Positions 1 through 64,000 of a stretch of DNA of 64,000 nucleotides are shown one piece after another (position 1 is the first letter of the stretch; each line of letters starts with the position of its first letter). Under the pieces are notes generated by a model that saw only the letters and a list, made by a program, of their open reading frames with translations, did not search any database and was not told the origin of the DNA. The position numbers and the translations under genes are program-made. This DNA comes from Marsupella aquatica. Lineage: Eukaryota; Plantae; Marchantiophyta. The stretch covers positions 18,478,757 to 18,542,756 of the forward strand of contig OZ316893.1 in assembly GCA_973895155.1 (NCBI GenBank), in the 5' to 3' direction.

Positions 1-72
1 TGGACTGGCTAGGATTTGAACCTGGGACCTCCCGTGTACAACGCCAGTGCACTACCATCGAGCTGCGAGCCC
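1..72 (-). pseudogene. tRNA-like sequence (tRNA pseudogene or tRNA-derived SINE head)
   Basis: The reverse complement GGGCTCGCAGCTCGATGGTAGTGCACTGGCGTTGTACACGGGAGGTCCCAGGTTCAAATCCTAGCCAGTCCA has an A-box-like D arm, a T arm (CCAGG-TTCAAAT-CCTAG) and a 6/7-paired acceptor stem. The anticodon stem pairs poorly, so no isotype is called. Confidence 0.6.
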
Positions 73-358
73 TTAATGCCTACGTCCATCGTCAAAGCGT
101 TATTCATATCCAACAAAGTGCCCATCAAAAAAAGTTGCATATCGGTGTACGACATTCCTCCATACCATGATAACGTGGTTAATTTCTTTAAATCACTGAA
201 TGCACAGAAAACTCTGTGCATTCAGTGATTTAAAGTCAATACGAAGGTCTATCATGGTATGGAGAAATGTCGTACACCGTATATGTCACATTTTGACGTG
301 CATGTTTCCGCCCCGGAGTTGACGAGCTAACCATGGTAACCCCAAGACAAACCAAGTA

Positions 359-1107
359 CACTGTTTACTGTAGTTAGTGTTACTAACACTAATTGTGTAG
401 CTCCAAAAAATTGAATCCCTCTTGAAATAGTCTTGCTAACACTAAATCTGTATTAACAGATAGGACTTTCTCTGGCCAATGGGGCTTGCTGGTCTTGAGA
501 TCCCTGTGTTTGAGATTGACAGTCTGGTTTCTGGGCTTTCATCACATGTTGTTGCCGCACCCCAGGTTGGGTGGTTGATTGTATGTTATGGGATCACTCT
601 TTCTGTTCTTCCTTGCCACGGGGTTTTCGTGGTCACTATCTAAATAAATCATGAAAAAAACATTTCCAAGGAAATCTGTATTAACAGTGATTGTGAGTGA
701 TTCAATTAGTGTTACACTAATTATGGAAATCAACTCACATTATTTATGGAGTGGCTATTGATACCAAAAATGTTGCATGAAACCATGAATCTTGTTTGTA
801 ATAGTAGTCACACTATTTGGGTGTGAAGAATGTGAGTTGAAAATGGTATGGAATTGGTTGAATTTTTGGACAATAGCATGGACCATGGAGAGAGCCCAAC
901 TAAACCATGAGATTTACATTAATAGTTCATTCATAAAGCATTCTATTATGTGTTTTCATAGGAATTATTGATTTTTGTGCTATGTTAGTATGTTCCATAA
1001 TTAATGTTATTTGAGCTCCAATACTCCTCTATTCACATATTAGTGTTACTCACACTATTTACAGTGTCACTCTATTTCCATAGTAACACTAACTATGGTA
1101 AACAGTG
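359..1107. mobile_element. Non-autonomous TIR element (MITE; CACTG termini)
   Basis: ~27-bp imperfect TIR (CACTGTTTACTGTAGTTAGTGTTACTA / TAGTAACACTAACTATGGTAAACAGTG). Flanks read as a TA duplication, or AGT if the ends are shifted 1 nt. AT-rich non-coding interior with recurring TAGTGTTACACTA-like motifs. Confidence 0.7.
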
Positions 1108-1387
1108 TAGTAGTCGCCCGCAGCTCCCATTTTTGGACGACGACACCCTTGCAGACCGTGTTTTCTTAATGTCAATGAATGTAGCAAAATTTTGATGTGT
1201 GATTTCCAGCAGGGTTTTCGATCGAGCCGTAAACTTGTTGTAAACCGAGAACCAACAAGGGTTGTGAAGAGAGAAACATTTATGAGTTTTAATGCAATTA
1301 AAGGTTGACCCTACAGAGAAGTACACGGGAAAATCAGCAAGGATTGTGGTAGCTGAAAATTGCCTGATGTGACTCGTAACTACATAC

Positions 1388-1789
1388 ATGCCTAAAGAAA
1401 ACTCTATCCAGGGGCGTCTATCAGTTCGTGCTTGGCGTGACAATAACAGTTTGTATTTCCTGGGCAAAGCAAGGAGCGCTATTAGAACCCTATACAATTT
1501 CCCTGATCAGTTTAGCATTAGTCGTATGGAATGTAGAAAGCCATACTACAACATACATAAAGAAACGGGATGGAATCCCTGTAATACAATGTCAACAGGT
1601 GATTACACTGCGAATTACGTTGTTCCATATGATGCCCTTGACGAAATGGATTCCGATGTCACCGTAAACGTTCAATACCATATACGTGCAATACTGGTAC
1701 CAATGCACATAACATACGAAACATATATGTACCGGGAGATTGTATCATGGTATGGAATGCCCCCGAAGCCGCCACTCCACTACAAATAG
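1388..1789 (+). CDS. Hypothetical 133-aa ORF
   Basis: ATG-started ORF with protein-like composition; no recognised motif. Confidence 0.2.
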   Translation: MPKENSIQGRLSVRAWRDNNSLYFLGKARSAIRTLYNFPDQFSISRMECRKPYYNIHKETGWNPCNTMSTGDYTANYVVPYDALDEMDSDVTVNVQYHIRAILVPMHITYETYMYREIVSWYGMPPKPPLHYK

Positions 1790-2097
1790 CTTCCGTTTAG
1801 GGCGTCAAGAATTCGAATCCATGTCCTATGTGCAAGTCCTGCCCTATGCTGTCGAGAACTTGTCGTGGTTACCAGAGAGAAGCGGAGTGTTCGCTTCCAT
1901 CCCAAAGCTGACAGTGCTGCGCAAAAGTTTGAGCTTTTCTTCAAAGTGCTGCGTCCTACATTCAACTCTTCTACATTCACTTCTTCTTCGAATACTAGGC
2001 TCGACAGCACAGGGCTTTGCAGCTGCTTCGCCTATCCTGCTGTAGCTACCTTCTACGGGCGTTTACTTACTTCTCAGCTCCTGCTCCTACAACAGCA

Positions 2098-3174
2098 ATG
2101 GCAGACCGAGGAACACATCCAAGGGCACTAACCCTGGCCGGACGGTGGAAAAAGAAAAGAACTGAGCAGAAGGACTACTTCCGCCGTTTCTATTATGATG
2201 ACAGCCTTGGGGTTGGCGAATTGAATCACGTTCATGAACCTTCGCTACTAGTGCCTCCAACTTTGATTTCTGTCATACAGATCGCACTATTTGGTGGTGA
2301 TAAGGACACTTGGATTGACAAGCTGCTGGACCCAGCCAAAGATTTGAAGCGCCGGATCACTGAGTCTGGTAAAGAACAGTCGCATTTGTTCAGTGATTGG
2401 GTGAGCATGGCCCGATGGAAGATCGCATATGGCCGCCCAATGCCCCGTATGACAGATGATGAGTGGAGGAGGACGGAGAGGGGTTTGGACGTAGTAGATT
2501 TCATGGCTTCCAGAAAGTTTGTTCCTGGAGAAGAGCAGGATGTGTTTGTCAAGTTCAAGATGGAAATGGCTTCGAGCGCGCTGACGTACATTGCTGTGAT
2601 AGAAGCGTCTGACTTATGGGGAAACTGGGCATTCCAAAGAGAAGCTGTTGCTTTGGCTGACCTTCATTACAAGAACTGGAAACGCACTTTCAAGAAGTCA
2701 TTTATGAAAGAAGAGGCCAAATACATATACGAGAAACTGATATTTCCCAGCTTCAAAATTGGGAATTCCGCAGCCATCAGGCTGGTAAGTTATGATATGT
2801 TACTGTCCTCAGAGAATTTTGATTGTTGCTGCTCGTGCTATGACATGGTACTGTTCATGGCATGCCCAGTGGCGTAACAATTCCGTCTTTTAACGTAGGG
2901 AAAATTGGAGGAGCCAGTCAGCGATTCGTCCGACGCCACTTCAGATGCTGTGCCTTTCACCCCGCCGATAAAGGTTTCGCCTAAGCGGCCCCGTCAGCCC
3001 TGTGCATTTGGCTGTGCCCATTGTAGTACACAGGCCACTTCAACCCACAAACGTAGGGGCACCCCAGGAGACGAGAAAAGGAGGACTGCTTCGCAGATCT
3101 TAGGAAAGATGAGAGAGGACGAGCGTCTAGTGTTTGAGGACCTGTCATCCGTTCAGTCTTCCTCCTCCCCGTAG
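2098..3174 (+). CDS. Two-exon hypothetical protein (~320 aa; exons 2098-2784 and 2899-3174)
   Basis: ATG at 2098, GTAAGT donor at 2785, TAG acceptor ending 2898. Splicing joins in frame to ORF 2905-3174. AATAAA at ~3242. No recognised domain. Confidence 0.45.
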
Positions 3175-3398
3175 TTTCTTGCTGTTTGTGATGCAATGGC
3201 CAGTGCATGGCATGTTGTACTTCATTTCTGCGGTATGCATAAATAAAGAGTCCTACGAGGGTGCGATGTGAAATAAGTGATATGATGACAAGACTCAATT
3301 TTATCATGGTATGTATTGTCATACATTTGATCATAGTTAATCAGTCTCCTCATTAGCAACCGTCGTGTCGTTAGCAGCCTTCGGCGCACCGGGTGCCA

Positions 3399-3600
3399 TC
3401 TCTCCGCCTCACTGGGTACTCGGACATACTATGATTTACAGTCAATCCTAGTATCTGTGTATGCCGTCTCTCCGCCTCACTGGGTACTCGGACATACTAT
3501 GATTTACAGTCAATCCTAGTATCTGTGTATGCCGTCTCTCCGCCTCACTGGGTACTCGGACATACTATGATTTATGGAAACAGTCAATCCTAGTACCTGT
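3399..3600. repeat. 68-bp tandem repeat, ~3 copies
   Basis: TCTCCGCCTCACTGGGTACTCGGACATACTATGATTTA... recurs at 3401, 3469 and 3537. Confidence 0.9.
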
Positions 3601-4959
3601 GAATGAAACCTCGAAGCATCCACAAAGTTTGCCACCCGACATTATCATTGTCTAAAACAAAACTTTATTTGTTCGATAGCGGAACACCGCAGTACAATGA
3701 AGGGATATACAGGCACAAAGAGAAACACGACGCAGGGTAAAAGGCCCATGCTTGCTGCTCATGAAAATGCAAAAATATATGGCACGCAGTCATTGAGTTA
3801 TAAAAAACTGACGAAAATCACGGTATGTATTGATCATTCACGAGCACGGTGTGTATTCAGTATCATAAACCTGGTGCAAACTAAACAAAAATCCCCAGAA
3901 GTCTCCTCGTTAGCAACCTTTGGCACACTGGGTCCCTACAAAACTGACAAAAATCCCTACGCCTTCGAAGTCCACCCTTGCGCTAAACTTGAATAAGCGG
4001 CCGTGTAGCGGTCAGTCGTCTAGATCAGCCTCCTGCAATGCCTTTATAAGATCGCTGAGGACTTTTTTTGCACTAGAAGACTTTGATGGAGTAGTTGACG
4101 AAGACTTAGCTGGAGTAGTCAACTCAGTCTCCTTACCATTGGTGGAAGTCCTGGCGATGGGCCTCCTCGCACTGGAGGACCCAGCATGTAGGGAACGTGG
4201 CACTGTCAAACCCTCATCCATAATTGTCAGGTGCTCAATATGCAACTCCATATCTCTTATTGGTAATGGTAATGGTAATGTATTATAAGCTCCGGGACCA
4301 TGAAAGTCAAAGGAGCTGCCACAAAAAGTAAAGTACAATGCAATCAAAGAAAAAAGCAACCAAAAGAGATTGCTCAGAAGAGGACAACTATGTCCTCAAA
4401 GAAACTATGGACCTAGAGAGCCCTGAAAGATTTTCCAAACCTATTCTCCTTTCCCTATCCACCGCAAAGATATATCTTCCAAGTTGCTGAGGGGGCAGAC
4501 CAAACAATGCATACAAATCTTTCACCAAGATTTGAGATGCCATCCTAACCCCCTCATAAAACTTGCAAGCAATGAATACATGATATTCATTCTCTATACT
4601 AGAGCTATCACATAGTTGACAAACCCTCTTTTTCCTGTCAATATCCTTCCATCTCCCTTGTTCTACTTCAAGGTGGTGTGAGCTTAGTCTATACTGAGCA
4701 ATAAGTTGTCTAAGTTGTACTGAGATAGTGCTAGATAAGTATTCTTGTTCTCGATATTTCTTCATGGGGTTCACATCTCTCATGTAGTATTGCTGCCGTG
4801 GGCTAGGTTCATGCCAAAGTTTGTGCAAAGCCTTTTGCTCAAGTTTTGCTCTTAGCTTGGTTGGGTGTGTTGGCCATTCATGTTCAGGAAAATCCCAAGC
4901 ATGGGCCCACCTGCACACATCTGCATACCACCCTTTAGATGAAGATGAGCGCAAGGCAG

Positions 4960-5380
4960 TGTTGGGTATTTACTCTTACGTCTAGGTTAGGTATGATGTG
5001 GTTGGTACAACAACGTGGGTTGGTACAACTACGTGGTTAGGTACAACTACGTGATTAGGTACAACTATGTGGTTAGGTACAACTACGTGATTAGGTACAA
5101 CTATGTGGTTAGGTACAACTAAGTTGCACACTATATCATAAGAGGCATGTGTGCTTGGAGAGGTAGAACCAAGGCTCATTGTTATGGAGCCACTTGAGAG
5201 ATAGGGAGAGCTTACACTGTGGAGACTCGGTATAGCCGATGGGCTTAGAGTTCAGTAAAGCTCTCTTGTGTGTTCCCGTGGACGTAGCCTCAAGGAGGTG
5301 AACCACGTATCTCTTGTGTCGACTATTGTGCGGTGGATGGTTCATGGGCTTGCCGTTGCGATCATCGTCTATGCTCAACA
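4960..5380 (+). repeat. Copia 5' LTR (contains an 18-bp GGTTAGGTACAACTAYGT tandem array)
   Basis: Near-identical to 8198-8618 (about 3 substitutions seen). Confidence 0.95.
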
Positions 5381-5429
5381 ATTGGTATCAGAGCGGTGTG
5401 AAACCCTATAGGCTATGGGATCCTATTGC

Positions 5430-8007
5430 AAGATCAAGATTTGTGTGGATTTATTTCATGACGCATAAGTCTGATGTCTTGTCCATTTTTAAGAAGTGGA
5501 AGGCCCAGGTGGAGAATCAGACTGGAAACACGATCAAGTGTTTGGATACAAGGGTGAAGAGTCTGAGGTCAGACAACGGCGGGGAGTACACTTCAATGGA
5601 ATTTGAAGAGTACTGTTCAGAACAGGGGATAACTCGCCATCTCACCATAGTTTATACTCCGCAGCAGAATGGTGTCGCTGAGAGGCTCAATCGGACACTG
5701 TTGGAGCGGTCACGGAGTATGTTGAGCCAATCAGGTTTACCACAAGAATTTTGGGCAGAAGCTGTCAATACCGCAGCTTATTTGGTAAATCTTTCTCCTT
5801 CTGGTGCTATCAATTTCAAAACGCCGTTTGAGATGCGCTATAAGCGGCAAGCAGACTATCATGGCTTGGTAGTTTTTGGAAGTGATGCATATGCTCTCAC
5901 ACCGAAGCAGAATAGGACCAAGTTGGATCCTACCTCCAGGAAATGTGTTTTTCTTGGGTACCAGAGTGGTGTGAAACCCTATAGGCTATGGGATCCTATT
6001 GCCTGTAAGCTCGTTGTCAGTAGGGACGTTTCCTTCAATGAATCCAGATTATTGAAGGAGGGGGAGAATACTCAGGTCTCCCGTACTGACAAAGGAAAAT
6101 CTCCTATCCCGGATCTCGTTGAGGGGGAGATTGGTTATGAGGTGCATGACCGGAGAGAAGGAGTTGCTCCAATTATGGAGCTGGTTCCTGTGCCAGAGGA
6201 ACCAGAGGAGTTTGTTGATGCTGGTGAGCAGCAAGTGGATGCTGTTGAGCTTCAAATTGTACCAGCACACGTAGATCAACCGGAGTCATCGGCTAGAAGA
6301 ACATCTGGTCGCACTGTACGCGCTCCACCAAGGTATGGACAGTGGGTTGATTCATCTCAACTGCAAGAGGATGATTTTACAGCTGATGATGAGGGTGATG
6401 CGTTAATTTTGGAAGAAGGGGAACCTTCTTCATTTCATGAGGCAAGTGCTTCAAAGGAGAAGCAGAAGTGGACTGCAGCAATGCAAACGGAGATGCAGTC
6501 ACTAAAGGACAACAAAACTTGGGAGCTTGTTAAGCTGCCTAAGGGTCAGCAAGTGGTGGACAGCAAGTGGATTTACAAGCTGAAGGATAATTCCATAGGA
6601 GGTGGATCGAAGGTCTACAAGGCTAGATTGGTAGCAAAGGGATTCACACAAGAGAAAGGTGTGGATTACAATGAGGTCTTCTCACCAGTTGCTAAATACT
6701 CTACAATACGACTATTGTGTGTACTTGTTGTAATTTTTGGTCTGCTGCTAGATCAGATGGATGTTGTCACAGCTTTCCTCTATGGCACATTGGAAGAGGT
6801 GATCTTCATGAGACAACCGCTAGGTTTTGTGAAGAGAGGACAGGAGGAATTGGTTTGCAGATTGCTGAAATCCTTGTATGGGTTGAAGCAGTCACCAAGA
6901 CAGTGGAACAAGCGGTTTGACGATTGGATTCGGTCACAAGGTTTTCACAGAAGTGTATTTGACCCTTGTGTGTATTTGAAACCGGTAAAGAATATTGTCT
7001 TTGGGTTCATTGTTTTAGTACTTTATGTGGATGATATGCTAATTGTAGCGAAGGATAGGTCTAAGATTGTTAAGCTCAAGGCACTGCTTAGTGCAGAGTT
7101 TAAGATGTAGGACTTAGGGCCAGCTAAGAGGATTTTGGGTATGGAGATCACTAGGGACTTGGAGGCTGGCAAGCTATGGTTGACGCAGAGCAGTTATGCG
7201 AGGAAGGTAATTGCAAGGTTCAACATGGGGAATAGCAAGCCAGTAAGTACCCCATTGGCTCCACACTTCAAGTTATCATTAGCGTTCTGTCCTACGGATG
7301 ACACAGAGAAGGGGTTGATGTCAAAGGTTCTGTATGACAAGGCAGTGGGGAGTCTCATGTATTTGATGACTTGCACTAGACCTGATCTTGCCATGGCTAT
7401 GGGCAAGGTGAGCAGGTACATGTCGAATCCAGGGAAGGTACACTGGGAAGCAGTGAAGTGGATTATCAGGTACTTGAAGGGTACCGTGGATCATGGTCTT
7501 TTATTTGATGCGAATGCAAAGAATGCTAAATCATTGATTGGCTATGTTGATTCTGACTATGGACAAGATTTGGACCGAAGGAGATCAACAACAGGATACG
7601 TGTTCATACTTGGCGGTGGATGCATAAATTGGAGGTCTACTTTGCAGAAGTGTATTGCTCAGTCTACTACAAAAGCGGAGTATGTTGCAGCTGCGGAAGC
7701 AGCAAAGGAAGCGATTTGGTTGGATAGACTTATCACTGAAATGGGATTGCCATAGGGGAATGTGAAGCTCCATTGTGATAGTCAAAGTGCGCTCCACCTT
7801 GCTGTGAACCAGGTGATGGACAGCAGAGTGAAGCACATTGACGTTAGGTACCATTTTATCAGGCAGGCTGTGTCTGATAATTTGTTTGAGCTAGTCAAGA
7901 TTGATGGTAAACTCAACCCAGCTGACGCATTTACCAAAGTGATTCCTTTGGAGAGTTTCTCTAGACACCGTGACGTATTGCAGGTTTTGCAATTGCATCA
8001 CAAGTAG
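5430..8007 (+). pseudogene. Copia pol remnant (integrase core, RT, RNase H)
   Basis: Motifs RSDNGGEY, PQQNGVAER, YKARLVAKG, LYVDD, YVDSD and KHIDVRYH. In-frame TAG stops at 7108 and 7753. Confidence 0.93.
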
Positions 8008-8197
8008 AGTTTTCTTAACATTCATTGTAATTACTGATATATGCTCTTCCTCATTCCTATGTATTAGGCTACGGCTTAGTTCTGGTTTGCTCTAGTTAGA
8101 GAGGGAAACCGGTTTGGTTTTTGTCCAGAACTTCCCGCTGAGGGATCATATACATTGGCAGTATTACTCTCCCCTAGACCAGAGTCAAGGGGAAGAT

Positions 8198-8618
8198 TGT
8201 TGGGTATTTACTCTTACGTCTAGGTTAGGTATGACGTGGTTGGTACAACAACGTGGGTTGGTACAACTATGTGGTTAGATACAACTACGTGATTAGGTAC
8301 AACTATGTGGTTAGGTACAACTACGTGATTAGGTACAACTATGTGGTTAGGTACAACTAAGTTGCACACTATATCATAAGAGGCATGTGTGCTTGGAGAG
8401 GTAGAACCAAGGCTCATTGTTATGGAGCCACTTGAGAGATAGGGAGAGCTTACACTGTGGAGACTCGGTATAGCCGATGGGCTTAGAGTTCAGTAAAGCT
8501 CTCTTGTGTGTTCCCGTGGACGTAGCCTCAAGGAGGTGAACCACGTATCTCTTGTGTCGACTATTGTGCGGTGGATGGTTCATGGGCTTGCCGTTGCGAT
8601 CATCGTCTATGCTCAACA
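8198..8618 (+). repeat. Copia 3' LTR
   Basis: TGTTGGG...CAACA, matches the 5' LTR. Confidence 0.95.
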
Positions 8619-9678
8619 GGCAGGAAAAGGAAATCTGTTTTCCTCCAACTCTCTTACACGCATGATGTATTTGAGTGTGTGGAAGAGTGCCTCCACCTCC
8701 AAAGGAAACAAGCCTGCCTCTGCAAGTGTAAGTGTATATGGGGTTTGTGACTTGATCCCAAGCTCCATCTCAAGAAATAGCTTTTGCAGCCCCTCAATCT
8801 GTTGCCACCCAGATTTAGACACACCTACTCCCCAAATTGGTGCTCCATAAAGAATGACTGGTTTCACCAAAGCTCCAAAGAGATGTTTCCTTAACCTCCA
8901 AGTGTGTAGACCAGCTCTTTTGCATTTGTTCATGAATGCATAAAAAACTCTGTACCCATTGGCAGCCCTAGATTTTACACATGAGGCCCAACTCAAGTTT
9001 TGAGAGAACTCCACCCCAAGGTATTTGTAGGTCCTCACAAATTCCACCAGATTCCCTTGGAAGTAGAGCTCTGGATTTTGTCGTGTGCCAATGCCCAAAC
9101 ACTTGGTCTTCTTGAGGTTGACTACCATCCCTGTTGCTTGACAAAACTCCTCCAAGGCATTGAGATGTCTTTGCAAAGCTTCTTGAGCATGAGCAAGTAG
9201 GACCACATCATCTGCAAATATAAGAAGTTGGAGGACAAACCTACCCAATTGAGTGCCAACTCCACCATGCTCCTCCAAAATGTTGTGTAGCTGATCAATG
9301 AAGATGCCAAATAGAGTTGGTGAGAGAGGACAACCCCACATCACCCCAAGAGTGCTCCAGATTTCTTCTGTGACATCAAGCTAAGAGGAACATCCGCATT
9401 AGGTTCCTCTGTGACATCAAGCTAAGTCTTCCAGCATTGTCCTTGGAGAGGACTTGCACTCATATGACCGTGTGGTGAATTTACTTGACCCGAATTGCAG
9501 CTGCTCTTAGCCATTCTCCAATCCAACATTTCTTCTCTGTAGATAGATGTTGCAACTCGATATGTCCTGGAAATTATCTCCATTGCTCCCATGTCTGTCC
9601 TATACAGCAAGTTAAAATTGCAAAATGCAACACATGTAGCGAGAGCTCAATCGCGTGATCAAGCTGCCGGTGTATTGC

Positions 9679-10006
9679 CTCGGGGGGGGTCACTATATGG
9701 AGGGCCATATATCGCGTGCGACGTTTTAGGGTTTGACCCCCCTAACTTATAAGTGAAAAATGTTTTTTTGCAAAGTCCTTTCTTTCTTTAAAATTTGTCA
9801 TTTTTTATTAAAAAACCCCTAAAAACTTTAAAGAAAGTATTTTTTGTAATTAAATAGGCCTATGTGTTCTTTAAAGTTAACCAGTCAATAAACATGCCCT
9901 ATGTGTTCTTCCACCAAACTCTGGAAGTCTTCCGCCACACCCATTTAAATGGGCCTATACTTCGTCGCACGTGATGTGCCACTTCCGTGGAAGTGACCCC
10001 CCCGAG
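9679..10006. mobile_element. MITE with ~45-bp imperfect TIRs and 8-bp TSD
   Basis: CTCGGGGGGGGTCAC...GTGACCCCCCCGAG termini; TGTATTGC duplicated at 9671-9678 and 10007-10014. Confidence 0.85.
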
Positions 10007-11172
10007 TGTATTGCAAAGATAGACAGACCATATATTTCAGTCTGATGTAGGAACCTCTTCCTTTTCCATACATGTTGTTCCCACAATTTCCGATTGATCC
10101 CAAGTTAAGTTCATTTGAGCCTAAGCTACCGGCGGCTCTAGCTCACGGTATATGGTTGTGAATTTTTTTGGTTTGTATCGAATGTTGATTTGCTAAACCT
10201 AATCGATCAAGCTTTAGCTTTCTGGCTTCACCTGCACTGTCTTTCTTCCATTTCTACTCTTGGATTAGATACATGCTAGGCATGGAGTACAAGAAGGAAA
10301 TCGAGAAGTCATGTATAAGCATCTTGCGCTTGGTGTCTGTGTGCCTGCTAACACTAAACACGTCCAGCTAGACATTCAAGGTCAGGATAATGATTGTGAT
10401 AATGATAATGATAATGATTCATCTCCCCATCAAGGTAAAGACCTGCTCAATTCTTGAATGACATCTCCTGCTGCCTGCAATTATGTGCATTTGCCTTGTT
10501 TCTACGAACATGTCAAACTTTAAAGGACACCTCTGTTTAGGACCATCTTTTTATGCCCATCACAATCTACATCTGTAGATGGAAGTATGCCTGCACCTAG
10601 TCATAGAGCTCAAGACAGTTACCTGTCTGCTATGTACTTCTGAACATTCATTGTAGAACGATCATTGGGAAACATAGTACTCAGGAAATAAGTACAAATG
10701 CAGTGCACCTCATGAAATCTTCTGGATTTTATACTGGTACCAGATCTGATAGTGGATTGTGATGCTGACAAAGGAAGCCTAGATCACTCATAAGATGACA
10801 AGGAAAGCACTTTGGGTGGATGATGGTCAACTCCAGCATGGTTTAAGGCAAGGGAGAAGTTGATTACTCACTGTAGACTTCAAAACTCATGTTTGTAAGT
10901 TTTTGCCGACGGATATTTAGAAAACGTAGTGACAAGCTCCTAATTGCATCAAGGAGTTTAACGACATATACCCTGTCCTCAGTGAAACTACCGGAGACAA
11001 AATACAGATCATTCACAATTCCGATCCTCAAGAGGAAGCAAAGACCTCCAGAGTTACAGACGAACAAAAACTAGCACACCAATCCAATAATCGTCCATAT
11101 CACAAAAATCATCTCCGATCCTCCGATTCTAGAATTCACACCACTGAAGTCAGTGTAGAAGGGAGTAGGCAC

Positions 11173-11420
11173 ATGCATGATGATGATGCCACAAACGAAT
11201 TGCTGAAAGATCATCTACAACGAGGCATTGCTATAGAAGTACACATATGTAAAGTTCAGCAAGTGGGCTTGCAACAAAAAGACCTTTCCGCAGCCAAGCA
11301 AGTTCATGATTTCATCATCGAGAGTGGAATTGATAAGAATCCATATGTGACAATCATGCTCATGAATGTATATATCAAATGCAGACAAGTGTTGGATGCA
11401 CTAAGGATTTTTTATTCATC
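11173..11420 (+). pseudogene. N-terminal fragment of a PLS-class PPR gene
   Basis: KDLSAAKQVHDFIIESGIDKNPYVTIMLMNVYIKCRQVLDALRIF matches the PLS PPR L-to-S motif pattern. The sequence diverges after about 1.5 motifs. Confidence 0.7.
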
Positions 11421-12172
11421 CGTTCAGCAACATCAACGCACAGCGCGAGCTGCAATATGGGGTGGACGGGTACCAAAGGAGGCAGTAGGCAGAAGATAGG
11501 GCAGTAACCACAGAATTGGCCGTAAATTTTCCAAGATTTTTCACCCTCGGTCAAAACAGCCAAGAAGTTTGATCTTGGATTATGAAGCAAAAGAAGTTTG
11601 ATCTTGGATTATGAAGCAAATTGGGCGCAAAAATCTAGTGGGAAGGCTTCCTAACTAGTTAACTTTTGCTAACTTAAATTGCATTATATATCGGTGGTTA
11701 ACTTCAGGTTAGTCCACCCGTAACTTTTGGTGGGACTGCACCCTTAGTAGACTCGAAAATAACTTCAGTCTTCACCTCAAGGTATTCTTTGCACGGATAA
11801 GGGTCCAGACCAATGTATTTACATTTAAATGACAACCCTCCCGAATCTCCCTAAAGATACGAAAAGAATTTGGCAAATTAGTATTCCATGTCACTTAGAC
11901 TTTCGAATATAAGACAGCTACCAACCGAACATACCTATGCTGTAGTACTTTGATTACTCGTTGGTTAGCTATAAGATTGTCGACGACGTAATTTCTGCTC
12001 AGAAACTTTCAGTGTTTCAGGTGATATCGAACGCAAACTAAGGTAAGAATGAACAGGACAATGGCGCCCTGAAGGTGCTCTAATTTGTAACTCGACACCT
12101 TCTTGAGTCTTTGTACTCAAGATCGACAGTTGAAATCTATCAAGGTAAGCATGTGTTCCCACACTTGACGAA

Positions 12173-14008
12173 TCACTTGGCCCAGGCAACGGCATCGATC
12201 TCATCACGGGCAGTTTTGTACAGCTCCAACCTCTTTGCAATTGCGTGTCTGCGCTCCATTAGAGCTGGATCCTCATCAAGTAAGGCGGACAGCTGCTTGC
12301 CTTCTCGTTTCCCAACAAGAGTGTAGAAATGATCCAGCAATGCCCGCTTAGCCTCACGAACTTGACAATGAACTACAGCTTTAGGAATAGAATTCCGTAA
12401 CAGGTCGCGAACCATTCCGACGTAGGATGCTACATTCGATCCGATTCTTCGCAGATGGCCCTCCGTATACCGATCCATGGAAGATGCGCCAGCTGCATTC
12501 CCTCCTCCTTTCTCCACTTCTTGGGGAAGCTTCCTGAAAAACTCTACAGTTAGATAACTGGCCTCCATCTCCACCAATCTCAAAGCAGTCTTTTTGCTGT
12601 CATCTCTAAATTTTTCCAAAGACTCGATTGCTGCAGAGGAAAGCTCTCCCTGCAGAGTGGGAAATCTCTTCAGCTCCTGCGTTTCGCCGATTGATTTCCG
12701 AACAAGATCTCTCAAAATGAAGTGCACAGCATCAACTACAGCCTCAGCTGGGCCTCTAAAGTAGGTCAGCGAGCTCTCAATAAGTCGACGATATCCCTGC
12801 TCGGGAGCGATCAAATGAGGCTGGTATCCATCGGCCTCCGAAACGACCTTCCTAACATTTTGCATCGAGAGATGTTTATCAAATGGCAATCTCTTGAGAG
12901 CCGCCGGGAGTTGGTTGTCGAATACGCCGTAAATCCTCTCACCACCGGGTCGTCCGCCATCAAGATGATCTTTGAAGACGTGATCGAATGCCCTGCAAAG
13001 CTCCAACACCGTGTACAATTGAGCCCCACCATCCACTGCGATAGGGCGGCCAAGAACACTCATCTCGTTCTCAAGATCATCAATGCTTTTGTTTATCAGA
13101 GCCAGTATACTGGGTATGCGCTGCTTGATCACGGCTTCCAGGTGTCTGGAAAGAAGTTTGCCAAGATACTCGGATCCCATTCGACTGGTCAGGTGACCGT
13201 AATCAGGACTCGTGGAGAAATACTCGCGCTCTCGTCTCCTGGCTGCCATCATGTCTACATTCTTGTTGATATCCTGTTGCGAGCGGTTTACGACACCAAC
13301 CCAGCCCAACTGTAAGCGGTAGGCGCGTCCTTCGAGCACATCAATGGCATTGGTTCCCTTGTCCATTAGATCCAGCTTTGTTAGTACTCCGAAGGTTCGC
13401 TCACCCTGCGGATCCACCTCCCGAGCTAACTTTATCGCATCCGATGTGGCAATATCTTGGTTCGCCGGAGACACAGCCAAAATGATGGAGTTCGGCTTTT
13501 CGACGTAAGACCGCACCATGTTGTCAATGTCTGCGACAATGCTATCCGATTGCCCGTCAACCGCCACCTTCGTCAAACCCGGAAGATCAATGAGCGTCAA
13601 ATTCACCACATTCGGAGAGTAGACACTGAGATGAATCGGTACCGTCGAGATCATTTTCGTTCGCCCGGTGATTCGATCAGTCTCGTCTGAGATCTCCTTC
13701 CTTACTGCGGCGAAATCTGGAAACCTCTTCCTGGGAGCGTGCAGAAACTCTCCATACTCCTGAGTGCCCTCCTCCGTCTTGTGCAGCTGCAGCACCAGCG
13801 GGCGACGTGTAACAATGCCCGATCCCCGAGGCAGAAAGTCTCTCCCGACAATGCTCTCTAGAACTGACGACTTCCCCGAACTCTGCCCTCCCACCACAAC
13901 CACCGATGGCAGTGCTTCCCAAAGCCCCATCGCATTGTCGCCTCCATGATCTCCAAGAACTGTGCAGGCCCTCTGTATTCTATTAACCAGGCCTATCAGA
14001 CTGTCCAT
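12173..14008 (-). CDS. DRP1: Dynamin-related protein 1 (phragmoplastin family), 611 aa, intronless CDS
   Basis: GTPase motifs [18 protein letters not shown] and TKLD, middle domain, GED, and the typical [12 protein letters not shown] end. No PH or proline-rich domain. Uninterrupted ORF. Confidence 0.97.
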
Positions 14009-14101
14009 CTCGCCAACTAATCAAAACGACACGGCCTACGACTTTGTAAAGTTTCAGATCTGTTTTCCTTATGAATACACACCTTCTATAGACGTCACAC
14101 C

Positions 14102-14260
14102 TGCCTTTCTCTTCAAAATGTGGGAAATCACCACCTCTCCTCAAAGTCGATCAATGCCTTTCTCTTCAAAATGTGGGAAATCACCACCTCTCCTCAAAGT
14201 CGATCAATGCCTTTCTCTTCAAAATGTGGAAATCACCACCTCTGCTCAAAGTCGATCAAT
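14102..14260. repeat. 53-bp tandem repeat x3 upstream of the DRP1 start
   Basis: TGCCTTTCTCTTCAAAATGTGGGAAATCACCACCTCTCCTCAAAGTCGATCAA at 14102, 14155 and 14208. Confidence 0.9.
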
Positions 14261-15711
14261 CACGCAGCCCTCTCACCTTTACTTCCCCGTCGGTCGAACG
14301 CGAAGAATGGCACTAACAAGGCGTTTCTAGAGAGGAAAAGCTGCCGGTTTCTACTTCTTTATGCACTCGGCAAATTCTGCCTGTTGATGCAGACAGCAGT
14401 ACACACAAAGCTCCAGTTGGCTACAGTTGGAGTAATCTATCGGATCCGTTGATTGATCGTCCAAACTAAGTAGGTGGCCAAGCTCGGGCAGCTGCGATCC
14501 AATCAGGCGATTCTGCTCTATTATTATTACGCGAGAGGGCTTGCACACAAAATAAGTGTATGCGTAGCTGTGCTGGAATGCGGAGGAGTGGGGTCGGGGG
14601 GACAGGATGCTGCCCTGCGGAGAGAGTGCAACAAACGCGAGGGAGCCGGAGGCGGCCGGCACAAAGTCGTGGGCCAGGAAAATCTGGGGCCAAGGATTTC
14701 GGGGCCACGACCAGTGCAACTGGTCAGCCGTTCATCTTTCGATCTTGCTGTACGAGCGCAAAAGCTAGCATTTGAATTGGCCAAGAGCCACAACCGAACA
14801 GGAGTGGGAGGACCAGGCGATCTTAAGTATAGGGCTTGGTCTTGGGTTACTAGTAGTGGGACTACCAGGAGATCTTAAGTATAGGGTTTGGTCTTGGGTT
14901 ATTAGTCTGTAACCCTATGACCAGAAAGTGAGGAAATACTTACCAGCGGCAACAGGGCAGCAACAGGGAAGTTTCTGAACTTTGTGAGAACAGGTTTTAG
15001 ATAATAAATCCAGCCCAAGCCGTCATTATCATACGTAATACTTATCCAGAAAAAAGATTATTGGGAACATTTTCTGGGCAGAAGGAAATGGTGGCACCTA
15101 CCGTCTTCCCTTGAACACAACGCCCGGGTGCTATATTCGAATAGTGGGCCAAGGGGCGCTACATTCGAATACTGAGCCCAAGGCGTTGTGTTTGAGTTTT
15201 GAGACTTTGTTTATGATTTTTTATCATGTGGCAATGTGTTCGAATTGTGGCGTTGTGTTCGAATTGTGGCATTGTGTTCAAATTTTGGCATGTTATGAAT
15301 TTGAGGTATAAGTTGGAATATAGGATACAACTGATGTGTTAGAGATAGGTGTTAAATTGGGAATATGTAGCTAATTTAAACACTGAAATGCAACAAGTCA
15401 TGGGTAATCTAGAACAAATTAATTTGTAACACAAAATAAGACCTTACAAACCATGCAAAAATTTACCAAGTCAACATTATCACTTGGTAAACATATAATT
15501 ATGTGAAACATATTTAATTATGACATATTTGTAGTTTGCTCCAAAAGGTCACTATTGTGAACAACATAATTTAGAACATAAACACAAGTGTTCCATTGCC
15601 TCAAAAGAGAAACACTTTTGTCAGGAAGCATCATGAACACACAAAATGAAGTCAGAATGCTTGGACAAGTTCACCTTGTGTATTTATGAGAGTTACAGAG
15701 TTTTACTCTCT

Positions 15712-15867
15712 GTCGTGACATATAGAGTCGGTAGCATAAGATATTGAGACATGTATCATATGCATCCAAGTAACCCAACAAAATAGAAAACCAGAAAGAT
15801 GATACATGGTTGTCCATTAACACCAAGATGAAGAAATGTTGGGGCATGAAAGTGAACCCCTGTATCG
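15712..15867 (-). repeat. Probable Gypsy LTR fragment (second copy at ~37895-38049)
   Basis: ~155 bp near-identical to 37895-38049, where the copy follows a poly-G PPT downstream of a Gypsy integrase fragment. Confidence 0.55.
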
Positions 15868-16473
15868 TAATACGTATGTAGCATGTAGAGTGAGTAGTAC
15901 ATAAGAAAACCAGCAGCATGCCATGATGTGCTGGGAGCATCTAAAGAATCATAGCCAATCCTCAAATGTGTGGAGGTGCCATGGAGTGTGCTACCATAGC
16001 CAAGTGTTTGCAATGCTAAAGCTAAGACTCAAGAAGAACTGAAGTGAATGTGCAATGAGCAATCTAAGTATGTTGGCTCTAGAGTGCTCCTAACAACGAC
16101 TATTTGCTTCAAGAACAACCAGGGTTTGCTACAAGAACATTGCCCAAAGTGCTACTAAGAGGATAATGCTTGCTTAGAGAACACCAAGCATATCTATTAT
16201 AGCTTGCCTATATGGCCTCTAAATGATGAACCTAAACTACCATAATATCCTAGCGGGCGTGCACAGGGCATGGTGATGGGCGATGATAACCATGCACTCT
16301 CGCACGACATCTCATTGAAAGAACCAGTCCTAACATCAATCTCATAACTCTCATAGTGACACAAGGAACACATGCCCAAGACGGTTGTCACCCAACAAGG
16401 ATGATGTGCATACACTACATCAATCCTTCATTCAGCTGAACACAAAAGTAATTCCTTGTTTGTGCTAAATGAA

Positions 16474-16998
16474 CTAATTCCTTGTTTGTGCTAAATGAAC
16501 TCGCTTGACAGGATCCTCTACCTTGTAGACAAATTTTTGGATGAACTTGTTGTCAAGGTTCACTTCCGTGAGCTCAATCTCCCACTCCTCCAAGTTTGAA
16601 GTTGCAAACACTGTCAAGGTACCTACGACCACTTCTCCACTTACCATGTCAGCTGTAGCGTCATCATAAAAAATGTCATCAAGATCAGGACACATTGACA
16701 TGTGCACCACCAGCTTTATGACATAGGTGTCAAGGTATTTGTCCACATCACTTCCATGTATACCCTTGCAACGAAGAAGGCATCTGAACAAAGAGTAATC
16801 CATCTCAAGACAAAACCATGTGGGCGGCTTGACTACGAGAGTGGGACGCAATTCTTCACTCTCATGAAGTACATGCCCATATTGTTCATTCCATTCAACC
16901 AAGTCCAAGTCTATTGCATACAAAGCTCTTAGTGGTGGATGTAAGTTTTCCACTGCAAATTGTGAGTTGGGCACCAAGCCACAAACCTGACAATACAA
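16474..16998 (-). CDS. Hypothetical 174-aa ORF or exon
   Basis: Open frame with protein-like composition; no motif recognised. Confidence 0.25.
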   Translation of the reverse strand: MYCQVCGLVPNSQFAVENLHPPLRALYAIDLDLVEWNEQYGHVLHESEELRPTLVVKPPTWFCLEMDYSLFRCLLRCKGIHGSDVDKYLDTYVIKLVVHMSMCPDLDDIFYDDATADMVSGEVVVGTLTVFATSNLEEWEIELTEVNLDNKFIQKFVYKVEDPVKRVHLAQTRN

Positions 16999-17069
16999 GA
17001 AGCATCAACTTAATTAGGATTCACCAGAAAATATTTGCCAAATGCCACATAAAATGTTTGCACAGACAT

Positions 17070-18830
17070 AAAAAAGTCAAAACTTCTCCACCTTACCCTA
17101 AATGCATTTACCATGTCCTGTTTTTGACAATGAGGTATTTAGAAATGAGAGGAAACAACAAACAGTAACAGGAAACTGGTAATGAGAAATAGAAACTCGT
17201 AACAGGAAAATGGGTGGAAACTTTTTTTGATTTTTGTTTGAATTTTTTTTGGATTTTTTTTGTTTGAATTGTTTTTTTGAGAAGAAAAAGTTTTTTTTCG
17301 TAACCAACTTTTTTTGCTAGCGCCCGGTGCTGGTAATAGTAGCGCCCAAAGCTAGTCAAAAAATGTTGTATTGTTAATTTTGTTTGAAAATAAGATTTTT
17401 TAGGAGACAATTTAAATTGTCATTTTTCCTGGTACAGTGATTTTTTGTTGGTAACAGCATATTAAAAACAAGAAACAAATTTTGTATTTATCTATTTCCT
17501 GTCTCCGTCGCTATACCCTTGACAATTTCCAATCCAAGAAAGTGCCCATTTTGCCACCATTCTGGCAGCCAAAACTTTAGGGTTTCCTACAGTTGTCTGC
17601 AAATTTGGATTAATTAAGACATCTACAATGTAAATGTCATATTGTGTTGTATAATCTCCCTGATAGCTCCGGTTCACTGCAACATCAAGAGGCTGCAAGA
17701 GGGAGGTCAAATTTTCTGACACAATCCCCACAAACACATTGTAGTCCTCTAGTACCTTTGCATGTGCCTTGGGCCACTTCAGGTGGGGACCATATGCGTC
17801 AGTGATGTACAAAGTGGGCTCTCAGTAGAATTGGGTCTCACCCAACTTCATCACTGTTTCATTGAAGTGTTCCTAACATATCCGTTCATTCCACATACCT
17901 GCATAGTATAAAACCCACGGTCAATAATTAGAAAAGAGTTTGTTTACTGGCAACCCTCAAAAAGTCATGATAAACTACAAAAGAAAAGCTTTGCAAGATA
18001 AAAGATATAGAAAAAAATATATCTGTTGGTTAACATTGACAAACACGCCCAACGGGACTTCAGGTTTATTTTTCCTCTTTGAGATGAGGATGTGTGGTTT
18101 CAAATGTTTGCCTTCTCCTGTGATGGAAAAAGCTATGGTGAATCGTTTATGGCTGGTACCACCCTTTGTCATCATCACCATCCAAATGCCTTGGGTAGCA
18201 ATAGTGGACTTTGGCTAAGTCTCATAGTACCGTGGATGTTGATAATGTTTTTGGGCTTAATTTTGTTAGTGTCAATCAATTCTTGGCACTCTTGAATGAA
18301 TGCTTGACACAAGTCAACAACATTCTCTGGTAGCTTGTGATCTGTTGTGTGTCTCCTTGACACCAGGTTGTGTCACTTCTTGAACCTATCCAACCAACCT
18401 GTTGACGCTTTAAATGTTGCAAGCTCCTCATTTTCTGCGTTGGCTGCCATCCTCTCTACAATCTTGAAGGCCATCTTGGAGATGTACAAATCCTTCACCC
18501 TCAATCCCTTCTCATTCCGGGCCAGGATCCAACTGTGGAGCTCCTCCTCCACTCTGGGCAGCAATGGCCTCTGTCCACCTCCCCTTAACTAGCATGATTT
18601 TTGGGTTAAGATCTTATTGTCTGTAAGAGAGGCTTGCAACTCTGCCCTCTTCTCATACCACCCTCTTCAAGCAGATCGGGGCACTCCAATTTTTTTACCG
18701 AGTGTATTCCCGAATCACGTCCAACTTGAACTTAAGAGAGTAAGTCCGTCGCTTCTCATTTGCTGTCCCACGGGGATGTCTCGCCATAGCTCTATCACTC
18801 TACTTATTGCAAAGGAAAAATACCGTTCAT
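17070..18830 (-). pseudogene. pogo/Tigger-like transposase remnant (CENP-B-type HTH + DDE_1)
   Basis: VEEELHSWI...FKASTGWLDRFKK, KRFTIAFSITGEGKHLKP, YITDAYGPH and LTSLLQPLDVAVNRSY. Contains stops, frameshifts, a probable intron and a MITE insertion. Confidence 0.85.
17132..17518. mobile_element. MITE (MULE-like termini) inserted in the pogo remnant
   Basis: 8-bp TSD TTGACAAT (17124-17131, 17519-17526); termini GAGGTAT.../...ATACCC; two TAGCGCC-type palindromes (17318, 17340). Removing it restores the pogo frame LSWIGNCQKQDMVNAF. Confidence 0.75.
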
Positions 18831-19114
18831 AACTGGCAGGGGTGACAACCTCCTGCACATGCACAACACTTTTAACCCTTCCTACATACAAGGGTTAAAT
18901 TGACAAAGGCATGAAATTAAAGCTAAGGAGGGCATGGTCAGCCGTGCTTGTGAGATTTATGGCAAAGCTATAAGTGTACATTCGACTACCATCTGACCTT
19001 CATAAGAATTCATGGAGTCCCCAGTTTGGAGTATCCCATCTAAGGATTTGACCTAAGGATGTCAATCGTGGACAATACATTGTCACTATCTTTGCTTCAA
19101 CTTTGTAGCGCTTG

Positions 19115-19545
19115 AACCAATCAACTATTGCTCCATCAACTACTGACTATCAACTCTCCCACTCAAATATCAAGTATCAAGTATCAACCATCAACTGTCC
19201 CACTCAACGACTATCAACTATTGACTATCAAATGTCAGTCTCCCACTCAACTATCAACTATTGATTGGCGACTATCGATTGGCAACTCCCAATTCGCGAC
19301 TATCAACGTCTATCAATTTTTGACTATCCCATGCACTCAACTATCGACCATGAAGACAATGTGGAAAAGTGGCAGAGTCAACTATCGATTGGCGACTATC
19401 AATTGGCGACTATCAATTGGCAACTATCAATTGGTGACTATCGATTGGTGACTATCGATTGGCAACTTCAACATCTATCAATTTTTGACTATCCCATGCA
19501 CTCAACTATCAACCATGAAGACAGTGTGGAAAAGTGGCAGTCGGC
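19115..19545. repeat. Degenerate 7/14-bp array (CAACTAT / CTATCGATTGGCGA) with a ~70-bp duplication
   Basis: Repeated caactatc and gattggcgac units; the block at ~19309-19379 recurs at ~19474-19541. Confidence 0.75.
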
Positions 19546-19644
19546 GATTTCAATTTTCCCACAAATGAGTATCCAGAATTTGATAGACCAGGACTGTAAG
19601 TGTGTACATAGAGGCCAGATAGGATAGAACAATTTGCACAAGGT

Positions 19645-20016
19645 ATGGTAATGGTAATGGTAATGTATTATAAGCTCTGGGACCATGAAAGTCAAAGGAG
19701 CTGCCACAAAAAGTAAAGTACAATGCAATCAAAGAAAAGAGCAACCAAAAGAGATTGCTCAGAAGAGGACAACTATGTCCTCAAAGAAACTATGGACCTA
19801 GAGAGCCCTGAAAGATTTTCCAAACCTATTCTCCTTTCCCTATCCACCGCAAAGATATATCTTCCAAGTTGCTGAGGGGGCAGACCAAACAATGCATACA
19901 AATCTTTCACCAAGATTTGAGATGCCATCCTAACCCCCTCATAAAACTTGCAAGCAATGAATACATGATATTCATTCTCTATACTAGAGCTATCACATAG
20001 TTGACAAACCCTCTTT
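19645..20016 (-). mobile_element. RTEX family A 3' fragment
   Basis: Tail, 3' UTR and ORF2 end are near-identical to the other A copies. Confidence 0.92.
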
Positions 20017-20874
20017 CACTCTTGATATTCTGAGCCAGGAAGGCAGTCAATGAGGAGCTGACGACAATGAATGATAAGCAATGTTTCTACGTGCCTTCGA
20101 TCCTTGATGCAACAAAGCAGTCACAGAGCCGTTAGTCTCAATCAAGTAACCTGGACATCAGTGAGCTCATGATTGACAGGTTTTGTTTGACTGAAGTTTC
20201 TAATCAGATTTTTGGTGAAAGTGAGAATATTTGTTCATGCAAAAAGGAGACATTGTATTTCTCAAGCTACAGTGATGATTAAAGAAGCGTGGAACAATGG
20301 GGTAACCCAATCAATGTCAATTCAATGTCAACTTCGTCACTTACCCCTCTCATCGCAGCTCTTTGGTTTGCCTTCTATCCATAGCCAAAGACTCCCGAGT
20401 TCCCGATGTTTACTCCAGCCACCCTCTTGATTTTGTGATGGAGTAAGAATGGTGGTATGTTTTGTCTGTTTTCATAGTTTGTCTCTTTTGGACCAAATTG
20501 CATATTTGTACCGTAATTCAATCACAACGCCCCTTCTCAAAGTGGCAGGAGCATCCTTCTCAAGTGGCGGGGGCAACTGTGCAAGGTGCCTCATTGTTCA
20601 TTTCTCAATTTGTAATTCTTGTTTGCTGGTGGCGATGACAAAGAAGTTCTTCGCACAAATTGATGTGTTGGCAGGGATGGAGTCTGCGGCAAACATAGCT
20701 TAGTCATTGGTTGCAGACATTGAGTGTATTTATGAGATTGAGATTGAGGCAAATAGTAAACTGGAGCCGAATGGTGAGATGGAGGCAAATTTCACTCAAC
20801 TAGAGCCAAATGTTGATCCTGACATCCAAGCTGAGATGGATGCACTTCCTTGTGCATTTGAGGAGACAAGAGAC

Positions 20875-21295
20875 ACATTCGAGGGCATGTATCACTAATG
20901 ATTCCTGACAAATTTAGCCCAAGCCGATTTGATTTATTGAAGCAAAGATTTGTCCAGTGCGGAGGTTCGATTTGTTACCGGTTTAGCTCAATGATGACGC
21001 ATGTGATTGCCAAGATTGGCAAACTATTTTGGCAAAGTATGAATGGGGGACTATGGACTATTACTATTGGAGTGGGAGAGTGAAGTTCGTGAGCTTTGAT
21101 TGGGTTAGTGCATGTCTCCGTGTGAGGAAGACAGTACCCATAGAAGATTTTGATTTGTATCTTTTGGATAACCTCACGGAGTTCTCTCCATCACCACAGC
21201 CAGCCAAGAAAGCCAGGAGAGTCAAAGTCCTATTGCCAAAAGGAAAGACTGTCACAAATTTGGTGAACTACTTTGCAGAAGATAAGATAGAATAA
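20875..21295 (+). pseudogene. BRCT-domain gene remnant (Pol X/Pol lambda-type BRCT pattern)
   Basis: Across two frameshifts: FEGMY..MIPDKFSPSRFDLLKQRFVQCGGSICYRFSSMMTHVIAK/DWQTILAK...VKFVSFDWVSACLRVRKTVPIEDF. This shows the BRCT hallmarks F-x-G, GG, THVI and W-x3-C. Confidence 0.6.
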
Positions 21296-21760
21296 GAGTT
21301 TAGATTGAGGATCAGTTTTTGATTTATGCCATAGTGCGATTGCACATGGATGTAATGATTTGCGCAAGTATATAAAGTTTCCAAGTGCCATTCATTTTAA
21401 TTGAGAATATCTGGCCATATTGTTGTTGGCAACATTGCTACAAAAGCTACGAGGGCTGTAGAGAGCTTTCTTTCAATTGCTTCTGCTTGCTTTCACAGTG
21501 CCGTCATTGTCGAGAGCTTTTTGTTTGCTTTCACAATGCCCTCACTCCAACATAGTGTGAAATTCAAACATGGGGACACAAAAGTAGACCCTCACTTGAA
21601 CATACTGCCCAACTTCAACAACAACATCCCCAAACACAACGCCAACTTTGAACAGCCCAGGCATTGTGTAAAAGTGATGTTGTGTTCATTTGCCACACGT
21701 AACCAACATAAGGCCAAGAAGTCTGAGCCAGAGGTGAGCAACACCTTCTTGTACGGGCCA

Positions 21761-22068
21761 GATGGCATCTCAAATCTTGGTGAAAGATTTGTATGCATTG
21801 TTTGGTCTGCCCCCTCAGCAACTTGGAAGATATATCTTTGCGGTGGATAGGGAAAGGAGAATAGGTTTGGAAAATCTTTCAGGGCTCTCTAGGTCCATAG
21901 GGCTCTCTAGGTCCATAGTTTCTTTGAGGACATAGTTGTCCTCTTCTGAGCAATCTCTTTTGGTTGCTCTTTTCTTTGATTGCATTGTACTTTACTTTTT
22001 GTGGCAGCTCCTTTGACTTTCATGGTCCCGGAGCTTATAATACATTACCATTACCATTACCATTACCA
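21761..22068 (+). mobile_element. RTEX family A 3' fragment (the only plus-strand tail)
   Basis: ORF2 end with an 18-nt duplication, 3' UTR and (TTACCA)4 tail. Confidence 0.92.
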
Positions 22069-23103
22069 CTTTGCACATGGCGTAGATCGATGGATCTTTT
22101 ATTGTCATTGTCATCTCATCGATCCTACTTTGCACAATCCTGTCAGGGATCGCATATCTTGGCTTTCAAGCTGAACTATATGTATGCACAATGTCCCTAA
22201 TGTGGATGTACTGTTTGGAGATTGCAGAGAGATCAGTTTTGATCAGAAGGATCACGGGGACATTAGGCAACAATTATCTTGTGCTTTCATGTGACTGGGT
22301 ATGCATGCTCTAAAAACTTTCCTTAAGCCTTCAAAGATCTCTTAAGATTGAGCAATCATTTTGAGAATTAAAGACTTCCATGACACTGCTCAAAATAAAA
22401 TGATAGACTTATTATTATGAGCATATAGAGTAGAAGACTTTTTTTAATTTATGACAAATCCATGATTTGATCCATGATTTGGATGAACTTCTTAATTTTG
22501 ATTGCATGGACCCTTGTTTTGAATTTATTGTATAGATGTGGCATTGAGCACAAAGCAATTACACTTGTTTTCATCTTCAGTATTTCCTATATTGCATATT
22601 CAAGCTATGAGGTTCATCCTTGTAGGTGCCTAGCCTTGTTTGTGCGTTTGTCACAATTGCGTCCTTTTTGGAATTGGAGCACATCCCTAGAGGACTGGAC
22701 CCTATTGGAGCAACTGAAAAAGGGAAAGAGTTTAGGAGCCCTTCGACTGTCAGGTGAACACATTCATCTAGTAATCTACTCGGATCAGGTAGGGTGTATG
22801 TACATGGCCCGTGGGAAACGTAGACCACCCCCTATGTTTGTTGGAATCAATGCCATTTGTTGCTCCATCTCCTCATGGAACTTCTTGACAAAGAACAAAG
22901 CCCACTTCCTAGGCCGGTATTTCTTGACCTGGATTACCTGGGCAGCGGATATCTTGAGCCCTGTGGCTCCATCATGTGGTAATGGTAATGGTAATGTATT
23001 ATAAGCTCCGGGACCATGAAAGTCAAAGGAGCTGCCACAAAAAGTAAAATACAATGCAATCAAAGAAAAGAGCAACCAAAAGAGATTGCTCAGAAGAGGA
23101 CAA

Positions 23104-26100
23104 CTATGTCCTCAAAGAAACTATGGACCTAGAGAGCCCTGAAAGATTTTCCAAACCTATTCTCCTTTCCCTATCCACCGCAAAGATATATCTTCCAAGT
23201 TGCTGAGGGGGCAGACCAAACAATGCATACAAATCTTTCACCAAGATTTGAGATGCCATCCTAACCCCCTCATAAAACTTGCAAGCAATGAATACATGAT
23301 ATTCATTCTCTATACTAGAGCTATCACATAGTTGACAAACCCTCTTTTTCCTGTCAATATCCTTCCATCTCCCTTGTTCTACTTCAAGGTGGTGTGAGCT
23401 TAGTCTATACTGAGCAATAAGTTGTCTAAGTTGTACTGAGATAGTGCTAGATAAGTATTCTTGTTCTCGATATTTCTTCATGGGGTTCACATCTCTCATG
23501 TAGTATTACTGCCGTGGGCTAGGTTCATGCCAAAGTTTGTGCAAAGCCTTTTGCTCAAGTTTTGCTCTTAGCTTGGTTGGGTGTGTTGGCCATTCATGTT
23601 CAGGAAAATCCCAAGCATGGGCCCACCTGCACACATCTGCATACCACCCTTTAGCTGAAGATGAGCGCAAGGCAGGAAAAGGAAATCTGTTTTCCTCCAA
23701 CTCTCTTACACGCATGATGTATTTGAGTGTGTGGAAGAGTGCCTCCACCTCCAAAGGAAACAAGCCTGCCTCTGCAAGTGTAAGTGTATATGGGGTTTGT
23801 GACTTGATCCCAAGCTCCATCTCAAGAAATAGCTTTTGCAGCCCCTCAATCTGTTGCCACCCAGATTTAGACACACCTGCTCCCCAAATTGGTGCTCCAT
23901 AAAGAATGACTGGTTTCACCAAAGCTCCAAAGAGATGTTTCCTTAACCTCCAAGTGTGTAGACCAGCTCTTTTGCATTTGTTCATGAATGCATAAAAAGC
24001 TCTGTACCCATTGGCAGCCCTAGATTTTACACATGAGGCCCAACTCAAGTTTTGAGAGAACTCCACCCCAAGGTATTTGTAGGTCCTCACAAATTCCACC
24101 AGATTCCCTTGGAAGTAGAGCTCTGGATTTTGTCGTGTGCCAATGCCCAAACACTTGGTCTTCTTGAGGTTGACTACCATCCCTGTTGCTTGACAAAACT
24201 CCTCCAAGGCATTGAGATGTCTTTGCAAAGCTTCTTGAGCATGAGCAAGTAGGACCACATCATCTGCAAATATAAGAAGTTGGAGGACAAACCTACCCAA
24301 TTGAGTGCCAACTCCACCATGCTCTTCCAAAATGTTGTGTAGCTGATCAATGAAGATGCCAAATAGAGTTGGTGAGAGAGGACAACCTTGGATCACCCCA
24401 AGAGTGCTCCAGATTTCTTCAGAGGTTTCCTTTGAAAGTTTGATGCGCACTTCTTGGTACAATTTAGAAACAGCCAACCTGAGATCTTCAGGCACTTCCA
24501 ACTCCACCATCCTATCCCAAAGCTTGGATCGGGAAACTTTGTCAAAGGCCTTGGAGAAATCCACAAACAAGCAAAATAATGGTTTATGTGGAGATTTGGC
24601 CTTTTCACACAACACCCTCAAGCAGAGAATGTGATCCATAGTGCTGAATTCTCTCCTAAAACCTGCTTGTGAAGGTGCCCTTTTCATCTCACTCTCCAAC
24701 CAAGAGCTTAATCTGGCTTCAAGTAGTCCTCCCAAAACTTTAGCAAAAGTATTGCCTACCATGATGGTTCTGTAGTTGTGCACATCGTCCTTGTTGCCTG
24801 CCTTGAAGATAGGCACCACTCTTCTGGTCATCCAAGCTTTAGGTAAACCTAAAGCCATTGCTTGATTCAGCTCATGCACCAAGTTTGTTAGTAAAGAGGG
24901 TCCTCCCCACAAAAGAAGCTCCAAGTTCAGGCCCAACAGATCCCATGTTGCATGTGGGAAAGATGCACCTTCACCTCCCTCTCTGTAAACTGAATGGTGT
25001 CCCCAAGGGGCAAAGGCATGCCACTAGCATCTGGAAAGAAATACAAGGATGTGACATAGGTTACCAGGTCCTGGTGATCCAAGGGGGGAGTAGTCTTGCC
25101 TGATTGCATTCTCTCCCAAAAACGTTTTGGATGTTTGATGAACTCCTCACATAGTGATTGTTGATGACTCTTCAAGAAGCACCTCTTCTTGTGTTTGATG
25201 AAGTTCTTGTACATAGTGAATGCCAAAAGTCTCTTTTCCCCTGAATGTGATCTTGCTTGCATCCTTGCTCTAGCACAATCCTCGTCAAACCAAGCCTTCA
25301 TGTTTTGCTTTCTAGGGGGTTTGGTGGAGAAAGTAGAGGCTGCTGCTTGTACTATGACTTCTGAGAGCTCAATCTGATCATCCAGGGTATGGAGAAGATG
25401 TTCAAAGTTGACTTTGAAGATGACTTCTCTATCAGGGTCTAGAAACAGAGGTTTGGGTACTGGCTTTCTATGCACTTTGTTTGGGATTGTGGTCAGGTCA
25501 AGATGGAACAACAAAGGCAAGTGTGAAGACTCTGGTTGTTGATCAAGTATTTGAAAGTCAACCACTCTAGTGGCAGAGGTAGGTGTGGCAAGAAGGTAAT
25601 CAATGGTACTACATCCTTGTTTAGATCTAAAAGTGTAACCAGATGATTGGGGAAATCTCTCAAGCCCATTCAATATTCTTAGATTACAAGAAGCTCCCAA
25701 ATGCAAAAAGCGACGTGTCATGTCATTTGTTCTGGTGTCAAGAGCCTCTCTCACCCAAGGTAGCTCTTCACTACATGATGACCAAGGTAAAGTTCCTAAG
25801 TCCTCACTTTCAGTAAATTGTTCATTAGATACCCTGGCATTAAAGTCCCCCACTATCCATGTCTCCCCTAGTGGTGATATATCATGAATGACTTGGATTA
25901 ACCTATGAAATGGATAATGTGCATCAGCAATTCCCATCTTATAGACATTCATATTAAGGGGAGCAAAGTAGGTGACAATCAGAAATGATGGAGTACCTCT
26001 GGTATGAAGTCTCACCACCATGAACTGCTTGCTGGGATCTTCATGCTCAATAGAGGTGATGTGTTGAAGTTGATTCTTGGTGTAGACAGCAATGCCTCCA

Positions 26101-26297
26101 AACCCTCTTCCCCGTGTGGTCTTCTTCTCATTGAAGATGGATTGTATGCAAGTAAAGCCTTTAATGCTAGGTAGAGCATTTCCCTCATATTCCCAAGTCT
26201 CCGTGAAAAGCAAGATGTCAAAATTCTCAAACAAAGGTTCCCCTCCAATTGCTGTTTCTATGGAAAGTCCTGAAACATTCCATGCCATGACTCTCAA
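23104..26297 (-). pseudogene. LINE ORF2 (AP endonuclease, reverse transcriptase, C-terminal Cys/His motif)
   Basis: WNVSGL, TETW, GDFNAR, TIDY, SSHLP, NYRTI, QAGFR, VDFSKAFD, GVIQGCPLSP, FADD, YKYLG. Disabled by a ~10-nt deletion near 24941 and a TAA at 23506. Confidence 0.93.
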
Positions 26298-26309
26298 GGT
26301 CCCGATCCA

Positions 26310-27080
26310 TCATTTAGAAACAACTCTCTTCTTATTGGTAACAACAGTTTGTCCATTGTGCAAGTAGGCTACCAATCCTTGGTCTTTGGCTACCCTCACC
26401 TTCTCAAGCTCAATTTTCCTTGCTTGGACTTGTGTGGGAGTCAGATCATCATCCAACCAAATCCTTAGCCCTTTAAGCATGCTCCTGTTAGCCATCACTC
26501 TAGCTTTCTCGGATTCAGCTGCAAACTTCACCAAGATTGGACGTGGAAGGTCCCCCTTCTTTTGCCCAATCCTATATGCTTGCAAAATGATAGGGTCATG
26601 CACTTTCATCTGAGATTGGAATTATGAAATTGCTACCTTCTTGGTGTCTTCCTTCTCCTCCTCAACAAGGCCTGATATTTTGCAGTTGCTGACTCTTGCA
26701 TGCTGGTTCTTGTGTTCTTCCTCTAGTGCTCTCCTCTCCTCCTCCTTGGCTTGGACAAATTCCATATGTGATTGTTTTGCAGCCTGTGCAAAGGTTTTGA
26801 GCTTTTCCTCAATCTCCCCTACAGCCTCATGTATCACTGATTTCTCTGGGCACATACTCTTCTCCATGTCTCCAAAACACGATGCAAGCAATGAGAGTTG
26901 CTTACCATTCTCCTGAGTTTGAGATCGAAGATCACTAATCAACCTCTTTTGCTTGACATTCTCATTCTTTAGCTCCGTCACCTCCTTGCTGAGTGTGGTA
27001 ATCTCAATTGCGGAGTTTTCAACCACAACTAAGATTTTCTCAAGCAAAGCCTTGAGATGGGCAATCTCCTTCGTTGCCAT
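26310..27080 (-). pseudogene. LINE ORF1 (coiled coil + RIG..PRPILVKF..IWLDDDLT domain)
   Basis: Typical ORF1 motifs. One premature TAA at 26622, where the 63-kb copy reads TTC. Confidence 0.88.
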
Positions 27081-27146
27081 CACAAAGCTGAAACTGTTGT
27101 TAGAATGTACTCTTAGACGACAAATAGAAATTGGGAGCAGTAGAGG

Positions 27147-28190
27147 ATGTCAGTTGCAGCTCTACCTTTGCCAGTGATACACTCTCGCTGTTTGCAACAC
27201 TCTGGCAAAGTCTGAGCTCAAACCGCAGCCGATTGCCCTTCCAACTCGAAGTGAAATTTCGCCCCAAGCTCAGAATCCCAAAACTAGACACGTAGCAGAT
27301 CGTGCATGCTAAAGTGCATACCAAACGATGTCGGTTGCAGCTCTAACTTTGCCAGTGATACATTCTCGCTGTTTCCAATGCTCTGGCAAAGTCTGAGCTT
27401 AAACCGCAGCCAATTTCCCTTCCAACTCGAAGTGAAATTTCGCCCCAAGCTTAGAATTGCGAAACTGGAGACGTAACAGATCGTGCATGCTAAAGTGCAT
27501 ACCAAACGATGTCGGTTGCAGCTCTAACTTTGCCAGTGATACATTCTCGCTGTTTCCAATGCTCTGGCAAAGTCTGAGGTTAAACCGCAGCCGATTTCCC
27601 TTCCAACTCGAAGTGAAATTTCGCCCCAAGCTCAGAATTGCGAAACTGGAGACGTAACAGATCGTGCATGCTAAAGTGCATATCAAACGATGTCGGTTGT
27701 AGCTCTAACTTTGCCAGTGATACATTCTTGCTGTTTCCAATGCTCTGGCAAAATCTGAGCTCAAACCGCAGCCGATTGCCCTTCCAACTCGAAATGAAAT
27801 TTTGCCCTGAGCTCAGAATCGCGAAACTAGAGACGTAGCAGATCGCGCATGCTAAAGTGCATACCAAACGATGTCGGTTGCAGCTCTAACTTTGCCAGTG
27901 ATACATTCTTGCTGTTTCCAATGCTCTAGCAAAATCTGAGCTTAAACCGCAGCCGATTGCCCTTCCAACTCGAAGTGAAATTTTTCCCCAAGCTCAGAAT
28001 CGCGAAACTGGAGACGTAGCAGATCGCGCATGCTAAAGTGCATACCAAACGATGTCGGTTGCAGCTCTAACTTTGCCAGTGATACATTCTTGCTGTTTTC
28101 AATGCTCTGGAAAAATCTGAGCTTAAACCGCAGCCGATTGCCCTTCCAACTCGAAGTGAAATTTTGCCCCGAGCTCTTAATCGCGAAACT
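27147..28190 (-). repeat. 181-bp tandem monomers (~5.8 copies) forming the LINE 5' UTR
   Basis: Equivalent positions at 27324, 27505, 27686, 27867 and 28048; CpG-containing. Confidence 0.92.
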
Positions 28191-28239
28191 CGCGAATGTG
28201 GAGGGCGTACTGCTGAAACTCTAGCCGCTCTGCAATCTT

Positions 28240-28313
28240 TGGTAATGGTAATGGTAATGTATTATAAGCTCCGGGACCATGAAAGTCAAAGGAGCTGCCA
28301 CAAAAAGTAAAGT
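28240..28313 (-). mobile_element. RTEX family A micro-insertion (tail + 3' hairpin only)
   Basis: ~74 bp matching the extreme 3' end of family A. Confidence 0.9.
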
Positions 28314-28853
28314 AAAGTATGTCCTCATCAGGAAGCCGTTGTCCACTGAACCCTTGGTCGGGAAGCTAGATGATTGGTACTTTGCTCCTTTGCCCCCTGG
28401 GGCTTGTGATTCCACCCAGTTTGGTCCCTCGGGTAGGCCAAAGATGAGTTTAAGTCGCTCCTCATTTAGGGACATTACCCGCCCATGCGCGCGGGTTTGT
28501 TGGCGGGCCTCATCAAAGTTCTGGATGAACTCTATCATATCTTGCCCGTAGTACCTGCAAGTGTTCCAAGGGAGGGCGGCAAGGTGTTTGAACCCTTGGG
28601 TCTTCAGGTAAGCCGCATGCTTTGGGTGGAGGATGTTCTTGTGGACATTCTCCCCCATGCGATGCATGCTCAACTTGGCCACTACGATGGTGGCCACAGG
28701 TAAGCTGGATATTGCAGCCGGCTCCTTCCTCTTCCTTCCTCAAGATTGGTTCCCGGGATGGCTCGTAGAAGGGGACATCTTCCCATCTTCCCTATCCGGC
28801 AGGGGGTAGTGCTACTGCCGTTAGAACGGGTGCCGGCGCTACAACCATCATCG

Positions 28854-31834
28854 TGTTGTCCACCAAGGCTGCGTCTCGGGTTTGGGAAGCATCTATGGTT
28901 GTGAAGAGAAAGAAACAAACAGAGTTAAAGTTGAAGGATAAAAAGACAAAAGAGGAATAAAACAAGTGAAAGTTGAAGCTTAGGCTTAAGGGATATGAGA
29001 CATTTAATGTGGAAGTGACATGTGGTGGCCTGGGGGGGATTCGAATTCATAAGGTCATGTTGAAGATGGCAGTTAGAAGCGTGGAGGACGTTAGAAGGAT
29101 TCACAGAAAGGAGTTGACGGGAACAGATCAAAGAGGACTTCAGGATCGTGGAGGATATGGTGAAGAGGAGTTTTTGAGCAAGAAGGAAGGGAACAGAAGG
29201 AATGATCGCGAGGAGTTTTGAATGAACGAGGGGACGATCGGGCGAGGATAAGCAATTGGAGTGAACCAAGTGAAGAAGGGAATAAGGATGACGGGGAGAG
29301 AGAGTTCATAGAAAGTTGATGTCGAGAGAGAGAGGTGTGCGCTCGGGAGTTCAGAGGAAAAGGGGGAGATGAATTCGACCAAGTAGTGGACAGGGATTAA
29401 AAAACTTCATGGAGAAATGCTGATGCGCGCAATCTGAATTCAGAGCTTTCGAGTAAAGGGGACTTCAGGATCGAAGAGGAATGGAAGACAGCCGGTTGTG
29501 AGCAGGGGGTTGTGGTTGCTGTTAATCTCGTCTTTGGATGAACAGGGCGATGTGGCTTCAGGTGATAGGGAATGGAGGCAGTCGATAAGTGTTCAGGTGA
29601 AGAAGGGGATAGGGAGGATGGGAGAAAGAGGGCACAAAAAGTTGATGTCAAGAGAGAGAACGCTATGGAGAGCTCGTAAGGGAGAAAGGAGAAGACAGCA
29701 GAAGACTCGAACCAGTAGTAAGAAAAGTTGAAAGGAGGTTGAGGCGCACTTGAAAGCTTGAGGAAAAGGGAGAGATGCAGCGGAGGTGTGGATGATAATT
29801 TGGAGTTCTTGGAAAAAAAAAAACAGCGAAGCTTAGGAGAAGAGTTCGCGTGGTGCAGAGGAACGAAGCTGGTTGCGTTAGGGAATCCAGAGAAGAACGA
29901 TGGCCGGCTGAAAGAGGTTGAATGATATAGCAGAATTGAATTTTTTCTGCCCGTTTTCTAATGGAAGCTGATGGTCGATAGTATTTTGGTTGAGAGGAGA
30001 GGGAAGCGCTTGAAGGTGGACAGTAAAATCAATAGGGAGTGGCATACTGGTGACTTGAAGCGACGCGGATATGGGGAGAAATTCACGGGCGGAAATTGGG
30101 GAAAGAGAAATGAGGAAAGGCATAGACGTGATGAAGGTCGAACAGAATGGAGTAAGGAAGCTCAAACAAAAAGAAGAGAGAAAAGAGTGACATTCCATCG
30201 ATTCTTACGAGTTGCAGAAAAAGAAGCCAAAAGACAAAAACAAATGTAAATAAAAGTTCATAACGACATTATTGAGAGGAGATCTGTGATAGAAACCGGT
30301 ACTGAGGAACAAGCAAAAGTGAAAGAGACTTAGCGAGAGCTTCAATGAACGACCAAAGAAGGGACAGAATTCAGGCAAAAGAAAACGATGAAGTTTGCAG
30401 GATGGATAACGAAAACGGCCTTGATTGCTACCATCTGAATCAGAATTAAAAGCTGAAGAGAAACCTTAATTTCACGAGATCCTGTAGAAAGAGTTGTTCT
30501 GAGTCTGAAAGAAGTAACCGAGACGACGGAAAGCTACATGCGTAAAAGAGGTTTGCGTGATCTCTTGACTGAAGAAAATGATGGCGAAGTCCATGTGATG
30601 AAAAGCAAGTGAAAAGAGGAGCCTTGAATGCTGCCGAAGGAGTGATAGACTGTAAAAGTGAAAAATGCAAATAAATAGAGGAACTCTGCTGCTAGCAAAG
30701 ACATGGGTGAGGAGGCTAAGCTTGATTTGGTTTGAGAGAAGTGGTTGTACCCGGGAAAGCAGTTTTGGGGACAGTCCATGGAAGTACATGTTTGAGATAG
30801 AAATGGGCTGAAGTTCTAAAGAAATCGGGGAAACCTTTCTAAAGGAAACTGTGAAGGTTTGTTCAGGGAAGAAAGAAGTGAGAAATGGAGGCCTGAAGCA
30901 ATGGATTAAATTTAATTGTCATGGACCAAGAAGAAGGAGTGATTTTCCATGAGATTAACTAAGAAGTTTCAGCTGGAAGTGTGGATTACTTGTAAATCTT
31001 TGCATCTGATGTTGTGGAATTTTAAAGAGGATTGTAAGTTAATTGAGTTGCATTCATTTAGTGAGTGGAATCCGGTGATAGAAACCATTTTTAGATTAGG
31101 GACATTTGCTGCCATGGGGTTTGAGGTTACTGGCCGTAGGTTCTTTTTGTTGTGGGACCAGAAGCTTGAGGAGAGGAGGAAGAAGGGTCAAGAGGAAGAG
31201 TGCAAGAAGAACGAGGACATGAAGGAGGCTCGCCGGAGGCTGAAGTTGTGTTCAAAATGCTTGGGGGAAACCATTGATGAGCTTGAGCCCGCGACCTGAC
31301 CTGTTGACCTGAACTGAGTTTAGTATGGAGACCTGAGTTAGGAGATGAGCAACCGAATAAAGTCAAAGTCAAAGTCAAATTCTAAGCTCCATGACGACCC
31401 AATGAGTCAAGGGAGCTGTGACAAAAAAGCCAAATACAAAGCAAAGAAATGAGTCAAATGCTCATGTGAGGATCTCTACATCCTCACTAATAACAAACTA
31501 AGGACTTTGTAAACCCGAACCAAAACTTTTTTTTTTAGAATAAATAAAATAAATGATGAGTTTGGACTATTTTGTTGTGATGGAAATGACGAGATGTTAT
31601 TGTGGTGAAAATGCTTAGTTGTTGTGGAGATGAAAATGATGCGTTGAATTTAGTTGGAAGTGATAGCTTAGCATTTTAAATAAGAATAACTTAGTGTAAT
31701 TTGATATTTAAAATGAAAACTGAGTAGGTTTAAGAAAGATTGAAGCAACCTATGAAAATACAATGTTATGACCAAGTCCCTAAAATCATAAGAAGTTCAC
31801 TTTTACACCGCTTTAAACTGGTCCCTGGATAACA
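28854..31834 (+). mobile_element. ~3-kb LTR-like unit (family C, probably Tat/Ogre Gypsy)
   Basis: TGTTGTCC...GGATAACA termini, purine-rich body. The 3' ~0.9 kb is homologous to ~43900-44697 and 59146-63795. Flanks do not form a TSD. Confidence 0.65.
31359..31505 (-). mobile_element. RTEX family B 3' fragment, (TTTGAC)n tail
   Basis: Matches 38725 onward; absent from the other family C LTR copies. Confidence 0.88.
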
Positions 31835-32463
31835 GTATTGTATCCTTGCAAGTCTACCAATAGCTAGTTTGGCATCCATGAAGTCCATTAGTGGCTGCGT
31901 GGAGATAACAAATAGGTGCAGCAACAGCGGATAGCCCTGTCTGACTCCCTGTTGAAGTCCTATCTCAGTTGATAACATTCTATTCAGATATATCCTTGAC
32001 GTTGCATTCTTAAGCAATGCATGTACCAATTTGCTGCTTATTCCTAATTAACAGATGCATTGTCTCCCAGATGTAGTCTTGGTCCACTCTGTCAAATGCC
32101 TTCTCAAAATCAAGCTTTAGAAAGAGTGCCTTGTTCTTCCTTTTTTCAGCCAATCAAAAGTTAAGTAGGCTAATTGTGGTGTGTCCCATGGCTCCCTAAA
32201 CCCAAGAAACCCCCCTACACAAGCCGGTTCCCGCAGGTTTCGCTCTCGGCGAGGCCGGTTCCGCGGCTTAGCGGCATGGGAAGCTGCTATCTCTCTTCTA
32301 CTAACATTTTACACACATATACTGGACAGATCCTTCATCGGGTCATGAGATACGTAGCCGGCCTATTCTATGCCTTCCCTTGTATTCCTCTTCTTATCTT
32401 CTTTAGGTATGTTTGGATTCCGCCACCGGAATGATCCCCAACTGGCTTGGGTTAGCCGCTAAG

Positions 32464-32563
32464 AGTCAAAGTCAAAGTCAAATTCTAAGCTCCATGATGA
32501 CCCAGTGAGTCCAGGGAGCTGTGGCAAAAAAGCCAAATACAAAGCAAAGAAATGAGTCAAATG
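32464..32563 (-). mobile_element. RTEX family B 3' fragment
   Basis: (TTTGAC)n tail + 3' hairpin. Confidence 0.85.
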
Positions 32564-32985
32564 TTCTCTTAGCTCGACACATCCAACTCTTACTACCTTG
32601 TTTACTTCCTTCTCTCTTGGCTGATGTGGGCAATCTTCAAACAAGTTAATGCGACACACAAATAGCAAAATGACTCCTTCTGACTAAGTTATACTATGCA
32701 CTTGCCATACAAACAGTACTTTTCATACACAAGATCTACGAACTAAATCGTGAAGCCAACTCTATTAAGCTCTTAGGCATGAGAAAACATGAATATACTC
32801 TTGGGTCACTGTATAACTAACCGAGAGTTTCTTCTACTACTTGATCCCAGCCCTGCTGGTGCACTAAAAACTTGCTAAAGAAGAAAGCCCTCAGCTCCCC
32901 GCTGCCCAGGTACTTATCCTGGTAGTGGATCCGCCTAATTCTTTGCAGCGTAAGCCTAATCTATCCTAACTGTAATCTACCTATG

Positions 32986-33458
32986 TGGTAATGGTAATGG
33001 TAATGTATTATAAGCTCCGGGACCATGAAAGTCAAAGGAGCTGCCACAAAAAGTAAAGTACAATGCAATCAAAGAAAAGAGCAACCAAAAGAGATTGCTC
33101 AGAAGAGGACAACTATGTCCTCAAAGAAACTATGGACCTAGAGAGCCCTATGGACCTAGAGAGCCTTGAAAGATTTTCCAAACCTATTCTCCTTTCCCTA
33201 TCCACCGCAAAGATATATCTTCCAAGTTGCTGAGGGGGCAGACCAAACAATGCATACAAATCTTTCACCAAGATTTGAGATGCCATCCTAACCCCCTCAT
33301 AAAACTTGCAAGCAATGAATACATGATATTCATTCTCTATACTAGAGCTATCACATAGTTGACAAACCCTCTTTTTCCTGTCAATATCCTTCCATCTCCC
33401 TTGTTCTACTTCAAGGTGGTGTGAGCTTAGTCTATACTGAGCAATAAGTTGTCTAAGT
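32986..33458 (-). mobile_element. RTEX family A 3' fragment (18-nt duplication variant)
   Basis: Tail, 3' UTR and ORF2 C-terminus. Confidence 0.92.
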
Positions 33459-33798
33459 ACAACGAGACAGGAGCACAAGTGTTGCTCTTACCAGCGGATC
33501 CGCAATCCCACTAATCTAAGTGTCAGGGCCACCTCCTGGTCCTGATCCTAATTCTAAACTTGGAGATTTGAGCCCGCCCTGCCCATTCACGCCTCCTCCT
33601 TCCATGTCCACCTTCCTTAAAAGGGACGGCGCCCTTACACCGTCATGACACCGGTGGCTGGTCCTCAATGGACGCCCCCAATCCTTCCTTGGTGGTCAAT
33701 GTGGGCCTCTCGTTCTCTGACAGGTTACCCCCTCCTGACCTGGTCAACCCATTCTCGTGTCCGGGCCCCACCACTACTTCAGCCTCGGCTTCCTCGGC

Positions 33799-34245
33799 TT
33801 ATGCTTTCCCGGCTTCCACCACCCCGGATTCTATTTGTGGGGGTCCCACCCCTGCGGCTTCTGTTCTCTCCTTCCCGGCATCGGCTACCTTGCCGTAGTG
33901 GTCCTCCTCATAGGCTTGTTCTATGAGTCGGGTTGTCTTGTTCTCCCAAGGTTGCGGTTGATGCCGATCAATGGTTGGCAACCTTGGGTCGGTGCCTGTC
34001 ATGGCCTCCCCCAACTGGTCTTCTTGGCCTACCTCTCGGACTGCTTCCTTGACGGCCACAACCTTGCATAAGGCTGGTGCCATGCTCTCTACCTCAGCCA
34101 TAGTGGCTTGGCGAACAGTGTGGCTCCCTGACCCAGAAGGCTTCTGCTTTTTGTCCTTCCCCACCCAAACACCTGGTGCCTTCCCCTTGCCGCTTTCTTC
34201 CGGCAAGGGTGAGGGTACCACGGCTTGTCGCTCAGTTAGTACCAC
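33799..34245 (-). CDS. Low-complexity ORF downstream of the coiled-coil ORF
   Basis: 148-codon open frame with a non-ATG start, in tandem with 34266-36620. Confidence 0.3.
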   Translation of the reverse strand: MVLTERQAVVPSPLPEESGKGKAPGVWVGKDKKQKPSGSGSHTVRQATMAEVESMAPALCKVVAVKEAVREVGQEDQLGEAMTGTDPRLPTIDRHQPQPWENKTTRLIEQAYEEDHYGKVADAGKERTEAAGVGPPQIESGVVEAGKA

Positions 34246-34265
34246 GCCCTGAGACCCTGTTGCCG

Positions 34266-35300
34266 CTACCGGGGTCCACTTGTTGCGGCCAGCCGATTTA
34301 GCTCCTCGGACTGCTTCTTCAACCGCTCAGTTGGGTTGTCCGCCTGCCTCTGCAGATTCTCTATCTTCTGGTTGGCTTCCTCCAGGTCCACTAGGGCTTT
34401 GTCTAAATCCCCACGGGCTTGCTCCAACTCTGCTAGGTTGTCGTCCAACTCCTTCCGTAAGGCCGCCCTCTCCTCCTGGGTTGCCTTTAGGTATGCGTTG
34501 AGCTCATGGACAACATCAAACTCGATTTCATTCATTTTGTCGTAGGTTTGATCGAGCTTGTCATCCTTCTTCCGCAGTTTGGCTTGAAAGTTGGCAGACA
34601 GGTCCTCCAGGTCTCCCTTCAACTTGTCGATGCCCCTGTAGGTCTCATCAAGTTTGGCTTGTTTTTGATGAAGGGCCTTGCGACATTCTTTGATCTCATC
34701 CTTCAGTGCTCGCTCCTTCCTATGGGCCTCGGTCATGGCTCTGTTGCAGGCCATTATGTGAGCTGCTTCTGCCTTCTTCAGTTCCTGCTTCCACTTCTCC
34801 TTCTCCTTGAGGGCTCCAGCCAAGTCTTCTTGAGTCTGGGCTAGTTGCCCTTGCATGATACTTATTTCATGCTTCCTAACTCGTAGCTCGTCCTGGGCCT
34901 GCTTGGCCACCCTTAACTCTCTGGCGTTGGCTTCCACCCTTAGCCGTCGGATGACTTCCTCCTTCTTCATCCTCTCCAAGGCTAGTGCATCCATTAACCG
35001 GCTTTTCTCCAACATCTCCCTATGGACGAAAGGCCCTGTCTCCAATTCTGCCCCAAAGATATCAAGGGCGAGTAGCCCGCACATCCTCCCATACTCCAGG
35101 GCTCTGGAATGCGCATAGGTGGAGTGGTTAGGAGATGTCGGCATCTCCCAACGTGGCCTTACCATCCAAGCCACCCTTCTTATCTCCTCAACCGTGGGCA
35201 AGGGCACGGCTTGAACCCTTGCCAGTTGCTGAATGTTCTCCGGCCATCCACCGCCTGGCAAGTCCTTCTCCTTGACCAGGGTTGCTTCCTCCAGGTCCAT
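34266..35300 (-). CDS. Coiled-coil protein region (344 aa), in frame with 35310-36620
   Basis: Long E/K/L/A heptad-rich segment; separated from the upstream ORF only by TAG-CAG-CGA-TTC. Confidence 0.7.
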   Translation of the reverse strand: MDLEEATLVKEKDLPGGGWPENIQQLARVQAVPLPTVEEIRRVAWMVRPRWEMPTSPNHSTYAHSRALEYGRMCGLLALDIFGAELETGPFVHREMLEKSRLMDALALERMKKEEVIRRLRVEANARELRVAKQAQDELRVRKHEISIMQGQLAQTQEDLAGALKEKEKWKQELKKAEAAHIMACNRAMTEAHRKERALKDEIKECRKALHQKQAKLDETYRGIDKLKGDLEDLSANFQAKLRKKDDKLDQTYDKMNEIEFDVVHELNAYLKATQEERAALRKELDDNLAELEQARGDLDKALVDLEEANQKIENLQRQADNPTERLKKQSEELNRLAATSGPR

Positions 35301-35309
35301 GAATCGCTG

Positions 35310-36620
35310 CTACGACTCTTGATCGGCCTGTTGTCTTCCGTCAAACATTGGTGGAGGTACGTCCGGTGGGGGAGACTCCGGGCTCCCCTGCTGTTGTGGA
35401 TCCCCCCGCACCACCCTTGGTAGTCTAGGAATAAAACGGCCGCAGGTCCGCACTCCTGGTACCAAGCGATCCGACCCGTAACCCAAGTCCTCGTGGTATT
35501 CCTCCTTGTATTCTCCGTCCTTCAGGCGTCCTGGTGCCTGTTGGTCCTCTCTAGGACTAGTCGTAAACCCGGCCTCCTGCCAGGGATTATACAGGCGTGC
35601 GGCTTGCTCTTCCGGCTTACGTACCTGACTTTCACACTCCTTTTCAGGACTGGGAACCCTGGGTCCTAGTTCCTCTAAGTCACTAGAGGCTCTTACATAC
35701 ATCCGCACCCCCGGCTCGTGTTCCGGCCTCCTTCTTTCTTTGGCTCCGGTAAAGGGGTTTTCCCTTGTCATTTTTCTGGTGCCCGTTGTTGCTGCCACTG
35801 GTGCTAGAGCCGCCTTCTCCTTGGTCAGTATATGCAGGAGGCTCTGCATGGCTGGTTGTTGCATTGGCCCAGCTTCCGGCACCTGTCGGAAGACTTGAGC
35901 TATCGTGGGACTGCCTGGCGGGTCGGGCTGCTTTGCTGCCGCTCTCGGGTCTGATTCCTCTTCTGGCGCTCTAGCCTGTAGGGGAAGAATCGGGGCAAAG
36001 ATTTGACTTTGGGCGTACCGACATAACAACGGCATGTGATAACCAAGCTGGGATACGCTTCCTTGACTAATCACAAGCTGTTCCTCCTTTAATAACTTTC
36101 TAAGTTGGTTGAGGAGGTACCCATTGTAATCCCGGCTTGGGTCTGGCCTCTCTGCAAGGTAAACCTGTGCTTTGCCAATCTCCGGCCTCAGCCAGTTGCA
36201 ATGCATTGTTACCCGGAAGAAATTAATCATTTCTCCTATATGCGGGTTGGTGCAGGTGCTCCTCAAGAAGCCGTTCTTCGTTGACGGTCCGGGGAACAAT
36301 CTAAACTCCTTGTCTGGCAAGTTCTTCCGGGTTTCTACCTTAGCTTTGTTGCCCTTGGGCAAGCCAAACACTTCGGAAATCACGTTGGAGGTGAGATAGA
36401 AGTCCCTCCCATAGATCTTTGTGGAGCTGGTCTCGTGGTCCCATGATCCCACGAATTCCAATAAGTCCAATTCTGGCACCTCCTTCTTTAGCCATAGCAG
36501 TCTTACAAAGCTCTCCAAGCCTGATCCAGCCATGAAGCCCTGGTACTTCTTGGTCTGCATGGCTGTAAAGCATGCATCCTCCTCTCGTGCAAAATGTAGC
36601 TGTACCGCCAGTGGTATCAT
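35310..36620 (-). CDS. Retrotransposon accessory protein (436 aa; resembles the plant Gypsy extra-ORF / Transposase_32-like pattern)
   Basis: LLEFVGSW..TKIYGRDFYLTSNVISEVFGLP motif; a diverged homolog lies at 28314-28697. Confidence 0.65.
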   Translation of the reverse strand: MIPLAVQLHFAREEDACFTAMQTKKYQGFMAGSGLESFVRLLWLKKEVPELDLLEFVGSWDHETSSTKIYGRDFYLTSNVISEVFGLPKGNKAKVETRKNLPDKEFRLFPGPSTKNGFLRSTCTNPHIGEMINFFRVTMHCNWLRPEIGKAQVYLAERPDPSRDYNGYLLNQLRKLLKEEQLVISQGSVSQLGYHMPLLCRYAQSQIFAPILPLQARAPEEESDPRAAAKQPDPPGSPTIAQVFRQVPEAGPMQQPAMQSLLHILTKEKAALAPVAATTGTRKMTRENPFTGAKERRRPEHEPGVRMYVRASSDLEELGPRVPSPEKECESQVRKPEEQAARLYNPWQEAGFTTSPREDQQAPGRLKDGEYKEEYHEDLGYGSDRLVPGVRTCGRFIPRLPRVVRGDPQQQGSPESPPPDVPPPMFDGRQQADQES

Positions 36621-36713
36621 TGCCGCCCATCCCTTCCAGGTGTTGTCTCGGGTAGGGACGGCATTGACTGGGTCGACTTCTTGTTCCTTGGGTTCCTCCT
36701 CCCTCTACTTCCC

Positions 36714-37207
36714 CTATTCGGCTGGCTTCTTTGATACTGCCAATCTCGTCCTCTTGGCCGATGTGTTTTCTTCATTGTTGGTCATCTTCCTCTTCATTTC
36801 AGCGGCACCTGAAGATTCTCCCAATACTGTTGCTTTTGTCCATGCCGTTGTGCAACCCTCCAGGTCCCAATGTTTGTCGTTGCAGTTGTTGATGGCTTGT
36901 CGGCTGCCTACGATTTGGTTGTCTTGAATTAGAAGGTTGTCAAGCTCGTCGCCAGTAGGTGTCCACAGGAATTCAGCCTTGATGAGTTCTCCTCCTAAGA
37001 AGGCCGTCTTCTGCAGTTCCCACAGCCGAGCAAGTTCTTCTTGCTCGCGGGCTGCTCTTTCTGATTCTTCTTCTTCGTAAGTCCCGACGTACTCACTTGC
37101 CCGTTCAAACAGGCATCCCCAAAAATGTGCTGCTTGATTGATGTTGCTCATTCCCTTCTCTGGCCGTGCTTGGTAGCTGCTTATGTCCCTCCCGTGTTCT
37201 CCTCCAT
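36714..37207 (-). CDS. Hypothetical ORF whose 5' end is cut by a LINE micro-insertion
   Basis: ~164 open codons upstream of 36620 on the same strand. Confidence 0.4.
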
Positions 37208-37248
37208 AAGTCAAAGTCAAATTCTAAGCTCCACGACGACCCAATGAG
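37208..37248 (-). mobile_element. RTEX family B micro-insertion (~41 bp)
   Basis: Tail plus the 3' half of the hairpin. Confidence 0.8.
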
Positions 37249-38048
37249 CTGACAGTCGTTGGCTTCTGCTTGCACTTTGCTTGCTCAAGGTGCGAATGTG
37301 AGCCGTCCTTCCGGGTTTGGCTTGCCTTACCCCCCTGCTCGGTCGATCTGCCCGTTGGTTACCCATAGCCGCCGGCACTTAGTTTGCCCTAACTCTAATC
37401 GTGTTCCCTGCCGTGGCGTCCTTACTTCTGGCCTCGGCTCGGGTTCCATAGTCACCCTTAATTATTTATATTTTCCTTGTTTTTGTTACTATACTAATGT
37501 GTTTTCAGGGTACCCTCCTGGTTTTACCATTTAAATGGCCTAGTGATTCCTGGCTAGGCATCACACTAATGAGTAGTTTTCCAAAATATTTCTCCCAAGG
37601 ATAAATCCTGTCTGTTGCAGGCTTATTAGCTGTGGCAAATCCTGATCAACCTAAGTGCCAATATCTTTCCAATCAACTTATAGATGTGTTCAACAAGGTT
37701 AGCAGTCTCCAGTCTTTCAACATTCTCTTATCAGGCCTCTTGGGGATGAACTTAGCCGTCCCCTCTTTGATCCCACTCGCCAACTTCCCAGTCATCCAGA
37801 ATTCTTGTACCATGGCGACCAGATTCCTCTTGCATGAACTCCCAGCACTCCTGGTATACCTCCACTGAAAGTCCATCCGGTCCAAGGGTCTTATGTCATG
37901 ACATATAGAGTCGGTAGCATAAGATATCCAGACATGTATCATATGCATCCAAGTAAAACAACAAAATAGAAAACCAGAAAGATGATACATGGTTGTCCAT
38001 TAACACCAAGATGAAGAAATGTTGGGGCATGAAAGTAAACCCTTGTAT

Positions 38049-38724
38049 CCCCCCCCCCCCAGACCTGAGCATGGAAATGGTCAACGAGCTGAGATGTCAA
38101 AGGTAATTCTCCAATTAAATCACAAAACCAACGGTAAAACAATCCCTGAATCCCAGTAGAGTGGTATAGGCTGTCAAGAAGAGAATGAGGTTCTTACTCT
38201 GTCACACTGTTCACACCTAGCTATGATATCCCAAATCTGAGCATGCATCCCCTTCCAATGGTAGTGAGGAGCCAACAAACTATAAGTACGCTTGATTCCA
38301 AAATGCCCAAATTCAGAATGTACTTTTCTGACCAAGCTAGCCCTATCAGCAATTGGTGGAACCACTCTCTCCCCTTGTGGCAAACAGCGGACTAGGTGAT
38401 CTCCCTTCCACATGTAACGCTTAGACCATTGTAGTATCCGATCCCTTTAGTGGTCATGCCTGGTGGGTACTGCCTGTGCTGCAAGAAATTCAGAGTGTCC
38501 AAATCCTCCCAGATGTCCACAATTGGTTGGTCAACAACGCTGCAACAAAGCAAGGCAAGATAGGCAGAGGCCCCAAGTGTAGAGCTAGGACTAGCATGAT
38601 CAAAATCTTGCCGTGCATCTGAAAAATCTGTTGAAATGATCAAAGGACTACGAGACATGGTGTCAGCATTCTGGTGAGTAATTCCAGGTCTATGAATAAC
38701 TTCAAACTCATATTCTTGCAAAAT
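38049..38724 (-). pseudogene. Ty3/Gypsy pol fragment (RNase H end, integrase HHCC) joined to a PPT
   Basis: LQEYEFEVIHRPGITHQNADTMSR, VHSEFGHFGIKRT..CEQC and FYRWFCDL, then a jump to a poly-G tract. Confidence 0.85.
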
Positions 38725-40052
38725 CAAAGTCAAAGTCAAAGTCAAATTCTAAGCTCCACGACGACCCAATGAGTCAAGGGAGCTGTGGCAAAAAAGCCAA
38801 ATACAAAGCAAAGAAATGAGTCAAATGCTCATGTGAGGATCTCTACATCCTCACTAATAACAAATTTAGGACCTTAAGAGTCACTAATGTATAATGCTAT
38901 CACATCGTTTCCTATCCACTGCCATGATATACAATCCAAGTTGCTTTGGTGGCAACCTAAATAGATCATGCAGATCAGAAACAAGGATTTGATGTGCTAT
39001 TCGAATCTCCTCATACCGTCTACATGCTATGAATACATGATATTCATTCTCAATGCTGCCACTATCACAGAGTCTACACACCCTATCCTGCCTCCTAATT
39101 CCCTTCCATCTACCCTCCTCTACCTCCAAGTGATGTGAGCTGAGTCTATATCTAGCAATCACTTGTCTCAACCTCATAGAAATGGGAGCTCTAAGATACT
39201 CTTGTTCTTCATACAACATCATGGGGTTTACATCCCTCATAAAATACTGTAATCTAGGGCTAGGATCACTCCAAAGTTTTCTAATAGCTTTATCACGCAA
39301 GAGTGACCAAAGCTTCTTTGGTTGAGTATGGTAATGGTAATGGTAATGTATTATAAGCTCCGGGACCATGAAAGTCAAAGGAGCTGCCACAAAAAGTAAA
39401 GTACAATGCAATCAAAGAAAAGAGCAACCAAAAGAGATTGCTCAGAAGAGGACAACTATGTCCTCAAAGAAACAGTATGCCATTCATGCTCAGATAAGTC
39501 CCATGATTGGGCCCAGCTACATACATCAGCATACCAACCAAAAGCTCTAGATATGTGAAAGGCTTGCGTAGGTAGCCTAGAATCATTCAACGCCTCCACT
39601 CTCCTAGCATATTGAAGAGTGTGATAGAGAGCTTCAACCTCCAATGGTAGAAGACCTACCTCAGCCAATAACAAGGGGTATGGGGTTTGGGTTTTCACTC
39701 CAAGCTCCATCTCCAAGAAAAACTTTTGGATGGCCTCTACCTTTTTCCAACAAGATTGAGAAGTAGAAGGGCCCCATACTTGCACCCCATAAAGAATAAC
39801 AGGCCTTACCAAGGAATTGAAGAGTTGTTTCTTCAACTTCCAAGCGGAAAGGCTTGCTCCCTTGCACTTTTGAACCATGCTGTAGAAGGTCTTGTAACCA
39901 TGAGCCACCCTGTGCGTCACACATGTAGCCCAACTCATGCTTCGAGAAAACTCCACCCCAAGATACTTGTAAGAGGTCACCATCTCCACCTTTTCACCTG
40001 CAAAATAGAGAGAAAGCTCTTGCTTTGTACCAAGTACAAGGCACTTGGCCAA
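38725..40052 (-). mobile_element. RTEX family B, 5'-truncated, containing a family A insertion
   Basis: (TTTGAC)3 tail, its own 3' UTR, and an ORF2 C-terminus clearly homologous to but diverged from family A. Confidence 0.9.
39328..39473 (-). mobile_element. RTEX family A 3'-end insertion inside a family B copy
   Basis: AGTATG duplicated (39325-39330, 39474-39479); removal restores EHEWHTQPKKLW. Confidence 0.9.
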
Positions 40053-41900
40053 AGCTAAGCTGCATTTCTCCCTGAATCTCAATAGCGCGCTTGGCCTCTC
40101 TCTGGGATTCCCAAAATCAGCATCTCGTCTGTTTCAACAGAATCCTCCTTCAATCACATCTGCCCAATTTCTGACTCTGCAGGTCAATCCTTGGCTCATT
40201 CTTTATCTCCATTTTTACCATAGCCTTGCCTCCAGTTCACGTTCCTCCTTTGGATTACCTCTCGTGAATGACAAATCCTCATTCTTCTTCTTTTTCCTTT
40301 CTCAGCGTTACCATGCCCCTTTGCTTTCATTTGCCTTAATTCTAACTCCAAAAAATTCACAACAACATCTACGGCAGCGTCAACTCTTTCGGCACATTCA
40401 TCGCCCGACTTGTATTACAGTCCTTGTCTCCTGTCGATACGCCTTGCTTCACCCAAAAAGTTCAATTCCAAACAATCATGCTTGGCAGCACTTTGCTTTT
40501 CCCTTTTGCTCCCTTCTTCCAAAAATCCAAGTAACCACACAACACACTCTCCCCATTTGGCCATTTTTCTTATCTTTTTTGTCCCCAAACCTCCGTCGCG
40601 CCTCCGCCTTTCTTTCCAAAAAAAACCCAAAGCTCAACACACACAACAATTCCCATGAAAATCCGAGCATTCCAATTCCTATCCAGTCTTCTGCTTTCGC
40701 CAGCTTCTCCTTGTTCACCCAAGAGACCTCCCAACAGCTTCAGCGTTTGGCAGCACGCGCCCTTGTCACACTCTCTCCAAATCTTCCATTCTATCGTGCT
40801 CCCCCGCCTTCTCTCAAGAACTCCCCAAACAAAATCATTCCCGCATTCACCACCACTCCTTGTCTTCTCTCACCTTTTTCTTTTCAAACTCTCCAGCGCG
40901 CTCCATCCTTTGCGTCAACTTCTCGCAAAATCCACTCTAACCTCCTCGCCTCAGTTTGAAAACTGCCCTTATGAACCGGGTGCTCCCAGCTCACCACGTG
41001 TCAACGGTGTCGTTGGGATGGATGATAGAGGAAAGGAAGTGAAGGCCTTATTTTTGAGTTGGAAATATTTGGTGTGAGAAAGTTCAAAAAGACAAAAGAG
41101 GAATAAAACAAGTGAAAGTTGAAGCTTAGGCTTAAGGAAATAGAGACAATTATTGTGGTTGAGACACGTGGCATCCTGTGAGCACATTTCATAAGGGTCA
41201 GATTCAAAGTGAGACGCGAAGAGGAGGATCGGGAGGAAAATAACTGCCGATCGAAGAAGGAAGTTAGGGAGGGAGTTTGCGAAAGAAGGGCAATGGAAGA
41301 AACACTTTGACAATGAGATTGAGCAATGTGAACCCCCGGCATGAGTGACCAAAGAGGAGATCAGGCAACGGGGAGCACTGAGGGATGACTATATCAAACA
41401 AGGGGTGATCCAATAAAGCAATATGGTGTAAAAAGAGTTGTTCAGGAGGCTGAGAAATGTTAATACGAAGATCCATCCCAGGAAGTGTGAGTTTGCTATT
41501 AACTCAGTGGTTTACCTTGGGCATCTAATCATTCCAAATGGCACTATGGCTCATTGGGCTAAAGTCGTGTCTATTCTTGAGATGCCCAAGCCTACTGATA
41601 CTCACACTCTGGGAAGCTTCATTGGTCTATGTAATTACTACAGAATTTAAATCCAGGACTTCAGCATCATTGCTCACCCATTGTACATGTTGCTTAAGAA
41701 GGATGTTACCTGGAAATGGACTGAAGACAATCAGGTGGCAATTGAAACTTTGAAGGAAAAATTATCAAGTTACCCTATTCTCAGAAGGCCTGATTTCAAC
41801 AAAACATTCATTTTGCATACAGATTGGAGTGCTCTAGGTATTGGTGCCATTCTGGGTCAATCTGATGGGGACGGGCGGGAGTATGTCATTGCTTATGCGT

Positions 41901-44697
41901 TGTCGTCAGGAATAAGAGGATGAGAGGTGATGAAGGACTTCTTGTTTTGGGGAGCTTAGGTGTGGAGTTGAAAGTGAAACTTATTTAATTTGAAGAGAAG
42001 TGTCAAAGTCAAGTTCTAAGCTCCACGACGACCCAATGAGTCAAGGGAGCTGTGGCAAAAAAGCCAAATACAAAGCGAAGAAATGAGTCAAATGCTCATG
42101 TGAGGATCTCTACATCCTCACTAATAACAAACTAAGGACCTTAAGAGTCACTAATGTGTAATGATATCACATCGTTTCCTATCCACTGCCATGATATACA
42201 ATCCAAGTTGCTTTGGTGGCAACCTAAATAGATCATGCAGATCAGAAACAAGGATTTGATGTGCTATTTGAACCTCCTCATACCGTCTACATGCTATGAA
42301 TACATGAAGTGTGAGGAGAAGTCTTTCGGGAATAAGACAAAACAGAAATTAAAGAAGGAGAGTTTGTCTTAGGATAAGAAGAATTTAAAATGAATAATGC
42401 GGGAGTAACACGTGGCATTCCGTGAACACGATTCATAAGGGTCAGTTTGAAGTGGAGCGCAATATAAGGAGGATCGGGAGAAAGTAGGGGGTAACGGCCG
42501 AAGGAGGAAGGCAGTTAGAGGGATTCTCGGGAAGGAATTGAGGTGAAGAAGTGGAAATCGATGGACAGAGAAGGTGTGTGTGTATGCGCGATCAGATTCA
42601 GAGCCTTCGAGTGAAAAAGGGAATTGAGAAAAGGAGTTGCGATAGCGGAGGGTTAGCCAAGGGAAGCGTTGAGCAAGAAGGCAGCCAAAGGTAGTGAGAA
42701 TTGTGCGAGAATATGGAGCAGAGGTTAGTTTTCGTTTAGGAGAAACAAGGACAGCTTATGGCAGCAGTGAGCTTTTTCATGAGATGCAGGAATCAGGACT
42801 GAAGCACAATTTTGGCTCAGACTTGAGACAGAAGCAACGGAAAGATGTTAGAGAGGTCTTTGGGGAATAAGTGGAAGGCAAGGAAAGAAATGGCCAATTG
42901 TGAATATTGGAGTGAATAGGAGGAAAGGAGAGCAAAAGGAGAGAGGCTATGGTGGATTTTCTTGAATGATCGAGGAGGCGCAAAAAGGAGAAGCAGACAA
43001 AAATTGGGAGATTGAAAAGGAATTGCTATGGAAGAGATGGAATGAAGAAGTCAAGCTGGAATGAGCGAACAAAGGTCGGGGCATTATAGAGAGGTAACGA
43101 GAAAACAATCGGGATAAAAATTCAATGGAGAGGAAGAGGAATTCTGTCTGTCTGACAAAGGAGTCAAAAAAGGTGAGACTATGAGGTGAACTTTGGGAGT
43201 ACTGAATAAGTAAGAAGCCTGCACATGAGTGGAGCAAATTGGATCGAGTGATGGCTTGAAGAAGCACTTATCAGTGGAACAAAAATGGAGGACGTGAAGA
43301 CTTGAGGCAGAAATGCGAAGAAGAATTAGTGGAAAACCAGCGCCTGTCAAGATCATTCACTCGGTTGTTGTGAGTGAGGGAGTGGATGACAAAAACGGGG
43401 GACTACGCAGGTCTACTCGACAGAGAGGTCAAAGCTGAATCATCTGAAGTGATTGAAACTTGGATAGAAGGCGCTGCGGAGTATTTTTGCCAAGGCTGAA
43501 ATTGAGAAATAGAGGGTTCCACAGACAAGAATCAAACAGTAAAAGAGAGGACGATCGATGAAGGATGAATACCGATGGTAGAAGAAACAAGATTTGGACA
43601 GAGTAAAAATAAAGAAAGGAATGTCACCCATTGAGCACTGTACTGAGGCTAACGTGAATTAAAAGGGCTGAATTTGAACAAAGAAGGATATGAGGTGAGA
43701 TTGCCATTAACGAAAGTGATCATAAGGAAGGTTAAACGATGGGCGCATTTCACAGAAGATGAACAGGAAGAGTTCAGAGTACAGAAGAGGGAAACAAACT
43801 GCAGAAAAGGAGATTAGGGAATGGAGGTTAAAAGTGCCATTTCATAAGCTTTATTTTTGCTGAATTTGACTTTAGGGTGCTACAAGGAGGAAAAATGAGC
43901 CATTTATGGAATTAGTTAAGAAATTCCAACTAGAGTTATGGATCACCCAGACCACTATGGACTTGATGTTGTGGAGCTTTTGTAGTGAGTTTAAAATAAG
44001 GAAATTGACTTCTTTCGATGAGTGGAACCCGGTGATTGGGTCCATTTTTAGACTAGGGATTGTCCGCTGCCATGGAGTTTGAGGTTACCGGCCGTAGGTT
44101 TTTTTTTTTGTGGGACTCGAAGCTTGAGGAGAGGAGGAAGAAAGGACAAGAGGAAGAGTGTAAGAAGAATTAGGACATGAAGGAAGCTCGCCGGAGACTG
44201 AAGTTGTGTTCAAAGTGCCTGGGGGAAACCATTGACGAGCTTGAAACCGAGACCTGACCTGTTGACCTGAACTGAGTTTAGCATGGAGACCTGAGTTAGA
44301 GGATGAGCAACCAAAGAAAATGTTTTGTAAATCCGAACCAAAACTTCTTCTTTTGAGAATAAAAAGAAACAAATGATGAATTTGGACTATTTTGTTGTGA
44401 TGGAAATGATGAGTTGTTGTGGTGGAAATGTTTAGTTGTTGTTGAGGTGGAAATGATGAGTTGAAGTTAGATGAAAGTTATGTATGAGCGTGATCATGAA
44501 TGCAATGAATTTTAAATGAAAGAAAGTGATGGCATAGTGTTTTTTAAATAAGAATGACTTAGTGTAACAATATTAAAAATAAAAACTGAATAGGGTTAAG
44601 AGAAATTGAAACAACTTATGAAAATATGATGTTATGGCCAAGTCCCTAAAAACATAGAAAGTTCACTTTAACACCGCTTTAAACTGGCCCCCGGACA
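41901..44697 (+). mobile_element. Solo LTR, family C (~2.5 kb net of a LINE insert)
   Basis: TGTC...GGACA termini with GCGT duplicated on both sides; removal restores AYASSSNN. Confidence 0.78.
42003..42307 (-). mobile_element. RTEX family B 3' fragment
   Basis: Tail, UTR and ORF2 end; GAAGTGT at both junctions. Confidence 0.88.
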
Positions 44698-45047
44698 GCG
44701 TCTAGTAGCAATAACAAGGTTGAGAGCAACTACTCCTCTTATGAAGGCGAATGCTTGACTGTTGTGTGGACTGTCATACATTTCAGACCCTACCTATATG
44801 GCACTAAGTTCATGCTCTTTACCGATCATCAACCACTGAAGTGGTTAATGACCAATGATAAGCTTACTGGCAAGCTAGCTTGTTGGGCCCTCATTTTGCC
44901 TCATATTGCCTCATGCCTCTTTGTGGTCTCCTCTTCTGACCAACGAGCACCCTGAGCTTTGGCTAAAGCCATATCAGAGCATGAAGCATTGGAGCATTGG
45001 AGCATGAAGCATGAAGCATTGGAGCATTGGAGCATGGATCATGGAGC

Positions 45048-45480
45048 ATGGTAATGGTAATGGTAATGTATTATAAGCTCCGGGACCATGAAAGTCAAAG
45101 GAGCTGCCACAAAAAGTAAAGTACAATGCAATCAAAGAAAAGAGCAACCAAAAGAGATTGCTCAGAAGAGGACAACTATGTCCTCAAAGAAACTATGGAC
45201 CTAGAGAGCCCTGAAAGATTTTCCAAACCTATTCTCCTTTCCCTATCCACCGCAAAGATATATCTTCCAAGTTGTTGAGGGGGCAGACCAAACAATGCAT
45301 ACAAATCTTTCACCAAGATTTGAGATGCCATCCTAACCCCCTCATAAAACTTGCAAGCAATGAATACATGATATTCATTCTCTATACTAGAGCTATCACA
45401 TAGTTGACAAACCCTCTTTTTCCTGTCAATATCCTTCCATCTCCCTTGTTCTACTTCAAGGTGGTGTGAGCTTAGTCTAT
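45048..45480 (-). mobile_element. RTEX family A 3' fragment
   Basis: Tail, UTR and ORF2 C-terminus; inserted beside a GAGCATG/GAAGCAT low-complexity tract. Confidence 0.92.
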
Positions 45481-45809
45481 GAAGCTTGGAGTATGAATAT
45501 GGCAATTCCGTTATAGCTTGGAGCTTGGATCTTGGAGCAAAGATGCTAGGGAGTACAAAAACGAGCTTGAGGATCAAGACTCTAACAAGGACCAAATCAT
45601 TCCCATCGAATTGGACCTAGTTGGAGCTAGCTGCGCCTCTAAATTGGGTTCTATCTCTTCAAACATTTCCCCAAATCCATTTCTTTCAATTGCATTGGAA
45701 AGAGCTCTTCAAGGTGCCCCAAATCGACCTAAAAAATGTTCAAAACGGTTCAAAATTGAGACAGTTATGGTAGATTGAGTTTTGCATTTTAGGGTTTCCT
45801 TCGAATCCG

Positions 45810-47647
45810 CACTTCCGCGAATTTGCGACTTTGATTGCTCGGGCTGTGAGACAACTCTAGGGATGTTCTTGGGCTCATTAGGAGCGCCTTGAGGTCTACT
45901 ATCTTCCTATTTGAAAATAGCTCCAAATCTTGACACTGCTTGTGAGCTATTTACTATTTTTGTGAAGCCACCATTGTAGATTTTTAGGGATTTGAGTTTC
46001 TTGGGAGATTTATGGTTAAGTTGAGCTAGATTCATGCTCCCAAGCTTCTAGAAACTTTGATTATAGATGTTGTGAAAAGTGTTGATCCTTCACAAAATAG
46101 CTAGAATTTGTTTTTGCTCTTGGTCCGATTTAAAACATTAGGGATTTGACAAATTAGGGCTTGGAGAAATTAGAGCTTGCACCAGTATACACATCTTTGG
46201 AGATTGCTTTGGAACTGGAAAGGAGGACCTCATGGGGGACCAAGTGGGTTTGGAGGATGTGATGTCCTTGTTGAAAGGGCTTACAAAGGAGATGGCTGAC
46301 CAAAAAGCCCAATTGGCTACTCTTGTGAGAGTAGTGGAGGAGCAAAGGAAAGAGATCCATGAGTTGATGATTGAGTTGGGTGGCTCTATCAAGGTCACTA
46401 GGGTGATTGCTGAACATACAGTTGGGATGAGTGAGAGGTTAAAAGAGAATAACACCGTGGACTTGATGGAGGAGAAGCTAAAGACATATGCTGAAGCAGC
46501 CAACCAATCACACATGGAGTTTATCCAAACCAAGGAAGAGGAGAGAAGATTACTGGAGGAGGAAAAGAAGAACCAACATGCAAGAGTGAATAATTGCAAG
46601 ACATCAGGGGTGGTGGAGGTGGAAAAGGAGAACACCAAAGAGGTAGTCACTTCCTTCTTCCAATCTCACTTGAAAGTGCATGAACCTACCATTTTGCAGG
46701 CATACAGGATTGGACAAAAGAAGGGTGATCTTCCACGTCCAATCTTGGTCAAGTTTGGCATGGAATCTGAGAAAGTTAGAGTGATGGTTAATAGGAGCAT
46801 GCTCAAGGGTCAAAGGATTTGGTTGGATGATGATCTGACTCCCACCCAAGTGCAAGCAAGGAAGATTGAGCTTGACAAGGTGAGGGCAGCCAAGGATCAA
46901 GGATTGGTAGCATATCTGCACAATGGGCAAACTTTTGTGACCCAAAGGAAGAGAGATGCATGACCTTGAGAGTCATGGCATAGAATATTTCAGGACTTTC
47001 CATAGAATCAACAATAGGAGGAGAACCCTTGTTTGAGAATGCTGACATCCTGCTCTTCTTGGAGACTTGGCAATATGAGGAGAATGATCTACCTAGCATC
47101 AAGGATTTTACTTGCATTGGATCTCTCTTCAATAAAAAGAACACCACAAGGGGAAGAGGGTTCGGAGGTATTGCAGTCTACACCAAGAATCATCTTCAAC
47201 ACATGACATCTATTGAGCATGAAGATCCAAGCAAACAATTCATGGTGGTGAGACTACATACTAGAGGTATTCCATCATTTCTAATTGCCACCTATTTTGC
47301 CCCACTTAGCATGAATGTGTACAAGATGGGAACTGCTAATGCACAATATCTATTCCACAACTTGATTCAAGTTATACATGATGTATCAGTACTAGGAGAG
47401 ACATGGATAGTGGGAGACTTTAATGCTAGAGTGTCTCACCAACAATTCATTGATAGTGGAGATTTGGGGGCATTGCCTTGGATATCATGTAATGAAGACT
47501 CATCTTGGTTGAGAAAAGCTATAGATACTAGGGTAAATGATATGACACCCCATTTTCTACAATTAGGAGCTTCTTGTAATCTGAGAATATTGAATGGGCT
47601 TGAAAGATTTCCTCATTCATCAGGTTATACATTTAGATCAAGTCAAG
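45810..47647 (+). mobile_element. 5' half of a related RTEX LINE (5' UTR, ORF1, endonuclease)
   Basis: ORF1 at 46232-46963. ORF2 starts at ATG 46960 and has a TAG in place of the W codon. The 5' motif CACTTCCGCGAATTTGCGA resembles the family A 5' end. Confidence 0.88.
46232..46963 (+). CDS. LINE ORF1 protein (243 aa, open)
   Basis: Coiled coil + AYRIGQKKGDLPRPILVKF..IWLDDDLT. Confidence 0.85.
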   Translation: MGDQVGLEDVMSLLKGLTKEMADQKAQLATLVRVVEEQRKEIHELMIELGGSIKVTRVIAEHTVGMSERLKENNTVDLMEEKLKTYAEAANQSHMEFIQTKEEERRLLEEEKKNQHARVNNCKTSGVVEVEKENTKEVVTSFFQSHLKVHEPTILQAYRIGQKKGDLPRPILVKFGMESEKVRVMVNRSMLKGQRIWLDDDLTPTQVQARKIELDKVRAAKDQGLVAYLHNGQTFVTQRKRDA

Positions 47648-49662
47648 CATGTAGCAGCCCATTGAACGTTGGGTGCAAGAGCGATTGGGGCGCGTGGACT
47701 TCCTTGATGCAAATTTTCTGGGCCCCGATCAAGCTCATGCTGAGCATCGAGTTCCCTCTTCCAATTATATTTGGCTCAGGGGTTTAGGATTCAAGAGAAA
47801 CTACAAGCGGGCGAGGGCGGGAGTCGATGATGACTGTCAATCACAGAGCTAAAGGTGTTCCAATCGCAAGCACTTAGGTTATTTTGGAGTGCATCCCTAC
47901 GGCGATTAGGTTTCTAGGCAGCGAGATTTAAGCTAGCGCCCAGCGCTGCTAAAGCTTGATGCTTTCCATCTCCTTTTTTCAGTACTGAATGTTTTGTTAG
48001 GATTTGGTAATCTGGGTAATATGTTTTCGCCCATTTTGATAGGAAATGCTTTTTGGATCGACCCATTTTCCTCTCCATAGCATTATACATGGAAGGGAGG
48101 GATTTATAGTTTTAAGCTAGCGTTGGGCGCTACTTATACTCATTGCTTTCCGTCGCCCATGTAATCTCGGTGATATATTTTTGCCCATTTTTGAAGTAAA
48201 TAAATTTTGGATCGGCTCAATCTCCAATGTCTGGTTTTTCTCTCGATGGCGTTAAACATGGATTTCGGGATTTTGAGGTTTAAGCTAGAAACAAGATCCA
48301 GATATTGTTGTTGTATGACCCTGCCTCTATTGATTTGAATTGACTCATTTTCAGCCGCTCATTGTCTTCTCGATTGAGGTTACGTATATTTTTGTTGACT
48401 TTTTCCTTCTTCTATGAAACCCTACAACCTTTCCATTCGCTTCATTGATACCAGCGCTGGGCGCTGGTAATCATCGCAAATTTGGGTCGGACTACCCGAT
48501 GGGATATTTCCTCCAAAATGAGACGGTTTTAATGAAAATGACTCAAATGGGCTTTAATTTTGATTGTTTGTAATCCTTTTTTTGGTCCGATGTTTTCAGT
48601 TTTTACCTCCAATTTTCCTGGTAACAGTAACTGTTTCCTGTTACTGTTCCTGGTTCCTGTCTTTTCTAAATACCCCTTTGTAGATGAGCCACAATCATCG
48701 TCGATTCCAGTTGTAGATCGAACTGTATCTGGAACGAAACCATGCTCTCGGGTCCTGATGTAAGCCGCAGATGGACTTTGCTCGTCACCGCTTTGGGGAA
48801 ACACGCTAGGAACGGTGGTGTTATGGAAATCTACAGGCCAAGTTCTTTCTGTTTCCTCATTTCATCCTCCCGAGTTGGACTATGGGGAGGAGGTGGCCAG
48901 TGAACAGTAAACCTTTCCGCAAACCTCCTTGGCGGAGAATCCCTCATCCACGGGATCAGCGTTTCACCAGGACTAATCGCTTTGTCTTGTGGAAGGTTGA
49001 AGCGGTTGCGGAAGGCACTTGTTTTCGACCATTCGGGCTGTTCAGTCATGGGAACCGAACTCTCTTCCGAAATGATTGTAGTGTGTCTTTGAAAGTAGGC
49101 CGCAGAGATTCTCCTTGGATTATCCATGGCAGGTCAGCGAAAGAGCTCGAACACAATCGAAAGTGGGAAAGCACTATAAGACAATAATGGCGGATCACCC
49201 AGAGAGCAGATGCAATATTGGGCATTCAAGACTTAATTGCTCAAACATTATAGGGATTAGGGTGTAACCTCATGGCGACCTGAACCGCTCGCTCCATCCG
49301 AAAACGGCCGTTGCATCCTCAAACTCCCGTTATGGTCTAAAACGGCCGTCTCAACATCAAACGGGCATTTTCACCTCACATGACCATTGTGACAGACCAG
49401 ACAAAAGATTAACGGGAAAATTCGACTGACATCATCCAGAAAGTACGAGAGTACCAATGTACCAGCGTCATGACCGTCATACAATTATAGTAGCGCCAGG
49501 CGCTACTATAACAGAAAGTGTACTTTGAGTGAACACACCATGGTTGCAACTGACATATAATATCTTTTATTGTACAACATTTCTTGTATACATTTGGGTA
49601 GCGCCCAGCGCTAGCATAGTTCCACTATAAAATACACCCAAAATACACAACAGAGATCCAAG

Positions 49663-52600
49663 TTAATCTGAGCACTCCGATTCACTTGATTTGGACTTGT
49701 CGGTAGATTCTTCCTTGATGTCTAAAAATTTGCTCTTGGCCATATCATCCACAAATCGGTTCCGCATAAATTTTTTATTAGACCCCCTCCTCAATCTCAA
49801 GCCTTTATTCTCCCAGTGCACTATCGACTCTTCTAGCAACATTTTCAGCATAGGAAGGTAAGACAAATGGTTTCTCGGGAGTTTCAATATATCGCCTAGC
49901 TACTTTCCGTCTGAGTTGGAAACGCCGGCAAAGATTCCAGTCTGACCTGAGGAGGAGAATATTGGATTTTATGTCAACGGCCACAATATTTGCCAAAAAG
50001 GAAATAAAAAATGTGACATCAAAGAGAGAAGAAGGGAATCGACCGTAATAAAAAACCGAGTTAGCTTATGAGCTTACTCGATAGTTTCTTACTCATAAGA
50101 GTCTCCGCTGTCACTCCCTCCATTAGATTCTGGATCTTCTCCGGTTAGAGACACTTTGGGAATGTTGGGATCCTCCTCTTCTTCTTCCCCCTGTTCTGCT
50201 TCATTCTCATCTTTGGGGTCAAAATTTAATATTGATTTAAGTTTGTCTCTCTTTCTTTTTGCAAGCACAGGCTTCGGAGGGGCTTTGGACTCAAATACTT
50301 TGGGAGTTAGAGGGTCAAGAAATATTTTTGAAGCGGTTTCAACGAACTCCTTCCTATTCTCGAGCCCAATTACAAATCGACCACAATTATCACCTACCAC
50401 AAATGTACTCCCAGAACCTACAGCCCAATCCAGAACAATATCTCTGGGACACGTGATTGGTTCCAGAATAGACTGCATAAACCCTGGATGTAGTCTGGCA
50501 TTCCCGGAAAATTCAAGCTCGGGAGTTGTATCCACCTTCGCAAATGGAAGTCCGATCAGATTTGTGATAGAGGGATCCTCTGTTCTTGAAAGAGGTTTGA
50601 ACTTAGGATCCTTTGGGACTTTCACCTTGGATGATACCCGACAAAATATATCCAAACGTAAAGTGAATACCTGAAAAGGGAACATCAACAAGTAAGGACC
50701 TAAGAATTGTAATAGCGTCGGGCGCTAGCAAAGAATGAAGAGCATGATTAGTAGTGTACCTAGGAAAAGATTAAAATTTCTAATCGAGCACCAGATAATT
50801 TGAGCAGTGCTTGGCGCTAGCAAAACTTTGAAATTGTGATCAATAGATTTACCTGTAAATCAGACTTGGCCTTGTACATGGGGAACCCCATGACAACATT
50901 ATGTGTACACAAACACTGGAATTTCTTAGACTCTTGACATGCTGAGATGACCTGTGAAATCTGATCATACTCCCCCGTATGGAGTATCGCAATAATTCTG
51001 TCATTCAACAAAAAGGGATCCATTGCCCGGAAAAAACATCGGGCTAGCATACAGTCGGGAACGTTCCAAATTGGGGACCTTCCTATCAAGCAAAGTTGGT
51101 TTTAGCCCAGTTGGCAAATAAATAAAACCAATGTCAATACCAAAAGGCCTTTCTTTCCCACCCCTCACCACCCCTTCCAATCGGCATCCAGATTTGATTG
51201 AGTCCTTCCCCCACTTTTCGGCATCATTAACCCATTATGGCTTCTCCTCCTTGTTAAACACACTGTCCACTAATTCACTGACACTGGTCTCAACAAAACA
51301 ATGACGAGATGCCTTGGATTTAAAATTCCCAACATCACGTTGGAGCCCGGTGGCCGCTAGAGAATCCCTTTTTGATTGCCCAGCATCGCGAGTCCTCCTG
51401 CTTTTCTTCTTCATACTCGTTGCATCGACTTGTACAACTGATTTTCCAGAATTAACTGGTGTAAGTGGATCTGACACAGCGCCAGTATTTGCTTTTGAAG
51501 CTTCTGGGGTAACCTTCGTATCATCAGTGGCGTCTGCATCCGACTTCTTTTGACCTATTCACACAATGCAGAGAATGTGGGATTAGTGTCAGAAAGGAAA
51601 AACGGATTAAGGTTGAAGTATGGGAATAGTAGCGCCAGGCGCTAGCAAAGAACTAAACTGGGTTTGAATGAAAACGTATGTTTCTTCCTGGATAGCATTG
51701 ATGCACTTGGCAGTGCTGTGTCTACTTTCACTTTCCCTCTTGGCTTGCGGCTCCTGTCTACATGAACAACTACTGTCTCGCAGATTGTTTGTAACTCAGT
51801 AGATGATTTGTCGACGTCGCTCAAGAGCCCTTGCTTCATCTCAAAAACTATGTTGGGTAGAATCTGCAACTTGGCTAGTTTGAGAAACCAATCCTTCTCC
51901 ACTTCGTCAAATGGTGAATCCCACTTGTCTGTGTCAAGGTACCACGGGCAGTGAATTCTTTCCCACTCGGACATTTTCCATGGTGGTAGTTTACCCTCGG
52001 CAGGATACATTGAATGCAAGTCAGCAACATGATCTCCCTCCTTTGCAACAATCCACTTGTGAAATGCAGCTGGATACGCCCAAAGCGCATCCGGGGAATG
52101 TACTTCCATCCATATGTAAAAATGATACAAATACCTCTTGGCCCTCTTCTGATTTTTCTCTGTATATACCTCTTTATTAGGGTATTTTGATGGCCACATG
52201 GTGTTGAAGAACTTTGCCTTCACAAGATCCCCATACCTTCTGAACTCACTTGAAATAATTTCAATCAGACCCTCTATTGAGTCACACCCTGAATGGGCAA
52301 GCCTATCAACTTGGAGTGTTTCAATGGCTGCAAAAATTGCAGATTGCAACATCCCAATTGCGATTCCCTTGACGGTATTCCAGGTTTGCCATCTGTGACA
52401 CCACTAGCTGCTTCACTGGATCATCATTCACATTGGCAGGGTGGAAGAATTGTTTTCTCAACACAGGAGTACAGTGAGCAACGAGCAAAGTGCATCTCAA
52501 TTTTGGATCGAGAGCAGAAACTACTGTGAATAGTCTAGCACAGTCCATAGTACAAACAACCGAATTGGGTTTTTTCTCTCGCTTGTTCTTCTCTGTCAAT

Positions 52601-53716
52601 ACGTACATCTCTGCACAAGTACCTAGAAAATCTTCAAACTCAGGACTAAGAAGAGGAGTATTTTGGATGTTTTTGTAGACCAGTCTTTGGTGGCCTCTTT
52701 CAACATGAGTGACTGCCGCTTTGCGACCTCATCAGCCAACCAAGGATTGCCTTGACTTTCTGCCAATGCCATGTCCATCTTGAACTGGTTAGTGTAAGCT
52801 TTGAAATTTTTTTTCGCACAAAATATAAACAAGAGCTTCCAAGAGGCATTTTCCGTGTGTACCAAGAATGTTTTTGAGTCTTCTATTTGATATACTCAAA
52901 CTTTGCATAATTGGCGCTGTCAATTATTGACTTATAGTACTCTAGATCGTGAGAGAGAATCCTTTGGATTCTGTCTACGTCAAGGATCCACGACGGTTCA
53001 ACAATGGCCTGCCCTAACCTGCAATAGGCCATGTTTGAAATTAGTAGCGCCAGGCGCTAGCATAAAAACAAACACTCTCTTTAGTATTTATTTAACAACA
53101 ACGGGTTGCGGAAATCTTTAATTACAAGTTTGGGCTGAATTACTTACTGGTTGACTGTGTGCATAGCCGCCTCAATCTAAATTTGCGAAGCTTTATCACC
53201 CTTGAAAATGGTGCAGAGAACTTTGGGATGATACTTGACATTGTCTGGATTTTCCTTTGTGACCATAGTCCATGAGTAAAGTCGGTGATTCCCATCAAAG
53301 ACTAAGAACATTTTGTCTTTCAAGATCGTACAAGTTGGATGCCTTGCATTCTAACTCAAATTTCTTGTTCTCAGCAACCCAAATAGCATCCCAAGTCTCC
53401 CTGATCAGGACAGTGCATATTTTCTCCACACCATCGGAATCGGTCGGTTGCACAAAAAATTGCATTCCAATCCTTGGATTGTAGCCACTACTTTGGAATG
53501 AGTCTTTCAATTTCTCATTGACGCACTCTCCTTCTGAAGCGTCCGCACTACCTCCATGTGGATCAACCGACAAAGCGGAATCCTGGGCGGTTCCTTCTCG
53601 TTTCCCCGAAAATCTTTTCCAAATGACATTATGTGTCGCGAGATGACTTCATCCATCCCTAATCCAACCTCGTTGCCCTCTCCCAGCGCATAATCGGTCA
53701 TGCTATCCGTGTCCAT
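49663..53716 (-). pseudogene. Spliced ParB/Srx-like + beta-class N6A/N4C DNA-methyltransferase-like gene
   Basis: VFDGNHRL at 53296-53279 (DGNHRL), preceded by RIPLCRL..VVR..LKDSF..GY. IDIGFIYLPTG (motif IV position) at 51138-51106. HPGFMQSILEPITCPRDIVLDWAVGSGST..GRFVIGLE (motifs X, I, II). GT-AG introns at 53147-53019 and 50852-50671. Several frameshifts and stops. Confidence 0.7.
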
Positions 53717-54798
53717 TCGGACCCTTCTGGACTTCTAGAGTGGTAGTGTTGCGTTCAAGGAAGTGATTGCTCCGCTCGACCTTGTAACTCGACGCGAGTA
53801 AAATGCCCAGAGAACGAAGATTGTGTAGACTTGCAATGACCGTGATCTCCCTCTGGAACTGTGCTATACCCTCTTGGAGAGCTTGGGGCGCTTGAAGGTT
53901 GCATTGTGGAGCATGTCAATACGTGAAGGTCTCTGTACGGCACAAAGCCAGTCTCTACCCTCACGCTCCAAAAAAATTACCATACACAAAGAACTACATA
54001 AAACCTTTAAAACTTTTCCATCATAGTGCGGTTGACATCATGTGACGGAGAACGACGAGGATTGAAAGAATCTCACTGACCAATCCAAACAAAGACAGAT
54101 GGCAGGGATTGTTTGAAATGAGTAGAATTAAAGTCTATTTTCAAGTCATCTGTGGATGCAGCGATCAACGGGAGTGTATCGTTAAACAATCCAACGGAAA
54201 ACAACACAAAGTAAGGAATTTGTTCATACATGTTACCGTTAGATGTAACCATTGGGCAAACCAAAGTCATCTCCATCAATACTAGCGCCCGACGCTAGTA
54301 TCCCAAAACTATTAAAAATACTCTCATACATGACAATGACACGGAGGAGATTATGTCAGCGCCGGGCGCTAGCTATGTATACCCCTTGTATTTTCCCAAG
54401 AAGTAACGATTCCAAAACAAAATGAAACTTTATTGATTTTTCAGCAATTCCATCAAATTCAATAAAATATTTCGCTTTGACTTGACAGTCCGCTAATGAT
54501 AGCGCCTGGCGCTAGCACGTTCAGTCTGGTTTCTAAGTTGAAATCCGAGTACTTCTTTATGGTAGCGTCGGGCGCTAATAATTATCTGATCGCGTTTTTT
54601 ACACGTTACCGGTAAGTAGTGTCGTTGGCAAAATGACAAACTACATTTATGTGTCTGCATCTAACGACTAGTACCCATTTTGTCGTTTACAAACAATAAT
54701 CTTCTGAGGTTTGTAATGAGTTTACTTAACTTAAGTCGAGTAATGTTCTCCTATTTTCTCAGTTCCTTTGTTTGTCAAATTAAGATCATTCTCCCGCA

Positions 54799-57700
54799 AT
54801 GTCTAATTCAGTCGTGCTTCTTCATCCTGATATTGGGGAGATTGTATGCATCCCTGTAGGTTCATCCGACACGTACAAACAGGTTAGTGAGAACTATCTT
54901 TGTGGAAGATTTGACGTTGCCATCAACGACATCCATTCCATCAAACCTGACCATGCATCTGGAGAGGAGACAGATCATGCACTGTTTGATATCGATGATG
55001 GAGTCAGATTTTGGCACCTCAACGTTGGAAAGAGATACATTATCAATCTTCGACAACATTCCGTTCTGAATGAAATACATCCGGTTCCATTCATTGACCT
55101 TTCCAAGAGTGATGAGGAGGAGGTAGCCGTAGATTTGTAGACATCGGCCAATCCAGGGCCTTCTATCAAGATAGAAGGTCACTCTCCTTCCGAGCCAAAC
55201 ATTTTGGGGGGTGTTGTGTATCGTCAAAGCGCGATGGATGCCATTCTCAAATCAATTGGCCATAGTGAATTGTCGCGGTTCATCCAAACAAGTGATTTTA
55301 GGCATGAGCAGGTGAATTGTCTACCAAGTAAATATAATGGAAATGTTGTGCTTGAATTGCCTCCCACAGAAGGTCTGCTATCAAAAGGTTCGAGGCTTCG
55401 TGACATGGATTGGCCTAAAGACTGCTACTTCTGGACACGGATATTTCCAACTTCTGCGAATGTCCAACCTAAAAAGTTTTGGGAATTTGGTAAAGTGACG
55501 TGTACCGGTGCACTCGAATGTCAAAATCAGAAGTGTGATTATCTGTTGCGGAAGAAAAGAAGAAATTCAAAAGCTTGGGATGGGACACCCAAATTTGCGG
55601 GGCCACATACCGTGGGAAAGATTATTGAGGAGGGTGGGGTAGTTTGTCACTACTGCCAACAATTGCCCTTTTGTATTGAAGCTTGTCCAACAATGCTTTT
55701 TTATATGTACCCGCAATTACTTCTCGGCGCGGATACATGTAAACATATGTCGCGTCTTGCTGTGCATGTCGGAACTCATGCGCATCCCAATCGTAAAGTT
55801 TTTTCTTGTGGTGCGGAAAAGATTGCTCATGAGTTCATAAAGAAGCAACATGAAGCTACACCGTGTGCCACACCATCGGGTATGAAGAATGCCATAACTG
55901 GATCTTTAAGGAAGGCTCTTTGTGTGTCCAACAATGACATCGGAGAATCAGAGGAAAGAGAAATTTGGGAGTCGTTAATGGTTGTTCCGACCCCTCAAAA
56001 GTTTGCATCTCTTTTTTGGAGTGTTCGGCAAGACCAAAAAGGTAAAGGTGAGTTAGAGTTTCTTGTGGAAATGCAGAAATGCATAAACTTTCCCTTTCTA
56101 CAACGTTACATGCTCCCAGGTCAAGGCTGTAAGGAGGAGAGGCCGCATATTTTCAAAATGATGGTAAAAGGGCACGGATCTGGGGTTGATTTGTTGCGCC
56201 AAATGCAACCTGGAGGTCGACTAGAAGGCGCGTGGGTTAGTTTTGATGTGATGAGGAGAATGACCAAGGATTGGATAACTTTTAGCACTCACGTTTATGA
56301 TCACAATTACCGTGCTCTTTGCACAATCTTCACATGTGAGTTGAAAGCTGAAGATTCTGAGTCGTTAGAAAAAGCCTGGAAATTGATGATTGAGGTTTGC
56401 CATGAAAATGGGTTAGACAACGTAGTAATCCATGGACAATGCTCAAGCTGGATGGAATGCTATTCGGAACGTGTTTTTTGGTGGACATCCTAACCCAGAA
56501 AAGGAGCGATTGGATGCGTTTCACTTCTATCAATCGTTTCATCATCATTCAATTGAAGGAGTATTGGAAGAAAAACGAGAAGAGCACTGGAAGATGTGGG
56601 ACTCTTTAAGGAACGCGTCAACATTTCTTGGAGCCTACAAAATTTCCAGGGAAATTGACGTGTGGTGGAGATCAGGGAATTGTGTTCCAAGAAAGCTTCG
56701 GATGGTCCAAGGTTGGCTTGTGTGGTGGGTGGTCCGATGGCGTCAATGGGGAAATTTCATTCGTTTGGTGAGTTTCAACATCCATAAACAAGTAAACACT
56801 CAAAATCAACATTTTAAAAGAAGGAATCAAACAAAGTCATACTAGCGCTTGGCGCTATCATTATTTCCAATGACTTTTGTGTCCTAGTTCCACTCCAATA
56901 TTTGCCCGATTTTTTATACTAGCGCTCGGCGCTAGTTTTTATTAACCACTTGTTACTCGTATTTGTCCATATTCTAGGGTGAATGGTGGTAGCGCTAGGC
57001 GCTGGCATTGATTAATCCCGAAAACCTTACAAAATGATTTGGTTCAAACGTTTCTTTATTGAATGCAGTGACTAAGTCATATTTCCTAAACTGTGCTCCA
57101 AATGTTTTCTGCAGAACAAAAGCGTAGAGGAAAGCGCTATGATTCCTAAGTGTACTACTTCAGAGGCGGCACATTCCATAATGAAGGCTTGACAAACTAA
57201 GAAAAAGGCTGGTCTATTTGAAGCATGTGAGATGGATCAAAATAGGGCTCTTTCACAAGTTGTTGCGTATACGGCATATAAGAGAGGTCTTAACCGAGGA
57301 ACCGGACCTACAATTTGGGAATTGGCATTCCGTTTGGCAGACCAGGCAGGTTCTTCAAAACTTTTCCAAGATGCTTCCAATATGCTTCTTTCCGGTGCGG
57401 CTGAATTTGACCTCGAAAGGAGTGGCCCTCTCAATGGGGATGTTACCACAAAGTCTATGAAGAGGAAAGGTCAAGCCTCTGGGAACATCTCGGCACAAGA
57501 CTCCCATCGGCATGACACTATTCTTGTAACATCACCAAATACTCGAGGCATGAAAAGGAAAAACTTAAACAAGACTGAATTCTCCCCCATTGCATTGGGT
57601 CCTGTTCACCATGACATTGGCGTTGTGGACCTGTCAGAAAGTGAAATTGAAGAAGGCATTCATTGGAGTACTCCGCCCTGGAGGAGGTCAACAAGGTTGT

Positions 57701-58632
57701 CTGCAGCCCCGCAAAGTGCACCTCCCAACCTCCAAAAGGTTGTCCATGACTCAACTGTGTTGGAGACAGATGTGCGACCAGGGGCGTGGCACCTACAAAG
57801 AGTGACGAGACATGGTGCAGGGCCTCAGTGTAATGGATCTCTTGGTGGAAAATCGGATCAAGATGACTGTCGCAATCGTCTGAAAAAGGTTGGTTACCCA
57901 TCAACGGATGGTGTAGTTGGCATTGTTGTCAAAGAATATCGCGTGTTTAGGGGAGAACCACACCCTGAGATGATTTGGTTTTGTCCCAACAGTGCATGCT
58001 ATAAGAGCCAGCCCCGTCGTAATGTGGTGAATCTTCCCCCATTTCCTCATAGCCTGCCCGTTTTGAAAGGAACTAATCTTTCCGAAGCTGAGGTCCAATT
58101 CCTGACTCAGCAAGGGATTGCTATCAATCCAGAGGCCGGACGTCAGGCTGCTCCATCTCCTTTTGACTTGCGAATCAATGTGAACCTTTTCTTGGAGAAA
58201 ATCAATCTCCTTGAGCCAAATATCCGCCTTTGGAGTAGGAATGGTAAAAATACAATCCCACGTTCAAATCTTTCGCAAGGGCACAACAAAAGAATTGAAT
58301 CCGCAAACACGGAGTCGATGACCCTCGTTCAACAATTTGATGTTTCTGTCGGGAACTCTTGGGGCAAACAATTTCAGATCCAAACCCAAGAGAGACTTCG
58401 CACGACAAACACTTATTGGGTACAGATTTGCATTTTCCCATGTTGTTCTTGTGAGGACTTCTATCGTCGCCATTCTCATGGCAGGCCCTTCATGCCGTGC
58501 AAGCATCTCTATTGGGTGTATACCAACTTCCTAAAACTAGATGTGGTGGATTCAACTTTAGCTAGTCAGCCAATTCTTACTGTAGGTGAGGTGAGGCTCA
58601 TTCTAGCTAGGCAGAATTCTCTGGACTTCTAG
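54799..58632 (+). pseudogene. Mutator-like transposase with GCM-like Zn domain and C-terminal SWIM finger
   Basis: CTGALEC..C...CHYC..C...GTHAHP; VSFDV..HVYD..MDNAQAGWNAI..AFHFYQS; TTSEAAHS; CSCEDF..CKHLYWV. Intron 56768-57114 joins in frame. Stops at 55138 and ~57190, frameshift at ~56432. Confidence 0.78.
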
Positions 58633-59145
58633 ACTAGACATTTAGTAACGTTCAACGGCTCCAAACTGATTTGTCGCATTGGAACTTTTCACATCTTTTC
58701 AATGATACCTAATCAGATACTCATTTTCAGTACACATTTTGTTATAACATATGGCTAGCGCCGGGCGCTAGCTTTAGTTTGTCCTGTTCTGAGTGAATCT
58801 TGTTTGATTATGGTCCGAATGCTTTCCAGTACTTATCTTTGCGAACGGAATTTCCATTTGTGATTTTTCCTATATTTGAGTTCTTCTCGTGGGATATAAA
58901 TCTACCCCTTCCAGGTCACACTTCATTGAAGTGTACTTAATTATTTATTTATGAACACCATTCAATCCATTTGGTCTCATCTCAAACCCCTTGGTTTTTT
59001 GTTAGCGCCTAGCACTATTACATAGTACCTTACCGATTCCGATGGTATTTTTAAGATTGGTATTTTTTGAGTGTGCCTCGCCTCAGTAGCCTGTGTATGG
59101 TGGGACCCACATATATGGTGGACAAGTAATATGGTTTACGCACAT

Positions 59146-62100
59146 ATGGTGGAGTTTTAATGAAGATTGTAGGTTGATTGAGTTACATTCATTCAGCGAG
59201 TGGAATCCGGTAGTTGAAACTATATTTAAGTTAGGGACTATCCGTTGCCATGGAACTTGAGGTTACCGGGCGTAGGTTTTTTTGTTGTTGTGGGACTGGA
59301 AGCTTGACAAGAGGAGGAAGAAAGGACAAGAGGAAGAGTGCAAGAAGAATGAGGACATGAAGGAAGCTTGCCGGAGACTGAAGTTGTGTTCAAAGTGCCT
59401 GGGGGAAACCATTGACGAGTTTGAAACCGAGACCTGATCTGTTGACCTTAACTGAATTTAGCATGGAGACCTGAGCTAGAGGATGAGCAACCAAAGAAAA
59501 CATTTTGTAACCCCGAACCAAAACTTCTTCTTTTTTAAATAAAAAGAAACAAATGATGAATTTGGACTATTTTGATGTGGTGGAATGATGAGTTGTTGTT
59601 GTGGTGGAAATGATGAGTTAAAGTTAGATGAAAGTTATGTACGAGCGTGATCATGAATACAACAAATTGTAATGGTAATGGTAATGGTAATGTATTATAA
59701 GCTCCGGGACCATGAAAGTCAAAGGAGCTGCCACAAAAAGTAAAGTACAATGCAATCAAAGAAAAGAGCAACCAAAAGAGATTGCTCAGAAGAGGACAAC
59801 TATGTCCTCAAAGAAACTATGGACCTAGAGAGCCCTATGGACCTAGAGAGCCCTGAAAGATTTTCCAAACCTATTCTCCTTTCCCTATCCACCGCAAAGA
59901 TATATCTTCCAAGTTGTTGAGGGGGCAGACCAAACAATGCATACAAATCTTTCACCAAGATTTGAGATGCCATCCTAACCCCCTCATAAAACTTGCAAGC
60001 AATGAATACATGATATTCATTCTCTATACTAGAGCTATCACATAGTTGACAAACTCTCTTTTTCCTGTCAATATCCTTCCATCTCCCTTGTTCTACTTCA
60101 AGGTGGTGTGAGCTTAGTCTATACTGAGCAATAAGTTGTCTAAGTTGTACTGAGATAGTGCTAGATAAGTATTCTTGTTCTCGATATTTCTTCATGGGGT
60201 TCACATCTCTCATGTAGTATTGCTGCCGTGGGCTAGGTTCATGCCAAAGTTTGTGCAAAGCCTTTTGCTCAAGTTTTGCTCTTAGCTTGGTTGGGTGTGT
60301 TGGCCATTCATGTTCAGGAAAATCCCAAGCATGGGCCCACCTGCACACATCTGCATACCACCCTTTAGCTGAAGATGAGCGCAAGGCATGAAAAGGAAAT
60401 CTGTTTTCCTCCAACTCTCTTACACGCATGATGTATTTGAGTGTGTGGAAGAGTGCCTCCACCTCCAAAGGAAACAAGCCTGCCTCTGCAAGTGTAAGTG
60501 CATATGGGGTTTGTGACTTGATCCCAAGCTCCATCTCAAGAAATAGCTTTTGCAGCCCCTCAATCTGTTGCCACCCAGATTTAGACACACCTGCTCCCCA
60601 AATTGGTGCTCCATAAAGAATGACTGGTTTCACCAAAGCTCCAAAGAGATGTTTCCTTAACCTCTAAGTGTGTAGACCAGCTCTTTTGCATTTGTTCATG
60701 AATGCATAAAAAGCTCTGTACCCATTGGCAGCCCTAGATTTTACACATGAGGCCCAACTCAAGTTTTGAGAGAACTCCACCCCAAGGTATTTGTAGGTCC
60801 TCACAAATTCCACCAGATTCCCTTGGAAGTAGAGCTCTGGATTTTGTCGTGTGCCAATGCCCAAACACTTGGTCTTCTTGAGGTTGACTACCATCCCTGT
60901 TGCTTGACAAAACTCCTCCAAGGCATTGAGATGTCTTTGCAAAGCTTCTTGAGCATGAGCAAGTAGGACCACATCATCTGCAAATATAAGAAGTTGGAGG
61001 ACAAACCTACCCAATTGAGTGCCAACTCCACCATGCTCCTCCAAAATGTTGTGTAGCTGATCAATGAAGATGCCAAAGAGAGTTGGTGAGAGAGGACAAC
61101 CTTGGATCACCCCAAGAGTGCTCCAGATTTCTTCAGAGGTTTCCTTTGAAAGTTTGATGCGCACTTCTTGGTACAATTTAGAAACAGCCAACCTGAGCTC
61201 TTCAGGCACTTCCAACTCCACCATCCTATCCCAAAGCTTGGATCGGGAAACTTTGTCAAAGGCCTTGGAGAAGTCCACAAACAAGCAAAATAATGGTTTA
61301 TGTGGAGATTTGGCCTTTTCACACAACACCCTCAAGCAGAGAATGTGATCCATAGTGCTGAATTCTCTCCTAAAACCTGCTTGTGAAGGTGCCCTTTTCA
61401 TCTCACTCTCCAACCAAGAGCTTAATCTGGCTTCAAGTAGTCCTCCCAAAACTTTAGCAAAAGTATTGCCTACCATGATGGTTCTGTAGTTGTGCACATC
61501 GTCCTTGTTGCCTGCCTTGAAGATAGGCACCACTCTTCTGGTCATCCAAGCTTTAGGTAAACCTAAAGCCATTGCTTGATTCAGCTCATGCACCAAGTTT
61601 GTTAGTAAAGAGGGTCCTCCCCACAAAAGAAGCTCCAAGTTCAGGCCCAACAGATCTTTAGCTTTCCCATGTTGCATGTGGGAAAGATGCACCTTCACCT
61701 CCCTCTCTGTAAACTGAATGGTGTCCCCAAGGGGCAAAGGCATGCCACTAGCATCTGGAAAGAAATGCAAGGATGTGACATAGGTTACCAGGTCCTGGTG
61801 ATCCAAGGGGGGAGTAGTCTTGCCTGATTGCATTCTCTCCCAAAAACGTTTTGGATGTTTGATGAACTCCTCACATAGTGATTGTTGATGACTCTTCAAG
61901 AAGCACCTCTTCTTGTGTTTGATGAAGTTCTTGTACATAGTGAATGCCAAAAGTCTCTTTTCCCCTGAATGTGATCTTGCTTGCATCCTTGCTCTAGCAC
62001 AATCCTCGTCAAACCAAGCCTTCATGTTTTGCTTTCTAGGGGGTTTGGTGGAGAAAGTAGAGGCTGCTGCTTGTGCTATGACTTCTGAGAGCTCAATCTG

Positions 62101-63795
62101 ATCATCCAGGGTATGGAGAAGATGTTCAAAGTTGGCTTTGAAGATGACTTCTCTATCAGGGTCTAGAAACAGAGGTTTGGGTACTGGCTTTCTATGCACT
62201 TTGTTTGGGATTGTGGTCAGGTCAAGATGGAACAACAAAGGCAAGTGTGAAGACTCTGGTTGTTGATCAAATATTTGAAAGTCAACCACTCTAGTGGCAG
62301 AGGTAGGTGAGGCAAGAAGGTAATCAATGGTACTACATCCTTGTTTAGATCTAAAAGTGTAACCAGATGATTGGGGAAATCTCTCAAGCCCATTCAATAT
62401 TCTTAGATTACAAGAAGCTCCCAAATGCAAAAAGTGACGTGTCATGTCATTTGTTCTGGTGTCAAGAGCCTCTCTCACCCAAGGTATCTCTTCACTACAT
62501 GATGACCAAGGTAAAGTTCCTAAGTCCTCACTTTCAGTAAATTGTTCATTAGATACCCTGGCATTAAAGTCCCCCACTATCCATGTCTCCCCTAGTGGTG
62601 ATATATCATGAATGACTTGGATTAACCTATGAAATGGATAATGTGCATCAGCAATTCCCATCTTATAGACATTCATATTAAGGGGAGCAAAGTAGGTGAC
62701 AATCAGAAATGATGGAGTACCTCTGGTATGAAGTCTCACCACCATGAACTGCTTGCTGGGATCTTCATGTTCAATAGAGGTGATGTGTTGAAGTTGATTC
62801 TTGGTGTAGACAGCAATGCCTCCAAACCCTCTTCCCCGTGTGGTCTTCTTCTCATTGAAGATGGATTGTATGCAAGTAAAGCCTTTAATGCTAGGTAGAG
62901 CATTTCCCTCATATTCCCAAGTCTCCGTGAAAAGCAAGATGTCAAAATTCTCAAACAAAGGTTCCCCTCCAATTGCTGTTTCTATGGAAAGTCCTGAAAC
63001 ATTCCATGTCATGACTCTCAAGGTCCCAATCCATCATTTAGAAACAACTCTCTTCTTATTGGTAACAACAGCTTGTCCATTGCGCAAGTAGGCTACCAAT
63101 CCTTGGTCTTTGGCTACCCTCACCTTCTCAAGCTCAATTTTCCTTGCTTGGACTTGTGTGGGAGTCAGATCATCATCCAACCAAATCCTTAGCCCTTTAA
63201 GCATGCTCCTGTTAGCCATCACTCTAGCTTTCTCGGATTCAGCTGCAAACTTCACCAAGATTGGACGTGGAAGGTCCCCCTTCTTTTGCCCAATCCTATA
63301 TGCTTGCAAAATGATAGGGTCATGCACTTTCATCTGAGATTGGAAGAATGAAATTGCTACCTTCTTGGTGTCTTCCTTCTCCTCCTCAACAAGGCCTGAT
63401 ATTTTGCAGTTGCTGACTCTTGCATGCTGGTTCTTGTGTTCTTCTTCTAGTGCTCTCCTCTCCTCCTCCTTGGCTTGGACAAATTCCATATGTGATTGTT
63501 TTGCAGCCTGTGCAAAGGTTTTGAGCTTCTCCTCAATCTCCCCTACAGCCTCATGTATCACTGATTTCTCTGGCACATACTCTTCTCCATGTCTCCAAAA
63601 CACGATGCAAATGAAAGAAAGCGATGGCTTAATATTTTAAATAAGAATGACTTAGTGTAATTTGGCTTTAGAAATGAAAACTGAATAGGGTTAAGAGGAA
63701 TTGAAACAACTTGTAAAACTAAGATGTTATGACCAAGTCCCTAAAAACATAGAAAGTTCATTTGCACACCGCTTTAAACTGGTCCCCGGACAAGA
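59146..63795 (+). mobile_element. 3' part of a family C 5' LTR (split by a LINE), followed by a PBS-like site
   Basis: Homologous to ~43970-44697. Ends CCCCGGACAAGA, then TGGCAACCATATTGGG at 63797, resembling a tRNA-Arg-type PBS (TGGCGACCA..). Confidence 0.7.
59669..63610 (-). mobile_element. RTEX family A, near full length (truncated in ORF1)
   Basis: ORF2 59800-63021 has a single TGG>TAG at 60664; partial ORF1 at 63034-63603; (TTACCA)n tail. Confidence 0.94.
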
Positions 63796-64000
63796 GTGGC
63801 AACCATATTGGGGAACTCGCGGATCATTAGTTTTAGGGACATGCAATTAGTGCATGGGAAAGCCATTAGAACCTATTGAACGTGAAGAGAATAGAGGCCT
63901 GAGCGAGACAAAGCTAGAAAGGGAAAATGAAGATAGGACAAGAGTTAGAGACGAGCAAGGAGAGCGATTATTGAGGGCCATAGGTTCGTTTAGGGTTGAG

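Follow-up and report, generated by a model that had tools for sequence, protein, structure and literature searches.

A repeated palindrome in the non-coding DNA of a Mutator-type transposon from a liverwort: possible binding sites for an element-encoded protein

What maintains a short palindrome throughout the introns, spacer and flanks of a transposon, while its exons hold no copy? The question arises from a 64,000-nt stretch of the liverwort Marsupella aquatica (hereafter the window), in which a sequence-only reading had counted 18 copies of a 15-bp palindrome and proposed that they are cognate cis sites, bound or methylated by a protein of the element itself. We scanned the window for the exact pattern and for matches with up to two mismatches, in both cases against the number expected. 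The exact pattern was found 8 times (0.00 expected), and allowing up to two mismatches gave 20 matches, 18 of them within 47934-59017, where 0.16 were expected and the largest shuffle held 2, which bears out the count of 18. The palindrome is therefore real, but the consensus as first written fits exactly only 8 of the 18 element sites (eight others have one mismatch and two have two), and the full site is 21 bp long, TRS-TAGCGC-YNR-GCGCTA-SYA. Confinement to the locus also stands for these 18 but not for two further copies, at 17318 and 17340 (17318..17354, two mismatches each), located inside a pogo/Tc5-like transposase gene, where an intron is inferred. A weight-matrix scan of the window recovered 20 sites, all scoring at least 18.6 bits, with the next best at 4.4, and apart from the pogo-like pair the other 52 kb lacked the site.

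Position -2 is a purine in all 36 half-sites, and 34 of the 36 half-site CpGs are intact, in line with the earlier remark on intact CpG-rich copies. Symmetric positions agree between arms 49 times, compared with 49.7 for shuffled half-sites; the two arms vary independently, which fits the site of a dimeric protein and is unlike a hairpin. The observed/expected CpG ratio per 2 kb was 0.55-0.89 in the element, 0.08-0.23 in neighbouring LINEs and 0.36 in the pogo gene; we judged it a weak sign of protection, other parts of the window being equally high.

The 18 sites belong to a decayed copy of a multi-copy DNA transposon with approximate ends at 47655..59110. Related contigs cover 29-30 of its 30 bins in all four sequencing runs, with pieces starting at 47653 and finishing at 59110; LINE homology extends up to 47665 and another repeat begins at 59149. 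Mutator-type elements make target site duplications of 8-11 bp; here the left and right neighbours are two different truncated repeats. A search for long terminal inverted repeats (TIRs), a Mutator trait that non-TIR MULEs lack, found no inverted similarity between the element ends (score 22 versus a shuffle mean of 23), which may be truncated here. No gene was recognised in the left part (47.7-49.4 kb) and no tRNA was found. The transposase gene (54799..58629, forward strand), decayed by stops and a frameshift near 56434, features a GCM-like zinc domain, a DDE core with DxxH and a C-terminal SWIM domain. Its D, D, DxxH and E residues were identified by eye, as was the SWIM signature (CSC..CKH), and the relative P0040 is named SWIM-type. 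A total of 315 relatives were retained at E≤0.001, and a fold search with one of them, P0011, placed the ISCth4 transposase at ranks 1-4 and 6 (best E 1.4e-3, not below 1e-3) and the GCM domain 1odh at rank 5 (E 6e-3, probability 1.00). From these predicted domains, we consider that the locus is a Mutator-type transposon, with a DDE core of Mutator/IS256 type, a GCM-like N-terminal domain and a C-terminal SWIM domain. Pfam gave no MULE match for the transposase, no family for any of 18 relatives and only scattered weak matches for 95 aligned members, and the transposase profile matched none of the PDB sequences. The single-sequence fold of P0011 had a pLDDT of 34.7, and a wide structural search returned matches dominated by helical bundles. 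Word-seeded protein searches yielded 0, 1 and 1 relatives, metagenome scans left 0 loci out of 83 candidate stretches and 1 out of 108, and a viral scan left 0 out of 3.

Divergently oriented from the transposase gene is an accessory gene of five inferred exons (49666..53734, reverse strand), broken by stops and frameshifts, which comprises a ParB-like domain, about 450 aa of unknown fold and a beta-class methyltransferase (MTase) fold. Box II GxxR is intact as DGNHR, and ParB-type matches were obtained in the Atlas (DUF6551 0.92; ParB_N 0.91, on 11% of members; 126-148 shared features), in PHROGs (ParB-like, E 0.049) and to DGQHR (E 0.0023), so that the protein is predicted to carry a ParB fold with GxxR. 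The MTase domain matches Pfam N6_N4_Mtase above the cut-off (E 1.6e-7) and has a permuted order, motif IV preceding motif I, whose region is kept. Catalytic motif IV, defined as [DNSH]PP[YFW] in PMC4738411, reads YLPT in the window and ALPT in the relative P0157 where the aligned phage enzyme has DLPY, and HPTQKP is lost; this alignment comprises two sequences, with 22% pairwise identity to the phage enzyme. With catalytic motif IV lost, the MTase fold is predicted to be inactive. The gene pieces and the relative P0001 matched no other Pfam family, P0001 itself having no match in Pfam, PHROGs, NCBIfam or Atlas. Domain-database searches recognised no DNA-binding domain or HTH in the middle part of the protein, and two scans of element ORFs, 12 and 5 of them, found no ParA. 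VANC, the accessory protein of Arabidopsis VANDAL transposons, has Pfam domains of its own, which served for comparison; the protein described here differs in combining ParB and MTase folds and in having no VANC-type Pfam match.

None of the 18 sites overlaps an inferred exon, as first noted, in an element that is 39% non-coding (p about 4.5e-8), and the partition given by the sequence-only reading holds: three sites in the transposase intron, four in accessory-gene introns, four in the spacer and seven in the flanks, namely five left and two right. Thirteen are internal (49491 to 56990). The transposase intron (56768..57114, forward strand, GT..AG, phase 0) contains exact sites at 56843..56857 and 56920..56934 and one with a single mismatch at 56990..57004. 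The accessory gene, on the reverse strand, has four inferred introns, three of which also bear sites. Intron 1 (53019..53147, GTAAGT..TTGCAG), just past which the relative P0001 begins, has an exact site at 53045..53059. Intron 2 (51555..51679), whose donor in the window copy is AT and not GT, has another at 51630..51644, and is supported by related-contig pieces that halt at 51588 and restart at 51681. Intron 3 (50671..50852) is a 92-bp unit duplicated imperfectly in tandem, each copy bearing a site (50713..50727, one mismatch; 50805..50819, two mismatches), and is absent from P0157, whose alignment is continuous across it. Intron 4 (49947..50092) has none.

In the spacer, the site at 54500..54514 is exact and those at 54283..54297, 54357..54371 and 54563..54577 have one mismatch each, some related contigs having the consensus letter at 54292, and about half or more of the related depth having it at 54568. 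The left part holds sites at 47934..47948 and 48118..48132 (one mismatch each, the latter a local duplicate of the 47934 unit), 48452..48466 (two mismatches, each arm having C at its outer position), 49491..49505 (exact, with perfect arms of 12 bp) and 49599..49613 (exact), and the right part at 58756..58770 (exact) and 59003..59017 (one mismatch). Two local duplications carry sites; none of eight tandem-repeat rows from TRF includes one.

The sequence-only reading had proposed comparing the sites with their flanks, and both distant and close relatives proved informative. L001, a distant relative whose 2 kb do not reveal whether the accessory gene is present, has the transposase intron at the same position, and this homologous intron contains three palindromes, compared with a mean of 0.03 and a maximum of 1 in shuffles. 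Their half-site is TGCTAGCGC, their centre is 2 nt long versus 3 nt in the window, and their perfect arms reach 12, 14 and 29 bp. With the sites masked, the two introns align no better than shuffled sequence (24 versus 25.9). Among closer copies, the 40 differences listed, of 58, include no consensus break, and in the spacer 3 of 39 listed variable places fall in the 84 site positions, versus 6.5 expected; two of these three restore the consensus and the other remains a purine. In contigs of related subfamilies, an exon end is joined to a site over 39-40 unlike letters. The sites are thus conserved, both in L001 and in the closer copies, while their flanks diverge.

Regarding the outlying copies, the 3' part of the pogo-like intron resembles positions 48597-48681 of the element (score 76, shuffle maximum 35), which points to capture of the sites from the element. 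Across 596 Gb of prokaryote genomes, the 21-mer matched 32 times, always singly and never in a cluster. Viral contigs contained 85 stretches matching the 15-mer, with two matches only in 2 adjacent loci of one contig, as well as one match to the 21-mer and none to the L001-type 20-mer. We treated these scattered matches, which form no clusters, as chance.

What, then, do the palindromes do? Binding by some protein is likely, and this protein is probably encoded by the element; within that case, the accessory protein is a slightly better candidate than the transposase. The explanation we tentatively favour, at a little under even confidence, is that the palindromes are binding sites for an element-encoded dimer, most likely the accessory protein, which would shield the element from host silencing. 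Each subunit would read TRSTAGCGC, and the bound protein would keep the introns, promoter spacer and ends free from silencing; these are among the non-coding compartments that hold 18 of 18 sites, and VANC21 binds in the same ones (PMC5735166). By analogy with VANC on VANDAL, anti-silencing is the likely purpose of such binding. Site copies would multiply through local duplication, and the centre length (3 nt in the window, 2 nt in L001) would shift with the protein, conferring family specificity. Of the proposal that these are cognate cis sites, a VANDAL-like arrangement of conserved, two-fold sites that are no tiny repeat is retained, and the methylation targets are not. Counting against the accessory protein as the binder, no DNA-binding domain was recognised there and the transposase has a GCM-like domain. 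The transposase may instead bind the sites as a dimer through this domain, driving its own transcription and/or drawing together the ends of an element without long TIRs, with the accessory protein incidental, a possibility that we take seriously but regard as rather unlikely. It agrees with the fold-search match to GCM, the linkage of sites to the transposase gene in L001 and the lack of a detected TIR. However, GCM binds a non-palindromic octamer as a monomer, and 13 of the 18 sites are internal. The AtMu1 transposase alone binds a motif and hypomethylates cognate copies, although the sites published for the transposase and TnpA lie at the termini (10.64898/2026.08.24.746577). A more elaborate version of the favoured explanation, drawn by analogy and in our view doubtful, is that a ParB-MTase fusion of prokaryotic origin has turned parS-like: it would load as a dimer on its own palindromes, close through the ParB fold as an NTP-gated sliding clamp and slide along the element, protecting all of it from methylation, while the dead MTase fold would grip or shield CpGs and site spacing and protein would diverge jointly between families.

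The two copies in the unrelated pogo-like gene also fit a host factor, whether a transcription factor or a demethylation-targeting protein, whose site several transposon families exploit; contigs that match the site alone and then run on unlike, and the half-site shared by distant relatives, agree with this. Yet a host dimer of fixed shape would meet a different geometry when the centre changes from 3 to 2 nt, the rest of the window is without the site, and the pogo intron suggests capture, which makes a host factor improbable; AT9TSD1, an unrelated element, likewise hitch-hikes on VANC6 motifs (PMC5735166, PMC10398659). The long perfect arms of L001 fit a hairpin or cruciform, and its three sites fold strongly (z -4.0, -4.6 and -13.3), the expected stem forms in 9 of the 10 intron sites that were folded, and site 48452 changed on both arms together. 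Nevertheless, it seems quite unlikely that the palindromes work as hairpins of RNA or single-strand DNA, whether to control splicing, to supply small RNAs or to form a cruciform, since variable positions show no excess pairing (p 0.62; 5 of 18 sites paired at position -1), the strict purine at -2 constrains the sequence itself, folding of the window sites is no more than modest (z +0.8 to -2.7), spacer and ends also hold sites, and Rfam gave no match. An independent tiny mobile repeat or an intron-generating element, with remnants surviving only outside exons, could explain copies in two transposon superfamilies and the lack of intron 3 in P0157, but this origin, of MITE or introner type, is largely refuted and very improbable: neighbouring pairs aside, flank likeness is 19.0 of 60 versus 18.2 in shuffles, there is neither a shared body beyond the core nor a common target duplication, the window's many other repeats lack the site, and the sites are conserved among divergent flanks. 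Finally, methylation of the sites (4mC or 6mA) by the element's own MTase could draw on the Pfam match, the retained motif I region and the intact CpGs, but is most unlikely, as neither the window copy nor P0157 retains catalytic motif IV.

The papers searched describe no comparable element. Compared with ParB-parS, the accessory gene is part of a eukaryotic transposon, is spliced, and comes with no ParA and no recognised HTH; the palindrome itself is unlike parS. Shared with ParB-parS and with orphan ParB-CTPase fusions are the ParB fold with Box II GxxR and repeated palindromes near the gene, and ParB-MTase fusions occur in bacteria and phages (PMC12704722). As far as the available portions of these and the following papers describe, VANDAL/VANC of Arabidopsis likewise couples a Mutator-type element to an accessory gene, with a short motif in intronic, intergenic and terminal non-coding DNA that differs by family, spreads by local duplication and also occurs in the unrelated AT9TSD1; however, VANC motifs are 8-9 nt long and form tandem arrays, whereas the site here is a 21-bp inverted repeat that is mostly dispersed (PMC5735166, PMC10398659). 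The string "palindrom" is absent from PMC5735166. The AtMu1 transposase and Spm TnpA bind clustered CG-containing motifs and hypomethylate cognate copies, an activity that is putative here, but they bind at termini or TIRs, in contrast to our mostly internal sites (10.64898/2026.08.24.746577). MpDN4MT1 of Marchantia, also a liverwort, and bdelloid N4CMT are prokaryote-type beta-class MTase folds in eukaryotes; compared by description, TSPPY is present in MpDN4MT1, which carries no further domains, whereas motif IV is lost here in a transposon-borne ParB fusion (10.1101/2021.02.12.428880, PMC8885841). DIRS1 retrotransposons carry an N6A-MTase fold judged inactive from catalytic substitutions, but it is of another MTase group and element class, and the available text describes no DNA palindrome array (PMC4738411).

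PMC10398659 leaves open how the effect of VANC spreads past the sites it binds; a ParB clamp, if true, would offer a concrete mechanism. The target site is defined to the base and has a natural variant in spacing (3 versus 2 nt), which makes the co-evolution of protein and site directly testable, and such a compact site-protein pair is a possible tool to hold transgenes unmethylated. Most of what is known of sequence-specific anti-silencing by proteins of transposons comes from Arabidopsis VANDAL, Spm and AtMu1; if our explanation is true, this element would represent an independent anti-silencing system, assembled from prokaryotic components, in a land plant of an early-diverging lineage.

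The palindrome TAGCGCYNRGCGCTA occurs eight times exactly in a pattern scan of the window, against 0.00 expected, and 20 times at ≤2 mismatches, against 0.16 expected and a largest shuffle count of 2. Eighteen of the latter matches lie in 47934-59017, as the sequence-only reading had counted at this ParB-MTase/transposase locus; its view that the copies are confined to the non-coding DNA of the locus holds for these 18 but not for the other two, at 17318 and 17340. Stacking of 36 half-sites revealed that the site is longer than the first pattern, with outer letters T (27/36), purine (36/36) and C or G (29/36), followed by TAGCGC and a YNR centre. The corresponding weight matrix retrieves 20 sites at ≥18.6 bits, versus 4.4 for the best other position, and no comparable site set with another centre length was found in the window. 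Deviations in the 36 half-sites comprise six T-to-C at the outer position and six C-to-T, two of which strike a CpG.

The surrounding element carries a plus-strand gene (54799-58629) with 315 relatives at E ≤ 0.001; four of the ten looked up are named and come from Calypogeia fissa and Riccia sorocarpa, both liverworts, so that a bryophyte is the probable host. The structure model of one relative, P0011 (95 sequences, pLDDT 83), ranked highest the ISCth4 (IS256/Mutator) transposase (E 1.4e-3) and a GCM domain (E 6e-3), both values missing 1e-3. Judging from this modelled fold and a SWIM motif, the gene has the WRKY-GCM1/transposase/SWIM layout that excerpts of PMC1702500 and PMC6446971 describe for MULEs. 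Related contigs span the entire 11.8 kb in all four runs compared (three organism labels, three studies), and their number per run (244 to 3846) and varied identities (under 90 to over 99%) indicate a multi-copy family. The window copy is decayed, and no TIR was found in it. Its CpG o/e of 0.55-0.89 exceeds that of the adjacent LINEs and pogo gene and adds little, since other parts of the window are equally high.

Introns were placed by splice signals and comparison with relatives: the protein P0001 coincides exactly with exon 2 of the divergent minus-strand accessory gene (49666-53734), P0157 is continuous across its intron 3, and the transposase intron occupies an identical codon position in L001, a metagenome contig with a distantly related transposase. 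None of the 18 sites overlaps an inferred exon, as had been proposed (39% non-coding DNA, p about 4.5e-8), and only one of the five inferred introns (49947-50092) lacks a site. Intron 3 (50671-50852), absent from P0157, is made up of two imperfect units of 92 bp that both carry a site as well as a donor-like end; here and in the 47934/48118 region, a local duplication copied one site.

Comparison of the sites with their flanks, as suggested in that reading, favours conservation. The L001 transposase is 65% identical to that of the window in the best segment (71/140 in exon 2), and its homologous intron, which aligns no better than shuffles once sites are removed, contains three palindromes with the same half-site, TGCTAGCGC, missed by the first pattern because their centre is 2 nt. 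Among closer copies of the 501-bp spacer, the 40 of 58 differences shown fall at 39 places, three of them inside the 84 site positions (6.5 expected); two restore the consensus and one remains a purine. None breaks the consensus at the 72 constrained positions, with a p of about 0.0025 that is optimistic given the 18 differences beyond those shown, the relatedness of the contigs and the likeness threshold. Some related contigs link an exon end to a site over 39-40 unlike letters, at the window's site distance.

Sites might be kept for pairing, as a hairpin. Selection for pairing would make the arms of one copy match at variable positions. The window copies do not match in this way (49 symmetric positions versus 49.7 in shuffled half-sites, p 0.62; position -1 symmetric in 5/18 sites), while the L001 sites, with perfect arms of 12, 14 and 29 bp, speak for a hairpin. 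The 29-bp arms, around a 2-nt centre, enclose the middle intron site (L001:1165-1240, z -13.3) and are possibly a product of template switching at the site. A strict purine combined with arms unpaired at variable positions points instead to a dimer reading two half-sites. An independent tiny mobile repeat was rejected because, neighbouring pairs excepted, flanks are unrelated between copies (19.0 vs 18.2 of 60) and no common target duplication was found.

Most likely, a dimer encoded by the element would bind the sites. Their distribution over introns, spacer and ends fits VANC21 binding on VANDAL21 (excerpts of PMC5735166) better than the terminal binding of the AtMu1 transposase and TnpA (excerpts of 10.64898/2026.08.24.746577), and thus favours the accessory protein as the binder, the transposase with its GCM-like domain being a close rival. 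The accessory gene comprises a ParB-like piece with DGNHR, a middle exon of 450 aa whose sole match is P0001 (30%) and for which Pfam, PHROGs, NCBIfam and Atlas recognised no family, and also a beta-class MTase fold, matched in Pfam at E 1.6e-7. DLIFLALPTG of P0157 aligns with DMILCDLPYG of a phage methylase (BLASTP, 22% over 234 residues), and the window gene reads DIGFIYLPTG at this motif IV. Both catalytic positions, as defined in excerpts of PMC4738411, are replaced in these two sequences, so the domain is predicted to be inactive and the earlier suggestion that the sites are methylation targets is unlikely; as both carry T, the loss likely preceded their split.

The outlying sites 17318 and 17340 lie in the first of two inferred introns of a decayed pogo/Tc5-like transposase gene (16474-18800, minus strand; HTH_Tnp_Tc5 E 5.8e-10, DDE_1 E 0.05), which also has a 21-nt micro-exon. 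The 3' part of this intron resembles 48597-48681 (score 76 vs shuffle maximum 35). The simplest reading, by analogy with AT9TSD1, which carries VANC6 motifs, is that these sites were captured from the Mutator element; alternatively, a host factor would read them. The T-rich stretch 48380-48683 (plus strand), which resembles the 3' end of the pogo intron and terminates in an acceptor-like TTTGTAG, may be an intron of a third, unrecognised gene or of a non-coding transcript at 47.7-49.4 kb.

Other repeats include a recently active LINE, with many 3' end copies 95-100% identical and ending in a short-repeat tail (4258, 19645, 21761-22063, 22977-26887, 28240, 32986, 39328, 45048 and 59670-63610), two of the LINE copies being near-full (3.9 kb), with strong CpG depletion (o/e about 0.1). 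Three copies, 75-86% alike, of an 800-900 bp repeat (30930-31836, 43890-44700, 59149-63797) lie outside the Mutator element, two of them interrupted by insertions. We also noted a CpG-rich tandem array (o/e 0.95) in which a 181-bp unit recurs about 5.8 times (27146-28190), an array of 14-bp units directly upstream of the pogo-like gene (19240-19490), a Gypsy-type reverse transcriptase/RNase H-like fragment identified by eye (41300-41900) and, at 129-1109, possibly MITE-like nested inverted repeats (143-172/250-279 and 357-385/1081-1109); the first 70 bases resemble tRNA-derived sequence, ARAGORN calling no tRNA.

In the titles and abstract openings found, with subscription literature thinly covered, neither this site nor a ParB/MTase-fold gene in any Mutator element was described. 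The element is not a ParABS system, with no ParA among its scanned ORFs and no recognised HTH; it would work like VANDAL/VANC, yet is not a member, as Pfam revealed no VANC homologue. The sites are a real, conserved, element-linked cis array, and by analogy we infer that they would play a role in anti-silencing.

Follow-up and report, generated by a model that had tools for sequence, protein, structure and literature searches.

We suggest that positions 47657..59143 of the window, the 64-kb stretch of Marsupella aquatica DNA analysed here, are one decayed copy of a repeated DNA transposon of Mutator-like type in which a second gene combines a ParB-like segment with a methylase fold, and that the protein of this gene is likely non-catalytic and likely binds palindromes dispersed through the element. 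We give this reading as a whole about an even chance. In this form the element is a land-plant, likely non-catalytic variant of a transposon architecture that is already known. The copy in the window is incapable of making either protein. An earlier note on this DNA had described two divergent, intron-containing genes around a ~1.1-kb spacer, and the coordinates confirm this layout (Table 1); the motifs that it had quoted from the minus-strand gene lie where it had placed them, i.e. DGNHRL at ~53292, IDIGFIYLPTG at ~51138-51106 and DIVLDWAVGSGST at ~50443. Its description of the genes, both of them pseudogenes, as similarly decayed is loose: the accessory gene, its frames assigned by eye along homologs, has about 8 frameshifts plus 3 stops, the transposase gene 1 frameshift plus 2 stops.

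Table 1. Features of the Mutator-like element, in window coordinates
Feature	Position	Strand	Remarks
Mutator-like element, ~11.5 kb	47657..59143	.	Approximate extent; left limit, LINE similarity break; right limit, next repeat family
Palindrome TAGCGCCNGGCGCTA, 15 bp, 18 dispersed copies	47934..59017	.	Up to 3 mismatches; at 47934, 48118, 48452, 49491, 49599, 50713, 50805, 51630, 53045, 54283, 54357, 54500, 54563, 56843, 56920, 56990, 58756, 59003
Small ORF in left arm, possible third, ~98 aa	48831..49130	-	No family match
Accessory pseudogene, ~1,150 aa, 4 introns	49663..53716	-	ATG 53716, end 49663; colinear with Riccia sorocarpa P0066
Beta-class amino-methyltransferase-like domain	50296..51150	-	Motif IV region, intron, motifs X-I; motif IV is YLPT
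Conserved middle region, predicted all-helical, ~440 aa	51687..53018	-	P0001: 443 columns, 30%, E 1e-60
ParB/Srx-superfamily-like segment with DGNHR, weakly supported	53150..53600	-	Two frameshifts and one stop inside
Divergent spacer, 1,082 bp	53717..54798	.	Palindromes at 54283, 54357, 54500, 54563; CpG o/e 0.95 with motifs masked
Mutator-like transposase pseudogene, ~1,160 aa, 1 intron	54799..58632	+	ATG 54799, intron ~56768-57114, stop 58632

The left limit of the element is set by a flanking LINE family, similarity to which breaks off at ~47655-47665, and on its right side another repeat family starts at position 59144. No terminal inverted repeat (TIR) was found, the test being no better than shuffles (120/200), and neither end yielded an 8-11 bp target site duplication (TSD); one end has probably been lost, because the right flank does not continue the LINE that is cut on the left. 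That the element is repeated is borne out by read-derived copies: all 30 bins between 46000 and 60500 are covered by contigs in 4/4 runs, the run with a third organism label likewise covers all bins of the region, and the spacer is multi-copy too, contigs of all four runs showing an indel at 53805. Among the contigs of the runs searched, none spans both genes. The CpG o/e ratio of the element is 0.68, and its left arm and spacer reach 0.83-0.95; the LINEs next to it have 0.05-0.10 and three further transposon remnants 0.34-0.56. This contrast speaks for the reading favored below; it is modest except against the LINEs, and other causes exist for it.

The plus-strand gene had been read as a GCM/MULE/SWIM transposase. 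By eye it has a zinc-finger-like Cys/His N-terminal part, which we liken to GCM, a D..D..(DxxH)..E core (in read-through numbering D482, D548, DAFH at 574 and the E in SEAAH at 675) and a C-terminal CxC-x-CxH pattern, presumably SWIM-like. Against an IS256/MULE profile built from 13 sequences the transposase ranked top of 302 sequences (8.0 bits, E 4.6e-5 for one sequence; best shuffle 1.3 bits), and this match, which comprises 42 columns around the second Asp only, weakly argues for a DDE core with a (C/D)xxH motif related to IS256. GCM, MULE and SWIM are here motif patterns, and the broken pieces of the gene that were scanned (four in one scan and six in another) gave no Pfam match. No homolog was found among 1,539 candidates of 789-2,250 aa, and a transposase piece found none in viral contigs.

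Next to this gene, the accessory gene occupies the slot that second genes have in VANDAL elements, as had been proposed. Two of its introns (53147-53019 and 50852-50671) are bounded by GT..AG, the donor of the second is non-canonical and the fourth was placed by eye. Relatives of the accessory protein were found in the liverworts Riccia and Calypogeia, and it is colinear with the 1,089-aa R. sorocarpa gene model over residues 206-1099 (24% identity, E 2e-34). In the Riccia model a single polypeptide runs from ParB-flanking sequence through to the methylase, in agreement with the proposed fusion. The place of the DGNHR core in the spliced protein is putative, because both full-length Riccia models skip this core. 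In the middle region we detected neither an HTH nor any other DNA-binding fold. Foldseek gave nothing below E 0.001 for a model of this region, and the best Z, 7.1, was to unrelated helices; with a model this poor (pLDDT 45.9), the null result is evidence neither that a fold is absent nor that it is new. The accessory gene was probably constrained in the past, because differences between copies show a synonymous excess (18/33 versus 33% expected, P 0.009; the best-supported 33 of more than 3,000 differences); the same test gave no excess in the transposase gene (4/14). Contig scans identified no close prokaryotic or viral relative of the accessory protein, and the alignment of the middle domain detected no loci in metagenome and viral contigs.

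For the N-terminal part, the earlier assignment to ParB is weakly supported at the level of the superfamily, the type indicated being DGQHR/DndB. A 54-aa piece (53180-53341), which contains DGNHR, a GxxR-type motif, matches TIGR03187 DGQHR (E 0.0022), phrog_5732 (E 4e-4) and the ParB-like phrog_1033 (E 0.044), and in Atlas DUF6551 (0.92) and ParB_N (0.91); these scores are below threshold and point to one clan. Identity as a canonical ParB, i.e. a partition CTPase, is not supported: with a profile built from 30 ParB domains of the canonical type the piece did not rise above 500 shuffles, and pieces of the accessory gene had no Pfam match to ParB_N. Among PDB sequences, phages and plasmids nothing matched under E 0.5. 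The sole phage match (E 3) is a DGQHR protein.

In the C-terminal part, the fold of a beta-class amino-methyltransferase with motif IV before motif I was correctly recognized. The C-terminal exon matches Pfam N6_N4_Mtase with 31.9 bits (cut-off 26.7; E 1.6e-7) over profile positions 170-220 of 221 only. The modelled homolog P0023 (pLDDT 74.4; pieces from the window were included in its alignment) resembles CcrM (Foldseek E 3.3e-11; Z 16.8, rmsd 3.0, 201 aligned) and also MboIIA and PvuII, and it is by way of this homolog that a permuted Rossmann fold with the order IV-TRD-X-I is predicted. P0023 and L006, a distant locus discussed below, are labelled as plant by inference. A tree of 16 rows places the 10 rows of the family apart from 6 of prokaryote type (100/100). 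The tree, which does not include DN4MT1 or N4CMT, is unrooted and indicates no donor; movement between eukaryotic transposons is as plausible as direct prokaryote-to-plant transfer. In contigs, methylase alignments detected one plant-like metagenome locus, four weak viral loci and one weak bacterial locus.

In motif IV the first residue is the proton acceptor and the aromatic residue stacks the base (PMC7544214). None of the 14 family members reaching this motif has Y, F or W in fourth place, where S, T or N is found instead, and the Asp is kept in eight, all from Riccia. Both residues are absent from the window, L006, P0023 and three proteins of Calypogeia, and in the window's branch the first place is Y, F, C, A or R instead of D/N/S. 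Among the differences listed in contigs of four runs, none falls within 51086-51131, and together with the family-wide loss this rules out that YLPT reflects decay of the window's copy. Judged from the alignment, the odd motif IV is a trait of the family. Methyl transfer is doubtful, because the aromatic is absent throughout and the Asp is kept in 8/14 only. The self-marking module of the earlier note is not upheld, the motif being degenerate family-wide, unlike the TSPPY of MpDN4MT1, which is a host sperm gene. That the gene was kept while its catalytic motif was lost points to binding rather than marking.

The palindrome array is an addition of this analysis to the earlier note. Seven copies lie in four of the five introns, four in the spacer and seven in the two flanks; none of the 18 is in an exon of the two genes, although exons make up 61% of the element. 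A copy in every intron is ruled out, since the last intron of the minus-strand gene has none. Allowing up to 2 mismatches, 16 of the 17 copies in the window are within the element (chance mean 0.01; 0/100 shuffles). The non-coding parts of the element are thus enriched in a family-specific motif, as in VANC-type systems. All 21 mismatches are transitions. The central cytosines are the positions most often turned to T, which fits host methylation, not protection. Two worn copies at 17318 and 17340 adjoin an unrelated transposon remnant. The motif was compared with one distant locus, the 1,059-bp L006, which encodes a 43% identical protein, has an intron at the same position and carries in it a 26-bp palindrome (13 pairs, one mismatch; 0/5,000 shuffles) with TAGCG/CGCTA-type arms and a different centre. 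Viral contigs held four loci with a single palindrome each, which we take as chance.

Could the accessory protein nevertheless be an N4-cytosine or N6-adenine methylase that is active despite an unusual motif IV and marks the element in which it is encoded, with the palindrome as docking or target site? The whole fold appears to be retained in the model, 23 sequences show hardly any variation in the motif I region or at the acidic residue that follows the next strand, D-(L/M/P)-P is kept in Riccia members, algal counterparts are predicted to be active, and the CCNGG at the centre of the palindrome resembles sites of some bacterial N4C methylases. Against this, the motif IV residues are missing as described, motif I reads DW(A/T)VG rather than DPFxG, and the palindrome centre differs in L006; we consider such an activity unlikely.

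Alternatively, the palindromes may be sites for the zinc-finger region of the transposase, functioning in end pairing or self-activation, while the accessory protein acts otherwise, e.g. on chromatin proteins. The plus-strand gene does have a large Cys/His-rich N-terminal part, and the AtMu1 transposase is described as activating cognate copies sequence-specifically (10.64898/2026.08.24.746577). However, the palindromes are spread over the introns of both genes rather than clustered at the ends, the sole distant example is within an accessory gene, and a palindromic site is well matched to a symmetric dimer of the ParB type, so that this explanation, too, has little probability. Very improbable is an incidental pairing, by a captured passenger gene or two nested repeats with palindromes serving neither, which would account for the failure to find a TIR, a TSD or a bridging contig and for the worn copies outside the element, but not for one palindrome common to both genes, the spacer and the flanks, the multi-copy spacer and full coverage in the third-label run, the synonymous excess in the accessory gene, or the same opposite-strand layout described in Ectocarpus.

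We therefore favor the reading in which the accessory protein binds rather than methylates. It would bind, as a dimer, the palindromes in introns, spacer and flanks, and by analogy to VANC this binding would leave the element accessible for transcription and transposition, with anti-silencing of the element as the outcome; for the anti-silencing half of the earlier reading, the palindrome array provides indirect support. The ParB-like part may function as a nucleotide-gated dimer or clamp, and the methylase fold may function as a DNA- or base-contacting scaffold like METTL14 and MTA9, in which motifs are likewise eroded (PMC7544214). Rather speculatively, seed-free land plants could harbor an anti-silencing system assembled from prokaryotic parts, in which parS-like palindromes in nearly all introns and the spacer serve as loading sites for a nucleotide-gated, ParB-like dimer that then spreads along the element, the dead methylase fold reads or shields cytosines, and protein and palindrome diverge jointly between families, giving a second, independent VANC-like code; we hold this extension to be doubtful.

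A ParB plus methylase accessory architecture is not new: a brown-algal transposon is in print, and there are red and green algal parallels. Ectocarpus Sola1-1_Ec32 carries a 1,104-aa ParB and N4/N6 methylase gene opposite the transposase (PMC12477816). By its description it matches the gene reported here in length (~1,100 aa), in having ParB-like and PF01555 parts in one protein and in its strand, and the algal protein is likewise proposed to bind, and moreover to modify, its own element. It differs in that it is a predicted active enzyme on a Sola element of a brown alga, whereas the element here is Mutator-like and from a land plant, and the available part of its description does not mention a dispersed palindrome array. 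In red algal Plavaka elements, inverted-repeat arrays beside a ParB-domain gene are proposed ParB sites, and the accessory genes PAG2 and PAG3 also occur on Chondrus Mutator elements (10.1101/2025.02.11.637652). There, too, PF01555 methylase and ParB-like domains are found on DNA transposons, and the ParB score is as weak (HHpred e-value 0.29); as described, however, PAG2 and PAG3 are separate genes (methylase and SET; ParB and 2OG oxygenase) and the repeats form a tandem array beside one gene, whereas here there is one gene and single copies are in introns.

In VANDAL21, VANC21 is reported to bind a short motif that lies in introns and in non-coding DNA between the genes and at the termini (PMC5735166). 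The Arabidopsis VANDAL elements share with our element the Mutator-like type, the extra gene and the short family-specific motif in non-coding DNA. VANC motifs are described as 8-9 bp, non-palindromic and tandem rather than dispersed 15-bp palindromes, the sources available report no ParB or methylase fold for VANC, and the function proven there would be shared here. CcrM, M.PvuII, bdelloid N4CMT, Marchantia DN4MT1 and the inactive METTL14/MTA9 have the same fold and IV-TRD-I order, the (D/N/S)PP(Y/F/W) of beta-class amino-methyltransferases being what is missing here. In phages, fusions of a ParB fold to PF01555 are described as common (PMC12704722); the DG(N/Q)HR core is shared with these and with DGQHR/DndB proteins, and a ~440-aa helical insert and introns set the liverwort gene apart from the phage fusions as described.

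The palindrome and its diverged version in a relative are candidate binding sites for study, in host liverworts that are amenable to genetics. If the system is VANC-like, plants would have in it a second anti-silencing system with sequence specificity, one that might also serve to keep transgenes active.

The coordinates and introns of two divergent genes can be read directly in the window sequence, and the two-gene feature described in the earlier note is real. Both genes are broken by frameshifts and stops, as that note had cautioned; its description of them as similarly decayed holds for the decay of both and not for the similarity, the minus-strand gene being the more broken (~8 frameshifts and 3 stops versus 1 and 2 in the plus-strand gene, with frames set by eye). 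The transposase proposed for the plus-strand gene finds support in the residues D, D, DxxH and E, which follow in Mutator order along the read-through, and in the best rank among 302 sequences against an IS256 profile, across 42 columns only; scans of pieces of this gene with Pfam, NCBIfam and PHROG produced nothing relevant. Judged from its sequence, the gene is likely Mutator-like, and its GCM and SWIM parts are motif patterns.

The C-terminal exon of the minus-strand gene scores 31.9 bits against Pfam N6_N4_Mtase, above the cut-off (profile positions 170-220 of 221), and matches beta-class enzymes in the PDB, and the predicted model of the homolog P0023 (pLDDT 74.4) matches, along the full length of the domain, CcrM, MboIIA, PvuII and bdelloid N4CMT; the beta-class fold and motif order recognized earlier are therefore correct. 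Searching 1.84 billion representatives gave 57 matches to the methylase-like part, and among the 20 looked up all those that carry a species name come from Calypogeia fissa (three) or Riccia sorocarpa (six). From these liverwort homologs alone, the host would probably be a seed-free land plant. Two Riccia gene models of this family comprise 1,089 and 1,057 aa; both skip the DGNHR core itself. The Riccia model P0066 aligns with the window read-through across residues 206-1099 (E 2e-34); a short anchor in this model also lies immediately ahead of the ParB-like core (0/2,000 shuffles as good). Five Riccia members (P0039, P0046, P0051, P0055 and P0064) carry the UniRef name 'Trimethylguanosine synthase', which looks like an automatic misannotation because the alignment places them in the methylase-like accessory family.

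Weak matches converge on the ParB-like segment from a DGQHR profile (E 0.0022), from phrog_5732 (E 4e-4), whose bacterial matches are DGQHR/DndB proteins, and from two Atlas neighbours at 0.91-0.92, DUF6551 and ParB_N (few shared features, and ParB_N making up 11% of its cluster), whereas Pfam gave no match and a profile built from 30 canonical ParB domains no signal. The segment is best called a putative remote ParB/Srx-superfamily core of the DndB type. The 440-aa middle region is conserved.

Among the 14 family members reaching motif IV, the aromatic residue is kept in none and the Asp in eight, all from Riccia; for YLPT in the window, no variant is listed in four runs (threshold 10 in 100, short contigs). 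Given the residue roles in PMC7544214, these losses predict that methyl groups are transferred poorly if at all, a prediction firmest for the branch to which the window's copy belongs, and we consider it unlikely that the enzyme is active despite its atypical motif. Of 33 listed differences between copies of this gene, a selected subset, 18 are synonymous (33% expected, P 0.009), suggesting that the accessory protein was being kept for some role.

At ≤2 mismatches the window contains 17 copies (0.01 by chance) of a 15-bp palindrome overlooked in the earlier note, TAGCGCCNGGCGCTA, and 16 of these are within the element. At ≤3 mismatches the element holds 18 copies, in four of five introns, the spacer and both flanks; none lies in an exon, although exons make up 61% of the element, and all mismatches (21/21) are transitions. 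The sole distant locus compared (L006, 43% protein identity) shares an intron with the minus-strand gene, and this intron contains a palindrome of 26 bp whose arms are likewise of the TAGCG type and enclose a different centre (0/5,000 shuffles). This non-coding layout is the one that VANC sites have in VANDAL elements (PMC5735166). Binding of the palindromes by the transposase has a precedent in AtMu1, and we consider it unlikely here. At joints 58776-54279, 58771-53031 and 50676-51631, high-depth contigs carry two palindrome-like stretches separated by a few dozen bases of other sequence, which suggests related subfamilies or non-autonomous elements with a common palindrome.

A cut LINE remnant and a right-hand repeat bound the element at ~11.5 kb (table). 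Parts of the window are present in five public runs, and each of the 30 bins of 46000-60500 has contigs from four runs, filed under three organism labels, at 80-100% likeness and with at most 25 contigs at one position. Frameshifts at 53516, 51069/51070 and 52659 are missing from other copies in contigs of four, three and two of the four runs, respectively, and the divergent spacer is likewise multi-copy. That the gene pairing is incidental seems very improbable to us, even though no terminal inverted repeat (120/200 shuffles scored equally well) or target duplication was found at the element ends and, as no contig among those listed spans both genes in another copy, linkage elsewhere is indirect.

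Features of the element and its surroundings in the window
Feature	Position	Strand	Remarks
Accessory (minus) gene	ATG 53716 to stop 49663	-	four introns
Transposase (plus) gene	ATG 54799 to 58632	+	one intron
Divergent spacer			1,082 bp
Left flank	cut at ~47655-47665		LINE remnant
Right flank	from 59144		another repeat
Left-arm duplication	47924-48225		imperfect, 154-184 bp, one palindrome per unit
Left-arm ORF	48831-49130		~98 aa, no family match; possible third accessory gene
Worn palindromes	17318, 17340		in 17127-17354, with a 58-bp stretch 81% matching left arm 48625-48681; either what is left of an end of this family or an unrelated element that has taken up the palindrome
Transposase remnant	~17600-18800		broken, adjoins 17127-17354; presumably pogo/Tc5-like
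Young LINE family	22977-26887, 59673-63610, 46142-47654, fragments		two copies of ~3.9 kb with 98.6% likeness, plus numerous 3' fragments; CpG extremely depleted (o/e 0.05-0.17)
615-codon frame	12176-14020	-	intronless, CpG o/e 0.91; resembles a plant dynamin-related protein; either retrocopy or single-exon host gene
Tandem array	27146-28190		~181-bp units, 88-94% alike
pol remnant	5302-7752	+	broken up by LINE pieces; presumably Copia-like

Both this architecture and the idea of self-binding have already been published. For Ectocarpus Sola1-1, PMC12477816 describes a gene of 1,104 aa that combines ParB with an N4/N6 methyltransferase and lies opposite the transposase; the paper also refers to parallels in green and red algae (reference 50 there, Iyer 2011). 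A Bostrychia preprint describes PF01555 accessory genes and ParB accessory genes, together with arrays of inverted repeats, on Plavaka elements, and homologs on Chondrus Mutator elements. The literature searched, thin on subscription journals and Repbase reports, yielded no land-plant case and no family-wide loss of motif IV; the parts seen of Iyer 2016, Kojima 2025 and Replitrons added no land-plant case.

CpG o/e is 0.68 in the element and 0.95 in the spacer (motifs masked), compared to 0.05-0.10 in neighbouring LINEs and 0.34-0.56 in other remnants; this depletion, milder than in the LINEs and somewhat milder than in the other remnants, is weak and indirect evidence. DndB-like proteins combine ATP/GTP binding with transcription repression (PMC12704722). 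For the accessory protein we infer palindrome binding, nucleotide gating and anti-silencing. In the model that we favor, at a probability of roughly 0.5, this protein would dimerise on the palindromes by means of its ParB-like and helical parts and in that way shield the element without methylating it.
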